The position numbers and the translations under genes were made by a program. From contig DAORIX010000002.1 of assembly GCA_035438745.1 (NCBI GenBank), positions 1,830-65,829 on the forward strand: 64,000 nt of DNA, written 5' to 3'. Numbering within the stretch: the first letter of the stretch is position 1; each line of letters begins with the position of its first letter. This document shows, piece after piece, positions 1-64,000 of the stretch. A model generated the notes under the pieces. It had not been told where the DNA came from. It worked only from the letters and a program-made list of their open reading frames with translations, and did no database searches. The stretch comes from Minisyncoccota bacterium (GTDB lineage Bacteria; Patescibacteriota; Minisyncoccia; Phycocordibacterales; UBA6065).

Positions 1-125
1 TCCTTGGTCGACGTCTTGCCCACATTACCGGTGATCGCAACAATTTTTGGCTTATGAACAAAAAGCACGAGTCGTGCCTCGAGAGTGAGAATTTCAACAA
101 TAAGTCCTTTAAGAAAATTTTTCAT
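1..125 (-). CDS. Mur ligase family protein, N-terminal fragment (murE/murF-like); gene continues beyond the window start
   Basis: Minus-strand ATG at 125..123 with an in-frame stop 4 codons upstream. Translation MKNFLKGLIVEILTLEARLVLFVHKPKIVAITGNVGKTSTK carries the Mur-ligase P-loop (ITGxxGKT). It sits immediately downstream of ftsI, as in dcw clusters. Confidence 0.5.
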   Translation of the reverse strand, partial: MKNFLKGLIVEILTLEARLVLFVHKPKIVAITGNVGKTSTK

Positions 126-178
126 ATGAATGAGGGTTTAGATTCTAGATTCAATATTCCAGCTTCAGTCTTCCGTCC

Positions 179-1879
179 CTATCTATCCGGTGGAATAGAG
201 TAATAACTAATCAAAAACTTTGTCATGTCCATAAATGGCTCAGTCAACGTATGTGAAGCGTACTCAGCCCCTTTAGGATACACGGTAAACAAGAAAATAA
301 TAAAACGTGGCTTATAGGCTGGAAAATATCCAAAGAACGAATGCAAGTACCTATCATCATAATAGCCTCGCTCGGTAGTACGTGCAATTTGAGCGGTACC
401 AGTTTTTGCCGCGACACTGTAACGAGGAATTTTTACGGTTCCCTTGAGAAGAGCCTCGTCAACCACATTTACCAACATGCGTGTAATGGTTTCTGATGTC
501 TTTTCACTAAAAACACGAGTAGGTTCTGATGCAGTAACTTCTTTTGAAAGTCCTGTCGTGTAATCAATACGCTTCACCACATGAGGATTTGGTAAAATGC
601 CTCCATTTCCAAGAGCCGAAAGAGCTCGTACTGTTGCAATGGGAGTGAGCGCAATACCCTGCCCAAAAGCCGCAGTGGCATGCTCCACCGCACGATTGTT
701 AAACAAATTTTCTATTTTTCCATATACCTCGCCCGGTAAATCTATTCCCGTTTCTTCACCTAAACCAAGTGAGACATAATAATCAGTGAGCTGTTTATTG
801 CCGAGACGTGACGCAACAAAGGCCATACCCGTGTTAAGTGAGTCATTCAAAACCTTCTGCATGTTTACTTCTCCTCTACCGCGTCCATCGAAGTTTGAAA
901 TCTTTGCACCGTCAATTGTCACCGAACCTTTGTCGGTAAAAGTAGTCTCAGGAGTAACCACACCAGCATCAATACCCGCAGCCATAGCAAGGGGCTTAAC
1001 GATAGAACCCATCTCGTACACACCTTGAATTATAGGATTTCCAAATACACGAAAATCTTTTTCACTACTATATGCGTTGAGGTCAAAAGTAGGAGCGAGA
1101 GCAAGAGCATAAATCTCTCCTGTGTAGGGATCCATAATGACACCTCCAGACAAATCAGACTTCCAGGTGTCCTCTATTTTTTGCAAACGGTTTTCAAGCT
1201 CTTCCTGAACGGTGGGTTCAATGGTGAGAACAATATCCCCTTCTGATTTTTTCCCCTTGAGGGACTCTGAAAGATTAAGAAATATTTCAGCAAAGAAGTT
1301 TTGATATGCGCCCTCTGAAGAACGACTCAGAGTGTCGTTATAATATTTTTCGAGACCATAAAGGCCTCCAATCTCATTCTCCTCCTTATAGCCCACAAAA
1401 CCGAGTGTATGAGCAGCAATTTTCCCATAAGGATAGTAACGCCACTTTTCTTTGTATACGTTTACCCCTGCCAGTTTCAAAGACTCAATACGTGTTTTTG
1501 TATCGGTATCAAGACGTTTTGCTATTTCTTCATAAGAGTCATTTACTTTTGTTGCTTTGAGTAAAAAATCTTCCTCAGAAAGCTCAAAGATATCAGAAAA
1601 ACTGTTGTACACATCCTCGGGATATTCTATGAGTTTAGGATTGAGAGCGAGAGTATACCCCGTCTTGAGAGTTGCAGCTGACACAAGACTGCCGTCTTTT
1701 GCACTAAAGAAAATAGAGCCTCTGTTAAAAATAGTATCCCCTTGTTTTGTGTACTGTCGATCGGCCTTATTACGAAAATGATCTCCATACATAATCTGGA
1801 GATAGTATAATCGCCCTACAAAGAGTAGGGCGCATGCGATTACAAAAAAACCAATAAAGAAAATCCGAGAAGACTTCAT
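179..1879 (-). CDS. ftsI: Penicillin-binding protein transpeptidase (FtsI/PBP3-like), dcw cluster
   Basis: 566-aa ORF with an N-terminal TM, an SxxK motif (SIVKP) and a KTG motif (AAKTGTAQ). It follows ftsL-rsmH-mraZ on the same strand. Confidence 0.85.
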   Translation of the reverse strand: MKSSRIFFIGFFVIACALLFVGRLYYLQIMYGDHFRNKADRQYTKQGDTIFNRGSIFFSAKDGSLVSAATLKTGYTLALNPKLIEYPEDVYNSFSDIFELSEEDFLLKATKVNDSYEEIAKRLDTDTKTRIESLKLAGVNVYKEKWRYYPYGKIAAHTLGFVGYKEENEIGGLYGLEKYYNDTLSRSSEGAYQNFFAEIFLNLSESLKGKKSEGDIVLTIEPTVQEELENRLQKIEDTWKSDLSGGVIMDPYTGEIYALALAPTFDLNAYSSEKDFRVFGNPIIQGVYEMGSIVKPLAMAAGIDAGVVTPETTFTDKGSVTIDGAKISNFDGRGRGEVNMQKVLNDSLNTGMAFVASRLGNKQLTDYYVSLGLGEETGIDLPGEVYGKIENLFNNRAVEHATAAFGQGIALTPIATVRALSALGNGGILPNPHVVKRIDYTTGLSKEVTASEPTRVFSEKTSETITRMLVNVVDEALLKGTVKIPRYSVAAKTGTAQIARTTERGYYDDRYLHSFFGYFPAYKPRFIIFLFTVYPKGAEYASHTLTEPFMDMTKFLISYYSIPPDR

Positions 1880-1888
1880 ACCCTCACA

Positions 1889-2218
1889 TTATAAACCTTT
1901 ATGGAGAGAAAGTACGTTTGTATTACCTACAAGAGAAATAAAATGAGCATCTATCGTTGGCTTCGTAAAGCCGATACCGTACGCAAATTCTTCGCTTATT
2001 GTAGAACGAAGGGCATTGTACTCTGTCTCTAAATCACTCATCGAAGCGACAAGTTCAGCCTTCTCTGTATTGATATCCTTGCTCTCAACGGCAAGCATAA
2101 TAGCCCCGTTTATAAAATAAATGTAGAGAGCAAAGAGTAATACAAAAAGAGAACATGCCACCCAGAGGGTTACAGGGGTTTCCATTTTTTTTACATTGTT
2201 GAGAACGTATTGAGTCAT
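1889..2218 (-). CDS. Small bitopic membrane protein, FtsL-like cell division protein
   Basis: 109 aa with a single TM and a coiled-coil-like region, located between rsmH and ftsI. Confidence 0.5.
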   Translation of the reverse strand: MTQYVLNNVKKMETPVTLWVACSLFVLLFALYIYFINGAIMLAVESKDINTEKAELVASMSDLETEYNALRSTISEEFAYGIGFTKPTIDAHFISLVGNTNVLSLHKGL

Positions 2219-2220
2219 GT

Positions 2221-3111
2221 TTATTTTTTTATAAAAATTCTTAATTTTGAGCTACGAGAGCGAGGGTTGGCCTTGAGTTCTTCATCGTTTGGTATCAGTG
2301 GTTTCTTAAAGAGATTGGTACCGAGCATTAAACCTTCTTTTTCTTTAAAAAATCGTTTTACAATCCTGTCTTCCAAACTATGAAAGGTTATGACCGCTAT
2401 CCTTCCACCAGAACATGTTCTATCAAAAGCCTTGTGTAATCCTTCCCGAAGGGCACCCAACTCATCGTTTACCGCAATACGTATTGCCTGGAATGTCTTT
2501 GTGGCGGGATGAATCTTTTTCATGTGTACCCACCGTGGCAGAGCTTCCTCGATAATCGCCACGAGCTCACCGGTTGTCTCTATGGGTTTTTCCTCCCGAG
2601 CGAGAACAATTGCGCGAGCTATTCTCCGAGCAAATGTCTCTTCGCCGTATCCGTAAATAATGTCTGCTATGTTTTCCTCGTCCCACTCGTTTACCACATC
2701 ATATGCAGTGGTAGATTCCTCGTCTGGATTCTTTGAGAGAGTCATGACGAGAGGCTCATCGAGCTTTATTGCAAAACCCCTACCCGACTCATCTATTTGA
2801 TGAGACGAAACGCCGAGATCAAGGAGTACCTTGTTTACACATGAGATGTCTTCGTCATCGAGAACCGTATCAATGTTTCTAAAGTTCTCACGCACAAGGG
2901 TTACCTTGTCAGCAAAAGAAGCGAGGCGTGTTTCAGAGCGAGTAATAGCCTCCTCATCGAGGTCAATACCAATCGCCTGTATCTTTTTGCCTGTTTCAAA
3001 TGCACCAAGGATGTGTCCGCCCGACCCTAATGTACAATCGAGAAAAACATCTCCATCTTCAAAAGAAAGGCCTTTGATAACTTCATGTAAAAGAACGCTC
3101 TTGTGCATCAT
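2221..3111 (-). CDS. rsmH: 16S rRNA (cytosine1402-N4)-methyltransferase RsmH/MraW
   Basis: 296 aa with an SAM-binding glycine motif (DCTLGSGGH). Downstream of mraZ. Confidence 0.9.
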   Translation of the reverse strand: MMHKSVLLHEVIKGLSFEDGDVFLDCTLGSGGHILGAFETGKKIQAIGIDLDEEAITRSETRLASFADKVTLVRENFRNIDTVLDDEDISCVNKVLLDLGVSSHQIDESGRGFAIKLDEPLVMTLSKNPDEESTTAYDVVNEWDEENIADIIYGYGEETFARRIARAIVLAREEKPIETTGELVAIIEEALPRWVHMKKIHPATKTFQAIRIAVNDELGALREGLHKAFDRTCSGGRIAVITFHSLEDRIVKRFFKEKEGLMLGTNLFKKPLIPNDEELKANPRSRSSKLRIFIKK

Positions 3112-3177
3112 ATATTTCGGTGTGTCTGAATCAGAAAATAAAAAATTATTTTATGCTCTGATTCATACGCACAACTT

Positions 3178-3612
3178 TTAGAGAACGCCGATTTGTCCGA
3201 GCTTCTCTGCAAGCGTATCTGCTTGCTTTTCTACGACCTTTTTATAGTCGGTCCATGCTTTTTCATTCCAAATCTCAGCACGCGACTGAACTCCAATGAT
3301 CACCACTTTGTCTTTGAGACCCGCACGCTCTCTCAAGAAATCAGGGAGTAAAATACGACCAATTGAGTCCACATCAACGAGAACCGCACCTCCAAACATA
3401 AAACGGTTGAAACTACGATTGTCCGCCTGAAGCATTGAGGACTCTGAAAGTTTTTTAGATATAACTTCCCACTCCTTTACTGCAAAAATAAACAGACAAT
3501 TGTCGAGACCTGGAGTCACCACAACTTTTTTACCCATCTCTTGTCGAAACTTTGCGGGCAGAGAGACGCGATTCTTGTCATCAAAAGCATGTGTGTATTC
3601 TCCAATGAGCAT
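3178..3612 (-). CDS. mraZ: Transcriptional regulator MraZ
   Basis: 144 aa with a duplicated MraZ fold (FDDKNRVSLP ... DSIGRILLP). First gene of the dcw cluster. Confidence 0.9.
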   Translation of the reverse strand: MLIGEYTHAFDDKNRVSLPAKFRQEMGKKVVVTPGLDNCLFIFAVKEWEVISKKLSESSMLQADNRSFNRFMFGGAVLVDVDSIGRILLPDFLRERAGLKDKVVIIGVQSRAEIWNEKAWTDYKKVVEKQADTLAEKLGQIGVL

Positions 3613-3832
3613 GGTTATGGTCTTTTTATACGCACAGGCTGTCGCATCTTCAAACCTACAATCTTTACGATTTTTATTTCACGGAACGTGGTTCCATTTT
3701 TTATAACGTATGTTGTGGTGATGGCTCGCATATTTTTGTGAGAAATTATTCATACCACTATTTCCCACTTACATATTATTGTATAACACTCTCACCCACT
3801 TGCCTACAAAGTTATCCACCTTTTTCATGTAC

Positions 3833-3862
3833 AAAAAAACAATTCCGTGTGGAATTGTTTTT
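3833..3862. terminator. Bidirectional rho-independent terminator between lysS (minus) and the dcw promoter region
   Basis: 7-bp stem caattcc/ggaattg with loop gtgt, flanked by an A7 run upstream and a T5 run downstream. Confidence 0.45.
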
Positions 3863-3886
3863 AAAAAATAATTTGTTTAAAAAACG

Positions 3887-5350
3887 CTATTCTGAGTCTT
3901 TTTTTGGCTTCATGAGAGGAAATAAATGTGTCTCACGTAGTGGTTTGTCGGCAAGAAAGGCAAACAAGCGCTCACCAAAGCCGAAACCACAGGTAGGAGG
4001 CATCCCATGCTCGAGCATTTCCACGAATTCCCCGTCAAACATCATTGCCTCCTCATCACCCGCAAGGGTAAGTTTCTGCTGTGCGAGAAAACGCTCACGT
4101 TGATCGAGAGGGTCATTTAACTCAGAATATCCTCTACCTACCTCACTGCCCGCAATGAGAGGCTGAAACATCTGGACAGTCTGTTTGTCTGAGAGCGCTT
4201 TTGCGAGAGGGGCAACAAGCACAGGATGATGTACGAGAAAAGCAGGACCTGAAATATTTTTTCGGCAGTACTTCCACAGAGTATCTGTTAAACGCTCACG
4301 ATTGTCCCCTTCATACTTCACATGGAGCTCTTCGAGCTTCTTTTTGATGTCTTTTTCAGAAGAAGTATAGACATTGATACCTGTTTGCTTTTGTATCTCA
4401 TCGGCATAGTTAATTTCTTTCCACTCATCTGCCAAATCAAAGGTGTGTCCTCGTGTAGTAAATTTCGTCTTACCAAAAACCTCACGCGCAATGGTGCGAT
4501 AGAGCTCAGTAACGAGCTTCATACCATCACGATAGTCTGCATACGACCAATAGAACTCCATGTTAGTAAATTCTTGGAGATGTTCCGGACTCGAACCTTC
4601 ATTACGATATACCCGTCCGATTTCAAACGTTTTTTGAAAGCCACCCGCCATCAATCTTTTCTGCCAAAGCTCACCCACAGAGATACGGAGAAACACATCG
4701 AGGTCATAATCATTGTGATGTGTCTTGAAAGGACGAGCCTCTGCTCCGCCTGTCGTTATTTCAAGTGTAGGAGTCTCCACTTCAAGGAATCCTTCTTTTT
4801 TAAGAAATGTCCTCGTTACATCCCAAAATTTTGATCGTTTTACAAAAAGATCTCGAAGCTCTGGATCAGTTGCCAAATCAAGATAGCGCTTTCTCAAACG
4901 AATATCCTCGTCTTGAATACCGTGCCATTTCTCAGGCATAGGAAGGAGAGACTTTGATGCCATGAGCCACGAGGAAACGAGCACTGATGGCTCACCTCTC
5001 TGAGTGGTGAAAAACGTTCCGGTAATGCTCAGAAAATCTCCTATATCAACCGTATCAACAAAGAGAGAGAAAGCGGTCGCATCAAGAGAGTCTTTTTTGA
5101 AAACAAACTGAAAGGTTCCCTTTCCATCATCGAGCACCACAAAATAAATTGCCCCCTGACCACGGATAGCCATGACGCGCCCTGTGAGAGAAATAGTTTT
5201 ATTTGTTTTGACGTAGTCATCGAAAACAAGACGTGCATCTTTGAGGCACATGTCTCGTGGAACCTTGCTCGGATAGGCCTCAAAACCAGCTTTTTTTAAA
5301 AGCTCAATTTTTGCTATGCGTGTGTTTCGTATTTCGATCTCTGATGCCAT
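3887..5350 (-). CDS. lysS: Lysyl-tRNA synthetase, class II
   Basis: 487 aa with an OB anticodon-binding N-terminus and class II motifs (FEIGRVYRNEG, GGFGFGERLFAFL). Confidence 0.9.
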   Translation of the reverse strand: MASEIEIRNTRIAKIELLKKAGFEAYPSKVPRDMCLKDARLVFDDYVKTNKTISLTGRVMAIRGQGAIYFVVLDDGKGTFQFVFKKDSLDATAFSLFVDTVDIGDFLSITGTFFTTQRGEPSVLVSSWLMASKSLLPMPEKWHGIQDEDIRLRKRYLDLATDPELRDLFVKRSKFWDVTRTFLKKEGFLEVETPTLEITTGGAEARPFKTHHNDYDLDVFLRISVGELWQKRLMAGGFQKTFEIGRVYRNEGSSPEHLQEFTNMEFYWSYADYRDGMKLVTELYRTIAREVFGKTKFTTRGHTFDLADEWKEINYADEIQKQTGINVYTSSEKDIKKKLEELHVKYEGDNRERLTDTLWKYCRKNISGPAFLVHHPVLVAPLAKALSDKQTVQMFQPLIAGSEVGRGYSELNDPLDQRERFLAQQKLTLAGDEEAMMFDGEFVEMLEHGMPPTCGFGFGERLFAFLADKPLRETHLFPLMKPKKDSE

Positions 5351-5363
5351 GAAAAGAGATTAA

Positions 5364-5831
5364 TTACTGAATAGAAAGTATTTTATAAGCAATTGCCCCT
5401 TTTGGAGTTGTAACAGATACTGAATCGCCCTTCTTCTTGCCAATGAGCGCCAAACCGAGTGGTGACTGATTAGAGATCTTGCCTTCATGTGCGTTCACCT
5501 CTTCTGACCCAACAATTTTAAATGAAGCCTCTCCTCCTCCAGATTTCTGAACTTTGATAGTAGAACCCATGCCGACAGAATCCGCATGACGGTCTCCGAC
5601 AATTTCAGCTGTTTTGAGTGTGTCCTCGATAATAGCGATACGGTTTTCAATAGTAGCCTGCATTTCACGTGCCTCCTGATACTCTGCGTTCTCGGATAGA
5701 TCTCCGAGTGAACGTGCGTATTCGAGATTTTGAGCAACCTCTCGACGCTTAACCGTCTTTAAATCCTCAAGTTCTTTTGAAAGCTCTGCAAACTTCTCCT
5801 TGGTAAGGTACTTTATATTTTCCATAGACAT
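5364..5831 (-). CDS. greA: Transcription elongation factor GreA
   Basis: 155 aa with an N-terminal coiled-coil bearing acidic residues and a C-terminal FKBP-like domain. Typical GreA length. Confidence 0.85.
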   Translation of the reverse strand: MSMENIKYLTKEKFAELSKELEDLKTVKRREVAQNLEYARSLGDLSENAEYQEAREMQATIENRIAIIEDTLKTAEIVGDRHADSVGMGSTIKVQKSGGGEASFKIVGSEEVNAHEGKISNQSPLGLALIGKKKGDSVSVTTPKGAIAYKILSIQ

Positions 5832-5905
5832 TGATTAAGTAATGGAAAGATAATAACGTATTTTTTAGTAAAAGGCAAACAACCCTCTCCTCTGCTCAAA
5901 AACGA

Positions 5906-7612
5906 CTACTTGAGATACTCAGGAGTATACAACTCCATCCAATCGAGCATCTCTCTCATAACAAACGTACCTCCATATATATTGGCACGTGGACCACTTT
6001 CCATAATAACCGCAAAGGCATAGCGGGGGTTTTTATAAGGGAAAAAACCAGTAACCCATGAGTTTACATTCTGCTTCGACACACCAAGCTCCGCCGTTCC
6101 TGTCTTTGCAGCAACCTCAACATACGAAACATTGAGACCTGATGCACTACCTATTGTTGCACCCATACGCATACCCTCTTTAACAACATTAAACTGATCT
6201 TGAGTGAATGGTAATTCGAATCGTTTTACCTCATTACTTGATGTAGCTACACGTAAAATTGATGGCTCGAGTAATGATCCGCTATTTGCAATAGACGCCG
6301 TACCACGAAGTATTTGAAGAGGAGTTACTTGAAAACCGTACTGTCCGATTGATGTGAAATACGTATCACCGATACGCCACGGATCACCCGGAAATACTTT
6401 TTCTTTCCATGCGGGCGACGGTACTACCCCTGCAGGACCCGCAAAGAAAGGATGAGTCTGCTCCTTTCCAAAACCAAAAAGAGACAGATATTCATCGATC
6501 GCTTGAATACCAAGACCTTTTTGTTTTTCAAAACCTCCACCAATTTGATAAAAATAGACGTCTGAAGAAACCGCGATCGCCTTGCGCATATCAACTGACC
6601 CGTGATTTTTCCAATCATTAAATACCGTCTTTTTTGTTGGATCATACGGATTTTGAATAGAAATTGAACCCGTGGTAACTATTTCCTTGTTCGGATCAAT
6701 AATATTTTCAGAAAGCGCAGCGAGTGCCATGTATGGTTTTACAATAGAACCAGGCGTATAGAGTCCGGTAAGAAACCTATCAAGAAATGGTTTTCTTTTA
6801 TCAGTATTGTACTCAGAAATAGCAGAACGATCGCCCGATGAAAGAGCTTGGCTATCGTATTCTGGGTAACTCGTCATTGCAATAATTTCGCCCGTCTTCA
6901 CATCAATGATACCTCCCGCTCCTCCCGTAAAACCAACACGGGGCGCAAGCTCTTCTATGTATTCATACAACTTTTTCTGTAAACGTGAATCGATAGATAG
7001 ATAGACGTTTTGCCCAGTAATAGCCGGCTCAACAACCGAACCAGATTGCACCTCACCCAAAGCGTCTGTTTCAATAATTTTGAGACCGTGCTCTCCCTTG
7101 AGAAGATCGTTATAAATTTTTTCTACGCCCTGAACACCCTCAAAATCTTTTCTAAAATAAAAACCATTTTTGTCTTTTGATGGATACCGTATGTAACCAA
7201 GCACATGAGCAAACCCTTTGTCTCTAATATAATTGCGTTCCGAAAAGTCCTCGTCTTCTGTATGTGTGGCATTCCATACCAAACGAACGCCATTGCGATC
7301 AAAAATAGCGCCCCTATCAGCAAAAATAGTTTCGTGTAAAAGTCGATTATTTTCACTCCGTGCCGCATACACTGCCCCATTTTTGACTTCGAGAAACCAT
7401 GCACGCCCTATGAGAATCGCCACGAGTATACCAAAACAAGCCGACACGATAATCACCGCTGAAATGTTTATAGGTTTTTCGAGACGCCCTTCAAACTGAT
7501 ACGTATCAAACTGAGGAAGATTTTTTGAGTCAAGAAAAATCTCGTCCGGATCGATGTTGGCGGAACGAGAACTGAACCTTTTAGTAAAAAGTCTTTTGAA
7601 CGAAGAAAGCAT
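5906..7612 (-). CDS. mrdA: Penicillin-binding protein 2 (elongasome transpeptidase)
   Basis: 568 aa with an N-terminal TM, an SxxK motif (GSIVKP) and a KTG motif (AAKTGTAE). It lies directly downstream of mreB-mreC-mreD. Confidence 0.85.
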   Translation of the reverse strand: MLSSFKRLFTKRFSSRSANIDPDEIFLDSKNLPQFDTYQFEGRLEKPINISAVIIVSACFGILVAILIGRAWFLEVKNGAVYAARSENNRLLHETIFADRGAIFDRNGVRLVWNATHTEDEDFSERNYIRDKGFAHVLGYIRYPSKDKNGFYFRKDFEGVQGVEKIYNDLLKGEHGLKIIETDALGEVQSGSVVEPAITGQNVYLSIDSRLQKKLYEYIEELAPRVGFTGGAGGIIDVKTGEIIAMTSYPEYDSQALSSGDRSAISEYNTDKRKPFLDRFLTGLYTPGSIVKPYMALAALSENIIDPNKEIVTTGSISIQNPYDPTKKTVFNDWKNHGSVDMRKAIAVSSDVYFYQIGGGFEKQKGLGIQAIDEYLSLFGFGKEQTHPFFAGPAGVVPSPAWKEKVFPGDPWRIGDTYFTSIGQYGFQVTPLQILRGTASIANSGSLLEPSILRVATSSNEVKRFELPFTQDQFNVVKEGMRMGATIGSASGLNVSYVEVAAKTGTAELGVSKQNVNSWVTGFFPYKNPRYAFAVIMESGPRANIYGGTFVMREMLDWMELYTPEYLK

Positions 7613-7624
7613 GGGTACCCTCTA

Positions 7625-7879
7625 TTATACATTTCGTGCAAAACTTTTCTTGAGCCAAAAAGAAATGATCACTAAAATACCCCCGAGAATAAGCCCTGTA
7701 TAATGAAAATGATCTGAAGGTATACCAAACAAAACATCATAGAGACCTCCCCACAACACAAGTTCGTAAAAATTGCTTACAAAAAATATCCCCACAAGAG
7801 CAGAAATAAGTGCCACCCACCATGGCAAAAATAACAAGGAAACAATAATAGCGATGTTAACAGTGGTACGTGGACTCAT
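7625..7879 (-). CDS. Small polytopic membrane protein, possible minimal MreD
   Basis: 84 aa with 2-3 TM segments. Its position between mreC and mrdA is where mreD is expected. Confidence 0.4.
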   Translation of the reverse strand: MSPRTTVNIAIIVSLLFLPWWVALISALVGIFFVSNFYELVLWGGLYDVLFGIPSDHFHYTGLILGGILVIISFWLKKSFARNV

Positions 7880-7881
7880 GA

Positions 7882-8682
7882 TTATTGTGGCAAAGCAAAT
7901 ATATCGACAAAGTTGATATCATTAATATTGAAAGGACTTTTAAAATAAACGGTCTGAATGGATTCAGCTGAATCAGTCTCCACATATTCAACAATACCCA
8001 GAATAGAGACATTGATAGATGGAGCTTTTATGACATCACCCTTCTCAACGAGTACATCAATAGGAAGCGAGAGTATGAAATTACCTCCTCCACGGCCAAT
8101 AGCGGTACCAGACACAGATCGTGGTCCAATAAGCACAAGAGTTTCTTTACCTGGAGATGAGTAGAGTTCAACTTTTGATAGCGAATTTTCAACTTCAACA
8201 ATATCACCCATGAGGACTTGTCCTGGACCGTACACCTTGTCTCCAATCGACACCCCCTGTCTCAAACCCGCATCGAGAATGAGAGAGTCGTACGGAGAAA
8301 ATGGCGGGCGTCTGAGGACGACACCTAAAACACGAGAAACACCTTCTGATCTACCCAAGAGCTCCTTAAACTCTTCATTTTGTGCGACAACTTCAGCTAA
8401 ATACAGACGCTCAGAAGCAAAACGCTCACGCTCAAGAAGGAGCGCTTCGTTTTCTTTCACTAGAGATGACTTTGATTTCATTATTGCAAGAGCATTTTCA
8501 AAAGACCCTAATGCAAAAAATTCAAAACGCCATATCGGCGAAAAAACTTTTGACGTAATCGAAAAGAAAAAGTTGGGCGCAAGAATAAATCCAGATGCAA
8601 AAATAAACAACACAACAAAAGATACGAAAACATTGCGTCTCGCATTCGTTTTTGTACGGTTACTTGGTTGGAGGTAAGTCAT
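7882..8682 (-). CDS. mreC: Rod shape-determining protein MreC
   Basis: 266 aa with an N-terminal TM, a coiled coil and C-terminal beta domains. Its start overlaps the mreB stop. Confidence 0.8.
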   Translation of the reverse strand: MTYLQPSNRTKTNARRNVFVSFVVLFIFASGFILAPNFFFSITSKVFSPIWRFEFFALGSFENALAIMKSKSSLVKENEALLLERERFASERLYLAEVVAQNEEFKELLGRSEGVSRVLGVVLRRPPFSPYDSLILDAGLRQGVSIGDKVYGPGQVLMGDIVEVENSLSKVELYSSPGKETLVLIGPRSVSGTAIGRGGGNFILSLPIDVLVEKGDVIKAPSINVSILGIVEYVETDSAESIQTVYFKSPFNINDINFVDIFALPQ

Positions 8683-9724
8683 CTTCGCCTTGTATTAAAA
8701 TATCCCGATATTTACTAATGTCTTCAAGAATAATACCGGTACCTCGAGCAACAGCGGTGAGCGGATCTTCAGCAATATGAACAGGAATTTTAATATGTTC
8801 ACTGATGAGCTCATCGAGTCCTTTGATAAGCGCCCCTCCTCCTACGAGATAAACACCTCTGTGCATAACATCGGCTAGAATTTCTGGAGGAGTTGTTTCC
8901 AAAACCTCTCGAATTGACTCAACGAGGTGATCAATAGACTGTGATATTGCCTCTCGAATATCATCGTCAGTTACCACTACTTCACGAGGAAGACCTGTGA
9001 CGAGATCCCTACCGCGAATAGAAGCTTCGTGTGATTCACGTCCTGGCACAACAACACCAATCGCAATTTTCACTTGCTCAGCAGTTTTTTCTCCAATCAA
9101 AATCTTAAACTCGTTTCGAATATACGACATGATGTCGGAATTGAGTTTGTCGCCTGCTATCTTGAGACTTTTTGAGCGCACAGCACCACCGAGAGCGATA
9201 ACCGCAATGTCAGTAGTACCACCACCGATATCAATAACCATATTACCGACAGGTTCGTGAATAGGTAACCTAATACCAATAGCTGCCGCCATAGGCTGTT
9301 CAACAACATGCACCTCGCGAGCGCCAGCGTTTCGTGTAGCATCTCTCACAGCACGAGCCTCAACGTTTGTAACTCCCGAAGGAATACCTACAACAACACG
9401 AGGTCCAAAAAAAGTACGAGATTTTTTCTGTGCTTTATTCAAAAGGTAGACAATCATTTCCTCTGCAACTTCAAAGTCAGAAATAACACCGTCGACAAGC
9501 GGTCGCACAGCCACAATATGTCCCGGTGTCCTACCGAGCATTTCTTTTGCTTGTGTACCTACAGCAACTACACGACCAGTTTTCTGATTTACAGCTACAA
9601 CCGAAGGCTCGTTAATCACAATGCCTTGGCCGTTTACATAGACGAGCGTATTGGCAGTTCCCAAGTCGATGCCAATATCATTCGAAAACATTCGATACAG
9701 TTTTTCTAGAAAAGGTAGATTCAT
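8660..9724 (-). CDS. mreB: Rod shape-determining actin homolog MreB
   Basis: 354 aa with actin-fold phosphate motifs (IGIDLGTANTLVYV, VIDIGGGTTDIAV). Confidence 0.9.
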   Translation of the reverse strand: MNLPFLEKLYRMFSNDIGIDLGTANTLVYVNGQGIVINEPSVVAVNQKTGRVVAVGTQAKEMLGRTPGHIVAVRPLVDGVISDFEVAEEMIVYLLNKAQKKSRTFFGPRVVVGIPSGVTNVEARAVRDATRNAGAREVHVVEQPMAAAIGIRLPIHEPVGNMVIDIGGGTTDIAVIALGGAVRSKSLKIAGDKLNSDIMSYIRNEFKILIGEKTAEQVKIAIGVVVPGRESHEASIRGRDLVTGLPREVVVTDDDIREAISQSIDHLVESIREVLETTPPEILADVMHRGVYLVGGGALIKGLDELISEHIKIPVHIAEDPLTAVARGTGIILEDISKYRDILIQGEDDLPPTK

Positions 9725-9739
9725 AAAAGAGTTTCGGTA

Positions 9740-10999
9740 TTATTTTTTGAAGTAAGACGTGAATGTGTCAAAAGACATACATTCGATTTTTCCTGTTGAT
9801 CGTTCTTTAACCTCAACCCCCTGTTCTTTGAGAGTTTTATCACTCACTACGACACGAAGTGGAATACCTATGAGATCAGAGTCAGCGAACTTTTCTCCTG
9901 GACGCATATCTCTGTCATCAAAGAGAACTTCGATACCAGCTTTTTTCAAATTCTCATACATACGCACTGCCTCTTTTTCTGTTTCGCTTCCCGCTTTACC
10001 TAGAGAGATGAGATGTACTGCGTACGGAGCAATTGATTGTGGCCACACAATGCCTGACGCATCAGAGAGCACTTCCACAACAGTTCCCATGAGGCGTCCT
10101 GGGCCAATACCGTATGAACCCATGACAACAGGCTTCGGACTACCAGTCTCATCAACATACGTGAGCTCAAAAGCATCAGAGAATCGTGTGCCGAGACTAA
10201 ATATATTTCCCACCTCAACAGCTTTTTTTGGTACGAGATCTGATTTTTCTACACCGAGATCTTTGAGTACATCGTCAGTGAGCACTTCTTTGTTTACGGC
10301 AATCTTTTTCTTTTCATCAACGTAGATAGTGTCCTCACCCGCGTCGGTGATTGTCTGAAATTCATGAGAATATTTTGAAAAGCTACCGCCCGAAGCAAAG
10401 GTAACATAGGTTTTATCGCCCAAACCTACACGATTAAATACTCGAATGTATGCCTCTTTTGCCTTTTCATAAAAAGCTTCGTGACTCGGTATGTCTTTTG
10501 AAAAAGAATAGAGATCTTTCATCAAAAATTCGCGACCGCGCATAATACCTGATTTCGCACGAGCTTCATTTCTGAATTTTGTTTGGATCTGATACGTATA
10601 CACAGGCAAGTCTCGATACGATCTGATGTAATCTTTCATTAAATGAGTGAGCGGTTCCTCATGAGTGAATCCCAAACCGAGCTCAGTATCGTTTTTTAAT
10701 TTTGTTTTGAACCAGTTGTCGACAACTGCGTCTGACCAACGCCCTGTTGTGTCCCATACATTTTTATCCTGAAGAGCGGTCAAAAATAATTCCTCACCTC
10801 CAATAGCGTTCATTTCCTCGCGAATAATTGTCGTGATTTTATTCATCACTCGCAAACCGAGAGGTAAAAAAGAATACACACCAGCCATTTCCTTGTGTAT
10901 AAAACCAGCACGAATGAGTAGCTCTGCATTTTTGCTCACTTCGTCCTTGGGTGCTTCTTTGCGTGTTTTTGTAAAGAGAAGAGATTGCCTCATGGCCAT
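9740..10999 (-). CDS. proS: Prolyl-tRNA synthetase lacking the INS editing domain
   Basis: 419 aa. The N-terminus (MRQSLLFTKTRKEAPKDEVSKNAELLIRAGFI) and class II motifs match ProS. It is too short to contain the bacterial INS domain. Confidence 0.85.
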   Translation of the reverse strand: MAMRQSLLFTKTRKEAPKDEVSKNAELLIRAGFIHKEMAGVYSFLPLGLRVMNKITTIIREEMNAIGGEELFLTALQDKNVWDTTGRWSDAVVDNWFKTKLKNDTELGLGFTHEEPLTHLMKDYIRSYRDLPVYTYQIQTKFRNEARAKSGIMRGREFLMKDLYSFSKDIPSHEAFYEKAKEAYIRVFNRVGLGDKTYVTFASGGSFSKYSHEFQTITDAGEDTIYVDEKKKIAVNKEVLTDDVLKDLGVEKSDLVPKKAVEVGNIFSLGTRFSDAFELTYVDETGSPKPVVMGSYGIGPGRLMGTVVEVLSDASGIVWPQSIAPYAVHLISLGKAGSETEKEAVRMYENLKKAGIEVLFDDRDMRPGEKFADSDLIGIPLRVVVSDKTLKEQGVEVKERSTGKIECMSFDTFTSYFKK

Positions 11000-11031
11000 A
11001 ATAATAGCTTATTTTGAGCTTTTACAAACCC

Positions 11032-11059
11032 TTGCGATTATTTTTATTTGTGGTATTAT
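11032..11059 (+). promoter_or_regulatory. Sigma70-like promoter (TTGCGA-16-TGgTATTAT extended -10) for the small ORF
   Basis: -35 TTGCGA at 11032..11037 and an extended -10 TGgTATTAT at 11051..11059, with a 16-nt spacer. Confidence 0.4.
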
Positions 11060-11076
11060 ATTAGAGAAACACTCAC

Positions 11077-11250
11077 ATGAATGTCCTTCTCCGGAACACC
11101 ATCCACGTCATCGGAAGTATCGTTTCTTCAGGTCTCTGTGTAGCCATCGCGCACAATGCTTTGAAACAAGAACCTCCCCTTGTCATGTATGGTATCTCCT
11201 GGTTTTGTCTGGCGGTGATATTTATGTATCACGCCCTACGCAAACACTAA
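11077..11250 (+). CDS. Small (57 aa) hydrophobic membrane protein, not in the ORF track
   Basis: ATG at 11077 and TAA at 11248..11250, translating to MNVLLRNTIHVIGSIVSSGLCVAIAHNALKQEPPLVMYGISWFCLAVIFMYHALRKH. It is bracketed by a good promoter and a strong terminator. Confidence 0.4.
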   Translation: MNVLLRNTIHVIGSIVSSGLCVAIAHNALKQEPPLVMYGISWFCLAVIFMYHALRKH

Positions 11251-11262
11251 GGGAAAATTCAA

Positions 11263-11310
11263 GGGCTCGTTCGATTCTATCGAACGAGCCCTTCTTCTTT
11301 TTCTTTTTTG
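11263..11310 (+). terminator. Rho-independent terminator
   Basis: Perfect 13-bp stem gggctcgttcgat / atcgaacgagccc followed by a T-rich tract. Confidence 0.55.
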
Positions 11311-11320
11311 TCGCAAAAAA

Positions 11321-12412
11321 TTAGAGCAATTTCATCACGTCTTTTACGGTGATGAAAATCATAAACACGAGAAGTAAACCAAATCCAACAACATTGAGCG
11401 TGTTAGCAATAACTGGTTTTATCGGACGACGTATTACCGCTTCAATGAGAACAAAAAATATACGCCCTCCATCGAGTGCAGGAAACGGAATGAGGTTAAG
11501 TACCGCAAGGTTGAGCGAAATGAAAGCCGTAAATGACATCAAGTAGGCAAACCCAAGTTCACGCGCCTCGCCTACAAGTCCCGCAATACCTACAGGACCT
11601 GCAACACCCGAAAAGTCAGCGGTACCCGTAACGATACCTGCGAGTAAATTATAAATATGGGAACTAATACCTACGAAAAGTCCAAAAGTGAGACGTGCCC
11701 CTTCTACAAACGCTGTATGAATAGGAAGAGAAACATTTCCAACAATATCCATCGAAATACCCACAGCGTAGACATCAGAATCTGCTTTCTGTAGAGGAGT
11801 TACACTGAGCGTTCTTTCTTTTGCTCCTTCACGCAAAACAAAATCAAGAGGAGTTCCCTGCGATTCTTTGACAAGGTTTTGCACTTCTTCTACTGTCTGA
11901 GGCAAAACATTTTCTGATCCCCGCACAATAGCCATAATCTCCTCGCCTGCACGTATACCAGCGGTTCCCGCGGGCGATTCTGAGAGTACACTCGTGATAA
12001 TCACACGCCTGTCTTCGACATACTGCGCCGGAATATCAGAAACTCCTGTCGTGAGACCTGACATGAGAGATATAGAAAAGAATACCCACGCGAGGATAAT
12101 GTTCATGAGAACACCCGAAGACAAAATGAGTACCTGTGCCCATTTTGGTTTATGCACGAAACTGCGTGCACTGTCAGGACCCTGTATAGACTCGTCGTCA
12201 GGATTTTCACCAAATATTTTTACGAAACCGCCAAACGGAACGGCATTGATTGAATATACGGTCTCTCCCCACTTTTTTGAAAAAATCTTTGGCGGAAAAC
12301 CGAGGCCGAATTCATCAACACGAACGCCTAACTTTTTTGCAGAAATAAAATGACCGAACTCATGCACGAGAACGAGCACCGCAAGTATAATGAGAAATAT
12401 AATTATAGACAT
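11321..12412 (-). CDS. rseP: Site-2 protease, regulated intramembrane zinc metalloprotease RseP family
   Basis: 363 aa with an HEFGH zinc motif near the N-terminus, a PDZ-like middle region, and a C-terminal LDGG motif. Confidence 0.85.
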   Translation of the reverse strand: MSIIIFLIILAVLVLVHEFGHFISAKKLGVRVDEFGLGFPPKIFSKKWGETVYSINAVPFGGFVKIFGENPDDESIQGPDSARSFVHKPKWAQVLILSSGVLMNIILAWVFFSISLMSGLTTGVSDIPAQYVEDRRVIITSVLSESPAGTAGIRAGEEIMAIVRGSENVLPQTVEEVQNLVKESQGTPLDFVLREGAKERTLSVTPLQKADSDVYAVGISMDIVGNVSLPIHTAFVEGARLTFGLFVGISSHIYNLLAGIVTGTADFSGVAGPVGIAGLVGEARELGFAYLMSFTAFISLNLAVLNLIPFPALDGGRIFFVLIEAVIRRPIKPVIANTLNVVGFGLLLVFMIFITVKDVMKLL

Positions 12413-12419
12413 ATAACTT

Positions 12420-13001
12420 CTAGCTCATTATTTCCTTCTCCTTCTTTTCAAACTGATCTGATAGTTTTTTGTTTACCTCATCAACAATCTTCTGTACCTC
12501 TTGTTTAAGCTTGAAGTGTTCATCCTTTCCCATACCACCCTCTTTTTCTTTTTTATCAATATCAGAAATAACTTCGTCACGATACTTTCGAAGAGTAATG
12601 CGAGCGTGCTCCAATTTTTCTTTTGCCATTTTTACAAACTGCGTACGTGACTCCGTCGTGAGCGCTGGAAAAGAAACACGCACCCCTTTTTCATCAACAG
12701 AAACCGAGAGTCCGAGATTTGCGGTGGTAATTGCCTTTTCAATAGGCTTCACTTGGCTCGCATCCCACGGAACAATACGAATTGTTCTCGGGTCCTCGCT
12801 CGTGATAGCAGCAACTTGGTTGATAGACATAAATTGTCCGTATGATTCAACCTTTACGGTATCCAAAACAGACGGATTTGCACGGCCGGTACGTACGGTA
12901 CCGAGCTCTTTTTGAAGCCACGCCTCAGATGTTTTTGTCTTTTCTTTAAATGAAGAAAGATTGTATGCCATAGTGGTAAATAAAAAAATAAAATGGTTCA
13001 A
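12420..13001 (-). CDS. frr: Ribosome recycling factor
   Basis: 193 aa with the typical RRF length and a conserved C-terminal helical bundle. Confidence 0.85.
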   Translation of the reverse strand: MNHFIFLFTTMAYNLSSFKEKTKTSEAWLQKELGTVRTGRANPSVLDTVKVESYGQFMSINQVAAITSEDPRTIRIVPWDASQVKPIEKAITTANLGLSVSVDEKGVRVSFPALTTESRTQFVKMAKEKLEHARITLRKYRDEVISDIDKKEKEGGMGKDEHFKLKQEVQKIVDEVNKKLSDQFEKKEKEIMS

Positions 13002-13024
13002 AACCTCAATCAGAGACTAGTATA

Positions 13025-13708
13025 TCACAAACGAGGCATCATGAGAGCGATATGTTCCAAAATCAACTTAAGCGACGACGATCTGTCGCGCAAGAATGAT
13101 TGAAAGCGTACTAATGTCTCGTATATATCATGGCGATCAAGGAAGAGTTTCCTCTTGTGCACAAGAGCAATGAGTCGTTCCACAAAAAGCTGTGCCTTAA
13201 CTTTGTCTTTTTCATCGATAATGCTCTTCATTGCTTCCAAACGCACACTATATGGTGCCTGTAAAAAAGCGACGACCTTGGCATCAAAGTCCTCATTCTG
13301 AGCGTCGACAGACGAGTGACGTATTACTACCACACGAGAAAGAAGTGTCGGTAAAAAACGTTCAAGTGATGATGTGATGATAAAAAAATGTGTCCCTTCG
13401 GTTGGCTCTTCAAAAACCTTGAGTAAAGCATTCTGAGCTTCGTGATTCATGGAATCAACACAAAACAAAAATATCTTTCTCGAACCCGAAAATCCTCGAT
13501 AATTCTGCATACCCTGAATCTTTCGACTGTCATCAATACCAAAATGAGAAAACTCTTCATAGAAAAAATCAGGATTTCCCTGACGCACAATACCGAGCTC
13601 CTCCTTGAGGAGGCCACACACTTCGGAGACAATACGTTCCTTGTCTCCATAAATAATGTATGCGTGGTGAACAGAATCCTTTGTAAACATGGGCTCAGTA
13701 TAAAACAC
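13025..13708 (-). CDS. holB: DNA polymerase III delta-prime-like clamp-loader subunit, shortened
   Basis: 227 aa with HAYIIYG and the sensor motif FEEPTEGTHFFIIT (clamp-loader box VII-like). There is no intact Walker A, as in delta-prime. Confidence 0.65.
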   Translation of the reverse strand: MFYTEPMFTKDSVHHAYIIYGDKERIVSEVCGLLKEELGIVRQGNPDFFYEEFSHFGIDDSRKIQGMQNYRGFSGSRKIFLFCVDSMNHEAQNALLKVFEEPTEGTHFFIITSSLERFLPTLLSRVVVIRHSSVDAQNEDFDAKVVAFLQAPYSVRLEAMKSIIDEKDKVKAQLFVERLIALVHKRKLFLDRHDIYETLVRFQSFLRDRSSSLKLILEHIALMMPRL

Positions 13709-13725
13709 TCTACAGCAGAGAGAAA

Positions 13726-13757
13726 GAAAAAAGCCCCACTCTTTTACGAGCGGGGCT
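13726..13757 (-). terminator. Rho-independent terminator downstream of the second mreB paralog
   Basis: On the minus strand: a 10-bp stem agccccgctc / gagtggggct (one G·U pair) with loop guaaaa, followed by UUUUUU. Confidence 0.55.
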
Positions 13758-13942
13758 AGTCTTCGGCAGTACAGATAGCCTGGTTACAGAATCATGAGCA
13801 AGACCCAAACAGATGCCCACCGAAACGTATGTCTACCTATACTGTGTGTACACACGGCACTCAAAAAAGATTCGTGCGTGAAGAAGACTATAATGTAGTA
13901 TACACCCAAACACTGATAAAGTCAAGTGTCTGTTTTTATGGC

Positions 13943-14956
13943 TTACCTCTTGGCGATAATAGTCTTTTTGTATACGTCGAGATGGTCCATAGCAATACCT
14001 GTCCCCTTCACCACACAATAGAGAGGATCTTCGGCAAGCACGGCCTTTACTCCAGTGCGACGAAACACGAGCTCGGGGAGATTGCGCAACATTGATGAGC
14101 CTCCTGTCATAGTAATACCCTGATCAATAATATCTGCTGACAATTCTGGCGGAGTTTCTTGAAGTACGTCTTTGATAGCTTTGATCATATCTCGTAGCTC
14201 CCTACTAATCGCTTTTACAATTTCATTTGTTTTTATTTCTGTTGAACGAGGAAGACCTGAAATAAAATCACGGCCTTTAATAGTCATCACGAGCTCCTCT
14301 TCGAGAGGCACAGCAGAACCGATCTGCATTTTTATATCCTCAGCAGTCTTGTCTCCGATAGCGAGATTGAATGTTTTCTTTATATAGTCGGCGATAGCCG
14401 CGTCGATTTTGTTACCTGCGCATTTTACAGACGTAGACGACACGATTCCTCCGAGAGAAATAACCGCCACATCAGTAGTACCGCCTCCAATATCTACGAT
14501 CATGTGACCCTTTGCTTCATGAATAGGAATACCCGCACCAATAGCCGCGAGAATGGGCTCCTTTACGACGTATGCATTTTTTGCCCCTGCGTTAATGGCT
14601 GCCTCTACCACAGCGCGTCTCTCTGTTGAAGTGATGCCTGCGGGTACAGAGACGAGAACTTCTGGTTTCCACAAATTCCACTTACCGAGAGCTTTGTCGA
14701 TAAAGTATTTGAGCATCGCCTCAGTCACACGATAGTCGGCAATCACACCGTCCTTCATTGGTCGGTACGCAATGATTGATTCTGGAGTACGTCCAATCAT
14801 TGATTTTGCATCGAGTCCCACCGCCAAGATTTTGTTGTCTTGCTCAGAAACAGCCACAACAGAAGGTTCGTTGAGTACAATACCTTTGCCCGGTACAAAC
14901 ACGAGCGTGTTTGCGGTTCCCAAGTCGATTCCAAGTTTTTTAGTAAATAATGACAT
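13943..14956 (-). CDS. Second MreB-like actin homolog (MreB/Mbl paralog)
   Basis: 337 aa with LGIDLGTANTLVFV, VDIGGGTTDVAVI and related actin-fold motifs. It is clearly paralogous to the gene at 8660..9724. Confidence 0.85.
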   Translation of the reverse strand: MSLFTKKLGIDLGTANTLVFVPGKGIVLNEPSVVAVSEQDNKILAVGLDAKSMIGRTPESIIAYRPMKDGVIADYRVTEAMLKYFIDKALGKWNLWKPEVLVSVPAGITSTERRAVVEAAINAGAKNAYVVKEPILAAIGAGIPIHEAKGHMIVDIGGGTTDVAVISLGGIVSSTSVKCAGNKIDAAIADYIKKTFNLAIGDKTAEDIKMQIGSAVPLEEELVMTIKGRDFISGLPRSTEIKTNEIVKAISRELRDMIKAIKDVLQETPPELSADIIDQGITMTGGSSMLRNLPELVFRRTGVKAVLAEDPLYCVVKGTGIAMDHLDVYKKTIIAKR

Positions 14957-15103
14957 AGAGTGGCTATACTATACGCTTTTTTTACTGTTTTGCGATAGTT
15001 GACTGTTTGAATATATATGACTTGATTCTGTGTATAAACAACAGTTTACTAACATAGCATATATGCTATACTATAAAGACATTACTCTTTTAACACATCA
15101 GCC

Positions 15104-16639
15104 TTGCGTATGAAAAAAACAGAGGACACATTGATTGCTATAGGACACATGATTGCACGTTTGCGAGAAGACAGACGTATGACTCAGGCGGAGCTAGGAG
15201 AAAAAATCGGCACGACCCAGTCAGTTATTGCGCGCATCGAAAAAGGAGAACAAAACCTCTCTACTGAGTCCCTCTCAAAAATAAGTCAGGCACTCAACCA
15301 TGAAATACTCTCGCTCTCACGTGGAGGAACGGTCAATTTTCGTATAGAAGGTGGCAAAAAACTATCAGGATCAATACAAGTACGCACATCTAAAAATGGA
15401 GCGGTAGGAGTCATGTGTGCTTCCCTACTCAACAAAGGCAAGACGGTCATCAAAAATACTCCGAAAATCGAAGAGGTGTTTCGTATTATTGAAGTATTTG
15501 AATCAATAGGAGTAAAAATAGAATGGAAAGGAAATGATCTCCACATTACTCCACCAGAAACATTTTCTCTCAAAGATATTCACTACGAATCAGCTGCAAA
15601 AACACGCAGTGTCGTCATGATGATTGGTTCACTCATTCATCGAATGAAGAAATTTAACCTACCTCAAGCAAGCGGATGCAAATTGGGATCACGCACCATA
15701 AAACCCTACGTATACGCTCTCGAAAAACTTGGCGTCACCATTGAGACGAGCTCGCTGTATTACGAAGTTGAGCATCAAGGTCTCAAGAAAAATAGAGAAA
15801 TCATTATGTATGAGGCAGGTGACACAGTAACTGAGGCAGTACTCATGGCATCAGCACTCATACCAGGAACAACAGTGATTAAATTTGCCTCAGCAAACTA
15901 TCAGGTACAGGACGTATGTTTCTACCTCGAGCTTCTCGGTGTACGTATCGAAGGCATAGGCACATCGACACTCACCGTACACGGCCTCGACACCAGCGTA
16001 CAAAAAGATGTTGAGTACTTCTTGTCCGAAGACCCTATCGAAGCAATGTCTCTCATCACCATAGCGATAGTAACGAATTCATCGATAGTCATCGAGAGAT
16101 GCCCTATTGATTTTCTCGAACTCGAACTTCTCAAACTTGAAAAAATGGGCTTCAAGTACAAAATACTCAAACGCTACAAAGCAGATAACGGCAAAACAAA
16201 CCTCGTCGATATAGAAACAAAACCTTCAAAACTCACTGCGCTCACAGAAAAAATACACGCACAACCGTACCCAGGAATAAATATGGACAATCTTCCCTTC
16301 TTTGCGGTCATTGGTACCCAAGCAGAAGGCGAAACATTTATTCACGATTGGGTATATGAAGAACGAGCGATTTACTACAAAGAACTCGATAAGCTTCGCG
16401 CAGATACTATCCTCGCCGATCCTCACCGTTTTTATGTAAAAGGCCCAACAAAACTCAAAGCTACGGAAATTGTTTGCCCACCAGCATTACGACCATCAGT
16501 AGTACTCATGATTGCTATGATGGGAGCGCAAGGTACTTCAGTACTCAGAAATGTCTACAATATTAACCGTGGATACGAAGACCTTGCCGAGCGACTCAAC
16601 AAAATAGGAGCACACATAGAAACATTCAGAGACCTCTAA
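15104..16639 (+). CDS. murA: XRE-family HTH domain fused to UDP-N-acetylglucosamine 1-carboxyvinyltransferase (MurA)
   Basis: 511 aa. The first ~75 aa form a classical HTH_3 (RMTQAELGEKIGTTQSVIARIEKGEQNLSTESLSKISQAL). The rest aligns to MurA along its length, including the catalytic Cys loop (ASGCKLGSRTI) and C-terminal INRGYEDLAERLNKIGAHIE. Confidence 0.8.
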   Translation: MRMKKTEDTLIAIGHMIARLREDRRMTQAELGEKIGTTQSVIARIEKGEQNLSTESLSKISQALNHEILSLSRGGTVNFRIEGGKKLSGSIQVRTSKNGAVGVMCASLLNKGKTVIKNTPKIEEVFRIIEVFESIGVKIEWKGNDLHITPPETFSLKDIHYESAAKTRSVVMMIGSLIHRMKKFNLPQASGCKLGSRTIKPYVYALEKLGVTIETSSLYYEVEHQGLKKNREIIMYEAGDTVTEAVLMASALIPGTTVIKFASANYQVQDVCFYLELLGVRIEGIGTSTLTVHGLDTSVQKDVEYFLSEDPIEAMSLITIAIVTNSSIVIERCPIDFLELELLKLEKMGFKYKILKRYKADNGKTNLVDIETKPSKLTALTEKIHAQPYPGINMDNLPFFAVIGTQAEGETFIHDWVYEERAIYYKELDKLRADTILADPHRFYVKGPTKLKATEIVCPPALRPSVVLMIAMMGAQGTSVLRNVYNINRGYEDLAERLNKIGAHIETFRDL

Positions 16640-16715
16640 GGCTTTTTGTTTGACCGCTGTGTACTTATCTGGTTGAGTATAAACAGCCACAACTTAGGGG
16701 TATACTTAAAAAGCT

Positions 16716-18596
16716 ATGTTTCTCGTATCTGTCATACCTATCTCGCGGGGCATCGCAACAGATTCCCTATCGTATTTTTCAAAAGAAGCCCCAAAAGAAG
16801 GGTCTGTTGTCACTGTCCCTCTTCGGAAAAAAACGGCTCATGGACTTGTTATAAAAGTTTCTCCTGCCCAAGAGGCAAAATCAGAAATAAAAAACGCAGA
16901 CTTTGAACTCAAAAAAATAGAGGGTCGTTCGCGTACCATTTTTTCTCAATCATTTATCAAAACAGCTGAAGAGGCTGCAACGTATCACACAGGAACAATC
17001 GGTGGCGCGCTCTACGAAATAATCCCGAAAGCAATACTCACCCATCTCGACACAGTACTCGAGTGTACAGAGCCTCACTATGTCGCGAATATTCGACAGC
17101 ATTTTGTACTTCAAGAAAACGATGATGATCGATTTGCTCATTACAAAGGTATCGTGCGTGAAAAATTTGCAAAAAAACGCTCAGTGTTCTTGCTCATGCC
17201 TACAATCGAAGATCTCAAAAAAGGTAGAGCATATCTTGAAAAAGGTATTCAGGACTATACCTATGTTTTTCACAGCGACATGACGCAAAAAGAAACGGTT
17301 GATTTATGGAACAAGGCGCTTCGCGAAAAGCACCCTATTCTCATCATCGGCACGAGTATTTTTCTATCTCTACCACGCTCTGATATTGGGATGATTATTG
17401 TAGAAAAAGACAATTCACGTGGTTACAAAAATATTGGTAGACCCTTCCTCGATATGCGTTATGTTGCCGAGCGTTTAGCAAAAAACATAGGTGCAGATTT
17501 TCTGATTGGCGACTCATGTCTACGTGTTGAAACCATCGAGAGACACAACGAGGGAGATTTTGTCGAATTTGCTCCTCTGTCATTCCGCTCTCTCTCAACA
17601 GCAACCGACGAACTCATAGACATGAAAAAATATTCGGGTCGTGAAGATGGTTTTCGTGTACTATCTGATGAATTTATCAATCTCATCAAAACGAATAAAG
17701 AAAACAATGAACTGCTCTTTGTTTTCGCCGCGAGAAGGGGTGTCTCGCCTTCTACAGTCTGTTCTGATTGCGAGGATGTATTATCCTGTGCAAAGTGCAA
17801 TACACCACTTATCCTCCACGGAAAAGATGATTACCGTTTTTTCCTCTGTAATCATTGCGGAAAAAAATACGACGCAAAAACAACCTGCAAAAAATGTGGT
17901 AGCTGGCGTCTCAAGCCACTCGGTATAGGTAGTGAACTCGTCGAGGAAAAAATCAAAGAAATACTTCCTGATACAAAAATATTCCGTATTGATAAAACAG
18001 TCGCCACCACACACAAGAAAGCTGTTTCCATCGCTGAAAAATGGATGTCTTCTCCTGGAAGCATACTCATAGGTACCGAAATGGCGCTCACCTACATCGA
18101 CAAAAAAATCGACAACTGTGCTATAGCGACCCTCGACTCATACTTTTCAATACCGGATTTTCGTATAAGTGAAAAAATATTCTCTATCATTCTCAAAATG
18201 AGATCTCTTGCGCACAAAAGGTTCCTCCTGCAGACACGAAGGCCCGATGAAGCCCTCCTGTCCTACGCGTGGAAAGGAAATATGATTGACTTCTTTCGAG
18301 AAGAAATAATCTTGCGACGCGCACTCAACTTTCCGCCATTTTCAGTACTTGTTAAACTCTCTTCGAGTGGCACAAAAGAGCGTGTTACAGAAGACATGAA
18401 AACGATAAAAACACTATGTAGCGACTATGGCGTGGATGTCTTTCCTGCGTTTGTTTCACTCCCACGAGGACATGTGGGAATGCACGCACTCATCCGTATT
18501 GAAAAGAAAAGCTGGCCAGACAAAAAACTTATTCAAATACTTGAAACCCTACCCCAATCCTTTACGGTAAATATTGACCCTGAGAGCCTCCTCTAA
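16716..18596 (+). CDS. priA: PriA-like primosomal protein N' with degenerate ATPase motifs
   Basis: 626 aa with a 3'-DNA-binding N-terminal domain and a Cys4-Cys4 zinc-binding region (CSDCEDVLSCAKC...CNHCGKK...CKKCGS). The helicase core is collinear with PriA. The Walker A position reads QENDDDRFAHY instead of GxxGSGKT, and the DExH position reads IVEKDN. Confidence 0.7.
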   Translation: MFLVSVIPISRGIATDSLSYFSKEAPKEGSVVTVPLRKKTAHGLVIKVSPAQEAKSEIKNADFELKKIEGRSRTIFSQSFIKTAEEAATYHTGTIGGALYEIIPKAILTHLDTVLECTEPHYVANIRQHFVLQENDDDRFAHYKGIVREKFAKKRSVFLLMPTIEDLKKGRAYLEKGIQDYTYVFHSDMTQKETVDLWNKALREKHPILIIGTSIFLSLPRSDIGMIIVEKDNSRGYKNIGRPFLDMRYVAERLAKNIGADFLIGDSCLRVETIERHNEGDFVEFAPLSFRSLSTATDELIDMKKYSGREDGFRVLSDEFINLIKTNKENNELLFVFAARRGVSPSTVCSDCEDVLSCAKCNTPLILHGKDDYRFFLCNHCGKKYDAKTTCKKCGSWRLKPLGIGSELVEEKIKEILPDTKIFRIDKTVATTHKKAVSIAEKWMSSPGSILIGTEMALTYIDKKIDNCAIATLDSYFSIPDFRISEKIFSIILKMRSLAHKRFLLQTRRPDEALLSYAWKGNMIDFFREEIILRRALNFPPFSVLVKLSSSGTKERVTEDMKTIKTLCSDYGVDVFPAFVSLPRGHVGMHALIRIEKKSWPDKKLIQILETLPQSFTVNIDPESLL

Positions 18597-18638
18597 AACC
18601 TCCTTTACCTTTTCTGTATTACGTTTTACTATCAGTTC

Positions 18639-19169
18639 ATGGTACCTATCGTCCAAAAAGACAATCCTGTACTCAGAGCACAGGCAAAACCTGTACCCGT
18701 TGAAGATATAGGTTCAGTAAAAATTCAAAAAATACTTGCTGATATGAAGCAAGCTCTCGACTCTCAAGAAGACGGAGTAGCTTTGGCAGCGCCTCAAATC
18801 GGCGCATCTCTACGTATTTTTATTATTTCAGGAAAAGTTTTTGACCTTATCTCTGGAAAAGAAGAGTCTGATAAAAAAGGAGAATCTGATAATAAAGATA
18901 TTGTCTGCATAAACCCGGAAATAATAAAACTATCCAAGGTAAAAAAAGAAGTCGAGGAGGGATGCTTGTCTGTAAGATACCTCTATGGAAAAACTAAACG
19001 AGCGAAACAAGCAAAGATAAAAGCGTTTGATGAAAACGGGAGACCGTTTGAATTAGGAGGTTCAGGACTACTCGCTCAAATATTTCAACACGAAATTGAC
19101 CATCTCAACGGTATACTCTTTACCGACACCGCAACCGATGTGCACGATTTACCTCCAAAAAACCAATGA
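18639..19169 (+). CDS. def: Peptide deformylase
   Basis: 176 aa with the three PDF motifs (GVALAAPQIG, EGCLSV, QHEIDHLNG). Confidence 0.9.
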   Translation: MVPIVQKDNPVLRAQAKPVPVEDIGSVKIQKILADMKQALDSQEDGVALAAPQIGASLRIFIISGKVFDLISGKEESDKKGESDNKDIVCINPEIIKLSKVKKEVEEGCLSVRYLYGKTKRAKQAKIKAFDENGRPFELGGSGLLAQIFQHEIDHLNGILFTDTATDVHDLPPKNQ

Positions 19170-20017
19170 AGAAAAAAATAGCTTTTTTTGGAACATCGGA
19201 ATTTTCTGTTTTTATTCTTGAAGAACTCAAGAAACAAAACCTCCTTCCGAACCTGATTGTGACAATGCCAGACAAGCCACAAGGCAGAAAACTCCTCCTC
19301 ACCCCTCCTCCAGTAAAAATCTGGGCTGATAGAGAAGGCATCCCGACCCTACAGCCGTCCAGCATAAAATCTCCTGAATTCGAACGTACCCTCAAAGAAA
19401 AAGGAGGAGATGGATGGGATCTCTTTATTGTTGCGTCTTATGGAAAAATTATCCCTGACTCTATTCTTTTCATGCCAATAAAAAAGACGCTCAACGTACA
19501 TCCATCCCTCCTGCCCCTTTTGCGCGGAGCTGCACCTATCGAACGGTCAATTCTCGCTAATATGCAGGAAACAGGGGTCACTATCATGAGACTTGATGCC
19601 GAAATGGATCATGGACCAATCGTAAGCCAAGAAAAAGTAACCATTGAGCCGTGGCCACTAGACCGGATTGAACTTGAAAAAAAATTAGGCGCTGTCGGAG
19701 GAGCTCTTCTTGCAAAAACTATTCCGAAATGGCTTGAAGGCACCCTATCAGAAAAAGAACAAGATCATAGCAAGGCAACACACGCGCCAAAAGTGACTAA
19801 AGAAGAAGCGCTCATTGATATGCAAGCGGACGTATATCAAAACCTGCTCAAAATAAAAGCTTTTGCAGGCTGGCCAAAAGCGTATTTCCTCGAAAAAGGA
19901 AAAAGAATAATCATTAACGACGCTACTATCGTAGACGGGAAACTTACTCTTCTACGAGTAACACCAGAAGGAAAACGAGAAATGTCTTGGAAAGATTACT
20001 CTCTTGGTAAAAACTAA
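19166..20017 (+). CDS. fmt: Methionyl-tRNA formyltransferase
   Basis: 283 aa. Its start overlaps the def stop. It carries the formyltransferase core (NVHPSLLPLLRGAAPIERSI) and a C-terminal Fmt domain. Confidence 0.85.
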   Translation: MKKKIAFFGTSEFSVFILEELKKQNLLPNLIVTMPDKPQGRKLLLTPPPVKIWADREGIPTLQPSSIKSPEFERTLKEKGGDGWDLFIVASYGKIIPDSILFMPIKKTLNVHPSLLPLLRGAAPIERSILANMQETGVTIMRLDAEMDHGPIVSQEKVTIEPWPLDRIELEKKLGAVGGALLAKTIPKWLEGTLSEKEQDHSKATHAPKVTKEEALIDMQADVYQNLLKIKAFAGWPKAYFLEKGKRIIINDATIVDGKLTLLRVTPEGKREMSWKDYSLGKN

Positions 20018-20658
20018 AAAGCCTCTAGTAATTCTATTTTTTGTATACGTATAGGCTCTTTTGGTAGATTCTTTGAATCGACAGGGACCGAACTGATTCG
20101 GTCAACAATCTCGATACCCTCAACCACCTCACCAAAAATAGTAAACTTGTCTTGAATCCTTGGTGTATCGTGTGTCAAAACAAAAAACTGACTGCCATTA
20201 GTATCCTTACCATAATTTGCCATAGCAACCGCACCACGAACCATAGGCCTATCGTTAATTTCGTCGGGAATCATATAACCAGGACCACCTGTTCCGTACA
20301 CGCTTATATCATCTTCTCGGGTCAGAGGATCTCCTCCTTGAATCATAAAACCCTTAATCACTCGATGAAATTGAGTTTCGTTGTAAAAATCTTTCTTTGA
20401 AAGACGAATAAAATTCTTTACCGTAAAAGGTGCTTTAGATCTCAAAAAACGAACTTTGAAAACACCCTCCTCGGTATGAATACGAGCATAGAGGATTGGA
20501 GTTTCTTGTAATGCGATCTCGGGATTTTTTTCAGCAAAAACTATACCCGTTTCAAAAGCGGTAGTGAGAAAATAGTACAAACTCGCACCAAAAAATACAC
20601 AAAGAGCGACAAACGCTGTTATTTGACCTCCTAGTGTTTTAAATCCTACCGCATGCAT
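20014..20658 (-). CDS. Membrane-anchored cyclophilin-type peptidyl-prolyl cis-trans isomerase
   Basis: 214 aa with an N-terminal TM and a cyclophilin signature (FHRVIKGFMIQGGDP). Confidence 0.85.
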   Translation of the reverse strand: MHAVGFKTLGGQITAFVALCVFFGASLYYFLTTAFETGIVFAEKNPEIALQETPILYARIHTEEGVFKVRFLRSKAPFTVKNFIRLSKKDFYNETQFHRVIKGFMIQGGDPLTREDDISVYGTGGPGYMIPDEINDRPMVRGAVAMANYGKDTNGSQFFVLTHDTPRIQDKFTIFGEVVEGIEIVDRISSVPVDSKNLPKEPIRIQKIELLEAF

Positions 20659-20663
20659 ATGAA

Positions 20664-21035
20664 TTAATCATTTTTCCTAAAACCTCGCAAAAGATTTTTC
20701 AATTTTAAACCACTTTTTCGGATGAAATCAATTCTTTTGTGCTTCTTTGAGCGCAAAGTTTCAATAAGCTCATCCTTCATGCCGTCAATCGCTGCATAGA
20801 GATCGTCACGTTCAACTTCTGCACGAATATCAAGCTGTTTACCATGCAAAGTCGCTTCTGCTTTAAAGATGTCTCCTGACCTGTGACGATTGGTTGTCTT
20901 TGCTATTTCAACATCTACAATCACCGAATCATCCTGTGGGTCCAAGTACCTATCAAGTGATGCTAATTTTTTGTCGAGATAATCAGAAATACCCGGAGTG
21001 AGCACAATATTAGTGACTTTTATAGTTTTTTTCAT
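20664..21035 (-). CDS. hpf: Ribosome hibernation-promoting factor / RaiA (short form)
   Basis: 123 aa with an N-terminus typical of YfiA/HPF (MKKTIKVTNIVLTPGISDYLDKKL). Confidence 0.75.
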   Translation of the reverse strand: MKKTIKVTNIVLTPGISDYLDKKLASLDRYLDPQDDSVIVDVEIAKTTNRHRSGDIFKAEATLHGKQLDIRAEVERDDLYAAIDGMKDELIETLRSKKHKRIDFIRKSGLKLKNLLRGFRKND

Positions 21036-21125
21036 GGTGTATTATTAAAAATTAAGAAAAACTCATAAACCAACCACACCGACATACTTCTTTACTTAAA
21101 GTATATACCACAATCGTGATGAATT

Positions 21126-21350
21126 CTAACTTTTTTCTTCGATGAGTACGATTTTGTGTGGTGAGTGGTGGCCACTCACAATACGTATAACTCTTTTTGA
21201 CGGTCCAAGGTAACAACGCAATAACTGAAGCGCTCTTTTATTTGCTAAACCACGAGAGGCCGGAGTGTTAACAGATATACTATACCCATCACCATCGTTT
21301 TGTACGCCCTCAGTACGAGCCTCTGGGTAAACAAACACTTTTATATACAT
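21126..21350 (-). CDS. DUF167/YggU-like small protein
   Basis: 74 aa. The GLANKRALQLL pattern resembles the GKANKALIKFL motif of the UPF0235 family. Confidence 0.4.
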   Translation of the reverse strand: MYIKVFVYPEARTEGVQNDGDGYSISVNTPASRGLANKRALQLLRCYLGPSKRVIRIVSGHHSPHKIVLIEEKS

Positions 21351-21411
21351 AAAATACAGTGTACATCAGAACCCTTCCCTTTTTAATAAGCTGTACTACA
21401 ATTATTAAGCT

Positions 21412-22428
21412 ATGCTACAGTCGCTGAAAAATATCTTTAAAAAGGAATCCCTACCTTGTGCGGTAGTGATAATTACTTTGGCATTTGGGACCGGTATTCT
21501 CTCTTATAAATTATTTGATTCGAGCCCTCGGGGCACACAAAAAGACTGTTTATCAGATCTTTTTTTTGTTAATCCAGAACCAGATTGTGAGTTGTATGAA
21601 AAAAAACTTGAAAGCATGTCAACACTTCAAGACAACCTCGAAGACTTAACCAAAAAATACCTTGCTGAGAAAAAAGCAAACAGAATTGGCGTCTTTTCGA
21701 GAGACCTCAAAACACGACGCTTCGTTGGAGTAAACGATACTAACGTTTTTGTAATGGCAAGCTTACTCAAAGTACCCCTCGCGATTGCATATTTCAGACT
21801 AAGCGAAATAACTCCAGACATTTTTTCACAACAAATTAAACACACGAACGCAAACATACTAGAAAACTCATCGTCCCAAAGAATAAAACCGAAAGAAGAT
21901 CTCGTACTTGGTAACATGTACACCGTAAGAGAGCTCATTTACCGAATGCTTGCATATTCAGATAACGCTTCAGCGCAAATGCTCTCAACAAATTTTGTAT
22001 CCCCTGATTACCTTAACAAAGTACTCCTCGCACTCGGCCTACAAGTGACCAAAGCTGGCGAAACAGAGAATATTCTCACAGCAAAAACATATGCCGGTAT
22101 TTTTCGTACTCTCTACAACGCCTCCTTCCTCAGCCGTGATTCATCAAATAACGTACTCGACATCCTCTCTCAAAGTACATTCGCCGACGGCGCCACAGCA
22201 CTCTTACCAAAAAATGTAAAAGTTGCGCATAAATTCGGAGAAAGGATTATTGTGGACGAAAAAGAAACAATTATAATCCAGCAATTACATGATTGCGGTA
22301 TTGTCTATGCAAAAAATGGCGACGAACCGTATACTTTTTGCATACTCACTGAAGGAAAAAAATATGAGGATCTCAAATACGTAATACAGAATCTCTCAAA
22401 AGCAATCTTCGATGAGATGAGTAAATAA
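21412..22428 (+). CDS. Class A beta-lactamase-like serine hydrolase (penicillin-binding fold) with an N-terminal TM anchor
   Basis: 338 aa with an SxxK motif (SLLK) and an SDN motif (YSDNASAQ). The third motif reads HKFGE rather than the canonical KTG/KSG. Confidence 0.5.
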   Translation: MLQSLKNIFKKESLPCAVVIITLAFGTGILSYKLFDSSPRGTQKDCLSDLFFVNPEPDCELYEKKLESMSTLQDNLEDLTKKYLAEKKANRIGVFSRDLKTRRFVGVNDTNVFVMASLLKVPLAIAYFRLSEITPDIFSQQIKHTNANILENSSSQRIKPKEDLVLGNMYTVRELIYRMLAYSDNASAQMLSTNFVSPDYLNKVLLALGLQVTKAGETENILTAKTYAGIFRTLYNASFLSRDSSNNVLDILSQSTFADGATALLPKNVKVAHKFGERIIVDEKETIIIQQLHDCGIVYAKNGDEPYTFCILTEGKKYEDLKYVIQNLSKAIFDEMSK

Positions 22429-22429
22429 A

Positions 22430-23029
22430 CTATCTCGTCTCACCTTCAAAATTCTGTTCAACCTCGCCAAACTGCATAGTGGTAGGATCAAGTTTTAACC
22501 ACACGCTCTTACCCAAAGAAGGCTCTGCTGTAAAAGGCTCATTTGGTAAACGAACAGCGTAATTAACAACAACAACGTTTTTTCTAGTAGTTCCCCTGCT
22601 TGTTTCACCCTCGTCTATGACAGTCGATTGTGGGGCGATTCTATCTCCTAGAAAAAAAGCGTGCGAACCGACATACCCATCAGGAGTATTGAGCGCGGCA
22701 ACAGCATACACAAAAATACCAGTACCACCTGCCTCCTGAGTCACTAAAAAAACAACATCCTCTCGTCCATCGTCGTTCAAGTCGTGTTTCACCTCATTGC
22801 CAAAATAACGCGTTATCGTTTTTGTGGCAGATCCAGCAACGGGAGATGTTTCAGCATAGCCATTCTGTAAAGAAACAGGCTCGCCTTCAATTATGTATGT
22901 TGTATTTTTATAGTCACCGTGTACGACCTGAGTAGAATTATCGTTCTTGAGAAAATAAAAAAGAGCGCCGAAAATGAGCACGAGAGAAATAACGATGTAT
23001 ATTTTTTTCATACAACAACTATATACCAA
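22430..23029 (-). CDS. Hypothetical membrane-anchored extracellular protein
   Basis: 199 aa with an N-terminal TM (probable true start at M7, MKKIYIV...). No recognizable domain. Confidence 0.5.
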   Translation of the reverse strand: MVYSCCMKKIYIVISLVLIFGALFYFLKNDNSTQVVHGDYKNTTYIIEGEPVSLQNGYAETSPVAGSATKTITRYFGNEVKHDLNDDGREDVVFLVTQEAGGTGIFVYAVAALNTPDGYVGSHAFFLGDRIAPQSTVIDEGETSRGTTRKNVVVVNYAVRLPNEPFTAEPSLGKSVWLKLDPTTMQFGEVEQNFEGETR

Positions 23030-23058
23030 AACATTCCCCGGAGGAAAACCTTACGCTC

Positions 23059-23943
23059 TTAGTGCTTTGGAATCTCTATAGAAACAGTAGTTCCTTTATT
23101 TTCCCCTTTTGATGTAACAGAGAGAGTACCCTTATGGCGTTTGATAATTTTTTTAGCAATATACAAACCCATACCCAAACCCTCAGTATGCATCGTGCGA
23201 GCTTTTTCTGTTCGGAAAAACCTTTTTGAAACCTTGTGCCTATCTCGTGAACGCATTCCAATACCAGTATCCTCTATTGAGAAAACAAGGAACTTTTTTG
23301 TATCGATGATACGCACATGCACCGTACCTCCTTCTGGGGTGTATCTAATAGCATTATCAAAGACAACATCGATAACAAACTGAATTTTTGACTCATCAAT
23401 AATAATAAGAGGTAGTCCTGAAACAGGCTCCATTATGAAATGGACCTTTTTTTGTTTCAAAAAATCAGAATACTTAACAAGTGTTTTTTCAACGATATCC
23501 CTAAAAGAGACCGCTTTATATGCGTACTCTGATCCTTTATCAAATTTTGTAAAATTCACCAACATATCGACCATTTCAAGGAGGTTTTCACTCGCCCGAG
23601 TCAATTCATTGATAGAATTTTGTTTCTCCTCAAGGGTAATATTCTTTTTGAGGGATTCTATTGTCCACTTAACCGACGTGAGCGGTGTGCGAAATTTGTG
23701 AGTGACGATGGTAATGAACTCATTTTTTATATTCTCATTGTCTCTCAGTGTGCGCCAATAAAAATAAGCAAAAAGAAAAGAAACTAAAAATAAAAAAGAA
23801 ATCGCGATATGAAAAGACACGGAAAAATGAGTCATGATAATTTCTCCGTAGAAACTCACGCAAACAATTCCAGCCACCACAATAAACACGAAGAGAAAAG
23901 ACAAAAAATTCTTCATAAATCTAGTATAGCAGAAGACACGCAC
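23059..23943 (-). CDS. Sensor histidine kinase (two N-terminal TMs, HisKA and HATPase_c domains)
   Basis: 294 aa with an H-box (THKFRTPLTSV), an N-box (DNAIRYT) and G-boxes (DTGIGM ... GLGMGLYI). No response regulator gene is adjacent. Confidence 0.85.
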   Translation of the reverse strand: MRVFCYTRFMKNFLSFLFVFIVVAGIVCVSFYGEIIMTHFSVSFHIAISFLFLVSFLFAYFYWRTLRDNENIKNEFITIVTHKFRTPLTSVKWTIESLKKNITLEEKQNSINELTRASENLLEMVDMLVNFTKFDKGSEYAYKAVSFRDIVEKTLVKYSDFLKQKKVHFIMEPVSGLPLIIIDESKIQFVIDVVFDNAIRYTPEGGTVHVRIIDTKKFLVFSIEDTGIGMRSRDRHKVSKRFFRTEKARTMHTEGLGMGLYIAKKIIKRHKGTLSVTSKGENKGTTVSIEIPKH

Positions 23944-24273
23944 ACGCTTATTAACACAAAACGAATAAAAGACGGTGAATCTCTCATATTAGGTATAAAC
24001 ACTTTAGTGTGTCATAAAACAATAAAATTTTATTATTGTCAAAAAGTAGTGTATACTTACTAAGTCGCAAAAATCTCTAATCAGTAGTACCGGTAAGGAC
24101 TCATTCGTTCCATAGATCGATACACAGATACATCTCATTGTCTGTGATGGAAAATCCTCACTCGTATTTTAGATATTGTTTTGCAGAAAGTGCTCATGAA
24201 CCACAAAAGGTCACTGAACTATACTGGCCACATGATCAACTCTTATTACACTCGGTACTAATTTAAAAAATCT

Positions 24274-24948
24274 ATGACTTCTCTTACAACAAAGACTTCA
24301 AAGCATCTTGCTTCTACAGGAGCAGTGCTTGTTGTCGCAATGCTTATTACCACTGGATTTATGCCCTCAGTAGCTCGTGCAGAAACACTCACTCGACAGC
24401 TCGAAATCGAAATGACTGGCACGGATGTTTCAGCGCTTCAGACGTTCCTAGCCCAAGACAGAACCCTGTACCCACAAGGTATAGTAACGGGATACTTTGG
24501 TTTTCTTACCAAAGCAGCAGTAGCAAATTTCCAAACACGTAATGGTATCGCTGCGGTTGGACGAGTTGGACCAGCAACACTACCTGTACTCAACCTACAA
24601 ATGGCTGCAGGAGGAATGGGAATGGCTGACGTTTCTACACAAGCACCTACCATCATAAGCGTAGGGGTAAATTCAAGTAGAAATAATGCAACGGTTGCAT
24701 GGAACACAAACGAAGCAACAAAGGGAGTAGTTTACTACAGCACAAGTCCCCTTTCTGTTTATGAATACCCTCACTCTGTGACTATCAGTGGTAATACCGC
24801 AATGACAGATACTAATTTCCGCACATCACAAAGTCTCTCTATACAGAACCTCGAGACAAACACAACATATTACTACATGATTCATACAACGGATCTATCT
24901 GGTAATGTGAGCGTTACCCTACCGTCAACATTTAGAACAACAAACTAA
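24274..24948 (+). CDS. Secreted protein with a peptidoglycan-binding (PG_binding_1-like) domain and a C-terminal FN3-like domain
   Basis: 224 aa with a signal peptide. The PG-binding helix-pair motif reads ALQTFLAQDRTLYPQGIVTGYFGFLTKAAVANFQTRNGI. The C-terminus carries an FN3/PAP-N-like beta domain. Confidence 0.6.
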   Translation: MTSLTTKTSKHLASTGAVLVVAMLITTGFMPSVARAETLTRQLEIEMTGTDVSALQTFLAQDRTLYPQGIVTGYFGFLTKAAVANFQTRNGIAAVGRVGPATLPVLNLQMAAGGMGMADVSTQAPTIISVGVNSSRNNATVAWNTNEATKGVVYYSTSPLSVYEYPHSVTISGNTAMTDTNFRTSQSLSIQNLETNTTYYYMIHTTDLSGNVSVTLPSTFRTTN

Positions 24949-24964
24949 ATCACCTGTTTAAAAA

Positions 24965-24990
24965 ACCGCCCTCGAATGGGGTGGTTTTTT
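24965..24990 (+). terminator. Rho-independent terminator
   Basis: 7-bp stem accgccc / gggtggt with loop tcgaatg, followed by TTTTTT. Confidence 0.5.
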
Positions 24991-25040
24991 GTATAATCGC
25001 CTCAAAATTAAACGAAGTAGAAAGTAACTAAAAAAATTAT

Positions 25041-25289
25041 ATGGAAATTATTCTTTGGATTATATTTGGTGGTATTGTTGGCTGGATTGCATCTATTATT
25101 ATGAAAACCAACGCTGAACAAGGGCTCGTCCTCAATGTCATCGTTGGTGTTGTTGGTGCAGTCATCGGCGGTTGGATCATGAGTTTTTTTGGCCAAACAG
25201 ACGCCACAGGTTTCAACCTATATGGTTTTCTCGTAGCGCTTGTTGGTGCAATTGTTCTTATCTGGATTGTTAAAATGATACGAAGATAG
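25041..25289 (+). CDS. GlsB/YeaQ/YmgE-family small membrane protein (transglycosylase-associated)
   Basis: 82 aa with three TM segments and the glycine-zipper pattern GGIVGWIAS ... VGAVIGGWI. Confidence 0.75.
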   Translation: MEIILWIIFGGIVGWIASIIMKTNAEQGLVLNVIVGVVGAVIGGWIMSFFGQTDATGFNLYGFLVALVGAIVLIWIVKMIRR

Positions 25290-25317
25290 AGATAGTAAGA
25301 AGATACGAGCCTTAAAA

Positions 25318-25352
25318 CACACAAACCACCGATAAGGTGGTTTGTGTGTTTT
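25318..25352. terminator. Bidirectional terminator between convergent genes
   Basis: 13-bp stem cacacaaaccacc / ggtggtttgtgtg with loop gataa, flanked by an A-run and a T-run. Confidence 0.6.
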
Positions 25353-25357
25353 AAAAA

Positions 25358-25546
25358 TTAAACTCGCGTTTTATTTTTTAACAACCCATCTTTTCTTTTG
25401 CTCCTTACAATATAAACAATACTTGAAATCACAATGAGGAGTCCGAGCCCTTGAGCACCAGGACTGTCGTCATATCCACCGTACACAAATACAAACACAC
25501 CAAAGAGCATGAGAAGGATTGCGCCTGCAATTTTAAGTTTATTCAT
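25358..25546 (-). CDS. Small membrane protein (62 aa)
   Basis: Two predicted TM helices. Position is consistent with the convergent terminator. Confidence 0.4.
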   Translation of the reverse strand: MNKLKIAGAILLMLFGVFVFVYGGYDDSPGAQGLGLLIVISSIVYIVRSKRKDGLLKNKTRV

Positions 25547-25589
25547 AGAGTTTATAGAAGTATAGCAAATTGACGAGATTGAGTAGAGG

Positions 25590-25850
25590 AAAGGAACATC
25601 GACCCTTACAGGGTCAGTACCCCGATTGGCGCGAGTACACGACTCAATCGAGCTTCGATCCCTTACGAAATCAATCCCTATTGATTTCGTAAGGGATATC
25701 TCGCCTTACAGGCGCAGTACAGGTTTCCTATTTTCTCGCATGAAAATACTCGAAAATATAGGAGAACCTTTTCGATCCCTTCACGTCGGTCTAACAGACC
25801 GACTTCCCGGAGTCACAAAAAGTAAAAGCGCCTCGAAAGGCGCTTAAACT
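25590..25850 (+). other. Structured intergenic element: three hairpins plus a tRNA-Asn 3'-end-like fragment
   Basis: Hairpin gaccct-tac-agggtc at ~25601. A perfect 17-bp inverted repeat tcccttacgaaatcaat / attgatttcgtaaggga at 25659..25696. Hairpin cgcct-tac-aggcg at ~25702. The tract ttcgatcccttc (25771..25782) plus ttcccggag (25804..25812) matches the T-arm/acceptor 3' strand of the tRNA-Asn at 41703..41740. That match is interrupted by a 7-bp-stem hairpin. Confidence 0.35.
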
Positions 25851-25994
25851 TTGTGGGCTCAACATCTTGGACGATTTTCGAGCGATATTCTACAAGACTT
25901 CCGGTCGATAGATTGGCTTACTGAATACCCCTTCCCCACGCTCGCACTGGAACAAATAAAAAAATTGCTGGTTTAATTTATTAGCTTTGAATAA

Positions 25995-26312
25995 TTGATT
26001 CTTATCAAAATGAAAGGAGGCTACAGAAAAGGTGCTGGACGGAAGAAAGGCTTTGCTGCGTATGAGGCTGAAAAGGCCCGTGAATTCATCGTGCAAAGAC
26101 TTTCAGCTGATCTTGAGCCAATTATCGAAAAAGCCATCAAACAAGCCAGGAGGGGCGATAAACAGGCAAGAACATGGTTATTTGAGAGAGCTTACGGAAA
26201 GCCTAAAGAGACTGTTGATATGTCGATTAATAATCCGGTTCCCCTCTTAACTGATCCACAAAAAGAAAAGATTGCCAGACGGGTACTCATGAAGACTAAA
26301 AACATCAATTAG
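25995..26312 (+). CDS. Hypothetical basic DNA-binding-like protein (GRKKG-type motif), possibly mobile-element related
   Basis: 105 aa, basic N-terminus MKGGYRKGAGRKKGFAAYEAEKAREFIVQRL. No confident family assignment. Confidence 0.4.
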   Translation: MILIKMKGGYRKGAGRKKGFAAYEAEKAREFIVQRLSADLEPIIEKAIKQARRGDKQARTWLFERAYGKPKETVDMSINNPVPLLTDPQKEKIARRVLMKTKNIN

Positions 26313-26457
26313 ATTGCAAAGTGCAATTTAAGAATCTACCTTAACTACAGAAGCATGTTTTTATAAACCCCTACGCTTTGAACGTCTTCCTGAATAAACC
26401 CAAAGACCAATTCCGTATCGGAGTAAGCTTTACGAGCGTCGATCAGGGATATAAAAC

Positions 26458-26685
26458 CTACTTAATTAAAGCTAGGGCTATAAGTATTAAACTCAGCGCA
26501 AGTCCTACCGGTGCAAAAAGATACTTAGTTAATATCATAGTTTTCTCGATACCGAATATTTTCCTCCAAATATACGCTTTCGGACTTTCGGTTACATATT
26601 TTCTTGCAAACGTTTGATCAATGAAAAATCTTCCTGAAAAATACAAAGCTATGAAGCCAGTTATTATTAATACGATTTTTTCCAC
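26458..26685 (-). CDS. Small membrane protein (75 aa), uncertain
   Basis: Two hydrophobic helices. It overlaps an alternative plus-strand ORF (26378..26617). The strand choice follows the neighbouring operon direction. Confidence 0.3.
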   Translation of the reverse strand: MEKIVLIITGFIALYFSGRFFIDQTFARKYVTESPKAYIWRKIFGIEKTMILTKYLFAPVGLALSLILIALALIK

Positions 26686-26737
26686 GTTAATTATGCTTAT
26701 TTATAACATTTGATTATTCTACTTTCTTTTAGTATCT

Positions 26738-27172
26738 CTATAAATTAGGTATTTTCAATATTTCTCTTACCCCTTTCCATTCCGGATCCCTTTCCATCCT
26801 ATAATCAAATTCTCTAGCCTGAGACCCACTTTCGATAATCTTGTTGAGCGTTGAAGAAATTGTTTGAGGGTTTGTAACATAGAAGAACAAACTCCTTATG
26901 CCGTTATGTGTAAATCGTCCGGCACGATACACCTCATCAACAGCTTTAAATTTGTGATATAGGTCGTCCTCCATATCATTCAGAATCTTATCTTCCATAT
27001 TCGATATTGAACCATTCTCAGAAACAAGAAGTTGGATATTAATACATAAAAACCAAGAAAGTTTTTCTTTAAATTTAGCTTTTAAATACCCTTCTGTAAG
27101 AATGAGATTCCATGGCAAATTATCCTTTTCTCCCTGATAAAGTTTGAACACATCCTGTTCAGTTTTTTTCAT
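26738..27172 (-). CDS. Candidate immunity protein for the RHS C-terminal toxin
   Basis: 144-aa cytoplasmic protein. Its start overlaps the RHS stop codon (ATGA). Position and size fit RHS toxin-immunity pairs. No recognizable domain. Confidence 0.5.
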   Translation of the reverse strand: MKKTEQDVFKLYQGEKDNLPWNLILTEGYLKAKFKEKLSWFLCINIQLLVSENGSISNMEDKILNDMEDDLYHKFKAVDEVYRAGRFTHNGIRSLFFYVTNPQTISSTLNKIIESGSQAREFDYRMERDPEWKGVREILKIPNL

Positions 27173-27173
27173 A

Positions 27174-30100
27174 TTATTTTATTCCAGTTATTCTCTTGAA
27201 ATTATTAACGAACGTCTCAACTTCCTTCTGTGAAATATTAAGGTAATTAGCTGCATTCTTGTTTGAAGGAGAGATGCCCCGAATCGCATTACCAGAACGA
27301 CCTACTGAATTGGCAACATCTTGCCCTATTTGCTCTAGCCCTCTGACCGTATTATATGAATTTGTTGAGTGTATAAGTCGTGCAGGTCCATATCCTTGCT
27401 CATTCATGTGATGAGTACGGTCTCTTTTTATTACATTTTTCTCGGGGATACTCTTACCACTTGTCCTTCCTGTATAAATTATATCGTCTTTCATTTTCGC
27501 ATATATTTCAAAACTTTTTTCAGCGACATTATCAACCTTATTTACAACCTTCGTAGTTCTCGCGACCACACCCACACCAGTTACTCCTGGTATTACCGCT
27601 CCAGCAACATCAAGGCTCAGATAGTTAAGTTCGGTGCGCACGTCTCCACCTGTAGCCATGGCTTCTCCAACTCTATACAAGTCATAGGCAATGAAACCAA
27701 TGTCAGCAATCGTATCAATTATTCTTCCGCTCGGATCTTTCAGTGTAACCGGATTATCACCCGCGTAAGCATATGAGTTCTGTAGTTGTGGGCTAGTAAG
27801 TACCCCCATACCATCATTAGTTAATCCAACTTCCCAAAACACCGGATCCTGTGAGAGGAATTGTCCACGAGCTCCCTCATAATATCGTGCATTCAGATAC
27901 GAGAGGTTATTTCCCTCATTCTCAAACTGCCCGATGAAACCACGATTTGAGTCTGTGCCATCTTCGACTCTCATAGATCCATACGGCATGTAATCCTTCT
28001 CTAGAATAACATCACCTGCCTCATTTGTTACAACATTTGTACTCTCTAAGTGGTCTGGGTGTACATAGTATGTTTTAGCTGTACCTGATGGGCTACCACT
28101 TACAATCGGTCTCTCTACATAGGCTATCAGAGTGTCTCCTGCCCAGATATATGAGGTTGAGGTGCCTGTTTGATATGTAGAGTCAGTATATTCGGCTGAG
28201 TAAAACTTATTTGGATAATGATGAACCTTGCTACCCACTGTTTCCGACATTCTGGCCATTGTGTGGTCGTATGTGTAGGCGGTAGTTGTACCTGTGGTTG
28301 TGGCTGATACGAGACGATTTAGGAAGTCCCAAGTATATGTAGTTGTGGCAGAACTAAAGATTGAAGAAGTAAGGTTACCATTGTTGTCATAGGTATACGT
28401 TGTTGATGCAGTTCCATCAAAATACTCGGAAGGAGCATGAGGATTGAGGTAACCTGAACCTGAATAGAGATAGAGAGACGAAGGTGCTGATTGGCTCACA
28501 GCAACATCAGTGGAGAATGTGGCACCGTTATTGTTCGTTAGATGATTTGCGTTTCCACTCGAATCTTGACCATTGCTATCGAGCTTCCACCAACCCTGAA
28601 GGCTGGAACCGTTTGAGAAATTATATGGATCACTGTAGAAGTTTCCGATTTCCGTTGATGTAAGCTTTCGAGACCATATACGAACATCATCCATGAGACC
28701 ATCGACATAGTATGTCGACACAGAATCAGTTTCCAACATCGCACCGATCGCTAATTTTCTAGCGCTATTATACAAACTTGTCACACTTCCTGTTTGCGTA
28801 CCCTGAGACACACCGTTAATCCATAGTTCGCCTACACTACCGGACCCTGTCCAAGTAAAGACTACATGCGTCCATGCACCTGTAGGAATAGTGCTCCCTA
28901 GTGTCCACGCGAGAGTTTCTTCATATGCGCCACTGCTCGATGGACGGAAGAACATCATGTGGGTACCACCAGCGTTGTACATATAGAGTTTATAAGACTC
29001 TTGGCTCGCATCTCCTTTGTGCACAAGGGTTTGTATCGTTCCGTTGTCAAAAGACTCAGGTTTTATCCATGCAGAAAAAGTGAGAACTGTACTCATGTCG
29101 AGACCTGTCTGAGAAGCATCTGCAATAGACCAAAACTGACTCGAACTTAATTCAAGGTCCGTTGAACGGAAGTTATCCTCTACTTGGTTTGAGAGAATTT
29201 TTTCTTTGAGATTTCCAATTTTGTTATATGAGTACAACTCTCTGAAAGAGACCGAGCTTGTGGCTGTTGTTGAAGCAGAGACAAGACGTGACAAGTCGTC
29301 GTACGCATAATTAACCTTGCGTGCTAGAGATGACGTTGCGGCCTCGATTATCGAAGTAATATTTCCAACAGAATCATAATAGTAGAGGATGTCTTGTAGT
29401 CGAGTGCCGTTTGCATTTGGGAAAGGATCCTCTATAGGGGGCAGTCCTGTATGCTCGATTACAAGTTTCGGATCCTCTGTCGTTCCCGTGGTATCAGCGA
29501 AAACAGTTTCAGCGTTGTATGATCTGTGATCACGCCAACCCGGACTGGTATTATCCAAATCAAGCCCGATACGAAGACCTAACCACGTATTACCAGATTT
29601 ATTTATATTTCCAAGTCCTGTTGAATTGAAGGGAAAATTATAATATTGTCTTGTTGAAATTGTGTTAATCGCTATCTCGGTATTTGACTGTCTGACACTA
29701 TCCCAGTTTGCAATATTATAATCATTATTCACAATAGCGTTTGAGCTTGCAGGACCATCGTGCTTATCAACCACAACTTTAAAGTCACCAGGATTTGTTC
29801 CTCCGCCCATTCCTGAATGCATAGTAACGCTTAATGTGGCAGATAAAATCATATCACTGTCGATGAGTGACGTGTTAAAACCAAATATGTTTCGTACTAA
29901 ATTTTGAAAATAGTAGTCAGCCACACGGATACCTACTTCACCCCCTGCACATGTATCACAAGAAATAACACCGTTTGAATCATGCGCCGAAGCCCAATCA
30001 CCAGAGCCATTCCAATACGCCATACCATCGACAGGTGATGCCTGACCTGCTGCTGAGTAAAAAGTACTCACTGTTTTTCCTTTTTTCCCTTTTATAATCC

Positions 30101-33100
30101 GCTCCGGACCGTGAATATTTTTCATCACAGAGAGATTATGTTCTATGACCTGCAATAGAGCCTCTCGAGGGTCTTCACGAAGGGTACGGACGTATTGTTT
30201 CTCCTCACCGGTAGATACATCTGTCTGCGTCCACTCTTGTCTAATGGTTCCACGCTCATCAGGCACAAGTATAGGAGGATTAAAGATGCGGAAACGCTCC
30301 ATGTCGACTGTACCATCAACACCAAACCCTATTCGTTTTCCTTTACTATCCCAAGCTCGAACAAAAACCTGAACACCACCCTCTATTGGCTCAACAGAAA
30401 CTATCTCAAATGTATAGTCCTTACGTTTCTCACGAACACCGCGAACAGCCTTTGCAATCTCCTCACCTTTAATGTTCGCACGTTTATAAGAACCCTTACC
30501 TTCAAGCAAAGCTCGGATCGAACCAGGCTCTGCAGGTGTAACGGAAAGTATTTTTTCAACAACTTTTGACTCAGTTCTCAAACGTGCTTCCGATGTACTA
30601 GCTGTGGTACTTGCTACCACAGGAACTATAAGAGGTTCAATTGGGACAATTGTTTTGTCATCAGAAACGACTTCATCTTGCGTCTCTACATCTGTTTCAA
30701 GTTCAGGTGGAGCGTCTTTAGGAATAAGCGCTTCCTCTGGAGTGACAGGCTCAGAAATCTCATTTGGAGAACTTTCATCAGAAGTTTTCTCTGTTTCTTG
30801 TGTAGAAACTTCGTCAGCAGAAACAGCGGGCTCGACTTGTGATGATTCAGGTGTTGGATTTGAAACATCTTCATTCGAAGGATTTTCTATCTCCTGAGCA
30901 TATACACTAGGAGCAAATAAAACTTGAGTAATTTCCTTGAGGCGTGATAATGCAAAATGAGACTTACTAGACGATTCACTTAGAGTCAAACCGCTTGTAT
31001 AAGTTGTGAGAATATTCACGAGGCGATACAGCGCATTAGAGTCATACGCATAATGTGTCTCGATACCATTAGCAAACTTTTTTGCCGCAAGTTTACCGTG
31101 TGGACCATAGTTAAGATCGGTGACGATCGGATTTCCTGCATGAGCAACAGAGTCGATTGTTCCAGCATTGTTATAGTTATAACCCTGAGTGACCCCGTTC
31201 GGAAGCGTAACCGTAAGCGGAGAGCCACGTCTATCGTAGGTATAACTCGTCGTATAAGTCTTATTCCCAATCTTTTTAGCTTCGCTATCAACATTACCTA
31301 AAATATCATAATCAAAAGTAGTCTGTGCAGAGGTACTCGACGCAACACAAAGACGACCGACTCCGTTGTCGCAACTATCATAGGTATATGTGTGCTCTGT
31401 GCCACTAGCTCCAGTATAATTTTCTGTGAGTTTGCGATTCAATGCGTCATAAGAATTTACTATGTTCTGAGCCTTAGGATCAGTACTAGATGCCAAATTT
31501 CCAAAAAGGTCATATGCATAGTTCCAAACCCCATAAGTGGAATCTCCTGATGCGTGTAGGTCTTGGGCGGTCGTGCGACGAGAAAGTCCATCATATGAGA
31601 ATGAACGAGTGTTACCAAGCGAATCGGTCATTCCCACTAAATTGTTGAGCGCATCGTGGGTATAACTCGTCGTATAGGTTTCTTCATCATTGTACTCAAC
31701 AACCGATGAAACATTACCGTAGGCATCTTTCTGTATGTCTTTTGGAACACCATTAGCGTCAGTTACCTTAACCTGCCAAGGGGTATACGCATACGTGGTG
31801 GTTCCAATAGATGTGGCAATCGATACAGGACGCTGCAAGGCATCATATGTGTAATTGGTATAAAGTGAAGATACATGAGTAGGAGAAGTACGCGCTGAAG
31901 TAGATGCAAAATACGGAAGGGACTCCTTCGCAAGTAAACCTGCACTACCGTAAACATAACTTTTAACTGAGTATCGATTGGTCATTTCTGCCTGAGAACG
32001 CTCCTGAATGACACGACCAAGACCATCACGATAAGTGTATACGTCTGTCGTGCTCGCGCTCGTTAAATATGTGCGAGTACGAGTGCTAGCTGGAAATGTA
32101 TCCGTATAAACATAATCTCGTAACACCTCAGTCAGAAGAGGGAATGAAGGATTAGTTTGGCGTTCCTCTTGTACTCGTCCAAGCGGTTCAAATACTGTTC
32201 TACGAACGGTACCGTTTTCATCTTCAACCCTTATTGGCTTGCCCACCATATAGTCATATTCATAATCAGTACCTTGGCTCAAAGCATTCGTAACAGTTTC
32301 TGGGTACAAATTAAATGAGTCATATGAATACGTCGTCGTATTGCTTCGGGGATCAGTCTCCGATGTGACTAATCCATATGAGTTATATGCTTTCGTCGTG
32401 CTTGAATAGTCACTTCCACTGATCCATTTTTCTTCTTTCGTTAAGTTGCCCTTGACCGCAGTACCAAGGGACTGAGTGTCGTAATACAAACGAGTAAGTG
32501 CAACAGATGTTCCTGAGTTGTCTTTGACCTCTTTCGTTGTAGGAAGAGTAAGATTTTTGCTTGTAGTTGCACTATAAGTAATAATCGTGGTACGTGTATC
32601 AGAACCAGTATTGCTATACGTTCCGTCAGACGATCCAGTCACTTCTCCCCTCTCAATTGACTGGAGAAGGTTGCCGGTTGTTGTTGAATAGGAGTATTCC
32701 GTCGCACGATCTTTGTGAGTTGATCCGCCTTCAAAATCCTGGACCGAGTCCGATGCAAGTCGTGTAAACCAATATGCGGGTGTAGGAGAAGATATAGTAC
32801 GACTTGGATTGAGCGCAATCACATTCTTGAGCATAGTTCCAGAGTTAGTACTCGAATATATGACGCTCTTCGCTCCAACGGCTCCGAGTCCCCCTCCGCT
32901 ATCCCAAGATTCTGTGTCTGAAGTCTGGATAAAAGCACCTGAGTTTACAGAATGGCTTCCTGCGGTTGATCCAAACACACCGACAAGCCATGCATTTGGA
33001 GTGTCGGTTGTGACTGTTGCTGTAACCGAAGTGCCTGAAATTCCACCCTCTGCATCGTACCAACCAAATGGATTTTCGGTATCAACACCTGAATACGAAA

Positions 33101-35873
33101 TTGCATGTGCTCCAAACCAGCCGTCTAACCCTCCTCGTGTCATCGTGAGGGTGTGAGTTCCCGTTGGAGGATTAAGTAAATACCACAAATTAACGTTTCG
33201 ATTGCTAGCCGCAGAAGCGCCAGCTCCAACCGGTGTCAGTGCAATACCATTATAAGTAACACCACTAACAAAGAGTCCGCCCTGAGAATCACCAATAACA
33301 AGGAGCATATTATCACTGCTACCTACCGTAAAACTATATGAATGAGACGAACCAGAAGCTACATTTGAAAACTGCGACGAGCCTCGAGCGATGTCAGTTG
33401 TACTGGTACTCGTCGTTGCACTTGTTATGTATTGGTCACTTGAATAAACATAGAATGATTTTTTGAGCGTTGTTGAGGCCATGCTCACAACATCTTCACG
33501 ATATTTTTTTCCAATGAGTGCAAATCCGTCAAGAAGCTCTCCTACGCTTGTCGAGGCCGTGTTGCCTTGATGGTAATAACTCTGTGTTGATCCGAGGCCA
33601 TCAAATCGATTGATTTTTGCAAACCCAGCAAATCGTCTATCTCTAGTGTTTGAAGGATTCAAATAAATTCTGCCACCCTCATACGTGTATGAGTAAGATT
33701 GTGAACCGCCAAAACCATCATTGTCTGTTAATTTTGTGACAACTAAAATTGAAAAAGGTAAGTCGGGATTCTGACTAGCCATTTGAGCCGAAAACTGATA
33801 TTCAATTTGAGTATTTCCTCCCGTACTTAAGCGACGGAATGTGAGCATGTCAGCCTTAGCTGTGCCACCCGAAGATACTGTGCTTTTTGTACTAGCGCTG
33901 TCGGGGATACCGTCTCCATTCCAATCAACGAGCTCGTTGTAATCTACACGTCCTGTCCATTGGCCTCCCGAAACCACCCCATTAAAGATATACTCTGGTA
34001 CCGTGAGAGATGATGTTGCGAATCCACCGCCCGTGTTTAGGTATACGTAATTGTAGCTTCCTGTTTGAATGTCTGTCACACCACTTGCCTTGGTTGAATA
34101 GGACGGCATATTGTATGACCTAATGTAGTCGAGGAGACCGTCACCATTCATATCTATGAATCGAATGCCTTTGTCCCAACCACCTGTCTGACGCACACCT
34201 GTGTTAATGGTCCATCTCGTATCAACAGAACCCCAACTAGATCCATTGTTAAGATAGAATTTGGTTGAACTTGCATCTGAGTACATCCAGTCGTCGAGGC
34301 CGTCTCCGTTAACGTCCACGAGTTGTGACATTGAAACGTCGGTTGCTGTGGTCGGCATTGCCGCAATAGGCGCAAAAGAACTTTTCACTCGCCAACCGTT
34401 CTCCAAACCACTATTGAGATAACTTCCATTAGCGGCACAGATTGTCGTTGTCGCCACATAATCAACAAGCCAGTCGCCGTTAAGATTTCCAAATAATCCC
34501 GTTGCAACACTCTCAGAACCATTCGCGCAACTAAAGAGTGGTAAACGAGATGGGGTTGCAGTGCTTGTCCAAGTGAAAGGAGCGGTGTTCTCGTAGTATC
34601 CTCGAGTAATAACACCACTTGAGTCACGATAGCTTCGTGCAATGTCTGCCTTACCATCCCCATTGAAATCAACGAGGCGGACACCGCGTTCTACGTATGG
34701 AAAATCATTTGATCCTCCGAGCCCAGAGTTGTCGTAGCTCCAAAATTCAGAAGAGACCGCCTGATTATATTGGGGAAAGTTGGGAAATTCATTCTCGTCT
34801 ACGATTCTGTGTGCGCTCGATGTTCCACTATTGCTCCAGAAGACTGCCTTATCAGGCAAACCATTACCATCCACATCGGCAACCATACGAGCACTGTTCC
34901 AAATCCGAGGATTGGTTGATGATGCGTATGTCGGTGTTGAAGTAGAGTATCCAAACGTAACAGCAGGCAAAGCGGCAGTATTACCGTCACTATCCCTTCC
35001 AGTTTCAATGGCTGAAATAAGAAGAGAGCGTGAACCATTGCTTCCACTTAAATAACCAAGAGTATACTTTCTTCTCCATTCATCATTTATGGATGCTTTT
35101 ACTTCTGTAAGACGCTTTGTTGTATTTACCCAAAATCCCGTTTCGTATGAAGTATAAACATCTGGACGTGTTTCGTAAGTGAAATCAACTTCAAATGGAC
35201 CGTCCGTTGTTCCGTTTCCGGTGTACGTAATTTTGGATGGGTAAATCTGATTACCGTCCTTTGTATATTCGAATTTTATGAAGTTGTCATTAGTATCTCG
35301 CACCTCCTCAAGCATCCAGCGATAAACATTATCAGGACTTGTCGTTGCCGACTGCCTAGACGCAGTGGTTGTACCGAAAGAGTATCGTGTGCCGCTTTTA
35401 TCAAATACGGTCCAAACGTTGTTTTGAAGACGGTAGGTAATAAAATTGCCATCCTCAAAGCGATGGCGATATCCTCCATTATTGTCCGATGGAACAAGTT
35501 CACCACCAAGAGATGAGGTAAAGTAGTTATCAATGTAGAGACGATCGGTTCCTATCTGATTCATGCGTGTGATAGACGGAATCGATAACTTCCAACCATA
35601 ACCATAAGGACTCTCACTTAAATCTTGACTGTTGTATGTAAGAGCAAGGTCTGGAGTAAGTCCCTTTCTTCCAGGTGGAACCTTAAACGAAATACTATCT
35701 GTGTATGCACCTTGATTTAAATCGACTCTCACTCTTCCAACACTAGCGCTAACAATATCTTCTCGCTCTTTTGCGTCCACAAGAGAGGGAGGAATAAGAC
35801 TGAGAACAAGATTACACAACACAAAAAGAACGATCGCTCGTCCACATCTGCGCAACGCTACAGTTGAGTACAT
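27174..35873 (-). CDS. Giant secreted RHS/YD-repeat polymorphic toxin, TcB-TcC (BC-fusion)-like
   Basis: 2899-aa uninterrupted ORF with a signal peptide and an SpvB/TcaC N-terminal motif (ISFKVPPGRKGLTPDLALTYNSQ). It has at least five FG-GAP-like calcium-binding repeats (VDVNGDGLPD, DFNGDGKAD, DVNGDGLDD, DMNGDGLLD, DWNGDGIPD). It has many YD repeats and a Glu/Pro/Ser-rich linker. It has a LamG/ConA-like jelly-roll (LTFSAWIKP ... ELWINGVSQG). The RHS core ends NPVTLKDPSGR at ~27723..27755. A unique 182-aa C-terminal domain follows. Confidence 0.85.
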   Translation of the reverse strand: MYSTVALRRCGRAIVLFVLCNLVLSLIPPSLVDAKEREDIVSASVGRVRVDLNQGAYTDSISFKVPPGRKGLTPDLALTYNSQDLSESPYGYGWKLSIPSITRMNQIGTDRLYIDNYFTSSLGGELVPSDNNGGYRHRFEDGNFITYRLQNNVWTVFDKSGTRYSFGTTTASRQSATTSPDNVYRWMLEEVRDTNDNFIKFEYTKDGNQIYPSKITYTGNGTTDGPFEVDFTYETRPDVYTSYETGFWVNTTKRLTEVKASINDEWRRKYTLGYLSGSNGSRSLLISAIETGRDSDGNTAALPAVTFGYSTSTPTYASSTNPRIWNSARMVADVDGNGLPDKAVFWSNSGTSSAHRIVDENEFPNFPQYNQAVSSEFWSYDNSGLGGSNDFPYVERGVRLVDFNGDGKADIARSYRDSSGVITRGYYENTAPFTWTSTATPSRLPLFSCANGSESVATGLFGNLNGDWLVDYVATTTICAANGSYLNSGLENGWRVKSSFAPIAAMPTTATDVSMSQLVDVNGDGLDDWMYSDASSTKFYLNNGSSWGSVDTRWTINTGVRQTGGWDKGIRFIDMNGDGLLDYIRSYNMPSYSTKASGVTDIQTGSYNYVYLNTGGGFATSSLTVPEYIFNGVVSGGQWTGRVDYNELVDWNGDGIPDSASTKSTVSSGGTAKADMLTFRRLSTGGNTQIEYQFSAQMASQNPDLPFSILVVTKLTDNDGFGGSQSYSYTYEGGRIYLNPSNTRDRRFAGFAKINRFDGLGSTQSYYHQGNTASTSVGELLDGFALIGKKYREDVVSMASTTLKKSFYVYSSDQYITSATTSTSTTDIARGSSQFSNVASGSSHSYSFTVGSSDNMLLVIGDSQGGLFVSGVTYNGIALTPVGAGASAASNRNVNLWYLLNPPTGTHTLTMTRGGLDGWFGAHAISYSGVDTENPFGWYDAEGGISGTSVTATVTTDTPNAWLVGVFGSTAGSHSVNSGAFIQTSDTESWDSGGGLGAVGAKSVIYSSTNSGTMLKNVIALNPSRTISSPTPAYWFTRLASDSVQDFEGGSTHKDRATEYSYSTTTGNLLQSIERGEVTGSSDGTYSNTGSDTRTTIITYSATTSKNLTLPTTKEVKDNSGTSVALTRLYYDTQSLGTAVKGNLTKEEKWISGSDYSSTTKAYNSYGLVTSETDPRSNTTTYSYDSFNLYPETVTNALSQGTDYEYDYMVGKPIRVEDENGTVRRTVFEPLGRVQEERQTNPSFPLLTEVLRDYVYTDTFPASTRTRTYLTSASTTDVYTYRDGLGRVIQERSQAEMTNRYSVKSYVYGSAGLLAKESLPYFASTSARTSPTHVSSLYTNYTYDALQRPVSIATSIGTTTYAYTPWQVKVTDANGVPKDIQKDAYGNVSSVVEYNDEETYTTSYTHDALNNLVGMTDSLGNTRSFSYDGLSRRTTAQDLHASGDSTYGVWNYAYDLFGNLASSTDPKAQNIVNSYDALNRKLTENYTGASGTEHTYTYDSCDNGVGRLCVASSTSAQTTFDYDILGNVDSEAKKIGNKTYTTSYTYDRRGSPLTVTLPNGVTQGYNYNNAGTIDSVAHAGNPIVTDLNYGPHGKLAAKKFANGIETHYAYDSNALYRLVNILTTYTSGLTLSESSSKSHFALSRLKEITQVLFAPSVYAQEIENPSNEDVSNPTPESSQVEPAVSADEVSTQETEKTSDESSPNEISEPVTPEEALIPKDAPPELETDVETQDEVVSDDKTIVPIEPLIVPVVASTTASTSEARLRTESKVVEKILSVTPAEPGSIRALLEGKGSYKRANIKGEEIAKAVRGVREKRKDYTFEIVSVEPIEGGVQVFVRAWDSKGKRIGFGVDGTVDMERFRIFNPPILVPDERGTIRQEWTQTDVSTGEEKQYVRTLREDPREALLQVIEHNLSVMKNIHGPERIIKGKKGKTVSTFYSAAGQASPVDGMAYWNGSGDWASAHDSNGVISCDTCAGGEVGIRVADYYFQNLVRNIFGFNTSLIDSDMILSATLSVTMHSGMGGGTNPGDFKVVVDKHDGPASSNAIVNNDYNIANWDSVRQSNTEIAINTISTRQYYNFPFNSTGLGNINKSGNTWLGLRIGLDLDNTSPGWRDHRSYNAETVFADTTGTTEDPKLVIEHTGLPPIEDPFPNANGTRLQDILYYYDSVGNITSIIEAATSSLARKVNYAYDDLSRLVSASTTATSSVSFRELYSYNKIGNLKEKILSNQVEDNFRSTDLELSSSQFWSIADASQTGLDMSTVLTFSAWIKPESFDNGTIQTLVHKGDASQESYKLYMYNAGGTHMMFFRPSSSGAYEETLAWTLGSTIPTGAWTHVVFTWTGSGSVGELWINGVSQGTQTGSVTSLYNSARKLAIGAMLETDSVSTYYVDGLMDDVRIWSRKLTSTEIGNFYSDPYNFSNGSSLQGWWKLDSNGQDSSGNANHLTNNNGATFSTDVAVSQSAPSSLYLYSGSGYLNPHAPSEYFDGTASTTYTYDNNGNLTSSIFSSATTTYTWDFLNRLVSATTTGTTTAYTYDHTMARMSETVGSKVHHYPNKFYSAEYTDSTYQTGTSTSYIWAGDTLIAYVERPIVSGSPSGTAKTYYVHPDHLESTNVVTNEAGDVILEKDYMPYGSMRVEDGTDSNRGFIGQFENEGNNLSYLNARYYEGARGQFLSQDPVFWEVGLTNDGMGVLTSPQLQNSYAYAGDNPVTLKDPSGRIIDTIADIGFIAYDLYRVGEAMATGGDVRTELNYLSLDVAGAVIPGVTGVGVVARTTKVVNKVDNVAEKSFEIYAKMKDDIIYTGRTSGKSIPEKNVIKRDRTHHMNEQGYGPARLIHSTNSYNTVRGLEQIGQDVANSVGRSGNAIRGISPSNKNAANYLNISQKEVETFVNNFKRITGIK

Positions 35874-36011
35874 AAAAAATAGAGATTAAAAAATATAAAC
35901 TCAATTCACCCTACGTTCAACACTAAAACTATACCACTTGAGCTTATAAGAAGCATAAGGGTTTATCCACCTCATATACTTTCATCATTTAACGAAGCCC
36001 AGTTTGGTTAT

Positions 36012-36401
36012 TTAAAGTGCGGTATAAAAGCCTGAAGGAGTAGATACGTAGCTTGGTATCTGGAAGCGTACTTTATCTAAGGTATATCTCACCCTGTTGA
36101 ACCGAATAATCTCACCAGAAGTTTCCGCCACACAATAATCATCCAGCGTAAAATTTTGATAAATCACGTTAAGGTTTTCAGACGTTGCTATTGAATGTCC
36201 GGAATTTGCATTAGGAATACGAGTATTATTTTCAGACACAAATGCAAGAAAAATGGTTGTTCGTGCTTGTAAAACAAGTTCTGATTCGTTTGGGGTAAGA
36301 GGCTGGAAGTTATTATTTGAAAATTGCACAACTCCAATACCATGAACATTTCCATGATGAGTAACTTGTGTGGCAAAAATCCTCTCGATCTTTTTTCTCA
36401 A
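36012..36401 (-). CDS. Hypothetical protein (129 aa)
   Basis: ORF of reasonable length in an AT-rich accessory region. No recognizable motif. Confidence 0.4.
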   Translation of the reverse strand: MRKKIERIFATQVTHHGNVHGIGVVQFSNNNFQPLTPNESELVLQARTTIFLAFVSENNTRIPNANSGHSIATSENLNVIYQNFTLDDYCVAETSGEIIRFNRVRYTLDKVRFQIPSYVSTPSGFYTAL

Positions 36402-36490
36402 AATTGGGTCTTTTATGTGAACATCTTCACACGTATCCCCTAACTACATAATCAGATGAATAAATACTAGCATTTGTTACACTACTAGAC

Positions 36491-37252
36491 ATGCTTGCTT
36501 TCATAGATGAGACTGGGGACCATAATTTAAACATGAAGACTGTTGATAATAACTACAATATTTTTGTATTGTCTCTGGTTCTCATTAGAAAAAAGGACTA
36601 TAAGAAGATAGACATGGGGTTTAAAAAGATAAAAAAAGATATATTTGGAGACGAGAACTTTATAATCCACACATGGGAATTAACACATCCAACGCACAGG
36701 AAATCAGACAAACGTAATGGAATAATGCGTGTCCATGAAAAAAGAGAAGAATTTTATAAAAAAATGAATGACTTTATCGAGTCGTCGTTAATAAAGACGT
36801 GCTTCACGGTAGTTAGAAAACTACATTTTGCTGGTAAATATGTATTTCCGTCGGATCCATATGAATTATCTTTTGAAAATCACCTAAACAGAATTTTACA
36901 CTACTCTAGTGGTGATGATATAAGTATTTATGCGGAATCTAGAGATGATGCTTTGGATAAGAGTCTTTTAGCAGAATATACTAAATATTCAATTAAAGGG
37001 GTATGTTTCCACGACTCAGAAAAAATGAAGAGAATAAAGGAATTCAATATAAAAAGCAAAAAAGAAAATATCACAGGACTTCAGATAGCAGATTTACTAG
37101 CAAGTCCAGTAGCAAGACATTTTTTAAATATTAAACCTAGACCAATAGGAAACGAAATACCTTATTCATTAGTAAGAAAAAAACTAGCAGGAAATATAAA
37201 GTTATCCATAACAATTATTCCAGATGATGCAGAGATTAACCTATTGAAATGA
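36491..37252 (+). CDS. DUF3800-family protein
   Basis: 253 aa. The N-terminal FIDETGD and later GLQIADLLA resemble the conserved IDESG and LQxAD motifs of DUF3800. Confidence 0.55.
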   Translation: MLAFIDETGDHNLNMKTVDNNYNIFVLSLVLIRKKDYKKIDMGFKKIKKDIFGDENFIIHTWELTHPTHRKSDKRNGIMRVHEKREEFYKKMNDFIESSLIKTCFTVVRKLHFAGKYVFPSDPYELSFENHLNRILHYSSGDDISIYAESRDDALDKSLLAEYTKYSIKGVCFHDSEKMKRIKEFNIKSKKENITGLQIADLLASPVARHFLNIKPRPIGNEIPYSLVRKKLAGNIKLSITIIPDDAEINLLK

Positions 37253-37605
37253 GAAGAGCGCCCCACAAAGGCGGTGCGCTCTTCTACTACATAAATGGTA
37301 TCATAAGGTATCTAATCCAGATAACTAGTTATCCCCTTAAAATATGGCTACAAACGAAGACAAATTTCTCTCTACTTTACTAGGTGCTTTATTGCCTGTT
37401 TCAAGATAGATACAAAAGTTTTCTTATTCATTCGCTTTACTTTAATTACTTTAGTATAACTATACCAGTATTAATAAAAACTCTTCTAAAACTGCCTACA
37501 GCGGTTTTTATTTTTCCTCTAATTATACTCATGAAGGGAGACGTGTGTATGTGCAGTCCCTAACAAAAAATATTTTTGTTAATCTTTTATTGAAATCATA
37601 TACAC

Positions 37606-38271
37606 TTACATCTGAATGAGCTCTAACTGTAACTTTGCTTTTAAAACCTCAAACTCTGCAATCTTTTTATCTAAAAGAACTTGAGGGGGTCTGATTGTAG
37701 GTGATTTCTGCCAATTTTCATTACAAGAAGATGGATTACTAGTGCATATTTCTTTATCGTAATCGCCCGCACGGACCCTACTGATTTCAAGATCCATGCT
37801 CGCAATTGCGGCAAGCGTTGCCTTTTTCTGCGCCTCAGCTTGGGTTAAAGACGCCTCCAACTGTTTGATCCTTGCCTGTAGCTTTTCTAAATCAATAAGA
37901 CATTGATTTGGTGTTCCTTGGAGTTCTTTAATCTTTAATTTAAGAGAGTTATTTTCATCAATTACTGATTGGTCCGGCTTAATTACAATCTTTTCAACAA
38001 TCCGGTCCACTGGCACTGTAACTGTTTTGATTACCGCCCTTTCGATAACCGTTGATTCCGGTACTATCACAGAAGATGAAGTAGCGGTTGTTTCAGGAAC
38101 TTCATTATGTTCATTAACACTTCTCTTAAGATCACCTGCATCAACCCTAAGCTCTGGAATATTTTTTATTTCGTTTTGCACAAACCAAGTACGTGGATTC
38201 CACCATTCTGCATGAACAATAGACGGAAGGAGAATCGCCCCCAGAGATAGCACTATTATTTTATTTTTCAT
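37606..38271 (-). CDS. Secreted coiled-coil protein
   Basis: 221 aa with a signal peptide, a Val/Ile/Pro-rich repeat region and a long coiled coil (LKLKIKELQ ... LEASLTQAEAQKKATLAAIASMDLEISRVRAG). Confidence 0.55.
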   Translation of the reverse strand: MKNKIIVLSLGAILLPSIVHAEWWNPRTWFVQNEIKNIPELRVDAGDLKRSVNEHNEVPETTATSSSVIVPESTVIERAVIKTVTVPVDRIVEKIVIKPDQSVIDENNSLKLKIKELQGTPNQCLIDLEKLQARIKQLEASLTQAEAQKKATLAAIASMDLEISRVRAGDYDKEICTSNPSSCNENWQKSPTIRPPQVLLDKKIAEFEVLKAKLQLELIQM

Positions 38272-38635
38272 AGTAAAAGTTTTAATAAACCTTACCTGTG
38301 TATTGCATACAAAAAACCTGCCACAGGTAGAGGCCTAAGCCTCTCATACCGGTTTCCCGATATGGCGAGTTAAGCGACCCTATGACAGGCTCTTTATGCT
38401 TAACTCGACTTCTGACCATGCCACTGATGACTCAGTAGTTTAGGTACTTTTTCATATTCAATTGTCTCCTTCACTCTACCATCACTTCCCTCAAATACAA
38501 AAGAGTTTAAAAAAATGGGAGGGGGGGCAAAAATGCTAGCAAATGCAATCATGAAAATGATAGCATTTCGAAAACTTATTAGCCCACCTAAACTTACTTA
38601 AAAATATATGTATAATTGACCCATACAGAGCTGAA

Positions 38636-39346
38636 ATGAAACCTCAAGAAAGAGCTGATTATGAGATATGGTGGGTACTACAAGAGATTAAAAAAGAGTG
38701 TTTGATTTTAAGATCAGACCATTTTGTTGTTAGAAAAGACACGCCTTTTGAAATAACTCATACCCATACAGACACGGCCCCCACACATAAAACACAAACA
38801 AAGATTTTATATAGACTTCATGAACTAGGGACAGTTATTATTGACGTATTGCCTATAGGTGTCGAAACAGAGATCGTCTTTGTCGATGGTATCCCTTCTT
38901 TAGCGAAAAAAGAAAAACAATCATACAATCCTGAATTATCGATAAAGGTAATTCAACCAAAGTTTGAACAAACATATAGTGAGTATGCAGGTTTATTGTC
39001 AACAACTGTAGATAATAAAAGTTTAAAAGGTAGAAAAATCATATATGATGAGACAAAGCAAATTATTTTTATCGATGCAATACCCTGTCCGCTCGTGCCC
39101 TCACGTAACGAAAGCGATCTTGCAAAAGTAATGTTTAAAAAAGAGATTGGACAATTTGTAGACTGGTCAATCCTCTACGAAGAAATAACTGGTATCGAAG
39201 CTCTAGGAACAGATAAAAAAAATCAGAAAAGACAAAAAATGCTTAGGGATACCAAAGATAGATTAAACAAACATATAAAACATGTGGCTAACACCGAAGA
39301 CAATCTTTTAAGTTGGAAAAATAAAAGTATTTCGAGAAACTACTAA
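38636..39346 (+). CDS. Hypothetical protein (236 aa)
   Basis: AT-rich ORF inside the putative element. No recognizable domain. Confidence 0.5.
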   Translation: MKPQERADYEIWWVLQEIKKECLILRSDHFVVRKDTPFEITHTHTDTAPTHKTQTKILYRLHELGTVIIDVLPIGVETEIVFVDGIPSLAKKEKQSYNPELSIKVIQPKFEQTYSEYAGLLSTTVDNKSLKGRKIIYDETKQIIFIDAIPCPLVPSRNESDLAKVMFKKEIGQFVDWSILYEEITGIEALGTDKKNQKRQKMLRDTKDRLNKHIKHVANTEDNLLSWKNKSISRNY

Positions 39347-39437
39347 CAACAATCAGAAGTGATTCGCAGGTGAGTCACCACTCACACTGCTAAAGTCGAG
39401 GCACGAAAGCTTCGGCTTTTGTTTTAGTTAGTTATTT

Positions 39438-39617
39438 ATGTCAGAAAAACAAATCAAAACAAATGTCGAAAAAGACTGCCAGATTATAGAGCTATTAGAG
39501 TTCTTTGAACTTTTAGCGCGGTTTGATTATGAGGATAAACAAAAATCAGAAGCCAAGACAGACTCTTTAGAATCAGCTCCTAAAGAGTCTGTCTTGGGGT
39601 CGGATATAAAAAAATAA
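39438..39617 (+). CDS. Small acidic protein (59 aa), not in the ORF track; contains a 15-bp perfect inverted repeat in its 3' end
   Basis: ATG at 39438 and TAA at 39615. Translates to MSEKQIKTNVEKDCQIIELLEFFELLARFDYEDKQKSEAKTDSLESAPKESVLGSDIKK. Ends 11 nt before the next gene. Confidence 0.3.
   Translation: MSEKQIKTNVEKDCQIIELLEFFELLARFDYEDKQKSEAKTDSLESAPKESVLGSDIKK
39555..39595. repeat. Perfect 15-bp inverted repeat aagacagactcttta(N11)taaagagtctgtctt
   Basis: Read directly from the sequence. Candidate protein-binding site (recombinase or regulator) or RNA hairpin. Confidence 0.6.
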
Positions 39618-39628
39618 TTACAATAATC

Positions 39629-40135
39629 ATGGCAAAAAAAAGAATAATTAACACTCGGTTCTGGGTAGATGAATACATATCAAGGCTCGATCCTATAGAA
39701 AAACTGCTATTTCTATATTTTTTAACAAATCCCTCTACAGAGATATGTGGAATATATGAAATACCCTTGAAAACTGTCGCCACCGATACCGGTATCGACA
39801 AAGATATGGTAGAAAAAATAATTAAAAGGTTTAGTAAAGATAATAAAATTTACTACAAGAAAGGTTGGATTGCGATAAAAAATTTTACGAAGCACCAAAC
39901 CCTAAATCCAAGCGTAAAGACAGGAATAGGAATATGTGTTTCTAAGGCCCCTAAATTCATGTTAAAGAAGGTCAATCTGCCCCCAGACTGTGTACACTCT
40001 CCAGGCAACATCACGCATGTTAATCCAAACCCAAATCCTAAAAATAAATCTAAAATGGACACAGACACCAAGCGTCATTTAATACTTAGAAAAGAAATTG
40101 ATGAAATAGTTAACCAAAAAAGAACAATTCCTTAA
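39629..40135 (+). CDS. Winged-helix DNA-binding protein, phage replisome-organizer/DnaD-N-terminal-like (tentative)
   Basis: 168 aa. The N-terminus (RFWVDEYISRLDPIEKLLFLYFLTNPSTEICGIYEIPLKTVATDTGIDKDMVEKIIKRF) resembles phage replication-initiation / DnaD-like winged-helix domains. Confidence 0.45.
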   Translation: MAKKRIINTRFWVDEYISRLDPIEKLLFLYFLTNPSTEICGIYEIPLKTVATDTGIDKDMVEKIIKRFSKDNKIYYKKGWIAIKNFTKHQTLNPSVKTGIGICVSKAPKFMLKKVNLPPDCVHSPGNITHVNPNPNPKNKSKMDTDTKRHLILRKEIDEIVNQKRTIP

Positions 40136-40156
40136 ATATTTGATAAAATTACATCA

Positions 40157-41761
40157 ATGAGAAATAAAGCTATTACTTATTGTAGAGTATCCTCTAAAGA
40201 ACAAGAAGAAACTGGTTATTCTCTTGATGCTCAAGAAAAACTATTAAAAGAGTATGCTGAAAAAAAAGAATGTGAGGTCACTAAGGTGTTTCGTATCTCT
40301 GAATCCGCAAGTGGAAAACAAATCAGGAAAACATTTAACGAAATGCTCGCTTACATGGAGAAAAACCACGTACCTGTTTTACTCTGTGAAAAAATAGATC
40401 GCCTTACCAGAAACCTAAAGGATGCCGCGACTGTCAGTGACTGGTTACAAGCTGATCCTATACGAGAAATTCACTTTGTTAAAGAAAACTTTGTAGTAAA
40501 CAAAAATACTCGTGCTCATGAAAATCTTGTTTGGGACATGAAGGTTGCCATTGCGCGCTTCTATACAAACAATCTATCAGAAGAGGTTAAAAAGGGGCAA
40601 GCAGAGAAAATTTCACAAGGCGGCCTCCCTACTAAACCACCTATTGGATACAAGACTATTGGAGAAAAAGGCCACAAGGTCCATGTTTTAGATCCGGACA
40701 AAGCACCTTTTGTAAAAAGAATGTTTGATCTTTACGCTACTGGGAACTACTCAATGACCAGCCTCAGAGAAGAGTTACATACGGAGGGTTTTCGAATGAG
40801 ATCCGGAAAAAAGGTTATGAAAAGTAAATTTGAGCAAATGCTTAAAGACCCTTTCTATTACGGTGCTTTGAGATGGAATGATGTCATATATCACAATGGA
40901 ACACATGAACCGATTATCTCAAAAGAAACGTTTGATAAAGTTCAAGATATAAGAACAAAGAAAAAAGCACCTAGTTACTCAAGACATTCTTTTCAGTTTA
41001 GAAAGATGTTCAAGTGTGGAGAATGTGGTGGAAGCGTCACCGCTGAAATACAAAAAAACATCGTCTATTACCATTGTAATCATTATCGACCTTGCTCTCA
41101 AAAGAAATACACTCCTGAGGAAAAGCTTGAAGAGAAATTATTTGGTGTATTCAAGTTTTTTGAAACCATTACAGTAGAAGAAGCAGAAGAAATAAAGGCC
41201 AAAATCAAGCTAAACCACTGCCAGGAAATCGAATATAAGGAAAACACCATTAAAGCCCTGAACGAACGGTATAACACGCTACAAAGACGGTTAGACAACC
41301 TTTATAACGACAAGCTCGATGAGAAAATCACACGCGAGTTCTGGGAAAAGAAGCAAGCTGAAATAACAAATGAGCAAAAAGCTATTCAGGACCAGCTTTC
41401 TCGCCTCAAAGGCGAAGAAGCGAAGTATTTTGAAATCTGGCTCAACATCCTAGATCTCGCTCGTCGAGCCGGCGAGATCTACAAGAAACGATCACCAGAG
41501 GAGAGGCGTTTACTTTTGAGTCATATTTTTTCGAACCTGGTCCTAAAAGACGAAACAGTGACTCCTACTCTCAAAGCTCCAGTCCAGAAACTTGCTGAAC
41601 GTGTCCAACAACGACTAGACGCCGAAAAGACTTTCGAACCAGATAAAAACGGCTCTATAAAAACACAAAAAGGTGCTCTCGCACCCCTTGTGTCCAACTA
41701 TGCTCCGGGAGAAGGGATCGAACCTTCGACCAATCGCTTACGCTTACCCTCTCATTACTGA
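40157..41761 (+). CDS. Large serine recombinase (resolvase catalytic domain, recombinase domain, zinc ribbon and coiled coil)
   Basis: 534 aa with N-terminal ITYCRVSSKEQEETGYSLDAQ (catalytic Ser). It has a recombinase domain, a zinc ribbon (CGECGGS ... YYHCNHYRPC) and a C-terminal coiled coil. The last ~20 codons overlap the tRNA-Asn 3' exon on the opposite strand. Confidence 0.85.
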   Translation: MRNKAITYCRVSSKEQEETGYSLDAQEKLLKEYAEKKECEVTKVFRISESASGKQIRKTFNEMLAYMEKNHVPVLLCEKIDRLTRNLKDAATVSDWLQADPIREIHFVKENFVVNKNTRAHENLVWDMKVAIARFYTNNLSEEVKKGQAEKISQGGLPTKPPIGYKTIGEKGHKVHVLDPDKAPFVKRMFDLYATGNYSMTSLREELHTEGFRMRSGKKVMKSKFEQMLKDPFYYGALRWNDVIYHNGTHEPIISKETFDKVQDIRTKKKAPSYSRHSFQFRKMFKCGECGGSVTAEIQKNIVYYHCNHYRPCSQKKYTPEEKLEEKLFGVFKFFETITVEEAEEIKAKIKLNHCQEIEYKENTIKALNERYNTLQRRLDNLYNDKLDEKITREFWEKKQAEITNEQKAIQDQLSRLKGEEAKYFEIWLNILDLARRAGEIYKKRSPEERRLLLSHIFSNLVLKDETVTPTLKAPVQKLAERVQQRLDAEKTFEPDKNGSIKTQKGALAPLVSNYAPGEGIEPSTNRLRLPSHY

Positions 41762-42319
41762 AAGGAGCGGACTATATCATTCTCGTGATCCACCTCTGGA
41801 CCTTACGAGACGAGGGGCTTCCCATCTGCCCCGTGGCAGACAGTACTCCTAAAAAGGATAGTCTCTACACCCTCCCTTCAACCTCACTCAAGATTTACTT
41901 TGAGTTTTCGTCAAAGGGCTCGGCTCGGGATTGCCCACACATGTGGGGTTCCCCGAATTCACCTCGTTTTCGACCAAGCTTTCACTTGGAAGCTGCATGA
42001 TGCCCGCACCAACCTCTCTGTGGCAATTCGCGCACAAAAGAATACATTTATCGAGCTCTGCTTTTACCTTATCCCATGAACGCGTATAACCCTTATCACC
42101 AATCCCGAATCCTTTTTCTTCTTTTTTGATATGGTGAAGTTCTAACGCGCCTTGATATTTATTGTATCCACAGATCTGACATTTGCCTCCTTTGTACTCA
42201 ATAGCCAAAGATTTGATTTTTTTGCGTCTTTTAGAAACCGCACGAATCAAAGCTTCGCGTCGATCGGCATATTTTCTTCTGTCTGGCATTACTTTAATAA
42301 TACCACCAGAAAATCGTTT
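41741..42319 (-). mobile_element. Group I intron (~579 nt) carrying an HNH homing-endonuclease ORF
   Basis: The 3' part of the intron contains the paired P7-type elements AGAGACUA ... GAUAUAGUCCGCUCC. These are close to the Tetrahymena CAGACUA ... AUAUAGUCGGACC core. The intron ends in G before the 3' exon and follows an exon U. Confidence 0.7.
41888..42289 (-). CDS. HNH homing endonuclease encoded within the group I intron
   Basis: 133 aa with HNH motifs CQICGYNKYQGALELHHI ... LLCANCHR. Confidence 0.8.
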   Translation of the reverse strand: MPDRRKYADRREALIRAVSKRRKKIKSLAIEYKGGKCQICGYNKYQGALELHHIKKEEKGFGIGDKGYTRSWDKVKAELDKCILLCANCHREVGAGIMQLPSESLVENEVNSGNPTCVGNPEPSPLTKTQSKS

Positions 42320-42536
42320 ACAGGCGACTGCTCTACCGCTGAGCTATCCCGGAATGTTTTATGTGCTCTATCTGGCTATCAGTTTACTCATAGCCAGAAC
42401 AAAACCTTAAAACACAGAGTACTAAACTTATGAATCCTACGCCTCCTTCCGAGCTTCTACCTATACATAACCGGAATGTTCTGTATCATAGCAAATTATA
42501 GACATGAAGCAATAAAGCCACCGCCCTACCCTCACC

Positions 42537-43061
42537 CTACATTTTTTTCAACTCAAGTGATGACAAAATCTTGTAAAAATCAGTACGAATCATATCGCTC
42601 TTTGCTTTATACGAAACAGTAAAAACATAGACCCGAGAACCAACTTCTACTGCAAAAGCATCGCCGTTAAATGCTCCCGCCCACTCATACGTGAGTGCAG
42701 GAAATCCGGACAGAGTTGTCCTTTTAAAAGAACCCTTTGATGCTACCCACGAATCTTCTCGCCTGAGAGTAAGCCACTGATCGAGCGTACTCGCATCGCT
42801 TTTTTCATACACCCGCACAGCAATTGAAGGCACATTGTCTCGATTGAGTGTCTGTCCTTGCTTAATAGTACTCTCAGTGAGTGTTACGGTATGTCCCGAT
42901 TTATCTATAGTAAAACTATCATCAAGAAAATACTTCGATGGATAGGTGAAAAAGATAGAATTGTCTTCTGTTCGATACTCTTTTGCAATAGTTTGAGAAA
43001 AATATTTTCCTGCAAAAATACCAATACCGAGCACAAACAAAATAACAATAAAAGTTTTCAT
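42537..43061 (-). CDS. Membrane-anchored extracellular hypothetical protein
   Basis: 174 aa with an N-terminal TM. Its architecture is similar to the protein at 53757..54314. Confidence 0.5.
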   Translation of the reverse strand: MKTFIVILFVLGIGIFAGKYFSQTIAKEYRTEDNSIFFTYPSKYFLDDSFTIDKSGHTVTLTESTIKQGQTLNRDNVPSIAVRVYEKSDASTLDQWLTLRREDSWVASKGSFKRTTLSGFPALTYEWAGAFNGDAFAVEVGSRVYVFTVSYKAKSDMIRTDFYKILSSLELKKM

Positions 43062-43151
43062 AAAAATGATTCTAATTTATTTTCTATAAGTATAACATTT
43101 ACCCACAGATACTTTGACTCAAAGGGTGCCACATGGTATAATTGACTTTAT

Positions 43152-44141
43152 ATGAGAACAGTGTTGAAACACTATTTTGTTCCCCACGCGGATAATGAGT
43201 ACGCACCCCATTTTTTCCGCGACACCTGTCTAACTTTTTTTGCGATCATAACTATCGCTCTCCTCTCCCTCTCTGTTGCAGGATCATTTGCTGCAAAGGA
43301 GACAGGACTTTTGGGCGCTATCTATTCATCAGTACTTGTAGACCTCGCAAACCAAAATCGAGAAGAAACCAATCTCAAAACCCTCACCATAAACCCTGTA
43401 CTCGAGAGAGCCGCTTCGCTCAAAGTCGATGACATGATTCAAAAAGGTTATTTTGCACACCAGAGCCCTGATGGTATCACTCCATGGTACTGGCTCAGCA
43501 AAGCAGGCTATTCATTTATATACGCAGGTGAAAATCTCGCCATTCACTTTACCGAGTCAGAAGCAGTAAATCAGGCATGGATGGCCTCTCCCGGACACCG
43601 TGCAAATATTTTAAACAAAAACTTCAGTGAAATCGGAATCGCGGTCCGTGACGGTTTTTATAACGGAAGAAACACAACATTTGTTGTCCAAATGTTTGGT
43701 AAGCCTACCTATCTCAGCGAGAAACATACTCCCAAGACTCTCTCCTACGAAGACAACACTGTTCCCAACGTCAAAGGTGAGTCTATAGAGATCCTCGAAC
43801 AGACACAAAACGACACACAAACAGAATCCTTTATTTTTGCAAAGAACACCGCCCTCGAAGAAAATATCGAACTCGTTGGAGAAATGACTGCCCCTCAAGA
43901 GAAAAAAACATATTCATCGTGGTTTGAGCGCCTTGTCATGCGTTTTCCTAAAATAATTGAAAATATGTACATTACGCTCGGTACACTCGTTGCCCTCGCA
44001 ATTCTCGTCCTTGTTTCAATCGAAATCAAACACCAGCATCCAAAACATCTCGCCTACGGTCTCCTCATACTCGTACTCATCGGAGGATCACTCTACGTAC
44101 ACAACACTACAGAGCTCGCGCAACTCGCTCGACTCCTCTAA
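43152..44141 (+). CDS. CAP/SCP (cysteine-rich secretory protein / PR-1-like) domain protein with a C-terminal TM anchor
   Basis: 329 aa with an N-terminal TM. The CAP motifs read AHQSPDGITPWYW and NQAWMASPGHRANILNKNFSEIGIA. C-terminal hydrophobic helices follow. Confidence 0.7.
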   Translation: MRTVLKHYFVPHADNEYAPHFFRDTCLTFFAIITIALLSLSVAGSFAAKETGLLGAIYSSVLVDLANQNREETNLKTLTINPVLERAASLKVDDMIQKGYFAHQSPDGITPWYWLSKAGYSFIYAGENLAIHFTESEAVNQAWMASPGHRANILNKNFSEIGIAVRDGFYNGRNTTFVVQMFGKPTYLSEKHTPKTLSYEDNTVPNVKGESIEILEQTQNDTQTESFIFAKNTALEENIELVGEMTAPQEKKTYSSWFERLVMRFPKIIENMYITLGTLVALAILVLVSIEIKHQHPKHLAYGLLILVLIGGSLYVHNTTELAQLARLL

Positions 44142-44250
44142 CGTAAATCAAATGCAAACAAGTTGCATTTACTAAAAATCTGTGCTACTTTAGCCAACAG
44201 AAAGATAAGACATTGTGTCTTATCTATGAGCACCTTCAATAACGAGCACT

Positions 44251-45009
44251 ATGTGTAAAACATACGACGGAGACCGAACCCAGCTACCTATACACAAAAA
44301 AGGACTGAATGCAGTACTCAACATCTACTCATCACGAGTAACCGAGGGAGTCCCCCTCCCCGAAAAAGTTGTTACTGAATGCTACGGAGCAATGACCGAC
44401 AAACTGCACGTACGTATTATGCATTTTGTCGCACTCATTGATCTCGTGTATCGATACTACAACGATGAGAAAGGACTATGGGGAATGGGACCAGAGCTCT
44501 TGTTCTCTGCCCATCTCCCTAACACCCTCACTCGTTTTCGCTCGAAAGAAATGACAGCACTGCACGACTCATGGTTGTCATTCCAACTCGCAGAAAGGAA
44601 TAGAAAGAAACTCGACAGCATACTCCGAACACACTGTGACTTAGCGCTTGTGTCCCTCTGCTGTTGCGGAAGCAAGGCCGTAGCCTTTGGCGATGCAAAA
44701 CACGCCTTAGAACTATCGGGAGATTTCAACTATGTCCGAACAACTGCCGACATGTATGGACAAGTCGACGAAACAACGGAGCTTGATGACATTCCGAACG
44801 AAGCAATGCCCGATCTACTACGTTCAGCATTCAAAAGAATCATCATCAACGCACACAAGATTGCTCACGCACAGAATGATTGTTTCTGTTGTTCAATCTC
44901 CCCTACGCTCAAAACCGCAGGTGTGATCGACTCAGAAATCAAGCGCGCACAACAAGTTCAGTTGTTCCTCCCAGAACTGTCAAAAACAAAAGAGACGGTA
45001 CTCGTATAA
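44251..45009 (+). CDS. Cys-rich hypothetical protein (GC-richer than its neighbours)
   Basis: 252 aa with CCCGSK and CFCCS clusters. No recognizable family. A strong terminator follows. Confidence 0.5.
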   Translation: MCKTYDGDRTQLPIHKKGLNAVLNIYSSRVTEGVPLPEKVVTECYGAMTDKLHVRIMHFVALIDLVYRYYNDEKGLWGMGPELLFSAHLPNTLTRFRSKEMTALHDSWLSFQLAERNRKKLDSILRTHCDLALVSLCCCGSKAVAFGDAKHALELSGDFNYVRTTADMYGQVDETTELDDIPNEAMPDLLRSAFKRIIINAHKIAHAQNDCFCCSISPTLKTAGVIDSEIKRAQQVQLFLPELSKTKETVLV

Positions 45010-45017
45010 GGAACACA

Positions 45018-45051
45018 GCTGTGAATGGACAAACACATTCACAGCTTTTTT
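45018..45051 (+). terminator. Rho-independent terminator
   Basis: 10-bp stem gctgtgaatg / cattcacagc with loop gacaaaca, followed by TTTTTT. Confidence 0.6.
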
Positions 45052-45070
45052 ATAAAAAAGAAAAAATACT

Positions 45071-45901
45071 ATGATAATAGGATTCTTAGGAAAAGGAGGA
45101 AGCGGAAAATCAACACTTTCCACTCATTTCACAAAATACTTAGCACAAAAAAAGTATATGGTACTTGCTATTGATGGTGACCACAACATGGATATGAGTT
45201 ATCTTTTGGGAAACAAAAACTCATCTACCCCATATCTAGGAAACGGCCTCGGTGACTTGCTCGAGTACAAAAACAAAAAATATGCACATTATAGTGATAT
45301 GCTTTTTGACGATGAAAGGCCTCAATTTTCGATACATCCAAAAGATGCTTTTACAAAGAAATATTCTGTAAAAATTTCACGAGGCATTGACCTTATGATA
45401 GGTGGACCCCACACAGACAATGTAAAATTTGGTCAGAGTTGTAGCCATGTACTAACTACACCTCTCAAGTCATACCTACCTTTGGTAAAATTTTCAAAAA
45501 AACAAGCAATCGTGCTCGATGAAAAAGCTGGCTCAGACGGTGCAGGAACAGGTATTGCGACGGGTTTAACCTTAGCGATTATTTGTGTTGAGCCCACACC
45601 ACAGAGCATAAAAGCAGCAAAACAAATTGCGGAACTGCTCACCTTTTTTGGCACACCATACGAATACATAGTAAATAAATACAAGAAAAATTCTCCTCTT
45701 AACGGCCTAGATAAAAAACCTCTCGCCTTGATCCCATTCTCAGAGCAAGCGACTTCAAAAAAGTTTACCGGTGCAAAAAAAGCGTTTAGTACTATCGAAA
45801 AAAGAGCACTTAATGAAGAGCAAAAAGATACCGAGGCTCGCTTCAAACGAAGTAAACAAAAATTTGAGAGAAACAAAAGCTTCAAAAATACAAATTCGTA
45901 A
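45071..45901 (+). CDS. MinD/ParA/CooC-family P-loop ATPase with a basic C-terminal tail
   Basis: 276 aa with a deviant Walker A (FLGKGGSGKST) and an LAIDGDHNMD motif that is MinD/CooC-like. Confidence 0.7.
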   Translation: MIIGFLGKGGSGKSTLSTHFTKYLAQKKYMVLAIDGDHNMDMSYLLGNKNSSTPYLGNGLGDLLEYKNKKYAHYSDMLFDDERPQFSIHPKDAFTKKYSVKISRGIDLMIGGPHTDNVKFGQSCSHVLTTPLKSYLPLVKFSKKQAIVLDEKAGSDGAGTGIATGLTLAIICVEPTPQSIKAAKQIAELLTFFGTPYEYIVNKYKKNSPLNGLDKKPLALIPFSEQATSKKFTGAKKAFSTIEKRALNEEQKDTEARFKRSKQKFERNKSFKNTNS

Positions 45902-45922
45902 TAAAAAAAATAAGCTGTCTAG

Positions 45923-45951
45923 TTGCTTGACCTGTCGAGACTCTATATACT
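45923..45951 (+). promoter_or_regulatory. Sigma70-like promoter TTGCTT-17-TATACT upstream of the DUF4430 operon
   Basis: -35 at 45923..45928 and -10 at 45946..45951, with a 17-nt spacer. Confidence 0.4.
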
Positions 45952-45984
45952 CCTAGGTGTTAGCTATCACGCACGATGCGTGAC

Positions 45985-46205
45985 ATTCAAAGAAAAAAGA
46001 TTTGAATGTGGAAATGAGGTAAGAAACAAATAGATAGTTTCAATTCCTCTACTGTGCCGCAACGGTAATGCCTGACATCTCATGATGTACAGGACAAGTC
46101 CGGTCGTTAGCTACATTTTACAATTCCGAGCAGAAGCGCATACACCATGGTGAGACACCTAAACTCTCCATACCTATCCTTCTCTCGCGAGAAGCTTTTT
46201 TATTA
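45985..46205 (+). promoter_or_regulatory. Long structured leader with a terminator-type attenuator; candidate riboswitch, possibly cobalamin-class
   Basis: ~260-nt untranslated leader after the promoter. It has a 9-bp hairpin acattcaaa / tttgaatgt. It has the tract AGGTAAGAAA ... TTCC ... CTGTGCCGCAACGGTAATGCC, which resembles the cobalamin-riboswitch core (GGGAAG ... GGTGAAA-TCC ... CCCGCAACTGTAA). The GGTGAAA motif is poorly matched. A hairpin cttctc-tcgc-gagaag plus CTTTTTT at 46179..46201 sits immediately before the ATG at 46213. Confidence 0.3.
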
Positions 46206-46212
46206 TCTTATT

Positions 46213-46734
46213 ATGCGTACACATATACAAAAAATAGTAGTAGGCGTTCTGGGTTTAATTATCCTGACTTTTTTACTCCTTGGATCACAAAAAACAAGCC
46301 CTACCGTAGAGAATGAGGTATCGCCCACAACCACGCCCGATATTACAACAAACATCGAGATAAAAAATACCCCTCGAGAATACCCTACTGAAAAAATAAC
46401 TCCAAAAGTTGCAGAAAACCCTCTCAAGGAACCGATAACAGTAACGCTCACCATTCCTCAAAAAACATACGAGACGAGCGTAGAAAACAAATCATCGGTG
46501 TATGACCTCATGGAACACCTCCGAAATACACAAGGGCTACTTTTTGAATCTGAATACTACACAGGCATGGGTTTTTTCATTACATCACTATCAGGTACCA
46601 AGCAAAACCCGAAAAATAGTGACTATTGGACTCTTTATATAAACAACAAGGAATCACAAACCGGAGTGTCCTCTGCCCTTTTGAAAAACGGAGACTCAGT
46701 AGAGTGGAAATTAGAAAACAGAAATAACCTATAA
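46213..46734 (+). CDS. Membrane-anchored DUF4430-domain protein (transcobalamin beta-domain-like)
   Basis: C-terminal DUF4430 pattern (SDYWTLYINNKESQTGVSSALLKNGDSVEWKLE). The start is placed at 46213, after the leader hairpin. The ORF track offers an in-frame upstream ATG at 46147. Confidence 0.6.
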   Translation: MRTHIQKIVVGVLGLIILTFLLLGSQKTSPTVENEVSPTTTPDITTNIEIKNTPREYPTEKITPKVAENPLKEPITVTLTIPQKTYETSVENKSSVYDLMEHLRNTQGLLFESEYYTGMGFFITSLSGTKQNPKNSDYWTLYINNKESQTGVSSALLKNGDSVEWKLENRNNL

Positions 46735-46739
46735 ACATC

Positions 46740-48740
46740 ATGAAAAAATTACTTTTTGTAACATTACTTTTTGTTGCGCCACTCATTACACTCGCTGATG
46801 AAGCAACATCAACTGCAACCACGACGCCAGAAACCACTGTAGAAGAAACTATTGTAGTAAACCTCAACATCAGACATACCAACACGGTTATTTTTTCAGA
46901 ACCAATCACCGTACCAAAGAATAAAACAATAGGAACACTGGATAATACCGGCGCGAGCCATACCGTACTCAGCGATAGTGTTCTCGGAGCACTCGTGCGT
47001 GCAGACAGTGATAGTGAGTTGTTCCGTATTTCAGACCTCGCCCACTACAGCTCTTTTGATTCGTTTATCATAAACTGTATCGAAGCAAATACTTCAAACT
47101 TCTGCTACAACTGGCAATATGTAGTAAACAATACCTATCCCTATGTCGGTATAGACGATTACATTCTTTCTCAGGGCGACACGATATATCTCTACTTTGG
47201 ATCGCCTCGAAAATTTTCCTTTACCGCTACGACCACAGACACACAAACACCTTTTGATGTTCTTGTAGAAACATATGATTACGAAAACGACGCATGGAAT
47301 CCTCTAGAAAATGCTCGCGTAGGTGCAACACAGCCAAATCCAAGCGACCCCTACTCACCCCTCGTACCATTTTCATCAATGAGCAATACGCTAGGTATTG
47401 CGTCTCTACTCGTATCAACTCCTGGAACATTTGATATTGGACTAGAGCTTGATTATTACTACCCTACGCAACCTATTGTCGTTATCGAGGCTCTTTCTAC
47501 CACAACAAGTACAAGTACTCCTCCTGAAAATACTCAATCAAATAATTCATCTTCACGCAGAGAAGAATCACAGACAACAGAACCTCAGAAAAACTTTGAT
47601 TTGGAAAAAGCCCTCTCGTTCATACTCTCATACCAAAATGAACAAGGCGTATTCGCCAACGACCTCTACACCGACTGGGCACTTCTCGCGCTCATAGCGG
47701 GAGACGCATCTGGAAATGCCATCAGTAAAACCAAAAAATACATCACCGAAAATCCGACAACAGGATCATATCTCCTTGATTATGAGAGACGCGCTCTTTC
47801 CCTCATGAGCGCAGGTATAAACCCCTACACAGGTAGCTCTCAAAATTACATAGAGTACATACTAAAAACGTTTGACGGCACACAGTTTGGTAACAGCGAC
47901 CTCTTTAATGACGATATTTTTGCACTCATACCCCTCCTCAAAGCGGGATACGGGGCACAGGATTCAGAAATACAAAAAGCGGTTACGTTTATCATCTCCA
48001 AACAAGATAGTAACGGATCATGGCTCGGTGTAGACCTCACCAGTGCAAGTATTCAGGCCCTCATGCCCGTACGATCCCTCAGTGGAGTCGAAGAGGCGCT
48101 TCAGAAAGCAAAGAGCTATCTCAAAAACGCGCAAGGATCTGACGGCGGGTTCGGAAATAGTTTTGCTACAAGCTGGGCAATTCAAGCAATACATGCTCTC
48201 GGAGAAAATCCACAGACATGGACAAAAAATAACAAAAGCCCTCTCGACTATCTTGCGAACACACAAGACACTGACGGAGGTCTCGACAAAAGCCTCGATA
48301 CCAATTCTCGTCTATGGGCAACAAGCTATGCCATCACAGCCCAGAGCGGTAAAACATGGAATGCACTCATGGCAACATTCTCAAAAAACACCTCTCGAGA
48401 CGCCGGCTCTTCTCCGGTCGTTTCGGCGGGAGCAACTGGTACAACGACAGGGTTTGTACTTGGCACAAGTACAAACGCAGTTATTCAAACAGATCGAGAT
48501 ATGACACGAAAAATTGTTCTCGATTACATCTATGAACTCACAGGACTCACCGGAGACACGCTCATTCTACTCTATGAACCACAGACAGTCATTCCCGCGC
48601 CTAAAAAACAGACTGTATCTACTACAACAGAACAAGAAATACCAAACGATACGCTGCCGGCACGAACCTTTGAAGTGCCAACACCGCCACGGAACATAAA
48701 GGGTACGCTCAAAGACTTCCTCGATTCGATATTCAAATAA
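46740..48740 (+). CDS. Secreted DUF4430 plus prenyltransferase/squalene-cyclase-like alpha/alpha-toroid protein (bacterial transcobalamin-like architecture)
   Basis: 666 aa with a signal peptide. The N-terminal DUF4430-like pattern reads NWQYVVNNTYPYVGIDDYILSQGDTIYLYF. A Ser/Thr linker follows. The C-terminal half has repeated toroid motifs (QNEQGVFANDLYTDWALLAL, SDGGFGNSFATSWAIQAIHALGE, QDTDGGLDKS...LWATSYAI). Confidence 0.65.
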   Translation: MKKLLFVTLLFVAPLITLADEATSTATTTPETTVEETIVVNLNIRHTNTVIFSEPITVPKNKTIGTLDNTGASHTVLSDSVLGALVRADSDSELFRISDLAHYSSFDSFIINCIEANTSNFCYNWQYVVNNTYPYVGIDDYILSQGDTIYLYFGSPRKFSFTATTTDTQTPFDVLVETYDYENDAWNPLENARVGATQPNPSDPYSPLVPFSSMSNTLGIASLLVSTPGTFDIGLELDYYYPTQPIVVIEALSTTTSTSTPPENTQSNNSSSRREESQTTEPQKNFDLEKALSFILSYQNEQGVFANDLYTDWALLALIAGDASGNAISKTKKYITENPTTGSYLLDYERRALSLMSAGINPYTGSSQNYIEYILKTFDGTQFGNSDLFNDDIFALIPLLKAGYGAQDSEIQKAVTFIISKQDSNGSWLGVDLTSASIQALMPVRSLSGVEEALQKAKSYLKNAQGSDGGFGNSFATSWAIQAIHALGENPQTWTKNNKSPLDYLANTQDTDGGLDKSLDTNSRLWATSYAITAQSGKTWNALMATFSKNTSRDAGSSPVVSAGATGTTTGFVLGTSTNAVIQTDRDMTRKIVLDYIYELTGLTGDTLILLYEPQTVIPAPKKQTVSTTTEQEIPNDTLPARTFEVPTPPRNIKGTLKDFLDSIFK

Positions 48741-48764
48741 AAATAAGTTACAATAAACCCCACC

Positions 48765-49307
48765 ATGAAAACACGTACCAAAATAATTCTCGCACTACTC
48801 CTCATCGCTTTTGGCTTTGCAGGACGAATGCTTCCTCATGCATGGAACTTCACACCACTCATCGCTATTTCACTCTTTGCAGGAGCTTATCTCGGACGAC
48901 GTTATGTGATAGCAATACCTATCATCACCATGCTTCTCTCAGATATATTCCTCGGCTTTTATAATGTCGGAGTTATGCTCACGGTATACACAAGCATAAT
49001 TCTAGCGGGCTACATAGGAACATATCTCTCCTCACAAAAAAATCTCGAACGTCTCACTCTCGCAACGCTCTCCTCATCAACACTTTTCTTCCTTACAACT
49101 AACACAGCAGTGTGGGCTTTTGGAACTATGTACGAAAAAAGTATTACCGGCCTCCTCGCGTCATATACCGCAGGAATACCCTTTTTTAGAAATATGATTG
49201 TAGGAGATATGTGGTTTACCCTTGTTCTCTTTGGATCGTATGAATTGGCAGTACTTTTGTACAAAAGAATAAACACAAAGGAAACACCCGAAACTATTAA
49301 CTTGTAA
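48765..49307 (+). CDS. Small polytopic membrane protein, ECF-transporter S-component-like (candidate substrate-capture subunit)
   Basis: 180 aa with 5-6 predicted TM helices. Its size and topology match ECF S components. It is the last gene of the DUF4430 operon. Confidence 0.4.
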   Translation: MKTRTKIILALLLIAFGFAGRMLPHAWNFTPLIAISLFAGAYLGRRYVIAIPIITMLLSDIFLGFYNVGVMLTVYTSIILAGYIGTYLSSQKNLERLTLATLSSSTLFFLTTNTAVWAFGTMYEKSITGLLASYTAGIPFFRNMIVGDMWFTLVLFGSYELAVLLYKRINTKETPETINL

Positions 49308-49377
49308 CACGTAGAGACCAGAATCTAGAAGCTAAAAACTAGAATCTAAAACCTGACCCTTGAAAGCTTCCCATCAA

Positions 49378-51567
49378 CTACCTACCCAATCTATAGAGCT
49401 GTTTTGCTTCGTCGACAGAGAGCACTCTGTTATATACGCGAACTTCATCAATAGCTCCATCAAATGTTCGTGCAGTATCAGCACGATTACCTATAACCAA
49501 ATCGAGAGAAGCATCGGATCCGGCAGAATCAGTAGCGCCAGCAACAACAGTATGGTACGAAATTTCGACACCGTTCCTATAAATACGTGATCCTGAGTTG
49601 TTATAGCCGGTAGATCCATCCCATGTAACCATAAAATGTTGCCACTCGCCTATAGTAAAACTATTACTTGCACCGCAACGTCCCGCTCTCGCGGTAGCAG
49701 TAGAACCTACTTTTATAAAATATATAGCATTTGTAAGACTTGCTTCTCCAGCGAGACAACCAGCACCTGTAACTAAAGTAATCTGCCATTGGCCAGCAAC
49801 ACCAATATTTCCATTCTTTGCTACCACACGAGATTGATTACCCTCACCTGCAGAATTTGGTTTAATCCAAAAACTAACACTCATAGGAATGAGGTCGTCG
49901 AGAGAACTCGCTGAACCAGCATTCACAATATCGTCCACCGCATCAAAACGTAGTGCCTGACCTGATTTTCCTGGAACAGGAGATGTGGTGGTACTCATAC
50001 TTGTAATCACCGCGTTACTGTTACGACCAGAACGATCGTATGCGATATTATTCGCCCAACTGATGTCAGAACCATTAAATGACCAGTATCCCACGAGACC
50101 GTCAGTAAATCTATTTTGTTGTGATGAGTTAATAGCGGTCTGATTTTGATTGTAGAGTGCCTGTACTTCACTATCAGAAAGTGCCCTACTGTACACGCGC
50201 ACATCGTCTATTTTTCCAGGGAAAAATCGTCCTGGAGTACCACTGATATACGCTCCTCCAATAGCAGCATTGGCTGAAGAACTCTGTGCACCCACAGCTT
50301 TTACAGCACTTGCCACCAATACACCATCGACATATAACACCCAAGATGTCCCATTATAAAGTCCGACAACATGATGCCATGTGTTTATCGGAAAATTAAT
50401 ATTCCAAGAAGTACCGTAGTCGATCGAGGGACCGAAAGTCAGAACCTCCAACTTTGCGGGACTGCCACTATAGCGTAAAACGTATGCTTCTCGAGTACCA
50501 TCAAATCCCTTCTCCATAATTATACCGCAGTAGTTAGCGCAACCATTATTGTTCGATGGAAAAGAACTAAAATTGACCCACGCAGACAATGTTATTTGTC
50601 CCGTAATATTAAGCGCAGACGGATTACCGAGAGCGATAAAGTCATCTGTACCGTCAAAATCCAAAGCCTTGCCTTTCTTTCCTCCTACCCAATCAGTGTG
50701 TGGAGCCATGTTGGTGAGAGTTCCATGAAGGCTATTACCAGAAAAATCATGAGCGATAGTAGAAGTACCTTCGTCAAAAGACCAGTGTCCGACAAGTCCT
50801 CTGTTTGAAACAACCTTACGAGTCACCTGACCGTTTGAGTAGAGTGCCTGAATTTCATTGAGAGATAGAGCTCTGTTATAAATACGCACGTCGTCTATTT
50901 GAGCACTGACATACCCGTCATCACCAGTACCCACTCCAGCTCCGATAGCAACCGCTCCTCCGTTGTTCATACTTCCCATACTCGCACCCGACGTTGCAAC
51001 AAGAACTCCATCATAATAAAGGAGTGCATTAGAGCCGTTTGAAACACCGACAATGTGGACCCATTTGCCTGTTTGAGGAAAAGGTCCGATAGCCCACTGG
51101 TTTTCAGCACCTCCCTGCCTACCAAAACGCATACCAGTACCAACATGAGACCAAAAGGCATATGAGCCAGAAGCTTTCGACAAAAGATCGCCGTCATCCC
51201 ATACAGAATCTTTGACCCACATAGAAATAGTCACTGTGCTCGAAATGTTGAGCCGGCCTTGAGAATCAGTCACAGAAACATACTCATTTACACCATCAAA
51301 ATCGAGTGCCTTTCCCCTTTTACCGTTTATCCAGTCGGTTGCCTCCATGTTGTTGAGGTTTCCGTTTTGACCAAAACCAGAAAAATCATGAGCAATAGTC
51401 CCAGCACTTTCATCAAAAGACCAGTAACCCACAAGACCGAGGTTTGATGGCGGTTTAGAGAAAGTTCCAGCATGAAGAGGTAAAACCATCAACAAGTAAC
51501 TTGCCACAACAAAACCAAATACAAAGGTAAATCGAATTTTTTTGCTATGTAGTAGTGAGGAAAACAT
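49378..51567 (-). CDS. Secreted protein with three LamG/ConA-like lectin-fold repeats
   Basis: 729 aa with a signal peptide. It has three repeats of GLVGYWSFDE..GT.A.D.SG...G...NM....DW..GK.GKAL.FDG.DD.V........W.H.V......LY.DGV.......IDDVR.YNRALS..E...LY. Confidence 0.7.
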   Translation of the reverse strand: MFSSLLHSKKIRFTFVFGFVVASYLLMVLPLHAGTFSKPPSNLGLVGYWSFDESAGTIAHDFSGFGQNGNLNNMEATDWINGKRGKALDFDGVNEYVSVTDSQGRLNISSTVTISMWVKDSVWDDGDLLSKASGSYAFWSHVGTGMRFGRQGGAENQWAIGPFPQTGKWVHIVGVSNGSNALLYYDGVLVATSGASMGSMNNGGAVAIGAGVGTGDDGYVSAQIDDVRIYNRALSLNEIQALYSNGQVTRKVVSNRGLVGHWSFDEGTSTIAHDFSGNSLHGTLTNMAPHTDWVGGKKGKALDFDGTDDFIALGNPSALNITGQITLSAWVNFSSFPSNNNGCANYCGIIMEKGFDGTREAYVLRYSGSPAKLEVLTFGPSIDYGTSWNINFPINTWHHVVGLYNGTSWVLYVDGVLVASAVKAVGAQSSSANAAIGGAYISGTPGRFFPGKIDDVRVYSRALSDSEVQALYNQNQTAINSSQQNRFTDGLVGYWSFNGSDISWANNIAYDRSGRNSNAVITSMSTTTSPVPGKSGQALRFDAVDDIVNAGSASSLDDLIPMSVSFWIKPNSAGEGNQSRVVAKNGNIGVAGQWQITLVTGAGCLAGEASLTNAIYFIKVGSTATARAGRCGASNSFTIGEWQHFMVTWDGSTGYNNSGSRIYRNGVEISYHTVVAGATDSAGSDASLDLVIGNRADTARTFDGAIDEVRVYNRVLSVDEAKQLYRLGR

Positions 51568-51613
51568 TTTTTAAAAAATAACTCTTTTCATTTTAACATG
51601 CCAACCTTTCAAA

Positions 51614-53779
51614 TTATTTTCTACCCATTCCGTATAACTTTTTTACTTCATCGGCAGACAGTGCTCTATCATAGATACGAAACTCATCCATATTTCCATC
51701 AAAACGACCAGTTCCACTTTGATGACCACCGATTAAAGGACGTATTGGAGTCAAACTAAGACTACCAGAATCAACCACGGAGCTTTGGAAAACACCGTTC
51801 CTATAAATAGAAAAAGTACTATTATAATTGCGAACAAACGCAATATGGGTCCACTCATTAAGAACAATATCCCCAATCGTACAAACAGCCCCTAAGCCAG
51901 TACTATTTTCATAACGCTTTTGCAAACAATACTTATTCCCTATTGGTTTAAGCGATATAAGTGAGTTACTAGTAGTCATGCGATCAAAAAAATAAGTACC
52001 TGAACCATCGGTCGAGAGACCGTTCGTATAAGCACGAGGCTTTAACCACACACTGTATGTAAAACTACCATTAGAATTTATACTCGGATTAGCGTTCACC
52101 TCAACAGAATCATCAACACCGTCAAAACTCAGAGCTTGGCCTGATGCGCCCGCTACTGGTGATGATGAGTTACTCATATTAACAATGGAAGCATTATTTC
52201 CTCTCCCTGAGCGATCATACGCTACGTTTGTAGGCCAATGTATATCAGGAGCATTAAATGACCAGTAGCCGACAAGACCGCTCGTCAGTTGATCTTTTTG
52301 TGGAGCATTAATTAATGTTTTATTTTGTTGATATAGTGCTCTTACTTCAGACGAAGAAAGTGTTCTATTATAAATACGTACATCATCAATATTTCCATCA
52401 AAAGATCTAGTCCCAGCGAATGCATCACCTCCTATCCTGAAAGAACCGTTAAGTGTTTGATTGTTGTGCGTGATGACGTTTTCAGCACTACGACATGAAT
52501 CACCAGTACATAAATACGCTGTTGCTTTTGTTGGTTCAATCGCCACTGCAACCAAAGACCATGTATCCAATGGTATTGAAAGCCCACTCGACCATCCATA
52601 TGTTGCAACATTATTATCGTTCCAAGTATATGTTAAGTCATTTGTAGCGTCTCGATAGTGTATACCAACTGACTGTGGATCATTTCTTAAATACAATATA
52701 CCTGTATAGGCTCCTGTTCTTACCCCTTTAACCCACGCAACAAAGGTTACTGTATTTGAAGTAATCCCAGAAACAGGAAATGAAACATAATCATTCGTAC
52801 CATCAAAGTCTAAAGCTTTTCCCTTCTTGCCTGCTACCCAGTCGGTGTTTGCGTCCATGTTGGTCATATTTCCATTGCGACCATTCCCTGAAAAATCATG
52901 AGCGATGGTGGATGTGCCCTCGTCAAAAGTGAAATGTGCAAGAATGCCCCTGTCGGATACTCCAGTTCGAATCGTCTGTCCCACAGTAGCAAGCGCCTTG
53001 ATTTCATCTCGAGTCAACGCCCTGTTGTAAATACGCACATCATCAATGGAGCCCGCAGTGAATTCAGAAGTACCTTGATATGAACCGAAATACGCGCCCG
53101 TTGATCCTGAGAAGACCGGAAGGTTTACATTGGGTGTATCTTTTTGGTTTGTAACAGACCCATCAACGTACACTTTGAAACCATTAGTTGTATTCTTCTC
53201 CCACGTCATAGCAATATGCCGCCACTTACCATCATGTACGTTACCGCCACCAATATTCACACCTGTGACTCCTCCGTCTGTAGAAACGAGAGCACGTGGT
53301 GCAAATGCCCCACTACTTGTCCAACCTAAAACAATATAAGCAGTACCATCTTGTAAGCGCACCATAGACTCAATATCAGAACCCTTAAACCAACCGGCTA
53401 TTGTTATTGCAGTATTACCAGAAACACGACTAGAAAGATTGGCGCTTGGTAACGCAACATAATCATCGACTCCATCAAAATCAAGAGCCTTACCTCTCTT
53501 GCCCGCTACCCAGTCAGTAGATGCATCCATGTTGGTCATAACACCGTTGAATCCATTCCCTGAAAAATCACGAACAATCGTAGAGACACCCTCATCAAAA
53601 GACCAGTGACCAATGAGCCCGAAGTTTGAAGGAGGTTTTGAAAAGGTGGCAGCATGAACAGGCAAAACCATTAACGAGTAACCTGTCACGACAAAACCAA
53701 ACAAAAGGGCAATTCGGATATTTTTAATGTTAAACAAAAAAGACATTATGTTTTTATTATTTCCACTCCATAGTAGCAA
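51614..53779 (-). CDS. Secreted protein with three LamG/ConA-like repeats, a paralog of 49378..51567
   Basis: 721 aa with the same repeat architecture and the same N-terminal sequence pattern (VLPVHAATFSKPPSNFGLIGHWSFDEG). Confidence 0.7.
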   Translation of the reverse strand: MLLWSGNNKNIMSFLFNIKNIRIALLFGFVVTGYSLMVLPVHAATFSKPPSNFGLIGHWSFDEGVSTIVRDFSGNGFNGVMTNMDASTDWVAGKRGKALDFDGVDDYVALPSANLSSRVSGNTAITIAGWFKGSDIESMVRLQDGTAYIVLGWTSSGAFAPRALVSTDGGVTGVNIGGGNVHDGKWRHIAMTWEKNTTNGFKVYVDGSVTNQKDTPNVNLPVFSGSTGAYFGSYQGTSEFTAGSIDDVRIYNRALTRDEIKALATVGQTIRTGVSDRGILAHFTFDEGTSTIAHDFSGNGRNGNMTNMDANTDWVAGKKGKALDFDGTNDYVSFPVSGITSNTVTFVAWVKGVRTGAYTGILYLRNDPQSVGIHYRDATNDLTYTWNDNNVATYGWSSGLSIPLDTWSLVAVAIEPTKATAYLCTGDSCRSAENVITHNNQTLNGSFRIGGDAFAGTRSFDGNIDDVRIYNRTLSSSEVRALYQQNKTLINAPQKDQLTSGLVGYWSFNAPDIHWPTNVAYDRSGRGNNASIVNMSNSSSPVAGASGQALSFDGVDDSVEVNANPSINSNGSFTYSVWLKPRAYTNGLSTDGSGTYFFDRMTTSNSLISLKPIGNKYCLQKRYENSTGLGAVCTIGDIVLNEWTHIAFVRNYNSTFSIYRNGVFQSSVVDSGSLSLTPIRPLIGGHQSGTGRFDGNMDEFRIYDRALSADEVKKLYGMGRK

Positions 53780-54314
53780 GCGCTTTATCCAAACCCTCTA
53801 CTCCTTCACGGGTCGATGAAAATTGGTACGCATATCCATCTTTTACAAACCACACTTCAAAAGTATCCCCGAGCGACTCGTGTCGAGAGACAAAAGAGAG
53901 CGCTTTAATTCCGCTAGGTAACGATACTGTTTCTGGACTCTTCATAACAATATCTGGTATATCATTTTGAATTCGGTTTGGAGTAAGCTCAATATTCGGC
54001 TCATCAAAAGGGGTGACGAAAATCTGAAAACCTGCTAGAGAGTCCCCTCCTCTACTCACTACAATAGAATCTCCTATTTCTTCCTCAATAAGACTTGGCG
54101 CGTATCCTTCTGGATACTCAAAAGAAAAAACAGGATCTGAGTGGCTATACTTTGAACCTGTAGCGGTTTGTGTTTTCGGAGCGTCCCCCACTTCTGGAGT
54201 TTTTACAGCAGTAGTGTCAAAAACAATACTTCTGTCTATTTTGAAGAAGAAAAAGTAAACAACAAAACCAACGATGAGCAAAAAAAGTATAAGGATGATA
54301 TTTTTCTTATGCAT
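53757..54314 (-). CDS. Membrane-anchored extracellular hypothetical protein
   Basis: 185 aa with an N-terminal TM. It lies immediately downstream of the giant fibre-like gene. Confidence 0.5.
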   Translation of the reverse strand: MHKKNIILILFLLIVGFVVYFFFFKIDRSIVFDTTAVKTPEVGDAPKTQTATGSKYSHSDPVFSFEYPEGYAPSLIEEEIGDSIVVSRGGDSLAGFQIFVTPFDEPNIELTPNRIQNDIPDIVMKSPETVSLPSGIKALSFVSRHESLGDTFEVWFVKDGYAYQFSSTREGVEGLDKALATMEWK

Positions 54315-54336
54315 GTTTTTTAATTTGAGTTAACTA

Positions 54337-57300
54337 TTAAGGGGTTTCAGGTGCTGGTTCTGGAGCAGGTTCAGGATCTGGGGTTGGAGCTGGCTCTGGA
54401 TCAGGTGTTGACTCCGGTGTCGGTTCTGGATCAGGAGTAGGTGTTGGTTCAGGGGTCGGAGTAGGTTCAGGATCTGGGGTTGGAGCTGGCTCTGGATCAG
54501 GTGTTGACTCCGGTGTCGGTTCTGGATCAGGAGTAGGTGTTGGTTCAGGGGTCGGAGTAGGTTCAGGATCTGGGGTTGGAATTATTGGACTTGTTGTTGT
54601 CGCTCCACACTCTCCTGCCTCAGACTGCATCACACCGTTTGCGATAAACATACAAACAGATTCGCCTGTAATACGATCGGTCACCGTGATACCCGCAGTA
54701 CTCCTGTCATCAGGAACAATCTTGAGAGATTTCGCGGTAACAGCATTCGCCACAAGATTGTTTACCGTTATTGTTTCTGCGAATATGTCGGTAAAGCGCG
54801 CAATCGTATTTTCAAACACTACACCAATCTGAGTAAACCACTCTGAAACTATTGAAATAGTTGTCGATGCTGTTGTTGAAGCAGTAGTTGTTCCTGAGAG
54901 AGCCTCGAATGTCGATGTTGCAGTTGTTGAAGACATTATAGAAGCGAGGAGATTTGCTGTGGCGTCGAGGCGAGCTTCGAGTGTTGTTACGCGATCAGAC
55001 AAAGCATCGATTACACGAACCTGTTCCTGAACACCAGCGAGGATGTAGGTAGAAAGTTTATAAATATCTACACCCTTACCTCCAGGAGCGAGAACTTCGA
55101 GTGGAGCCTCTTCTGCAATGAGACCGAGGCGAAGAGGTTCTGAACCTGACTCAGTGTTGTAGTGATACGTTGCAACTCCAATATTTCGAATGGTATCCAA
55201 GACAGAAGCTTTCTCTTCTTGTGACAAGTACGTAATATCTTTCTTTGCATCTCGTGTTGAAACATTTACAAACGATGTCGCCGCAACATCACCATCTACA
55301 TAGAGTTTGTATGCTGCCGAAGTAGTACCGAATCCTGCATGACCATTCGCGTCAATCACAAAGACCTCGTCACCTTCATTGTCCTTGAGAATAAGTTTTT
55401 GAAGTACAGAAGGATTGAGATCGCCTTCAGTAAACGCAAAGCTGTTTGCGAACACCAAGTCGCCCGTATAGGTATTTCCTGTTGTACGGAGATTTCCCTT
55501 GACCCATAGGTTTGAAGAGTACGTTGATGTTGAGTTTGCGCCAGTACCCAAGACATCGAGATAACCAAAGATTGTTGATGTAGCGCTTGTTGATGTTGCG
55601 GTGAACTTTTCTGCAACAACAGCACCTGCAACTGACAACTTTGCATATGGAGATGATGTTCCAATACCTACAGCGGTATTTTTTATACCTCCCGCACCGT
55701 TTGATTCAGCGTACACAGTAAGAAGTGGATCGCCGTTGATAGCTGCGGTGTAGCTCTGCTTTGTACCATCTGCTGACGCTGACGTTACTGGCATATCTGT
55801 CCATGTCACAATACCTGCATCAGAATCAAATGTTGTGATACCCAACTGAAGGTTATCGATGTTCGTTACTCCTGATGAGAAGTCATAACGAAGAGATCCG
55901 TTACCCACATTGAATCCTCCAGCAAATGTTGAAGTAGCTGTTGTTGATGTTGCAGTGAACTTTTCTGCAACTACCTCACCTACAACTGACAACTTTGCGT
56001 ATGGAGATGTCGTACCGATACCAACGTTTCCGTTACCCGAAACGATGAAGAGTGTTGATGTCGCAAGGTTGGTTGATGATGTTGCAATGACAAAGAGAGG
56101 AGTAGCTACCGCTCCATTATGTGAACCAACAGAAAGCTTTGCGTATGGTGATGTGGTACCTACGCCAACTGTTCCAGCGACAAGTGTTCCAACAGAACTT
56201 CCTTTTGTACCGGCACCAACAAATAATTTGCCAGCCTCTCCTCGAGAAATACCTATATCTTTTGTTGACCACCACTGATCATTACCCCAACCAACAATTG
56301 CCTGATATCCCAAATTGACTCCTCGAGGATAGTTAGCGGACTCAGTACTACTATCAACGAGCATCGCTGTCTGATCATCTAGCGTACCCAAGTTAGAAGA
56401 ACCAATAAGACCATCCTCACGAATAAAGGCAACTTGTACTCCTGATGAGTTATTGATACGGAGGACAGGATTAGCAGTACCTCCTCCCACGTTACCTGCT
56501 GCTCCCTGAATAGTCACACGAGTATTTGTTGTACCTCTAAAGAAAGCAGTAGCCGCAGTAGCAGAACTCAACACTGAGAACGTATTAAACGGAGTTGTAG
56601 TTCCTACTCCCACATTTCCAAATCGATCAACAATAAACACTGTGCTTGTGGCAGTACCTGCTGTTGAAGATGCGATAACAAAGAAAGGAGAGACAGGATT
56701 TGTTGTAGTAGAAACAGAGAGTATTCCCCATGGAGACGTGGTACCGAGACCCATTCTGTATGCAGAGTTGGTGTAGATAGAGAGAGCATCTAGAGTAGAT
56801 GTTGCCCACTTTGAATTTGCACTACCTCCGCCTCCCGCACCGCCGTCATCATCAGAACAAACAACTTGTCCCAAAGCATTTGTAGTGAGGGCTCCACCGT
56901 TGGTGTTTCCTGTACAGTTAAGTCCTGTTATAACAAGGGCAGTGGTTGATGCAGTACCTGTGGCAGTGAGGTTACCTCCGATGTATGCATTGCCGGCTAC
57001 AGAAAGACGGGTGAATGGCGTAGATGTACCAATACCAATTCTGCCACCTTGCACAATCCTCATTGCTTCAGATTGCGCAGGAGAAAATGCAATAAAGTTT
57101 GCTGTTCCGCCTGTGTAATTAGTCGTAACGTTAAGATAATTGTCTCCGCTATTATTAAAGAGAAGCTGAGCGTTTTGACTCGTTGCACCACTGCCGAGCT
57201 GCAAGAGGCCGTTTGTAGAATAGATACCTGTGTCCACACCAAGTGATCCAGAAACACTAAGATTTCCTGTTGTTGTCGCACCACCAGAAATAGTGAGACC

Positions 57301-60300
57301 TCCGTTTTGAGCACCGTTTCCAATAGTTGATGAAGCTGAAACGAGTATGCCGAGTGTTGTTGTTGGAGCGAGATAACCGTTAGTGATCTCCCATGCTTTA
57401 CCGAATGTAAGTCCGCTACCACCTACTGATCCTGTGATACATGATCCGTTAATAGCGAAACATCCTCCAGTAAGATTGAATCCAACGTTTGAGGTTGATG
57501 TAGCAGAGCCTGAGATGTTGAGGCCTGAGAGTGTTGTGGTACCAAAGCCTGTAGCTGATACAGAGAGGAGCGTTGTTGAGGCGCTTGAAGTAACTTCAAA
57601 GGCACGACCCGTTGTTGTTGCCCATACAGAGAGACGAGCATATGGAGTGGTTGTTCCAATTCCTACTGCACTATTTTGTATACCTCCAACACCGTTTGAT
57701 TCTGCGTAAACAGTAAGGAGAGGATTTCCGTTAATTTCTGCAGTGTAGCTATGCTTTGTAGCGAGAGGAGATGCTGCGGTCACTGGCATATCTGTCCATG
57801 TCACGATACCTGAGTCTGTATCAAAGGTAGTGAGGCCGAGTTGGAGATTATCGATGCTTGTGACGTTTGATGAGAAATCATATCTCAAAGATCCATTACC
57901 AACATCGAGTCCTCCAGCAAAGGTTGATGTTGCTGTCGTTGATGTTGCGGTGAAATTACGCGCAACTACTTCACCGACAACTGAAAGTTTTGCGTATGGA
58001 GTTGTAGTACCGATACCAACGCTTCCATTAAAGTATGCATTGCCGGTAGTAGTTGAGTTTCCAGAAACAGTGAGACCTCCCTGTCCTGTACCATTTCCGA
58101 TTGTTGATGAAGCTGAAACGAGAACACCGAGAGTGGTTGTAGGTCGGAGTGAACCAGCAACTATAGACCAGTCACGGAATTGTGAAGCGTAATAATCTTG
58201 TGATGTTGTAGCCCATGATCCAGCAGCTGCTCCACAAGCAGAACCTGTACCTGATACCTGACCAAGAGAGTTCACTTGGAGACACTGAGTAGAGCCGGTT
58301 ATTGAAGTGATAGTGAGATTCGTTGTGGTTGCAGTGCCTGTAGCAAAGAGATTTGCGACAGTGAGATTACCTGAGAAGAGGCCGTTACCCTGTACTGAAA
58401 GTTTCGTTGCTGGGGTTGTTGTACCGATAGCCATATTTCCTGCAAAGTAACCATCTCCGTTGTCGAGGTCCACAAATGCAACGTTCGTGTTGTTTCCCAT
58501 CCACTGGAACTTATTCTCAGGATTATTCCAATACAAACCGTATGTATCGTAATTGGTAGATCCGATAAAGAAAGACATTACATATCGACTCGAGCTTGCA
58601 TCAAATCTCCAACGACCAGTTGAACTAATATCTCCTACAATTTCGAGAGCATCGCGAGGAGCCGGTGCGTTTATACCAACCCTTCCGTTATTAAGTACGG
58701 TGAAGAGTGTGGTTGTTGAGTTTGACGTAGATGACGCTATAGAGAAGAGAGATGTGTTGGTTTCTCCGTTGTATGCATGCACAGAAAGTTTTGAGACAGG
58801 AGTTGAGGTACCAATGCCAACATTTCCAGTTGATGATATTCTCATTCTTTCAGTATTGTTTGTACCGAAGAGAATACTGTTAGCGCTGTTGTTACCGATA
58901 AGCAAGTTTGTAGAAGAAATAAGAGATGAAACCGCAAAAGAGCTTACTCCCCACACTGAACCCGTAGCACCTGCTCCATACATTCTCAAAGTAAGGTTCG
59001 ATGCAGCTCCAAGACTCTGGAGAACAAGGTTCGCAGAACCGCTCGCACCGTTTGATGTCTCCTGAACTTCGATACCTGAATGTGCATTAGCAGTGCTCTT
59101 TATTTTCAAAAGCGCATTAGAAAGTGTTCCGCTGTATGTACCACCAATAGCCATTACACCTGTAGTAGTTGAGTTTCCAGAAACAGTGAGACCTCCCTGT
59201 CCTGTACCATTTCCGATTGTTGAAGAAGCTGAGACGAGGACACCGAGAGTGGTTGTAGGTCGGAGGTATCCGTTGAATATTGAGAAATCACGGAATTGTG
59301 AAGCGTAATAATCTTGTGAGGTTGTAGCCCATGATCCAGCAGCTGCTCCACAGGCAGAACCTGTGCCAGATACCTGACCGAGAGAGTTCACTTGGAGACA
59401 CTGAGTAGAGCCGGTGATTGAGGTGATAGCGAGGTTGGTGGTTGATGCGGTGCCTGTAGCGGTGAGGTTTCCTCCGATGTATGCAGAGCCGGCTACTGAG
59501 AGACGTGCGAATGGAGATGAGGTTGCGATACCGAAGTTACCAGCACTAGAGAACTTGAAGCGTTCCATGTAATTAGCACCTCCATCTAGATTGCCCCATG
59601 CCAATCCCTCATCCTGAGTGGTTGAAGCAAACCAGAAAACAGATGGAGTATCTTGATTTGAAATAAAGAATTGAGGTGACTGAGTTGAGTAGGCTATCAT
59701 ACCAAGCATAGAAGAAACTTCGCCAACAAAGACAGACTCACTATCTACAATTAAATTTGTAGTTCTCAACATATCGCCGAGAACAGTCAAAGATCCCGTC
59801 GTCGTAGCACCACCAGAAATAGTGAGGCCTCCCTGTCCTGTACCATTTCCAATTGTTGAAGAAGCTGAAATGAGCACACCGAGTGTTGTTGTCGGACGAA
59901 GTGAGCCTGCGACTATAGACCAATCACGGAATTGCGAGTTGTAGAAGTTAGCTGAAGTTGTAGCCCATGATGAAGATCCTGCTCCGCAGGCAGAACCTGT
60001 TCCTGATACCTGACCGAGAGAGTTGACTTGGAGACATTGAGTAGAGCCGGTGATTGAGGTGATAGCGAGGTTGGTGGTTGATGCGGTGCCTGTAGCAAAG
60101 AGATTTGCGACAGTGAGATTGCCTGAGAAGAGACCATTACCCTGGACTGAGAGTGTGGTAAATGGCGTTGAGGTGCCAATGCCTATACTGCCCGAATCTG
60201 TAATTCTTAGACGTTCTAATTTTGTGGTGCCACCACTGAGAGTGGTGTCAAAAGTGATGTATGTTCCTTGATTTGTTGTTGACCAACCCTCTGCTGTTTT

Positions 60301-63300
60301 GAAAGAAATACTTGCCTTAGAAGCACTTGTAAATGATTGCCCTGTATGGCCGCGACCTCCAAATACCATAAGGTCTTGATTCGCAGTAACAGCAGAAGGA
60401 GAATCAGATGTTCCTCCTGATCTTCGTCCGATTAAACCAACTCCAGTTGTATTGCTATACAAATCAAGCAACATTGCGCCTGATGATTGTGTAAACACGG
60501 TATGGAATCTTGACTCTGGGCTTGTTGTTCCCACACCCACATTTCCAAACTTGTCTACAATAAACACAGTGCTTGTGGCAGTGCCTGCTGTTGAGCTTGC
60601 GATAACAAAGAATGGTGTAGCAGGATTTGTGGTGGTAGCTATTGAGAGTTGTGCCCACGGAGTTGTAGTACCGAGACCGATAGTACCAGTGATAAAGGCT
60701 CCTGAAATGTCATTTGATGTTCCGCTTCCAAGAGAAAGCTTTCCATCTGAAAGTCGAGTAAGGACAGTATCAAAGTCATTAAGGAACGGCTGTCCTATAC
60801 TCAAAGCGCCATTTAGAGCAACCAACGTATCAGTTCCAGTCAATATAGGAGTGTTATCAGGTCTCTGTATAGAAATATTTCCTAGGCCAGGATTCGTTGA
60901 ACCATCCATCAACTTGAAACCAAAAGATCCAGACCCTGATGTAAATGCTGCATATGGTGCTCCAATATTAGGTGTAGAAAAAGCAGAGGCATATGCATTA
61001 CCTGTGGTCGTTGAGTTTCCAGAAATAGTGAGTCCTCCCTGTCCTGTACCGTTTCCAATTGTTGAAGACGCTGAAACGAGAATACCGAGAGTTGTTGTTG
61101 GACGGAGTGAGCCGGCGACTATAGACCAATCACGGAACTGTGAGTTGTAGAAGTTAGCTGACGTTGTTGAGAACGCTGAAAGAGACTGCTGTGTGAGCCA
61201 GTAGTTAGATGAGGTTGTTGAGAATGAGAGACCTTGTGAAGCGAAGTATGAAGCTGATGTGGTAGACCAACGAGAAAGTGTAGAGTCCCAGTATGCAGCT
61301 GAGGTTGTTGAGAAGAAGTTGTTAACTGACTTCCAGTAGTCAGATGATGTTGTTGACCATGCAAATGCAGAGGTGAGGTAGTCTGTACCTGCTACAGCTG
61401 GTACTACTTGGCCGAGAGCGTTTGTTTTGAGGAGAGTACCGAGTACGTTGGTGATGCTGAGGTTAGTTGTGGTTGCTGTACCTGTAGCGGTGAGGTTACC
61501 TCCGATGTATGCATCGCCGGCTACTGAGAGACGCTTGAATGGAGATGTTGTACCTACACCCACAAAACCAGAAACTGCAGATGCTCCGAGGATGGTGAGC
61601 TTTGCATCATTTGATGGGCCAATCTGAGTTGATGACGCTGTGCTGTTTGTAATTCCCCATCCAATTGCGCTCGCACCTACTGCAGAAACGGTATTTCCTA
61701 CACCGAGAGTGATTGAGTTTACTGTGTTGATACTGTTGTTTGAACCAATACCAATTGAGCGGCGTCCTGCAATGAGATTTGCTGTACCGATAGCGATTGA
61801 ATCCTGCTGATTTGCTTCTGCGGTATAACCAATAGCCACAGAGTTTACTCCAGCTGCAATAGAAGTATTACCGATAGCTGTTGCGCGTGACTGGCTTGCT
61901 GTGTTTTGGAAACCGATAGCGGTTGTCTCGGTAAACGACGCGATGTTTCCATAACCAACAGCAGTGATGAATGAGCTTGAAACATTGTTTCCGATACCGA
62001 GAGCGGTTGAGCTGTCTTGGCTGATGCTGTTACCCTGTCCAAAAGACATACCAAAGTTACCAGTGATGTTGTTGTTGATACCGACAGACACTGCGTTTGT
62101 TCCTCCTGCTGTGTTGAGGAGACCAAATGCAACTGACTGATTTCCGCTCGTCACTTGAGTGAGAGCTGAACGATATCCCTGAACGTCGATAGATCCAATT
62201 CCACGAGCATCTCCCGTTGTGTCTCCGATAGCAACAACACTATTTGCTGAACCGATATTGAGTCCTCCATATATAGACACTTTTGCTGTTGCCTCAGGTG
62301 TTGTGGTGCCTATAGCAACTCCGCCAGCTATATAAGCGTCACCCGTCGTTGTAGCACCACCAGAAATAGTGAGACCTCCATTTTGTGTTCCAGAGCCGAT
62401 GGTTGAAGAAGCTGAGACGAGAACACCAAGTGTTGTGGTTGGACGAAGTGTTCCAGATACAACGTTCCAATCTTTAAATGCTGATGAGATGTAGTCTGTA
62501 CCTGCTACAGCTGGTACTACCTGACCGATAGCGTTTGTTTTGAGGAGAGTGCTGAGTGCGCTTGTGATGCTGAGGTTAGTTGTGGTTGCTGTACCTGTAG
62601 CGAGAAGGTTTGCGAGAGTTACGTTGCCTGAGAAGAGACCATTGCCTTGTACTGAGAGTGTGGTTGCCGGAGTAGTTGTTCCCACACCAACACTGCCAGC
62701 AAAATATGACTTAGCTGTTGCGTTTGAATAGAGGGCGTAATTGTCAGCACCAGTAGCCGGTCCTTCTATCTGAATACCATAATTTGTAGTTCCGCCAGTA
62801 GAATACGCGTAGAGACCTGTATTTAAAGTAGCTCCTACTCCAGTAGCGAGGCCGACAACTCCATAATTGTTACCAGAAGTTGAGAGGCTCTCAGAGCGAA
62901 TCAGTCCTTGGCCTGAAGCTGAAGTTGAGCGCACATGTAGTTTTGACTCTGAACTTGGAGTAATGATTCCGACTCCTATGGTTCCCGCAAAATATGCATT
63001 ACCAGTCGTTGTCGCACCACCAGAAATGGTGAGTCCTCCATTTTGAGCACCGTTTCCAATAGTCGAAGAAGCAGAGATGAGAACACCAAGAGTCGTTGTT
63101 GGACGAAGAGTTCCTGCGACTATAGACCAATCACGGAACTGTGAGTTGTAGAAGTTTTGTGAAGTAGTCGAGAACGCAAGTCCCTGTGAAGCGAAGTATG
63201 AAGCTGAGGTTGTTGAGAAGAATTCACCGAGGAGAGCAGAAGTGATGAGACCGTTTGAATTAGTCTTGAGGAATGAAGATGCGAGTCCTGAGAGAACGAG

Positions 63301-64000
63301 GTTGGTTGTCGTTGCGTTTGTTGTTGTGCTGTTGGTGATTGTGAGTGAGCCGATGGTTGATGAAGCAGTGAGGATGAGTCCACGAGTTGTTGTAGGTGCG
63401 AGATATCCATTGCCTTGAACAGTGAGAGCGTTAAAGAGTGAAGCGTAGTAGTTTTGTGATGTTGTAGCCCAGCCAGTGAGTGTGAGAGAACCTCCGAGTG
63501 ATACTGATCCTCCACCGGTGATACCACCAGCGGTGTTCAAAGTAATAGATGAGTTTTGAAGTTGTGCGTTTCCAATAGTAGATGTAGCAACAACTCGTCC
63601 AGAAGCATTCACTGAAAGGAGTGATGATGTGATTCCTGTGATAGCGAGGTTGGTTGTGGTTGCGTTTGTGGTTGTACCGTTTGTGACAGAAAGATTGTTG
63701 ATTGTAGATGATGCGGTGACGAAGATTCCTCGAGTGGTTGTAGGAGCGAGAGCGCCGAATGAGTTGATAGACCAGTCACGGAATGATGATGAGAGGTAGT
63801 CTACTCCTTCTACTGCATTTGAGAGCACACCTGAAGTTGATTTAATGATGCCGTTTGAGAGAGCGGTGAGTGTGACTGTACCCGTAGCAGTGAGGTTACC
63901 TCCGATGTATGCATCTCCTGCGACTGAGAGGCGTGCGAATGGAGATGTGGTAGCGATACCAAGGTTGGCGGTTGATCCAGGAGCAGAGGTAAAATGCCCT
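54337..64000 (-). CDS. Giant tail-fibre-like surface protein (more than 3163 aa; N-terminus lies beyond the window end)
   Basis: Uninterrupted minus-strand ORF running to the window edge, with extremely Thr/Ser/Gly-rich beta-type repeats. A ~150-200-aa module recurs at least 6 times at near identity ([44 protein letters not shown] ... [38 protein letters not shown]). A C-terminal peptidase-S74 (endosialidase chaperone) domain lies at ~54960..55265 ([37 protein letters not shown] ... [12 protein letters not shown]). A P/T/E-rich tail follows. Confidence 0.85.
54366..54590. repeat. 96-nt tandem repeat (~2.3 copies) encoding the [32 protein letters not shown] tail
   Basis: Direct tandem duplication seen in the sequence (ggttcaggatctggggttggagctggctctggatcaggtgttgactccggtgtcggttctggatcaggagtaggtgttggttcaggggtcggagta, twice). 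Confidence 0.8.
57000..63900. repeat. Large near-identical intragenic direct repeats (0.6-1.2-kb modules, 5 or more copies) inside the giant gene
   Basis: Long identical stretches recur. For example, ...gactatagaccaatcacggaa(c/t)tg(c/t)ga ... gcagaacctgt(a/t)cctgatacctgacc(a/g)agagagtt(c/g)acttggagaca(c/t)tgagtagagccggt(t/g)attga(a/g)gtgatag... is seen at ~58150, ~59270 and ~59890, with partial copies at ~61090 and ~63110. This explains the many antisense ORFs in the track. Confidence 0.75.

Follow-up and report, generated by a model that had tools for sequence, protein, structure and literature searches.

An XRE-type helix-turn-helix domain fused to MurA, and a conserved predicted operator at the promoter of the fusion gene

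The trigger enzymes, or enzyme-repressors, include BirA, a biotin ligase and repressor, PutA, a proline dehydrogenase with an RHH domain, and NadR. Other systems of relevance here are the C-proteins that control restriction-modification systems (C.BclI, C.AhdI and C.Esp1396I), the antitoxins HipB and HigA, SinR and the 434 repressor, small XRE regulators which act as dimers on palindromic operators over their own promoters. These are proteins of 70–110 residues, with the dimer interface in the helix-turn-helix (HTH) domain or in a short tail. An enzyme fusion is also seen in PRK08154 ('anaerobic benzoate catabolism transcriptional regulator'), where an XRE HTH domain lies N-terminal to a shikimate kinase. 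MurA is usually described as monomeric and has an open/closed transition. In the best-studied bacteria MurA is controlled mostly at the protein level, by proteolysis and by feedback inhibition by UDP-MurNAc.

In this work we describe a MurA that is fused to an XRE-type HTH domain, which we think is probably a bifunctional protein, both an enzyme and an autorepressor. Like BirA, PutA and NadR, it carries a pathway enzyme and a DNA-binding domain in one polypeptide, with a predicted operator at the promoter of a gene of its own pathway. The logic that we propose is also theirs, with the state of the enzyme directly coupled to transcription. It differs from them in its EPSP-synthase/MurA fold, its XRE HTH and its pathway, that of peptidoglycan; DNA binding that depends on a ligand, the defining property of BirA and PutA, is something that it may share. 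In a PDB search the closest solved relatives of the HTH domain are dimeric, operator-binding XRE proteins, e.g. C-proteins, HipB, HigA, SinR, the 434 repressor and ClgR, although here the partner of the HTH is a 430-residue enzyme. The match to PRK08154 is limited to the HTH region (30 bits; cut-off 204), and the enzyme domain is a different one.

The window, by which we mean the whole stretch of 64,000 nucleotides (64 kb) that was analysed, hosts the fusion gene on the plus strand at 15110..16639, stop codon included. In the ORF list of the window it is a single uninterrupted ORF that encodes 509 residues counted from the ATG, or 511 from the alternative TTG at 15104. The original prediction had read an HTH domain of about 75 residues, fused without a stop to a full-length MurA, with the junction near 15320–15340. 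This is borne out, as Pfam and NCBIfam profiles for HTH_3 and MurA both match within the one ORF and the AlphaFold model has a low-confidence flexible linker at residues 62–73 (15293..15328, plus strand). This linker of about 10 residues has no secondary structure across residues 62–73, and its pLDDT falls below 50 at residues 69–71. We also considered an internal start of translation that would yield free MurA, and rejected it: on inspection of the sequence, the junction of the window gene contains no in-frame start codon, and the GGAGGA found there codes for Gly-Gly. Some proteins from Saccharibacteria and Streptomyces have a Met at the junction position. A Foldseek search of PDB returned no structure that spans both the HTH and MurA domains. 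The original prediction came with the remark that its author knew of no characterised HTH-MurA, and the literature that we searched agrees, containing no description of one.

Could the architecture be an artefact, a small XRE gene and a murA joined by a frameshift or an assembly error? Nothing speaks for this beyond its having been raised in advance as a possibility. Independent assemblies, isolates and complete genomes show the same ORF hundreds of times over, and these include a Streptomyces chromosome and a Streptomyces fusion cluster of 4337 member proteins. A protein identical to the window HTH-MurA is present in GCA_964559755.1. PF01381 and PF00275 occur together in all of the 120 best homologues (72–100% identity, 495–550 residues, many independent assemblies), and among 83 related loci every one of the 78 full-length fusion genes is a single ORF, of about 462–514 residues. 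Conservation of the fusion had been proposed as a check, and all close homologues have the same single ORF. Because this ORF is conserved throughout, we exclude a frameshift or misassembly, giving it practically no chance of being correct. The idea that the fusion is a rarity of this genome is likewise ruled out: species-level genomes that have it number more than 590, ultra-small bacteria carry it in their thousands, and Streptomyces has it in what is, by synteny, murA2. Its range extends throughout Patescibacteria and into Actinomycetota.

The XRE-type HTH domain covers residues 3–63 (15116..15298, plus strand), as delimited from the Pfam match and the AlphaFold helices. A failed HTH profile search at the N-terminus would have counted against the original prediction; in fact Pfam HTH_3 matches residues 15–63 with an E-value of 6.6e-13 and a score of 48.9 bits (cut-off 23). 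The model has helices at residues 3–21, 26–33, 37–44 and 52–61 (pLDDT 85–92), of which residues 37–44 (QSVIARIE) form the recognition helix, with T35 and T36 just before it. In 50 diverse fusions, down to 35% overall identity, R19, Q26, Q37, S38, R42, E44, G46 and N49 are invariant; Q37, S38, R42 and E44 of these eight belong to the recognition helix, which is the best-conserved part of the protein across phyla. The HTH is still present in family members at 32% identity. As judged from sequence, both domains, HTH and MurA, are real and under selection.

An HTH_3 score above the gathering threshold and a four-helix fold (Pfam, AlphaFold), together with comparative evidence for a cognate palindromic operator at its own promoter, are what is found in XRE / Cro-C1 regulators. 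The best NCBIfam match of the HTH is the Y4mF antitoxin, at 41.8 bits, under the cut-off of 71.65. Unlike the genes of C-proteins and antitoxins, the fusion gene has no toxin or restriction-modification gene beside it; its neighbours are mreB and priA, which does not fit a type II antitoxin (HipB/HigA/Y4mF-like XRE).

The MurA (UDP-GlcNAc 1-carboxyvinyltransferase) domain is full length and covers residues 76–506 (15335..16627, plus strand), as delimited by PRK09369, PDB alignment and Foldseek. The two-domain EPSP-synthase fold is recovered over its full length by Pfam, AlphaFold and Foldseek. Pfam EPSP_synthase (PF00275) matches residues 80–496 (E-value 3.4e-40, profile positions 2–417 of 417), residues 73–507 align end to end with solved MurA enzymes in a PDB sequence search, and the modelled domain has a pLDDT of 90 and a Foldseek TMt of 0.86–0.93 to solved MurA. 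Among NCBIfam models, the subfamily PRK09369 matches residues 76–506 above its cut-off (318.6 bits against 297), whereas the equivalogs TIGR01072 (310.7 against 392.7) and PRK12830 (211 against 552) stay below theirs.

A convenient comparison is with E. coli MurA (PDB 1uae, EC 2.5.1.7). The window protein shares its fold (Foldseek TM about 0.9) and the equivalents of K22, N23, R91, C115, R120, D305, R331, R371 and R397; for K22, N23, R91, C115, R120, D305 and R397 the alignment shows the motifs SKNG, KTRS, GCKLGSR, NMDNL and NRGYE. However, it is only 26% identical, adds the N-terminal 75-residue HTH and linker, and belongs to a family with an insertion of about 11–14 residues around residues 358–375 and an Ala at the position of Asp369 family-wide. 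The catalytic Cys that is the target of fosfomycin, Cys115 in E. coli, aligns with Cys190 (codon 15677..15679, plus strand) in the loop GCKLGSR, and the motif GCxLGxR is found in 78 of the 78 full-length fusions of related loci. We predict that the fusion protein is a MurA with UDP-GlcNAc enolpyruvyl transfer activity, although the Ala at D369 and the TIGR01072 score mean that full catalytic equivalence with MurA is not guaranteed.

Not all members of the family have kept these residues. C115, R120 and R91 are lost, and the HTH kept, in 8 of 120 relatives. In the four contexts examined, the degenerate fusion is always divergent from (murD-E-F-)murA-murB and upstream of ddl/murC, and the same operator lies in the 60–70-bp intergenic region shared by the degenerate fusion and the mur cluster. 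All four adjoining clusters include a separate, intact murA. We considered whether this unfused murA is a recent duplicate that has shed the HTH, and rejected the idea as it shares only about 25% identity with the fusion family, and about as much with E. coli MurA. Since the degenerate fusions keep the HTH and the operator, a non-catalytic, DNA-directed function suffices for their retention.

Such relatives raise the question of whether the window protein is itself mainly a transcription factor, its MurA-like domain serving to sense a ligand or to dimerise, while the housekeeping catalysis falls to another MurA elsewhere in the genome, as with MurA1 beside MurA2 in Streptomyces and with the degenerate fusions of CPR lineages. 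The separate intact murA that accompanies degenerate fusions in CPR lineages is in favour of this, as is the TIGR01072 score under the equivalog cut-off. The part of the genome that is visible is 64 kb. S. coelicolor, in addition, has two MurA proteins in the list given by PMC12161575, one of which is MurA2. That said, the window protein and all its close relatives retain every catalytic motif, the MurA domain is 72–86% identical among Paceibacteria homologues, the level expected of an essential enzyme, and the 64-kb window contains no second murA or other mur gene. Catalytic loss is seen only where a separate murA adjoins (4 of 4). We consider such a primarily regulatory role unlikely.

The second part of the argument for an enzyme that represses its own gene lies upstream of the ORF. 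A promoter scan finds a sigma-70-like promoter of the fusion gene at 15045..15072 on the plus strand, with the −35 element TTTACT (15045–15050), a 16-nt spacer and the extended −10 element TGcTATACT (−10 hexamer 15067–15072). The spacer is filled by an 18-bp inverted repeat, CATAGCA-TATA-TGCTATA (15053..15070, not assigned to either strand), that overlaps the TG and the −10 and that we predict to be an operator from its uniqueness, conservation and covariation. It includes a perfect 16-bp palindrome, ATAGCATATATGCTAT, at 15054–15069, and its half-site centres are 11 bp apart, i.e. one helical turn. Across the family the 18-bp consensus is TATA[G/T]CA-N4-TG[C/A]TATA. The recognition of this repeat as a conserved, predicted operator at the fusion's own promoter is new here.

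The site is conserved well beyond the close relatives. In 54 of 82 loci, from Paceibacteria, Saccharibacteria and Actinomycetota, the 100 nt before the fusion gene contain the motif AT[AC]NC[AG]-N4-[TC]GN[TG]AT, and in 45 of the 54 the site starts 25–28 nt ahead of the ATG. Elsewhere there are 24 matches in 684 kb of flanking DNA (0.0035 per 100 bp). A perfect 7+4+7 inverted repeat is present at 30 of the 82 loci, compared with 0.5% of shuffles. The strict motif is unmatched in 28 of the 82 loci, some of which have degenerate versions. As the flanking genes differ among phyla (mreB, SHMT or aconitase), only the fusion gene and the operator site travel together.

A right half-site that overlaps TGnTATAAT is also seen in related loci. 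Because this half-site doubles as the extended −10, part of its conservation is promoter conservation, so that the case for an operator depends on the left half-site and on covariation. The left half-site is conserved, and its covariation extends to the right half and to residue 36, which sits beside the recognition helix. Thr36 (TTQS) is paired with a G at half-site position 5 in 13 of 13 loci. With Ser36 (TSQS) the base is T or C in at least one half-site in 42 of 43 loci and never G, and the one exception is a spurious site call. The split of G and non-G by residue 36 has a Fisher p of 5e-13, a raw value that is not phylogenetically corrected, and the Thr36/G pairing is largely that of one clade. 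This is a covariation of protein and DNA specificity.

Is the palindrome bound by a different regulator, or a mere promoter feature, with the HTH a functionless or structural relic of an old fusion? The coincidence of the right half-site with the extended −10 is compatible with this, and the 16-mer is also found in many unrelated metagenomic contexts; HTH-murA accounts for 2 of the 80 loci among the metagenome matches listed, and most of the other contexts are unrelated to it. However, the motif is not a general feature of promoters, given its low frequency over the roughly 684 kb of flanking DNA, and a relic would not be expected to have a recognition helix that is best conserved across phyla and persists after catalytic loss, or a left half-site that covaries as described above. 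We hold this explanation to be improbable.

Among the same metagenome matches, at least about ten small XRE/HigA-like genes lie directly downstream of the identical 16-mer. They encode 80–166 residues, mostly 93–106, with the recognition helix GTKQSVISRLE, and six of them are 43–52% identical to the window HTH by tblastn. Upstream of these genes the 16-mer has, by sequence, a position typical of autoregulation.

The predicted operator lies in a 153-bp intergenic region common to the fusion gene and a divergent mreB paralogue of 337 residues (13943..14956, minus strand; Pfam MreB_Mbl). The promoter scan finds a promoter-like site on the mreB-paralogue side, on the minus strand at 15038–15010, and we infer that this paralogue is a possible second target of the operator. 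The original prediction had also suggested control of dcw or mre loci. This part finds no support, as the only good operator in the window is the fusion gene's own: searches of the 64 kb for the palindrome and for ATAGCA-N4-TGCTAT, each with up to two mismatches, found no further good operators, and relaxed matches are at chance level. A match with one mismatch at 39695 is inside an ORF. Some 6 kb upstream, the mreC-linked mreB/mreC/PBP2 cluster lacks an operator; the divergent mreB paralogue alone shares its intergenic region with one. We therefore reject an operator regulon inside the window, where only the fusion's own promoter rises above chance.

The neighbouring gene allows for another role of the HTH, that of a protein-protein module that tethers MurA to the MreB paralogue. 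The cytoplasmic XRE-like HTH of RodZ binds MreB, which is a precedent, and the divergent layout of mreB paralogue and fusion is found in the window and 11 other Paceibacteria-type loci (12 of 83). RodZ is discussed in PMC9804626. The HTH of the fusion matches many DNA-binding XRE proteins; the fusion protein has no RodZ-type HTH_25 or RodZ_C match in Pfam at E <= 0.01, and no RodZ chain is among the PDB matches of its HTH at E <= 0.1. Nor is the layout that of RodZ, in which a transmembrane helix and a RodZ_C domain follow the HTH, as MurA comes directly after it here. In Saccharibacteria, Actinobacteria and the degenerate-fusion loci the adjacency to mreB is absent, yet the HTH and the palindrome are kept. 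A tether also leaves the promoter palindrome and the residue-36 covariation unexplained. With no RodZ match, an adjacency confined to one clade and an unexplained operator, we reject a RodZ-like tether as a general explanation and think it very unlikely for this protein.

A good example of the family outside Patescibacteria is that of Streptomyces. The Streptomyces fusion shares about 50% identity with the window protein across the N-terminal 135 residues and has an equivalent predicted operator, ATCTCATATCTGAGAT, 27–28 nt before the ATG; its promoter region contains CCATCTCATATCTGAGATAGC. From synteny with the aconitase gene SCO5999 we infer that it is the developmental gene murA2 (SCO5998 / sven5810 / vnz_28735). 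A related palindrome, ATCTCGATGTCGAGAT, is found upstream of acnA in Streptomyces. Automatic annotation of murA2 already reads 'helix-turn-helix domain-containing protein'. The passages on the gene in PMC4125116 and PMC8346170 describe murA2 as a second, sporulation-associated MurA gene, activated by BldM-WhiI and SigB; in them its product is an ordinary MurA, and the HTH goes unmentioned. This activation, along with a DmdR1 site that has been predicted for murA2, is a point for the explanation that a different regulator binds the palindrome.

These results return us to the bifunctional enzyme and autorepressor, or trigger enzyme. We have computed the fused architecture, the intact catalytic motifs, the placed and conserved operator, its covariation with the protein, and regulator-only descendants beside mur clusters. 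In the mechanism that we propose, the HTH would bind the 18-bp repeat CATAGCA-N4-TGCTATA at its own promoter, between the −35 and the −10, presumably as a dimer. Occupancy of the operator would block RNA polymerase, giving negative autoregulation in which the amount of MurA sets murA transcription. In the Paceibacteria-type lineage the same site may also affect the divergent mreB paralogue. UDP-GlcNAc, UDP-MurNAc or PEP could shift the open/closed state of MurA and so alter dimerisation or DNA affinity, and such ligand-dependent binding would make transcription follow the supply of precursors. Of the moonlighting enzyme-repressor that was originally suggested, the autoregulatory part finds support in an operator placed on the −10, the covariation and the dead relatives that keep HTH and operator, while the wider control of dcw and mre genes does not; the response to UDP-GlcNAc that was also suggested is conjecture.

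Streptomyces, which has the fusion, offers an immediate test of the hypothesis, as murA2 is known there to be expressed late in development and genetic work is routine. For EMSA, ChIP and reporter assays, specific reagents follow from the predicted operator and from the rule that links residue 36 to base 5.

If the proposal is correct, a MurA with its own operator-binding domain would close a transcriptional feedback loop directly on the committed step of wall synthesis. Patescibacteria, a very large radiation with reduced genomes and few regulators, would have this loop as their default, and Streptomyces would have it too. The dead descendants beside mur operons are a clean natural case of an enzyme that became a pseudoenzyme regulator. 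A more ambitious reading, which we put forward tentatively and regard as rather doubtful, is that the family is an ancient and widespread combination of metabolite-sensing transcription factor and enzyme. It may be the main regulator of cell-wall precursors in the regulator-poor Patescibacteria, act as MurA2 in the sporulation of Streptomyces, and be the source of pseudoenzyme regulators in which the MurA fold is retained solely for sensing.

The HTH-murA gene is a single uninterrupted ORF on the forward strand of the window, running from 15104 (TTG) or 15110 (ATG) to 16639 and encoding 511 or 509 amino acids. In Pfam, residues 15-63 match HTH_3 (E 6.6e-13, 48.9 bits against a cut-off of 23) and residues 80-496 cover the entire EPSP_synthase profile. 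Among NCBIfam models, residues 76-506 exceed the cut-off of the MurA subfamily PRK09369 (318.6 against 297 bits) and score 310.7 bits with the stricter equivalog model TIGR01072, below its cut-off of 392.7. Residues 73-507 align end to end with solved MurA enzymes. Because the ORF, both sets of profiles and this alignment agree, the fusion lies exactly where the original prediction had placed it.

An AlphaFold2 model built on a 50-sequence alignment (mean pLDDT 90, pTM 0.83) contains four N-terminal helices (residues 3-21, 26-33, 37-44 and 52-61), the third being the recognition helix. A linker without structure follows (62-73, pLDDT <50 at 69-71), and then a complete MurA fold whose sole weak part is the catalytic loop at 190-193. 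Foldseek matches to this model in the PDB were unfused MurA only (TM ~0.9 on target), and none of them covers the HTH. When isolated, the HTH resembles solved DNA-binding XRE proteins (controller C-proteins, HipB, SinR, 434 repressor, HigA and ClgR) and also matches MBF1; it is a standard XRE domain.

Alignment with E. coli MurA (sequence from NC_000913.3) shows that Lys22/Asn23 (SKNG), Arg91, Cys115 and Arg120 (GCKLGSR), Asp231, Asp305, Arg331, Arg371 and Arg397 are kept. Cys115 corresponds to Cys190 here, with its codon at 15677-15679 on the forward strand. Asp369 is replaced by Ala throughout the fusion family, and the SKN and GCxLGxR motifs are retained in 78/78 full-length fusions of related loci. 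Judged by its sequence, the MurA part is a divergent yet complete member of the MurA family. A family-specific insertion of ~11-14 residues relative to E. coli MurA (residues ~358-375, ~16181-16234, containing ADNGKTNLVDIETKPSKL) is modelled as a beta hairpin and occurs in fusions as well as in their close unfused relatives, those of Streptomyces included; a role in dimerisation is conceivable. Often, Saccharibacteria and Actinobacteria fusions have a Met at the canonical MurA start position (~residue 74-75 of the window protein, which has Val, GTC, there), e.g. in the loci L046 and L024 and the proteins P0285 and P0122, in contexts such as …SGKMNFKV… and …AGPMHLRV…. This Met is possibly a relic of an ancestral start codon, or a site of internal initiation yielding free MurA.

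The fusion is widespread. An identical protein is recorded in the Patescibacteria MAG GCA_964559755.1, and both Pfam domains occur in 120/120 best homologues from NCBI, JGI, ENA and Logan assemblies (72-100% identity, 495-550 aa). A search of 1.84 billion cluster representatives recovered fusions down to 32-35% identity and also a few close relatives without the HTH (P0121, P0123, P0125 and P0129). Scanning one genome per species for the recognition-helix peptide T[ST]QSA[VI][AN]RIE gave at least 591 confirmed matches, the best 80 loci of which belong to Saccharibacteria (including Nanosynbacter), Paceibacteria/Parcubacteria, Kaiserbacteria and Actinomycetota (Streptomyces, Kitasatospora, Flexivirga and Pedococcus). 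A second protein search added Liptonbacteria, Taylorbacteria, Colwellbacteria and Doudnabacteria. The Nonomuraea cluster holds 246 members and the Streptomyces cluster 4337 at >=90% identity, the listed members of the latter all being 509 aa long. Among related loci, the fusion genes left intact at contig ends are all single ORFs of ~462-514 aa. A frameshift or assembly error has practically no chance of explaining the fusion, being refuted by the 120/120 homologues with both domains and by intact genes that are always one ORF.

The Nanosynbacter fusion (L046, 3974-5497) is 63% identical to the Streptomyces protein P0285 and 53% to the window protein (15110-16636). Actinobacteria are known hosts of Saccharibacteria. 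Gene transfer between the two groups, in whichever direction, would fit these identities.

Upstream of HTH-murA lies a perfect palindrome, ATAGCATATATGCTAT (15054-15069); with <=2 mismatches allowed, the 64-kb window still contains no other copy. A looser half-site scan of the window gave 5 extra matches against 2.4 expected, i.e. chance level, and the best of these falls within an ORF. A promoter scan places a -35 element, TTTACT, at 15045-15050 and an extended -10, TGcTATACT, with its hexamer at 15067-15072, on the forward strand. By these coordinates the palindrome fills the spacer and overlaps the -10, such that the right half-site of the predicted operator is also the -10 element. In the first two related loci, one of which has a different upstream neighbour, the same element stands amid unalignable intergenic DNA.

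Within the 100 nt preceding the start codon, the best 7+4+7 inverted repeat of each of 82 loci was compared with shuffled sequence. The repeat is perfect in 30/82 loci (0.5% in shuffles) and has a 6/7 match in a further 30/82 (17% in shuffles). Most of these repeats represent one motif in different forms: Paceibacteria-type genomes have TATAGCA-N4-TGCTATA, Saccharibacteria TATATCA-N4-TGATATA(AT) and Actinomycetota ATCTCA-N4-TGAGAT. Written as a regular expression, the motif matches within 100 nt upstream of the fusion in 54/82 loci, a strict match being missing in 28/82, and elsewhere 24 times in 684 kb (0.0035 per 100 bp). In 45/54 motif-bearing loci the site starts 25-28 nt ahead of the ATG; in these genomes the -10 (TGATATAAT) ends ~8 nt ahead of the start codon, and the mRNA would accordingly be leaderless or nearly so. 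An operator-like sequence, AATATCAG(T/C)CTTGAGATG, recurs within the HTH-coding region at +139 or +142 nt in ten loci (L019, L030, L041, L057, L058, L060, L062, L070, L071 and L076). It resembles a half-degenerate operator and is probably a by-product of coding constraint, since it encodes the conserved peptide QNISLEM.

Protein and site appear to vary together. Among loci with a clear site (>=6/7 arm matches), for all fusions with Thr36 (TTQS) G occupies position 5 of at least one half-site (13/13), and in 11/13 of both. With Ser36 (TSQS) this position is T or C in at least one half-site in 42/43 loci, G being absent throughout; the exception, L018, has A there and is a spurious call of a GC-rich site. 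The split of G against non-G by residue 36 gives a Fisher exact p = 5e-13, a statistic that ignores shared ancestry, and the Ser36/T pairing is also found in non-Saccharibacteria lineages (L006, L205, L206 and L208). HTH residues R19, Q26, Q37, S38, R42, E44, G46 and N49 are invariant among 50 fusions, and the helix T(T/S)QS(A/V)xxRIExGxQN persists in members down to 32% identity. The HTH might instead be an inert appendage, the promoter feature being bound by something else, but the conserved recognition helix, the conserved left half-site and the covariation with residue 36 make this improbable.

Among the metagenome matches of ATAGCATATATGCTAT listed, ~10 lie just upstream of small XRE/HigA-like genes, a position typical of autoregulation. 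These proteins have 80-166 aa (mostly 93-106), and their recognition helix, GTKQSVISRLE, resembles the GTTQSVIARIE of the window HTH, to which six of the genes are 43-52% identical by tblastn. Their sequences lend independent support to the pairing of HTH and site. The other matches listed are mostly in unrelated contexts and are uninformative on the regulon. Small XRE proteins of 80-106 aa with an N-terminal extension (…KLQPEF…) have exactly ATAGCATATATGCTAT at their own start in the metagenome loci L085, L092, L110, L113, L117, L136, L146, L149, L152 and L157, and ATAGCATATATGCTAT also lies beside HigB/Gp49-like genes (L089, L090, L094, L143 and L150). Both sets look like toxin-antitoxin modules sharing the HTH-MurA operator. 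At ~30 metagenome loci (e.g. L086, L099, L103, L114 and L139) a longer palindromic repeat with GC flanks, AGCGCGCGATAGCATATATGCTATAGCGCGCT, has ATAGCATATATGCTAT as its core and recurs on many short contigs from a few metagenomes (samples Ga0056131/Ga0056132, Ga0209681 and Ga0209788); a repetitive element from one abundant organism is the probable explanation, unrelated to murA.

The neighbours of the fusion gene differ between phyla: Paceibacteria have an mreB paralogue/holB/frr and priA/def there, Nanosynbacter has SHMT and a glycogen-phosphorylase-like gene, and Streptomyces has aconitase. What travels together across phyla is the fusion gene and the palindrome. In the window, a stand-alone mreB paralogue of 337 aa (13943-14956, reverse strand) is divergent from HTH-murA. 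It is 46% identical by tblastn to the other MreB of the genome, which heads a classical cluster comprising mreB (~8573-9637, reverse strand), mreC (~7795-8595), an 84-aa ORF that may be mreD (~7538-7792) and PBP2 (~5819-7525). The frr-holB-mreB2 <> HTH-murA-priA-def-fmt arrangement is kept in 12 Paceibacteria-type loci. The adjoining mreB paralogue could suggest that the HTH is a RodZ-like tether to MreB, a reading that we regard as very unlikely: it has neither profile nor structural support, RodZ being absent among solved-structure matches of the isolated HTH at E <= 0.1, and it leaves the operator, and fusions lacking an mreB neighbour, unexplained.

Seven distant fusions (P0130, P0131, P0140, P0143, P0147, P0183 and P0210) keep the HTH but no longer have Cys115, Arg120 and Arg91 or, variably, Lys22 and Arg397. 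The Cys loop is missing in 8/120 best relatives of P0130, against 0/120 for the window protein. In 4/4 genomic contexts the degenerate fusion and (murD-murE-murF-)murA-murB point away from each other, and ddl and/or a Mur ligase comes after the fusion. The murA genes of these clusters (L205 4275-5588, L206 8598-9914, L207 5619-6971 and L208 62-1360, all on the reverse strand) are unfused. The two of four compared have an intact Cys loop and share ~25% identity both with the fusion family and with E. coli MurA, so a recent duplication of the fusion is rejected; by sequence, they are a distinct murA lineage of some Patescibacteria. The shared intergenic regions (~60-70 bp in three loci, ~42 bp in L207 with a corrected start codon) hold a predicted operator between -35-like and -10-like elements: TATATCATACATGATATA in L205, ATATATCATATATGATAT after TTGACA in L206, a symmetric variant, TATAACTTATATGTTATA, in L207 and TATATCATACACGATATA in L208. 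That HTH, MurA fold and operator are kept after catalytic loss implies that a DNA-directed function retains the protein, and the degenerate fusion looks like a local regulator of the mur cluster. By extension the window protein could itself be mainly a regulator, with a housekeeping MurA elsewhere in a genome of which just 64 kb is visible. We consider this unlikely, since its catalytic motifs are intact, relatives show 72-86% identity, and catalytic decay was observed only beside a separate murA.

Our preferred reading, which we think probable, is that the window protein is bifunctional, acting as MurA and as autorepressor. A pair of HTH domains would occupy the two half-sites, with centres 11 bp apart, across the spacer and -10 in the murA promoter, and through this occupancy murA transcription would fall as the protein accumulates. 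The predicted Paceibacteria operator is 97 bp from the start codon of the divergent mreB paralogue and lies just beyond a promoter-like element found by the promoter scan on the reverse strand (15038-15010), hence co-regulation of this paralogue is possible. MurA closes around UDP-GlcNAc and is subject to feedback inhibition by UDP-MurNAc; PDB entries of such ligand complexes are among the Foldseek matches. On these grounds the ligand state may alter dimerisation or DNA affinity, though we propose metabolite sensing only tentatively.

In Streptomyces sp. NBC_00133 the fusion gene is divergent from aconitase. Published passages on murA2 offer a comparison: S. coelicolor SCO5998 (MurA2) adjoins SCO5999 (AcnA) (PMC12161575), BldM-WhiI directly targets murA2 in late development (PMC4125116), the murA2 promoter is SigB-dependent (PMC8346170), and murA2 overexpression gave no phenotype in exploration assays (PMC11005364). 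These passages do not mention the HTH. From the common aconitase neighbour we infer that the Streptomyces fusion is murA2/SCO5998. A second perfect palindrome with the architecture of the murA2 operator (ATCTCA-N4-TGAGAT), ATCTCGATGTCGAGAT, lies 113-139 nt before the acnA start in 6/6 Streptomyces loci (L077 3724-3739, L044 2673, L056 376, L069 1967, L074 1411 and L082 1778), its distance to murA2 varying from 0.3 to 3.6 kb. It could be a second HTH-MurA2 target or the site of another regulator.

By analogy, the HTH-MurA combination would work like the trigger enzymes BirA, PutA and NadR, but enzyme, DNA-binding fold and pathway all differ. Public annotation calls the fusion either 'helix-turn-helix domain-containing protein' or 'UDP-N-acetylglucosamine 1-carboxyvinyltransferase'. 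In the full-text literature, with subscription journals mostly outside its scope, we found no description of HTH-MurA, its operator or the degenerate regulator form, in keeping with the earlier remark that no characterised HTH-MurA was known. For cell-wall specialists the surprise would be a committed-step enzyme with a predicted operator-binding domain, present across a major radiation and in Streptomyces. The hypothesis supplies defined DNA sites, defined residues and a tractable model organism.

Follow-up and report, generated by a model that had tools for sequence, protein, structure and literature searches.

[quoted passage not shown] Forms of PriA devoid of motor activity have been described. 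PriA of Deinococcus radiodurans has neither ATPase nor helicase activity, yet it binds forks and DnaB (PMC4504706; Lopper, Boone & Morrow 2015). Its sequence matches motifs I and II poorly and carries arginine in place of lysine (PMC4504706). In E. coli, the product of priA300 (K230R) lacks ATPase and helicase activity and still supports PriA-PriB restart; the PriA-PriC pathway of this organism still requires the helicase (PMC5778457). In the literature on PriA and the primosome in Patescibacteria, CPR, Parcubacteria and mycobacteria, we found no description of a loss of ATPase motifs, and a paper on the genetics of Saccharibacteria leaves PriA unmentioned.

Here we analyse a PriA of the Parcubacteria lineage encoded in a 64-kb window, i.e. 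the whole stretch of DNA under investigation. With canonical PriA it shares the fold and the domain order (3'BD, both RecA-like lobes, CRR and CTD) as well as recognisable motifs Ia, Ib, IV and V and the wedge loop. Unlike canonical PriA, it is devoid of motifs I, II, III and VI and of the winged-helix domain, and the surface corresponding to the PriB dock reads GSWRL, which is family-specific and conserved, instead of GSTHL. Like the PriA pseudohelicases of Deinococcus-Thermus, it descends from PriA, its Walker A and B motifs are degenerate and an arginine stands for the Walker lysine, and by analogy it would be expected to bind DNA and to recruit the helicase without ATPase activity. Compared with Deinococcus PriA as described in the literature, the loss is deeper: acidic residues replace the whole glycine-rich loop, motif III is missing as well and motif VI is deleted. 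Deinococcus PriA is backed by biochemistry, whereas the window PriA is known from its sequence and a structural model. As a laboratory analogue of its natural state one may regard priA300 and K230A/D of E. coli, which are helicase-dead and still assemble primosomes and sustain PriA-PriB restart (PMC5778457). However, each of these mutants was made by exchanging one residue of an enzyme that is intact in all other respects, and they rely on PriB and DnaT, neither of which is expected in the Parcubacteria lineage. Given the precedents of D. radiodurans PriA and priA300, the window PriA would be a pseudohelicase of a known kind.

Results

Identification of a PriA homolog

The priA-like gene occupies positions 16716..18596 of the + strand (stop included), to which all coordinates below also refer; it starts with ATG and forms an uninterrupted ORF free of Ns that encodes 626 aa. 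Identity of the product to canonical PriA amounts to 18-24%. By phmmer, PriA of K. pneumoniae and E. coli were matched in the PDB over residues 143-547 (E ~3e-32). The NCBIfam model TIGR00595 (priA) gave an E-value of 4e-65 and 220.4 bits, slightly below its equivalog cutoff of 230.35, in an alignment that begins at profile position 17, past Walker A, and Pfam PriA_3primeBD (PF17764) reached 29 bits, above its cutoff of 22.7. A family profile aligned to E. coli PriA by hhalign with a probability of 99.9 over 583 columns, residues 17-618 of the window protein corresponding to Ec 15-721. Moreover, the AF2 model (pLDDT 87.2, pTM 0.86) retrieved PriA in all of the top nine Foldseek matches to the PDB (E 1e-38 to 2e-29, TM 0.70-0.78), with Mfd as runner-up (E 6e-9, TM ~0.4); model and matches indicate an SF2 core with two RecA-like lobes in a PriA-specific topology. 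Two such lobes are also found in Mfd, RecG-type and other SF2 translocases, but the E-value for these is about 30 orders of magnitude weaker than that for PriA, and Mfd and RecG-type proteins do not possess the arrangement of 3'BD, CRR and CTD. An identity as Mfd or RecG-type protein was rejected on account of the weak structural match and the missing domain arrangement.

An earlier note on this DNA, made from the letters of the sequence, had proposed a PriA homolog collinear with PriA whose helicase motifs are ablated. Sequence, profile and predicted fold bear out the homology, and the motif alignment of that note was recovered in the same register by phmmer, MAFFT and hhalign, in agreement with the predicted fold. 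Collinearity holds for the 3'BD, the helicase core and the CRR, but not for the winged-helix domain, which has no counterpart according to hhalign.

Loss of the ATPase motifs

At the former Walker A or P-loop (17112..17144; aa 133-143) the alignments give QENDDDRFAHY where E. coli has GVTGSGKTEVY, and at the former Walker B or DEEH box (17397..17414; aa 228-233) they give IVEKDN for VIDEEH, both exactly as read in the earlier note. In ungapped register, R139 takes the position of Ec K230. In the AF2 model, strand 129-133 runs straight into helix 136-152, so that the glycine-rich loop is absent. Concerning the DEEH box, Ec D319-E320-E321-H322 corresponds to E230-K231-D232-N233, and by this register the catalytic Glu is exchanged for Lys, Arg or His in the family. 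The former motif III (17508..17525) reads GDSCLR where GSATPA is expected, SAT having become DSC. The former motif VI (KMRSLAHKRFLLQTR; 18195..18239) shows a five-residue deletion of GRAGR, with QVAGRAGR aligned to KM-----R; R496 may be the equivalent of Ec R587. The site of the P-loop bears a signature of its own in the family, Q-x-x-[DE]3-R-hydrophobic-x-x-Y, in which Q is conserved in 94%, R in 97% and Y in 89% of 341 anchored sequences.

Intact motifs at other places in the protein could not be detected. A regex scan found no GxxxxGK[ST] anywhere in the window protein, and scans of 373 family proteins for GxxxxGK[ST], DE[EAC]H and GRxGR returned chance matches at non-homologous positions (e.g. 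FARGKS, LDEEHP); the objection that GxGKT and DExH motifs might lie intact elsewhere in the protein is thereby removed. In one small cluster (P0246), DEEH is still present at the true site, but Walker A is missing all the same. Judged by sequence, the window PriA has lost motifs I, II, III and VI, which contact ATP, and would be unable to bind or hydrolyse ATP or to unwind DNA. Since K230R alone abolishes ATPase and helicase activity of E. coli PriA, the lack of motor activity is soundly inferred.

Family-wide loss and purifying selection

An independent metagenome-assembled genome (L002) encodes a protein with 98% amino acid identity and with motif segments identical to those of the window. 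The two genes differ by 186 synonymous and 10 nonsynonymous changes (dN/dS ~0.01), none of the 10 falling in lobe 1. A Walker A motif at the homologous site was found in 0/119, 0/148 and 0/373 sequences of successive sets of relatives. The last set comprises full-length proteins spanning 33-100% identity, all 373 of which show the same motif loss, with GRxGR absent throughout; a sequencing error, which the earlier note had considered as a source of the divergent segment, is refuted by this agreement among relatives and by the identical motifs of L002. Among the matches listed, including those of a search from P0189, which looks the most basal, there were only motif-less family members, down to 33-35% identity. 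At 50% identity the family falls into more than 150 clusters, and its signature is present in at least 437 GTDB species genomes bearing names such as Taylor-, Nomura-, Vogel- and Zambryskibacteria and Paceibacterota. Outside the destroyed motifs, the window PriA is under very strong purifying selection.

Retained domains

The N-terminal 3'BD, expected from the earlier note, is present (16716..17030; aa 1-105): PF17764 exceeds its cutoff, and hhalign pairs residues 17-105 with Ec 15-105. Of the pocket residues that take the 3' end in E. coli PriA (reviewed in PMC5778457), D17/Y18/G37/K61 correspond to S19/Y20/R37/K59, i.e. the pocket Tyr and Lys (Y20, K59) are retained and D17 and G37 have become Ser and Arg. 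Y20 as well as L18 are at least 95% conserved in the family. Between 3'BD and lobe 1, hhalign leaves some 100 residues of E. coli PriA unpaired. They comprise the winged-helix domain (Ec 109-181), which is lost; by hhalign and conservation its position is taken by a linker (17031..17087; aa 106-124) with the lowest conservation of all regions (0.275). The structure 6dcr, a winged-helix deletion construct of E. coli PriA, is among the top structural matches by Foldseek. Furthermore, the NCBIfam PriA model NF004069 (612 positions) aligns in one continuous stretch over residues 13-574, which suggests that short PriA forms exist and that the winged-helix domain may not be a universal hallmark of PriA. 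In E. coli PriA the winged-helix domain touches the parental duplex. The altered 3'BD pocket and the missing winged-helix domain imply that fork specificity may differ.

Lobe 1 (17088..17615; aa 125-300) keeps the RecA-like fold according to AF2 and Foldseek and has lost the catalytic residues. Its mean conservation is 0.575, with 22 columns conserved to at least 90%. After motif II, alignment and conservation reveal a counterpart of the aromatic and basic wedge loop, YKNIGRPFLDMRYV (17424..17465), with the conserved residues Y237, K238, R242, P243, D246 and R248; the role of this loop in PriA has been described (PMC10175261, PMC5778457). Lobe 2 (17616..18350; aa 301-545; alignment and AF2) keeps motif IV as FAARRG (R340, G342) and motif V as IGTEM (T454, E455). 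Like the 3'BD, the CRR and the CTD, the motifs that contact DNA (Ia, Ib, IV and V) are all kept and strongly constrained. Inserted in lobe 2 is the CRR (17751..17912) with two Zn sites and four CxxC pairs (C349/352, C358/361, C378/381, C391/394), eight cysteines in all, in line with the earlier note, according to which the zinc-binding cysteines are retained; four pairs are also found in 359/373 relatives. The equivalent of the PriB dock, Ec D438/S481/T482/H483, is D351/S396/W397/R398, of which D351 and W397 are at least 95% conserved in the family. The CTD (18351..18593; aa 546-626) is aligned by hhalign up to Ec 721 of 732, and several relatives carry a precomputed Pfam annotation of PriA_C (PF18074). 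Mean conservation of the helicase lobes (0.575-0.58) is on a par with that of the CRR (0.595) and above that of the 3'BD (0.516).

Genomic context and copy number

Upstream of priA lies a murA-like gene (15104..16639, +) to which an N-terminal HTH is fused. A homolog of this gene is found within 6 kb of priA in 65/80 loci. Directly downstream lies def (peptide deformylase; 18639..19169, +; in 53/80 loci), and next to it fmt (methionyl-tRNA formyltransferase; 19166..20017, +; in 51/80 loci). The conserved block reads frr-holB-mreB, murA-priA-def-fmt and hpf. Scans with PADLOC and PHROGs gave zero matches to defence or phage families, and a defence or phage origin was rejected on these grounds.

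Concerning a second, intact priA, which the earlier note had suggested to look for, all ORFs of the 64-kb window and of 80 related loci (~0.9 Mb) were searched by phmmer with E. coli PriA as the query. The window and each locus yielded exactly one PriA homolog; the statement that there is no second copy applies to these regions.

Discussion

We favour, with a probability of about three in four, the interpretation that the window PriA is the sole PriA ortholog of its genome and a fixed, obligate pseudohelicase, which serves as an ATP-independent scaffold for fork recognition and helicase recruitment. As such it would still recognise D-loops and forks that have been abandoned. [quoted passage not shown] The fork-bound protein could then be the platform on which the replicative helicase DnaB is recruited, either directly, as by D. 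radiodurans PriA, or through a partner docked on the CRR surface (D351, S396, W397). Whatever unwinding the forks require would fall to other helicases, or else restart would be confined to forks whose lagging arm is ssDNA already.

The scaffold may have been kept and its job changed, the protein acting as a sensor or adaptor for DNA structures in recombination or initiation, or as an SSB- or DnaB-binding factor, rather than in restart. The lost winged-helix domain and the two altered residues among the four of the 3'-end pocket would fit such a change, and so would the partner surface of the CRR with its family-specific invariant residues (W397 for Ec T482) and the narrow distribution of PriB and DnaT, the partners known from E. 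coli (PMC4504706). We consider it unlikely, for the DNA-contacting motifs and the complete PriA domain set are still there, the gene belongs to a housekeeping block and is apparently present as a single copy, and the pseudohelicase PriA that has been studied experimentally retains binding of forks and DnaB. Copy number also bears on a less likely interpretation, in which the window PriA is a neofunctionalised paralog and restart is performed by a canonical, motif-intact PriA elsewhere in the genome. The TIGR00595 score below the equivalog cutoff is compatible with a paralog, and the search for PriA covered the window and the related loci, a part of the genome. Against it stand the single homolog per locus, the conserved position of the gene in murA-priA-def-fmt and the small size of these genomes, e.g. 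the complete Paceibacteria chromosome of a relative (OY970290.1) with 681,747 bp; a single priA, moreover, is the usual state in bacteria.

That the protein is an active ATPase or translocase after all, working with non-canonical residues or a second nucleotide site, appears very improbable to us. It might be argued from the strong conservation of the RecA-like lobes, the invariant Arg at the site of the Walker lysine, the one Arg of motif VI that is maybe retained, and the proposal (PMC5778457) that PriA has a second nucleotide site, a weaker one. However, the glycine-rich loop is missing and three acidic residues fill the phosphate cradle, a basic residue replaces the catalytic Glu, SAT is lost and GRAGR deleted, and the ATPase of E. 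coli PriA is already killed by K230R. A decaying pseudogene or an artefact of assembly or sequencing, for which nothing speaks except the degenerate motifs themselves, is refuted by the comparison with L002 and by the conservation of the family: the ORF of 626 codons is intact, an independent assembly agrees at 98% identity and a dN/dS of 0.01, and the replacement motifs are conserved and common to 373 full-length relatives.

Returning to the obligate pseudohelicase, a more far-reaching version is conceivable, to which we assign clearly less than even odds. Motor-free restart might operate across much of the Parcubacteria/Paceibacteria, possibly in further CPR, with a latch derived from the P-loop and a Trp-bearing partner dock on the CRR. 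The P-loop would have been rebuilt as a conserved triad of acidic residues followed by Arg (Q-x-x-[DE]3-R). Triad and Arg, the basic residue at the site of the catalytic Glu and the surviving Arg of motif VI could jointly act as a built-in nucleotide mimic or a salt bridge that locks the RecA lobes in one conformation, while the family-specific Trp-bearing surface of the CRR might dock DnaB itself or an adaptor other than PriB. If true, a considerable part of bacterial diversity would use motor-free restart as a distinct mechanism, which would overturn the rule of a conserved PriA helicase activity 'except in Deinococcus'.

After Deinococcus, the pseudohelicase PriA of Parcubacteria is the second natural case and the larger one, a much larger lineage in which the ATP-binding motifs are totally lost and the protein is nevertheless under very strong purifying selection. 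The loss probably occurred independently of that in Deinococcus-Thermus, as suggested by the unrelated phylum and the different replacement motifs. This supports the view that the essential ancestral job of PriA lies in recognising forks by their structure and recruiting the helicase, and not in unwinding. It also offers a natural separation-of-function protein for the handover of DnaB from PriA to the fork, in bacteria without PriB, DnaT and DnaC. Finally, the curated PriA models narrowly miss the family, and many of its members are therefore annotated as 'hypothetical protein' at NCBI; surveys of pathway completeness in CPR may wrongly call replication restart absent.

A PriA homolog in a housekeeping gene block

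The priA-like ORF at 16716-18596 on the plus strand comprises 626 unbroken codons with an ATG start and zero ambiguous bases. Its product is a PriA homolog. Among PDB sequences, phmmer matched PriA only (K. pneumoniae, E. coli; E 3e-32 to 3e-29, residues 143-547), and 14 PriA models of NCBIfam were matched, the top ones being NF004066 (E 7e-67) and TIGR00595 (E 4e-65). The TIGR00595 score of 220.4 bits is slightly below the cutoff of 230.35 bits, and the aligned part of the profile begins at position 17, past Walker A. The sole domain detected by Pfam, over its cutoff, is the PriA 3'-DNA-binding domain (3'BD), so that the N-terminal DNA-binding domain is kept, as an earlier note had claimed. 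A family profile aligned with E. coli PriA at a probability of 99.9 over 583 columns, residues 17-618 corresponding to E. coli 15-721. The AlphaFold2 model, with 36 family sequences as input, is confident (pLDDT 87.2, pTM 0.86). A Foldseek search of the PDB with this model gave PriA structures in all nine top places (E 1e-38 to 2e-29, TM 0.70-0.78), among them 6dcr, an E. coli winged-helix-deletion construct; Mfd comes next, weaker by about 30 orders of magnitude. The collinearity with PriA proposed in the earlier note thus holds for the profile alignment and the fold, but not for the winged-helix domain (residues 109-181 in E. coli PriA, PMC5778457): an E. coli segment of about 100 residues is unmatched, and a poorly conserved linker of 20 residues stands instead.

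Many orthologs are named 'hypothetical protein' at NCBI and primosomal protein N' at JGI. Because of these labels, the sub-cutoff TIGR00595 score and the detection of 3'BD alone by Pfam, automated surveys may score PriA as missing in these genomes.

The gene is set in a housekeeping block of even GC content (approximately 0.41-0.43). Its minus-strand neighbours are mraZ-rsmH-PBP, lysS, greA, PBP2-mreC-mreB, a class II aminoacyl-tRNA synthetase gene, a rseP-like M50 protease gene, frr, holB and mreB. They are followed by a plus-strand run of murA, the priA-like gene, def and fmt, beyond which lie ppiB and hpf. Using E. coli PriA as query, exactly one PriA homolog was found in the ORF set of the 64-kb window and in that of each of 80 related loci, where the neighbourhood up to 6 kb from priA contains the murA gene in 65, mreB in 64, def in 53 and fmt and holB in 51 each. 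The murA-like gene (15104-16639, plus strand; EPSP_synthase fold) has, fused at the N-terminus, an XRE-type helix-turn-helix (residues 17-65; Pfam HTH_3, E 7e-13), a combination of enzyme and DNA-binding domain present in 42 of the 65 MurA-like ORFs adjoining priA at related loci. Two mreB paralogs, 8660-9724 and 13943-14956, both on the minus strand (Pfam MreB_Mbl, E 2e-138 and 6e-135), are found in this CPR genome together with mreC and two PBP genes.

Loss of the ATPase motifs

When aligned by MAFFT to E. coli PriA (from NC_000913), the Walker A site reads QENDDDRFAHY (residues 133-143; E. coli GVTGSGKTEVY) and the DEEH site IVEKDNS (residues 228-234; E. coli VIDEEHD), exactly as read from the sequence in the earlier note. 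In ungapped register, anchored at the conserved tyrosine (E. coli Y234, here Y143), R139 corresponds to the Walker lysine K230, and the P-loop residues G227, S228 and G229 are all replaced by aspartate. The catalytic glutamate E320 of E. coli is replaced by Lys231, motif III reads GDSCLR instead of GSATPA, and motif VI is shortened by a five-residue deletion (KM-----R versus QVAGRAGR), R496 corresponding to R587 when anchored at the conserved LQT. In the AlphaFold2 model, strand 129-133 is followed almost immediately by helix 136-152, so that the glycine-rich loop is wholly absent. Scanning the whole protein for GxxxxGK[ST] gave no match, which speaks against intact motifs elsewhere in the protein. 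On sequence grounds, we strongly infer that ATPase activity has been lost.

The protein encoded by L002, a contig of an independently assembled MAG, is 98% identical with the same motif segments, and 186 of the 196 nucleotide differences between the two genes are synonymous (dS 0.66, dN 0.007, dN/dS 0.01). A word-indexed protein search yielded 802 relatives, and all 119 full-length proteins among the matches listed (45-100% identity) are without the motifs. Among representatives clustered at 50% identity, an exhaustive HMMER search listed a further 150 matches of 35-46% identity, with Walker A in none of the 148 aligned, and a third search with the most basal-looking member as query added about 100 more among the matches listed, with the same outcome. 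Neither a P-loop at the homologous site nor GRxGR occurs in any of 373 full-length family proteins, the motif loss thus being common to the orthologs, and 359 of them keep four CxxC pairs. The replacement motif itself is conserved, Q(94%)-x-x-[DE]-[DE]-[DE]-R(97%)-hydrophobic-x-x-Y(89%). Mean top-residue frequencies across 365 sequences put the RecA-like lobes (0.575-0.58) on a par with the cysteine-rich region (CRR, 0.595) and above 3'BD (0.516) and the C-terminal domain (CTD, 0.507). Sequencing error and gene decay are ruled out by the near-identical L002 protein, the dN/dS ratio and the motif loss throughout the 373 relatives.

One small cluster of relatives' proteins (P0246, P0271-P0274) is the only one with DEEH at the Walker B site (ILDEEHS), its Walker A site reading QAGDDDRDAAY. 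These sequences suggest an initial loss of the P-loop with later drift of Walker B, or else a reversion within the cluster.

Retained elements and proposed function

The DNA-contacting and scaffold-forming parts of PriA can still be made out in the sequence. Motifs Ia (LMPTI, E. coli VMVPEI), Ib (IGTS, E. coli IGTRS), IV (FAARRG, E. coli FLNRRG) and V (IGTEM, E. coli IGTQM) are kept, and YK with the basic/aromatic loop past motif II as well as LQT can be recognised. All four CxxC pairs are present in the alignment, which bears out the retention of the zinc-binding cysteines stated in the earlier note. The 3'BD pocket retains tyrosine and lysine (Y20, K59), with Asp17 changed to Ser and Gly37 to Arg, and conservation extends to the wedge-loop region, with R242, P243, D246 and R248.

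In the E. coli PriA/PriB/fork structure, the 3'BD pocket, a wedge loop in lobe 1 and a pore made up of CRR, lobe 2 and CTD recognise the fork, and PriB docks on the CRR at D438, S481, T482 and H483 (PMC10175261). The equivalent CRR positions here are D351, S396, W397 and R398, D351 and W397 being at least 95% conserved. The E. coli PriA variant K230R (priA300) is devoid of ATPase, helicase and translocase activities and still assembles primosomes and supports the PriA-PriB pathway (PMC5778457). D. radiodurans PriA, with degenerate Walker A and B motifs including K to R, has no ATPase or helicase activity and binds ssDNA, forks and DnaB (PMC4504706). Given these precedents and the conserved pocket, wedge loop and CRR surface, the protein probably acts as a motor-less platform that would recognise forks and D-loops and recruit the replicative helicase, directly or via a partner at the CRR surface. 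It is tempting to speculate that the acidic triad and arginine form a nucleotide-mimicking latch.

Distribution and relation to known pseudohelicases

Searching GTDB with two family-specific peptides revealed relatives in 437 species-representative genomes. Named carriers are Candidatus Taylorbacteria, Paceibacterota, Parcubacteria and Minisyncoccia and, further out, Vogelbacteria, Nomurabacteria and Zambryskibacteria, all within the Parcubacteria group of Patescibacteria/CPR. One relative is a complete chromosome of 681,747 bp, which fits the earlier remark on a reduced genome. L002, L006, L007 and many other TPA MAG records with a Parcubacteria-type PriA bear the title 'uncultured Candidatus Saccharibacteria bacterium', and one is called 'Victivallales'; since those close relatives that have names belong to Paceibacterota or Taylorbacteria, these titles look generic or wrong.

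The concept of a PriA pseudohelicase has already been published for Deinococcus-Thermus (PMC4504706), the exception in a 2015 survey of 100 PriAs from 18 phyla (PMC4504706) and in a 2017 review (PMC5778457). A full-text literature search found nothing on PriA or the primosome in CPR, Patescibacteria or Parcubacteria. In contrast to Deinococcus-Thermus PriA, the present family comes from a different, much more species-rich lineage, its ablation is far more complete and it also lacks the winged-helix domain. The loss in Parcubacteria was probably independent.

Other features of the window

On the minus strand, a LOOT RNA at 38329-38446 (Rfam RF03000; 87 bits against a gathering score of 46.4) is located in a stretch of low GC at 36-40 kb (GC 0.34-0.36). 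This stretch, probably an integrated mobile element, additionally contains a DUF3800 gene (36491-37252) and the gene of a large serine recombinase (40157-41761). Adjoining the 3' end of the recombinase gene, on the opposite strand, is the region 41748-42289. Here a group I intron match (41748-42020, minus strand; RF00028) narrowly passes the gathering score of 50 with 51.7 bits, and an HNH-endonuclease ORF (41888-42289, minus strand) overlaps the 5' side of the match; a tRNA or rRNA host gene was not detected within the window. Two giant minus-strand ORFs (27174-35873, 2899 aa; 54337-63828, 3163 aa) and a neighbouring pair of paralogous ORFs, each about 725 aa long (49378-51567 and 51614-53779; the former, which was scanned, with concanavalin-like Laminin_G_3 repeats) are likely to encode cell-surface proteins.

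Follow-up and report, generated by a model that had tools for sequence, protein, structure and literature searches.

We report here that the RHS locus in a 64,000-nucleotide stretch of DNA (the window) is, very probably, a conventional RHS polymorphic toxin-immunity module of Candidatus Paceibacterota (CPR), composed of a GIY-YIG nuclease tip and a DUF695 immunity protein. Judged by sequence comparison and structure prediction, the tip belongs, as a divergent member, to a large family of GIY-YIG/URI toxin tips that is known from earlier work and predicted to cut DNA. The new point lies in its partner: DUF695 is a probable additional immunity family.

The RHS/YD-repeat polymorphic toxin gene occupies positions 27174..35873 on the minus strand, encodes 2,899 amino acids in the ORF list and ends with a TAA stop at 27174-27176. 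The open reading frame is intact, and its last 182 residues (IIDTIADIGF...KRITGIK; 27177..27722) are those given by the sequence-only reading of this DNA. The repeats expected of a polymorphic-toxin shell are present by both Pfam (RHS_repeat, E = 7.5e-18) and NCBIfam (YD_repeat_2x, E = 7.4e-18), and the Pfam search also placed SpvB, FG-GAP_3, Laminin_G_3 and DUF6443 domains in the protein. The N-terminus carries a hydrophobic, signal-peptide-like segment, with a hydropathy maximum of 2.4 at residue 14. Toward the other end lies the RHS repeat-associated core domain (residues 2628-2716; 27726..27992, minus strand), which matches the NCBIfam model TIGR03696 (Rhs_assc_core; E = 1.7e-13; 50.9 bits, the cut-off being 32.5). 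This core ends ...LKDPSG, a DPxG sequence that forms the border with the variable tip: the DPSGR motif proposed earlier as the boundary of the RHS core (residues 2713-2717; 27723..27737) coincides with the end of the TIGR03696 match, and the tip begins at residue 2718. We presume ...LKDPSG to be an autoproteolysis site, since cleavage at the end of the RHS core is inferred from known Rhs and TcC proteins.

Contact-dependent toxins of the Rhs/YD type, including B. subtilis WapA, the enterobacterial Rhs proteins and those with TcB-TcC type shells, are accompanied by downstream immunity genes and orphan cassettes. The window locus resembles these systems in its SpvB-like N-terminal region, RHS/YD repeats, DPxG core end, variable tip and adjacent immunity gene. 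The resemblance extends to its closest toxin homologue (P0007), an orphan tip-plus-immunity cassette located behind a full-length gene; within the window itself there is a single toxin-family match and a single DUF695 match, with no second ORF of either kind. Unlike the systems named above, the window locus belongs to a CPR host (Paceibacterota), and its protein contains Laminin_G_3 together with a long low-complexity segment. As far as the window was examined, it holds no PAAR, VgrG or T6SS context, and a tRNA search found no tRNA genes in it.

The 182-residue tip consists of two modules. Tip residues 1-55 (RHS residues 2718-2772; 27558..27722, minus strand; IIDTIADIGFIAYDLY...LDVAGAVIPGVTGVGVVAR) form a glycine-rich, moderately hydrophobic pre-toxin linker, which was delimited by word-index homologues: the four such homologues of the whole tip (P0001-P0004) all have only these 55 residues in common, situated directly after the DPxG core end and followed in each protein by an unrelated C-terminus. 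The recurrence of the linker on RHS proteins whose toxins are unrelated makes it a probable adaptor for delivery or translocation. The Pfam model PT-TG (PF14449) did not match tip residues 1-55 at E≤10, and we therefore refer to this segment as a shared pre-toxin linker; PT-TG did match elsewhere in the protein in one of 63 toxin-family members. The remaining 127 residues (RHS residues 2773-2899; 27177..27557, minus strand) make up the toxin core, which is basic (pI 9.8) and which, on the basis of its family, model and motif, is a predicted Tox-URI1-like nuclease of the GIY-YIG/URI fold. The proposal that the tip has a higher AT content than the RHS body holds for this core (last 127 codons, GC 0.367) and fails for the linker (first 55 codons, GC 0.479), the body having a mean GC of 0.438 and a value of 0.375 in its lowest 381-bp interval. 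The downstream DUF695 gene has a GC of 0.343, and such low GC values in toxin core and immunity gene together fit a swapped cassette.

The tip had been regarded as novel, with no recognisable motif. This view was overturned by the relatives of the 127-aa core and by its fit to Tox-URI1, a group described computationally in 2012. Clustered at 50% identity, the relatives number 433 at E≤1e-3, of which 209 reach E≤1e-10. All 150 of the relatives listed carry the domain at their C-terminal end, with no more than 54 residues after it, and these proteins range in length from 106 to 2,783 aa. It behaves as a cassette carried on unrelated N-terminal parts: among 63 carriers searched with Pfam, these parts matched RHS_repeat in 15, PT-HINT in 8, DUF6443 in 7 and RHS in 6. 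The family is spread over most bacterial phyla and one archaeal MAG. In an alignment of 49 family sequences, Y28, G30, R45, H49 and E75 (core numbering) are invariant, while Y19 and N90 reach 90% conservation or more; the window toxin keeps all of the invariant residues. Its subclade is distinguished by RGLEQ in place of RGREQ, by the loss of 4 residues from the loop that follows helix 2 and by an additional helix at the C-terminus. A metagenome scan with the subclade alignment returned two loci, both outside the subclade, one of which is the GIY-YIG bridge described below. An Ntox10 identity for the family was considered and rejected: 3 of 63 full-length relatives match Ntox10 outside the C-terminal domain, and none of 49 trimmed domains match it.

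Immediately downstream of the RHS gene, on the same strand, lies a DUF695-family gene of 144 aa, the candidate cognate immunity gene (26738..27172, minus strand; stop TAG at 26738-26740). Its start had been placed inside the RHS stop codon, as an ATGA overlap; the junction in fact reads ...AAA TAA T ATG..., so that a single spacer base (27173..27173, minus strand; ...ggaataaaaTAAtATGaaaaaa...) separates the RHS stop TAA from the next ATG. Overlaps of the ATGA type (gap = -4) are present at many of the homologous loci. A scan of the junction detected no promoters or terminators above shuffled expectation. The description of the product as a small cytoplasmic protein stands, in that the 144-aa ORF contains no hydrophobic segment (maximum Kyte-Doolittle 19-residue mean 1.08), and the protein is mildly acidic (pI 6.15). 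Its description as a new family does not stand: the protein scores 54 bits on Pfam DUF695 (PF05117), whose cut-off is 23.1 (E = 2.8e-14), the match spanning positions 30-128 of a profile of 134, and an identical protein is present in NCBI under the name [quoted passage not shown]. The AF2 model of the protein has a pLDDT of 86.4. Foldseek of this model against the PDB gave no significant solved relative; its matches were of a generic alpha+beta kind (eIF4E-like, E = 4e-3), and a link of DUF695 to RraB was dropped on that result. The window's downstream protein has no Pfam match to Imm26 (PF15428), and the idea that DUF695 is a distant Imm26 homologue was rejected after hhalign, comparing the Imm26-like and DUF695 sets, returned a probability of 0.2%.

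Genomic loci of toxin homologues were searched with a 10-sequence alignment. Imm26 is the first downstream gene in 74 of 80 genomic toxin homologues. At ten independent loci (the window, L012, L064, L081, L083, L085, L088, L089, L092 and L093) the gene that comes next after the toxin is DUF695, and in the window's closest subclade this is so for all four members. The association is also seen from the other side: short DUF695 proteins chosen blind to context adjoin the toxin in five cases out of five, and four long ones, which have a hydrophobic extension at the N-terminus, are located away from toxins. The same three clades are recovered for toxin and DUF695, and the pairwise identities of the two are correlated (Pearson r = 0.83, calculated over pairs that are not independent). 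At ten loci, then, DUF695 shows what is expected of an immunity gene: it is conserved, co-oriented with the toxin, immediately downstream of it and co-diverging with it. The toxin-immunity arrangement suggested by the sequence-only reading is thus borne out, as a swapped RHS C-terminal tip followed by a co-oriented gene that behaves as its cognate immunity gene and that recurs beside homologous tips.

We propose, from these sequence comparisons, that the DUF695 gene encodes the cognate immunity protein. More generally, short cytoplasmic DUF695 proteins (about 145-160 aa) are likely to form a hitherto unrecognised family of immunity proteins devoted to GIY-YIG/Tox-URI1 toxins, one that replaced Imm26 in several clades and precedes it in others. 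The explanation that competes best with this proposal, although we consider it improbable, is that DUF695 is an accessory protein (a toxin stabiliser or chaperone) or a passenger, and that protection is supplied by Imm26 where present and by another gene in this genome. In four of the ten loci (L012, L085, L088 and L089) the order is indeed toxin, DUF695, Imm26, so that DUF695 there need not be the protective partner; yet the other six (the window, L064, L081, L083, L092 and L093) have no conserved partner besides DUF695, and no Imm26-like ORF follows in the next 2.5 kb or up to the contig end. The predominance of Imm26 among genomic homologues and the existence of long DUF695 forms away from toxins would also suit an accessory role, as would the absence of DUF695 from the immunity families of Zhang et al. 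and from the literature searched, where we found no mention of it. Against these points stand its position in the canonical immunity slot, on the same strand with a 1-nt gap or an overlap, its co-divergence with the toxin, and the content of the window, which holds no second toxin-family or DUF695 ORF (Imm26 being sought there up to 2.5 kb downstream). Furthermore, Imm26 and DUF695 are unrelated by hhalign, and the pattern looks as if one immunity family had taken the place of another, a common event in polymorphic toxin systems.

We assign the toxin family to the GIY-YIG (URI) nuclease fold. The assignment draws on sequence and predicted structure: the order of elements in the AF2 model, matches among viral structures, the Tox-URI1 motif, a bridging sequence that passes PF01541, and the presence of Imm26 next door. 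The AF2 model of the core (pLDDT 94.4, pTM 0.84) has the order b1-b2-a1-b3-a2-a3, with elements E15-23, E26-34, H38-47, E60-65, H68-84 and H102-124, and this prediction matches the b-b-a-b-a(-a) order of GIY-YIG domains. Conserved residues occupy the places expected of that fold in the model: Y19 in b1, Y28 and G30 in b2, R45 and H49 in a1, E75 in a2, and N90. In RHS numbering, the predicted catalytic set is Y2791, Y2800, G2802, R2817, H2821, E2847 and N2862. Spacing is as in the I-TevI sequence, with 4 residues from R to H and 15 from E75 to N90. In a Foldseek search of BFVD (viral structures), 12 of the top 50 matches are named GIY-YIG and 8 more are homing or intron endonucleases or NUMOD proteins, the best match having E = 1.2e-3 and a probability of 1.0. 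The same search against the PDB gave nothing significant (best E = 0.69), with GIY-YIG entries in the list at E = 0.9 (1zg2) and E = 4.8 (6seh).

A link to GIY-YIG at the level of sequence is suggested by the bridge, L094:51-527. This homologue passes PF01541 with 29.9 bits against a cut-off of 22.6 (E = 6.8e-7), and it scores 22.5 bits with the toxin-family HMM, a modest value that corresponds to E = 0.0026 when scaled to a million sequences; its alignment with the HMM pairs Y, YxGRT, R..H, RGxEQ and N.INGxS. In Pfam, PF01541 itself is unmatched by the window sequence and by 49 family members, one of which matches GIY_YIG_2 at E = 0.14. Comparison by hhalign of the family profile with I-TevI alone, and with a 4-sequence I-TevI/UvrC profile, gave probabilities below 1% with profiles too thin to be informative.

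It is instructive to set the family beside two of its published counterparts. For Tox-URI1, the signature "Y, YxG, R, [RK]xxE, N" on the URI fold, in RHS and HINT contexts, was reported together with the immunity families Imm14, Imm26, Imm44 and Imm51, DUF695 not among them (Zhang et al. 2012, PMC3482391). The window toxin displays this signature as Y19, Y28-x-G30, R45, R72-x-x-E75 and N90, and its family is like Tox-URI1 in being C-terminal on RHS and HINT proteins, in its wide phyletic spread and in having Imm26 as its usual downstream gene, a likeness judged from published signature and context. The window copy differs in belonging to the RGLEQ subclade, with its shorter loop after helix 2 and extra C-terminal helix, and in being paired with DUF695 instead of any of the four listed immunity families. 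With GIY-YIG domains as such (PF01541; I-TevI, UvrC), the toxin core shares the predicted b-b-a-b-a-a topology, the tyrosines of b1 and b2, the glycine after the second tyrosine, the Arg-x3-His of helix 1, and the glutamate of helix 2 with an asparagine 15 residues on. In contrast to these domains, the toxin family has a 7-residue insertion (GxxxPxxN) between b2 and helix 1, the first motif of the window sequence is T-Y-Q-T-Y and not G-I-Y, no DNA-binding domain is attached, and no direct match of the window sequence is obtained by HMMER, hhalign or Foldseek of the PDB.

The divergence of the window subclade (RGLEQ, the loop deletion and the added helix) might be taken to mean that the fold is GIY-YIG but that the substrate is RNA or another phosphodiester and not chromosomal DNA, or that the subclade is inactive. 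We consider this quite unlikely: the window sequence keeps every family-invariant residue, the characterised GIY-YIG enzymes (I-TevI, UvrC, Slx1, Eco29kI) cut DNA, and an intact, conserved immunity gene speaks for an active toxin. Less credible still, and very improbable in our estimate, is a truly novel toxin fold with a non-nuclease activity and a downstream ORF that founds a new immunity family, a reading that could appeal to the lack of any match to the whole tip in Pfam, NCBIfam and PADLOC, of any nuclease model matching the 127-aa core in Pfam (E≤10), NCBIfam, PADLOC or PHROGs (the last searched with 49 members), of any PDB sequence match (a chance-level YerB match by phmmer, nothing by family profile) and of a significant PDB Foldseek match, but that is opposed by the size of the family and its fit to the Tox-URI1 signature, the GIY-YIG topology and residue placement of the model, the dominance of GIY-YIG proteins in the BFVD matches, the passage of L094:51-527 by the Pfam GIY-YIG model and the Pfam DUF695 score of the downstream protein.

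A mechanism can be outlined for the module of GIY-YIG tip and DUF695 immunity protein. The 2,899-aa protein would be exported via its N-terminal signal-like segment, with the RHS/YD shell enclosing the C-terminal tip. The Rhs-associated core, ending DPSG, would free the tip by autoproteolysis, as its conserved core domain suggests, and the 55-aa linker would probably serve in delivery or translocation. The 127-aa Tox-URI1-type nuclease would then enter a neighbouring cell and cut its DNA in a divalent-metal-dependent reaction. By analogy to I-TevI (PDB 1MK0/1LN0) and UvrC (N-terminal domain, PDB 1YCZ/1YD6), Tyr2791 and Tyr2800 of the beta-hairpin and Arg2817 and His2821 of helix 1 would act in catalysis, Glu2847 of helix 2 would be the metal ligand, and Asn2862 would also be catalytic. 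In the producer cell, the 144-aa DUF695 protein would bind and block the nuclease, a role presumably played in most of the toxin family by Imm26, which is unrelated to DUF695.

In the literature searched, the only experimental Imm26 pair found was TepC-TipC of Yersinia pseudotuberculosis, in which an Imm26-family protein neutralises a Mg2+-dependent DNase effector with a reported key residue of E17 (PMC10833071). The position of E17 differs from that of the conserved glutamate of the window toxin family, TepC being compared here by its description only, and the window immunity protein is DUF695 and not Imm26.

By these sequence and model comparisons, the window locus is an ordinary polymorphic toxin-immunity pair, and it leaves the understanding of polymorphic toxins unchanged. 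The toxin family is undetected by any Pfam or NCBIfam model, and for this reason tips of this kind routinely go without annotation or are described as novel; the family alignment and the bridging sequence would permit a model to be built. If the proposed role of DUF695 is correct, it would be a fifth immunity family for Tox-URI1 and the first function for this Pfam domain. The locus would also be a complete RHS nuclease weapon in CPR bacteria. The Paceibacterota are reduced, often episymbiotic bacteria, and an RHS nuclease system among them would be a data point on competition among reduced bacteria.

The RHS gene is intact on the minus strand (27174..35873) and encodes 2,899 residues, the final 182 of which (IIDTIADIGF...KRITGIK; 27177..27722, minus strand) form the C-terminal tip. 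In addition to SpvB, FG-GAP_3, RHS_repeat, Laminin_G_3 and DUF6443 domains (Pfam), the protein contains the Rhs-associated core domain TIGR03696 (NCBIfam) at residues 2628-2716 (50.9 bits); because this domain ends at residue 2716, the earlier placement of the tip boundary at DPSGR (2713-2717) is correct. A 144-aa ORF follows on the same strand (26738..27172). The sequence-only reading had the two genes overlapping in an ATGA, but the junction reads ...AAA TAA T ATG..., with one spacer base between stop and start. Its description of the tip as AT-rich applies to the last 127 codons (GC 0.367) but not to the first 55 (GC 0.479), compared with 0.438 for the RHS body (sd 0.024; minimum 0.375 in 381-bp windows); GC is 0.343 in the downstream gene. 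This profile places the start of the AT-rich swapped cassette about 55 codons past the core boundary, not at the boundary itself.

The RHS shell also shows an unusual break at residues ~1590-2409 (~28646..31106, minus strand): the first RHS-repeat block is followed by an acidic, Pro/Ser/Thr/Glu-rich low-complexity stretch (~1590-1700), several hundred residues without a Pfam match, and a Laminin_G_3 domain (2258-2409) that precedes the last repeats and the core.

Searching the word index with the whole tip gave four proteins that have only its first ~55 residues in common (IIDTIADIGFIAYDLY...GAVIPGVTGxG). In all four this stretch stands directly after the DPxG core end, and the C-termini beyond it are unrelated (one is HNH-like by eye), which identifies it as a reusable pre-toxin linker. 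This linker (tip residues 1-55) falls short of the Pfam PT-TG model and is therefore not placed in PT-TG. For the remaining 127 residues, the toxin core (pI 9.8), exhaustive phmmer searching yields 433 cluster representatives at E≤1e-3, of which 209 reach E≤1e-10. The core ends at most 54 residues from the C-terminus in 150 of the 150 matches listed, in proteins of 106 to 2,783 aa. Towards the N-terminus of 63 longer members, Pfam identifies RHS_repeat (15), PT-HINT (8), DUF6443 (7), RHS (6) and Laminin_G_3 (3). As judged from sequence, a large family confined to the C-termini of RHS and HINT carriers bears the signature of a polymorphic-toxin C-terminal domain, and the tip comprises two modules, pre-toxin linker and toxin core.

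The tip had been taken for an unrecognised, novel domain; we find instead a predicted GIY-YIG-type fold, its residue set and a large family. In a 49-member alignment (numbered from the first core residue), Y28, G30, G34, N41, R45, H49, R72, G73, E75, G86 and Y105 are invariant, and Y19, K21, R31, T32, D46, H50, Q76 and N90 nearly so. The AlphaFold2 model built from this alignment (pLDDT 94.4, pTM 0.84) has the element order b1(15-23), b2(26-34), a1(38-47), b3(60-65), a2(68-84), a3(102-124), with Tyr on b1, Tyr-x-Gly on b2, Arg-x3-His at helix 1, Glu on helix 2 and Asn 15 residues past that Glu. The predicted order is that of the GIY-YIG (URI) nuclease fold, with the conserved residues modelled where the fold needs them; both the Arg-x3-His and the Glu-to-Asn spacings equal those of I-TevI (reference sequence checked against PDB 1MK0 and 1LN0).

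Foldseek gave a divided answer. Among solved PDB structures the model has no significant match (the GIY-YIG entries listed are 1zg2 at E 0.9 and Slx1, 6seh, at E 4.8), whereas GIY-YIG names dominate the list of predicted viral structures (12 of the top 50, with 8 further homing or intron endonucleases or NUMOD proteins; best match E 1.2e-3, probability 1.0). None of the 49 members matches Pfam, and hhalign of the family against thin I-TevI and UvrC profiles gave probabilities below 1%. A sequence from the metagenome scan, the end of a PT-HINT toxin (L094:51-527), scores 29.9 bits against Pfam GIY-YIG PF01541 (cut-off 22.6) and 22.5 bits against the toxin-family HMM (E 1.2e-7 among 47 sequences; 0.0026 scaled to one million sequences), aligning the Tyr, YxGRT, R..H, RGxEQ and N.INGxS columns. 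This sequence bridges, by alignment, the toxin family and Pfam GIY-YIG, relative to which the family has seven extra residues between b2 and helix 1. The 6-kb contig of the bridge carries an array of cassettes (L094:51-3994): the PT-HINT/GIY-YIG tip comes first, then a Tox-URI1-like tip paired with Imm26, and last another HINT-end tip, behind which lies a small ORF.

URI-fold toxins have been described in polymorphic toxin systems by Zhang et al. 2012 (PMC3482391), whose Tox-URI1 entry gives the signature 'Y, YxG, R, [RK]xxE, N', RHS and HINT carriers, and the immunities Imm14, Imm26, Imm44 and Imm51. The toxin family matches this signature exactly (Y19, Y28xG30, R45, R72xxE75, N90). A genomic scan limited to one genome per species found 80 loci of the family in Proteobacteria, Bacteroidota, Firmicutes, Actinobacteria, Planctomycetota, Spirochaetota, Myxococcota, Verrucomicrobiota and Acidobacteriota, and in one Methanosarcinales MAG. 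The first downstream gene belongs to a single ~150-aa family in 74 of the 80, identified by Pfam as Imm26 (PF15428) in all six sequences sampled. Taken together, the signature, the carriers and the association with Imm26 justify the name Tox-URI1 on sequence grounds, and since surveys of Salmonella and Stenotrophomonas also annotate Rhs tips as GIY-YIG, the kind is already known, at least computationally. The window toxin forms a divergent subclade with three homologues (P0007, P0008 and P0009), distinguished from the rest of Tox-URI1 by RGLEQ, by a loop after helix 2 that is four residues shorter, and by an added helix at the C-terminus; it is a divergent new member of a known toxin kind.

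In the archaeal MAG (L054, CAYRXW010000001.1) the tip terminates a protein longer than 1,000 aa and Imm26 is the next gene downstream, an arrangement that could reflect a real cross-domain transfer or a binning artefact. Elsewhere, the slot behind the toxin holds a third family of ~205 aa without a Pfam match (L013:3389-4009 and L031:2137-2748), a 336-aa leucine-rich-repeat-like protein (L067) or an unrelated 155-aa protein without a Pfam match (L049), all candidates for further immunity types.

The 144-aa downstream protein, proposed earlier as a new immunity family, belongs to an existing one, Pfam DUF695 (54 bits, cut-off 23.1), and an identical protein is so annotated in a Candidatus Paceibacterota MAG, a name that now maps to phylum Minisyncoccota (NCBI taxonomy). 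It has a pI of 6.15 and no hydrophobic segment; its AlphaFold2 model (pLDDT 86.4) is an alpha+beta sandwich without a significant relative among solved structures. DUF695 and Imm26 are unrelated families (hhalign probability 0.2%).

Conservation of the gene beside homologous tips is borne out by ten independent toxin-DUF695 loci. Starting from the toxin, two of the 80 genomic loci, L012 and L064, have DUF695 as the first downstream gene, and a DUF695 gene of 147-148 aa comes after each of P0007, P0008 and P0009. A DUF695-first profile search returned 45 proteins, nine of which we examined at their loci: the five short forms (120-160 aa; P0191, P0161, P0163, P0167, P0160) all lie directly behind a toxin-family ORF, and none of the four long forms does (181-199 aa, extended at the N-terminus, by a hydrophobic segment in three; L087:4001-4561, L090:4001-4576, L091:4001-4600, L086:606-1151). 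DUF695 thus seems to occur in two or more contexts, and among these nine the toxin link seems limited to the short form. Two of the long-form loci lie near adenylosuccinate synthetase genes. Toxin and DUF695 sort into the same three clades, with pairwise identities correlated at r = 0.83 (pairs not independent).

Four of the ten loci (L012, L085, L088, L089; about 430 nt past the toxin stop codon) have the order toxin, DUF695, Imm26; a toxin of one family thus has two unrelated candidate immunity genes behind it, either of which could be protective there. The other six, the window included, have no Imm26-like ORF in the 2.5 kb downstream or up to the end of the contig. In L085 and L089 further small genes follow in a row, DUF6572 among them, and resemble a poly-immunity array. 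P0007 (L081:3229-4568), the window toxin's closest homologue, is an orphan cassette. Its ORF, 297 aa with a GTG start, repeats ~80 residues of the core end of the full-length gene upstream and is directly followed by DUF695. That full-length gene (3-2318) ends in a different tip of its own, with a gene for 129 aa behind it (2323-2712).

Around the window's RHS locus, an AT-rich stretch (25995..26737, GC 0.33) downstream of the candidate immunity gene contains two ORFs, one of 75 aa that is hydrophobic (26458..26685, minus strand) and one of 105 aa that matches DUF5681 weakly (E 0.016). On the upstream side, the RHS gene is closely preceded by one for a DUF3800 protein (36491..37252); these flanking genes may be mobile-element remnants. 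Farther away, a second giant ORF (54337..63828, minus strand; 3,163 aa, GTG start) combines a YadA_head repeat with a Peptidase_S74 chaperone domain close to its C-terminus and a long tail of Pro, Thr and Glu; it has the look of a self-processing surface fibre. Two neighbouring ~720-aa proteins carry three Laminin_G_3 domains each (49378..51567 and 51614..53779, minus strand). In the part of the window examined, we saw no T6SS, PAAR or VgrG context.

The sequence-only reading was therefore right about the structure of the finding, a toxin tip with a downstream partner gene, but not about its novelty. The RHS carrier, core boundary, modular tip, family membership and conserved downstream DUF695 gene rest on sequence and prediction, as do the modelled fold and residue set of the toxin core. 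DUF695 is a candidate immunity whose proposed role against Tox-URI1 appears unrecorded in the literature searched, including the entry of Zhang et al. (PMC3482391). From what is established about Rhs/TcC proteins and about GIY-YIG enzymes, we infer that the RHS protein would be exported via its N-terminal signal-like segment, with the tip encapsulated within the shell and released by autoproteolysis at the core end. The tip would then enter a neighbouring cell and cleave DNA in a metal-dependent manner through Y2791, Y2800, R2817, H2821, E2847 and N2862 (RHS numbering), and in the producer the DUF695 protein would neutralise the toxin by binding it in a 1:1 complex.
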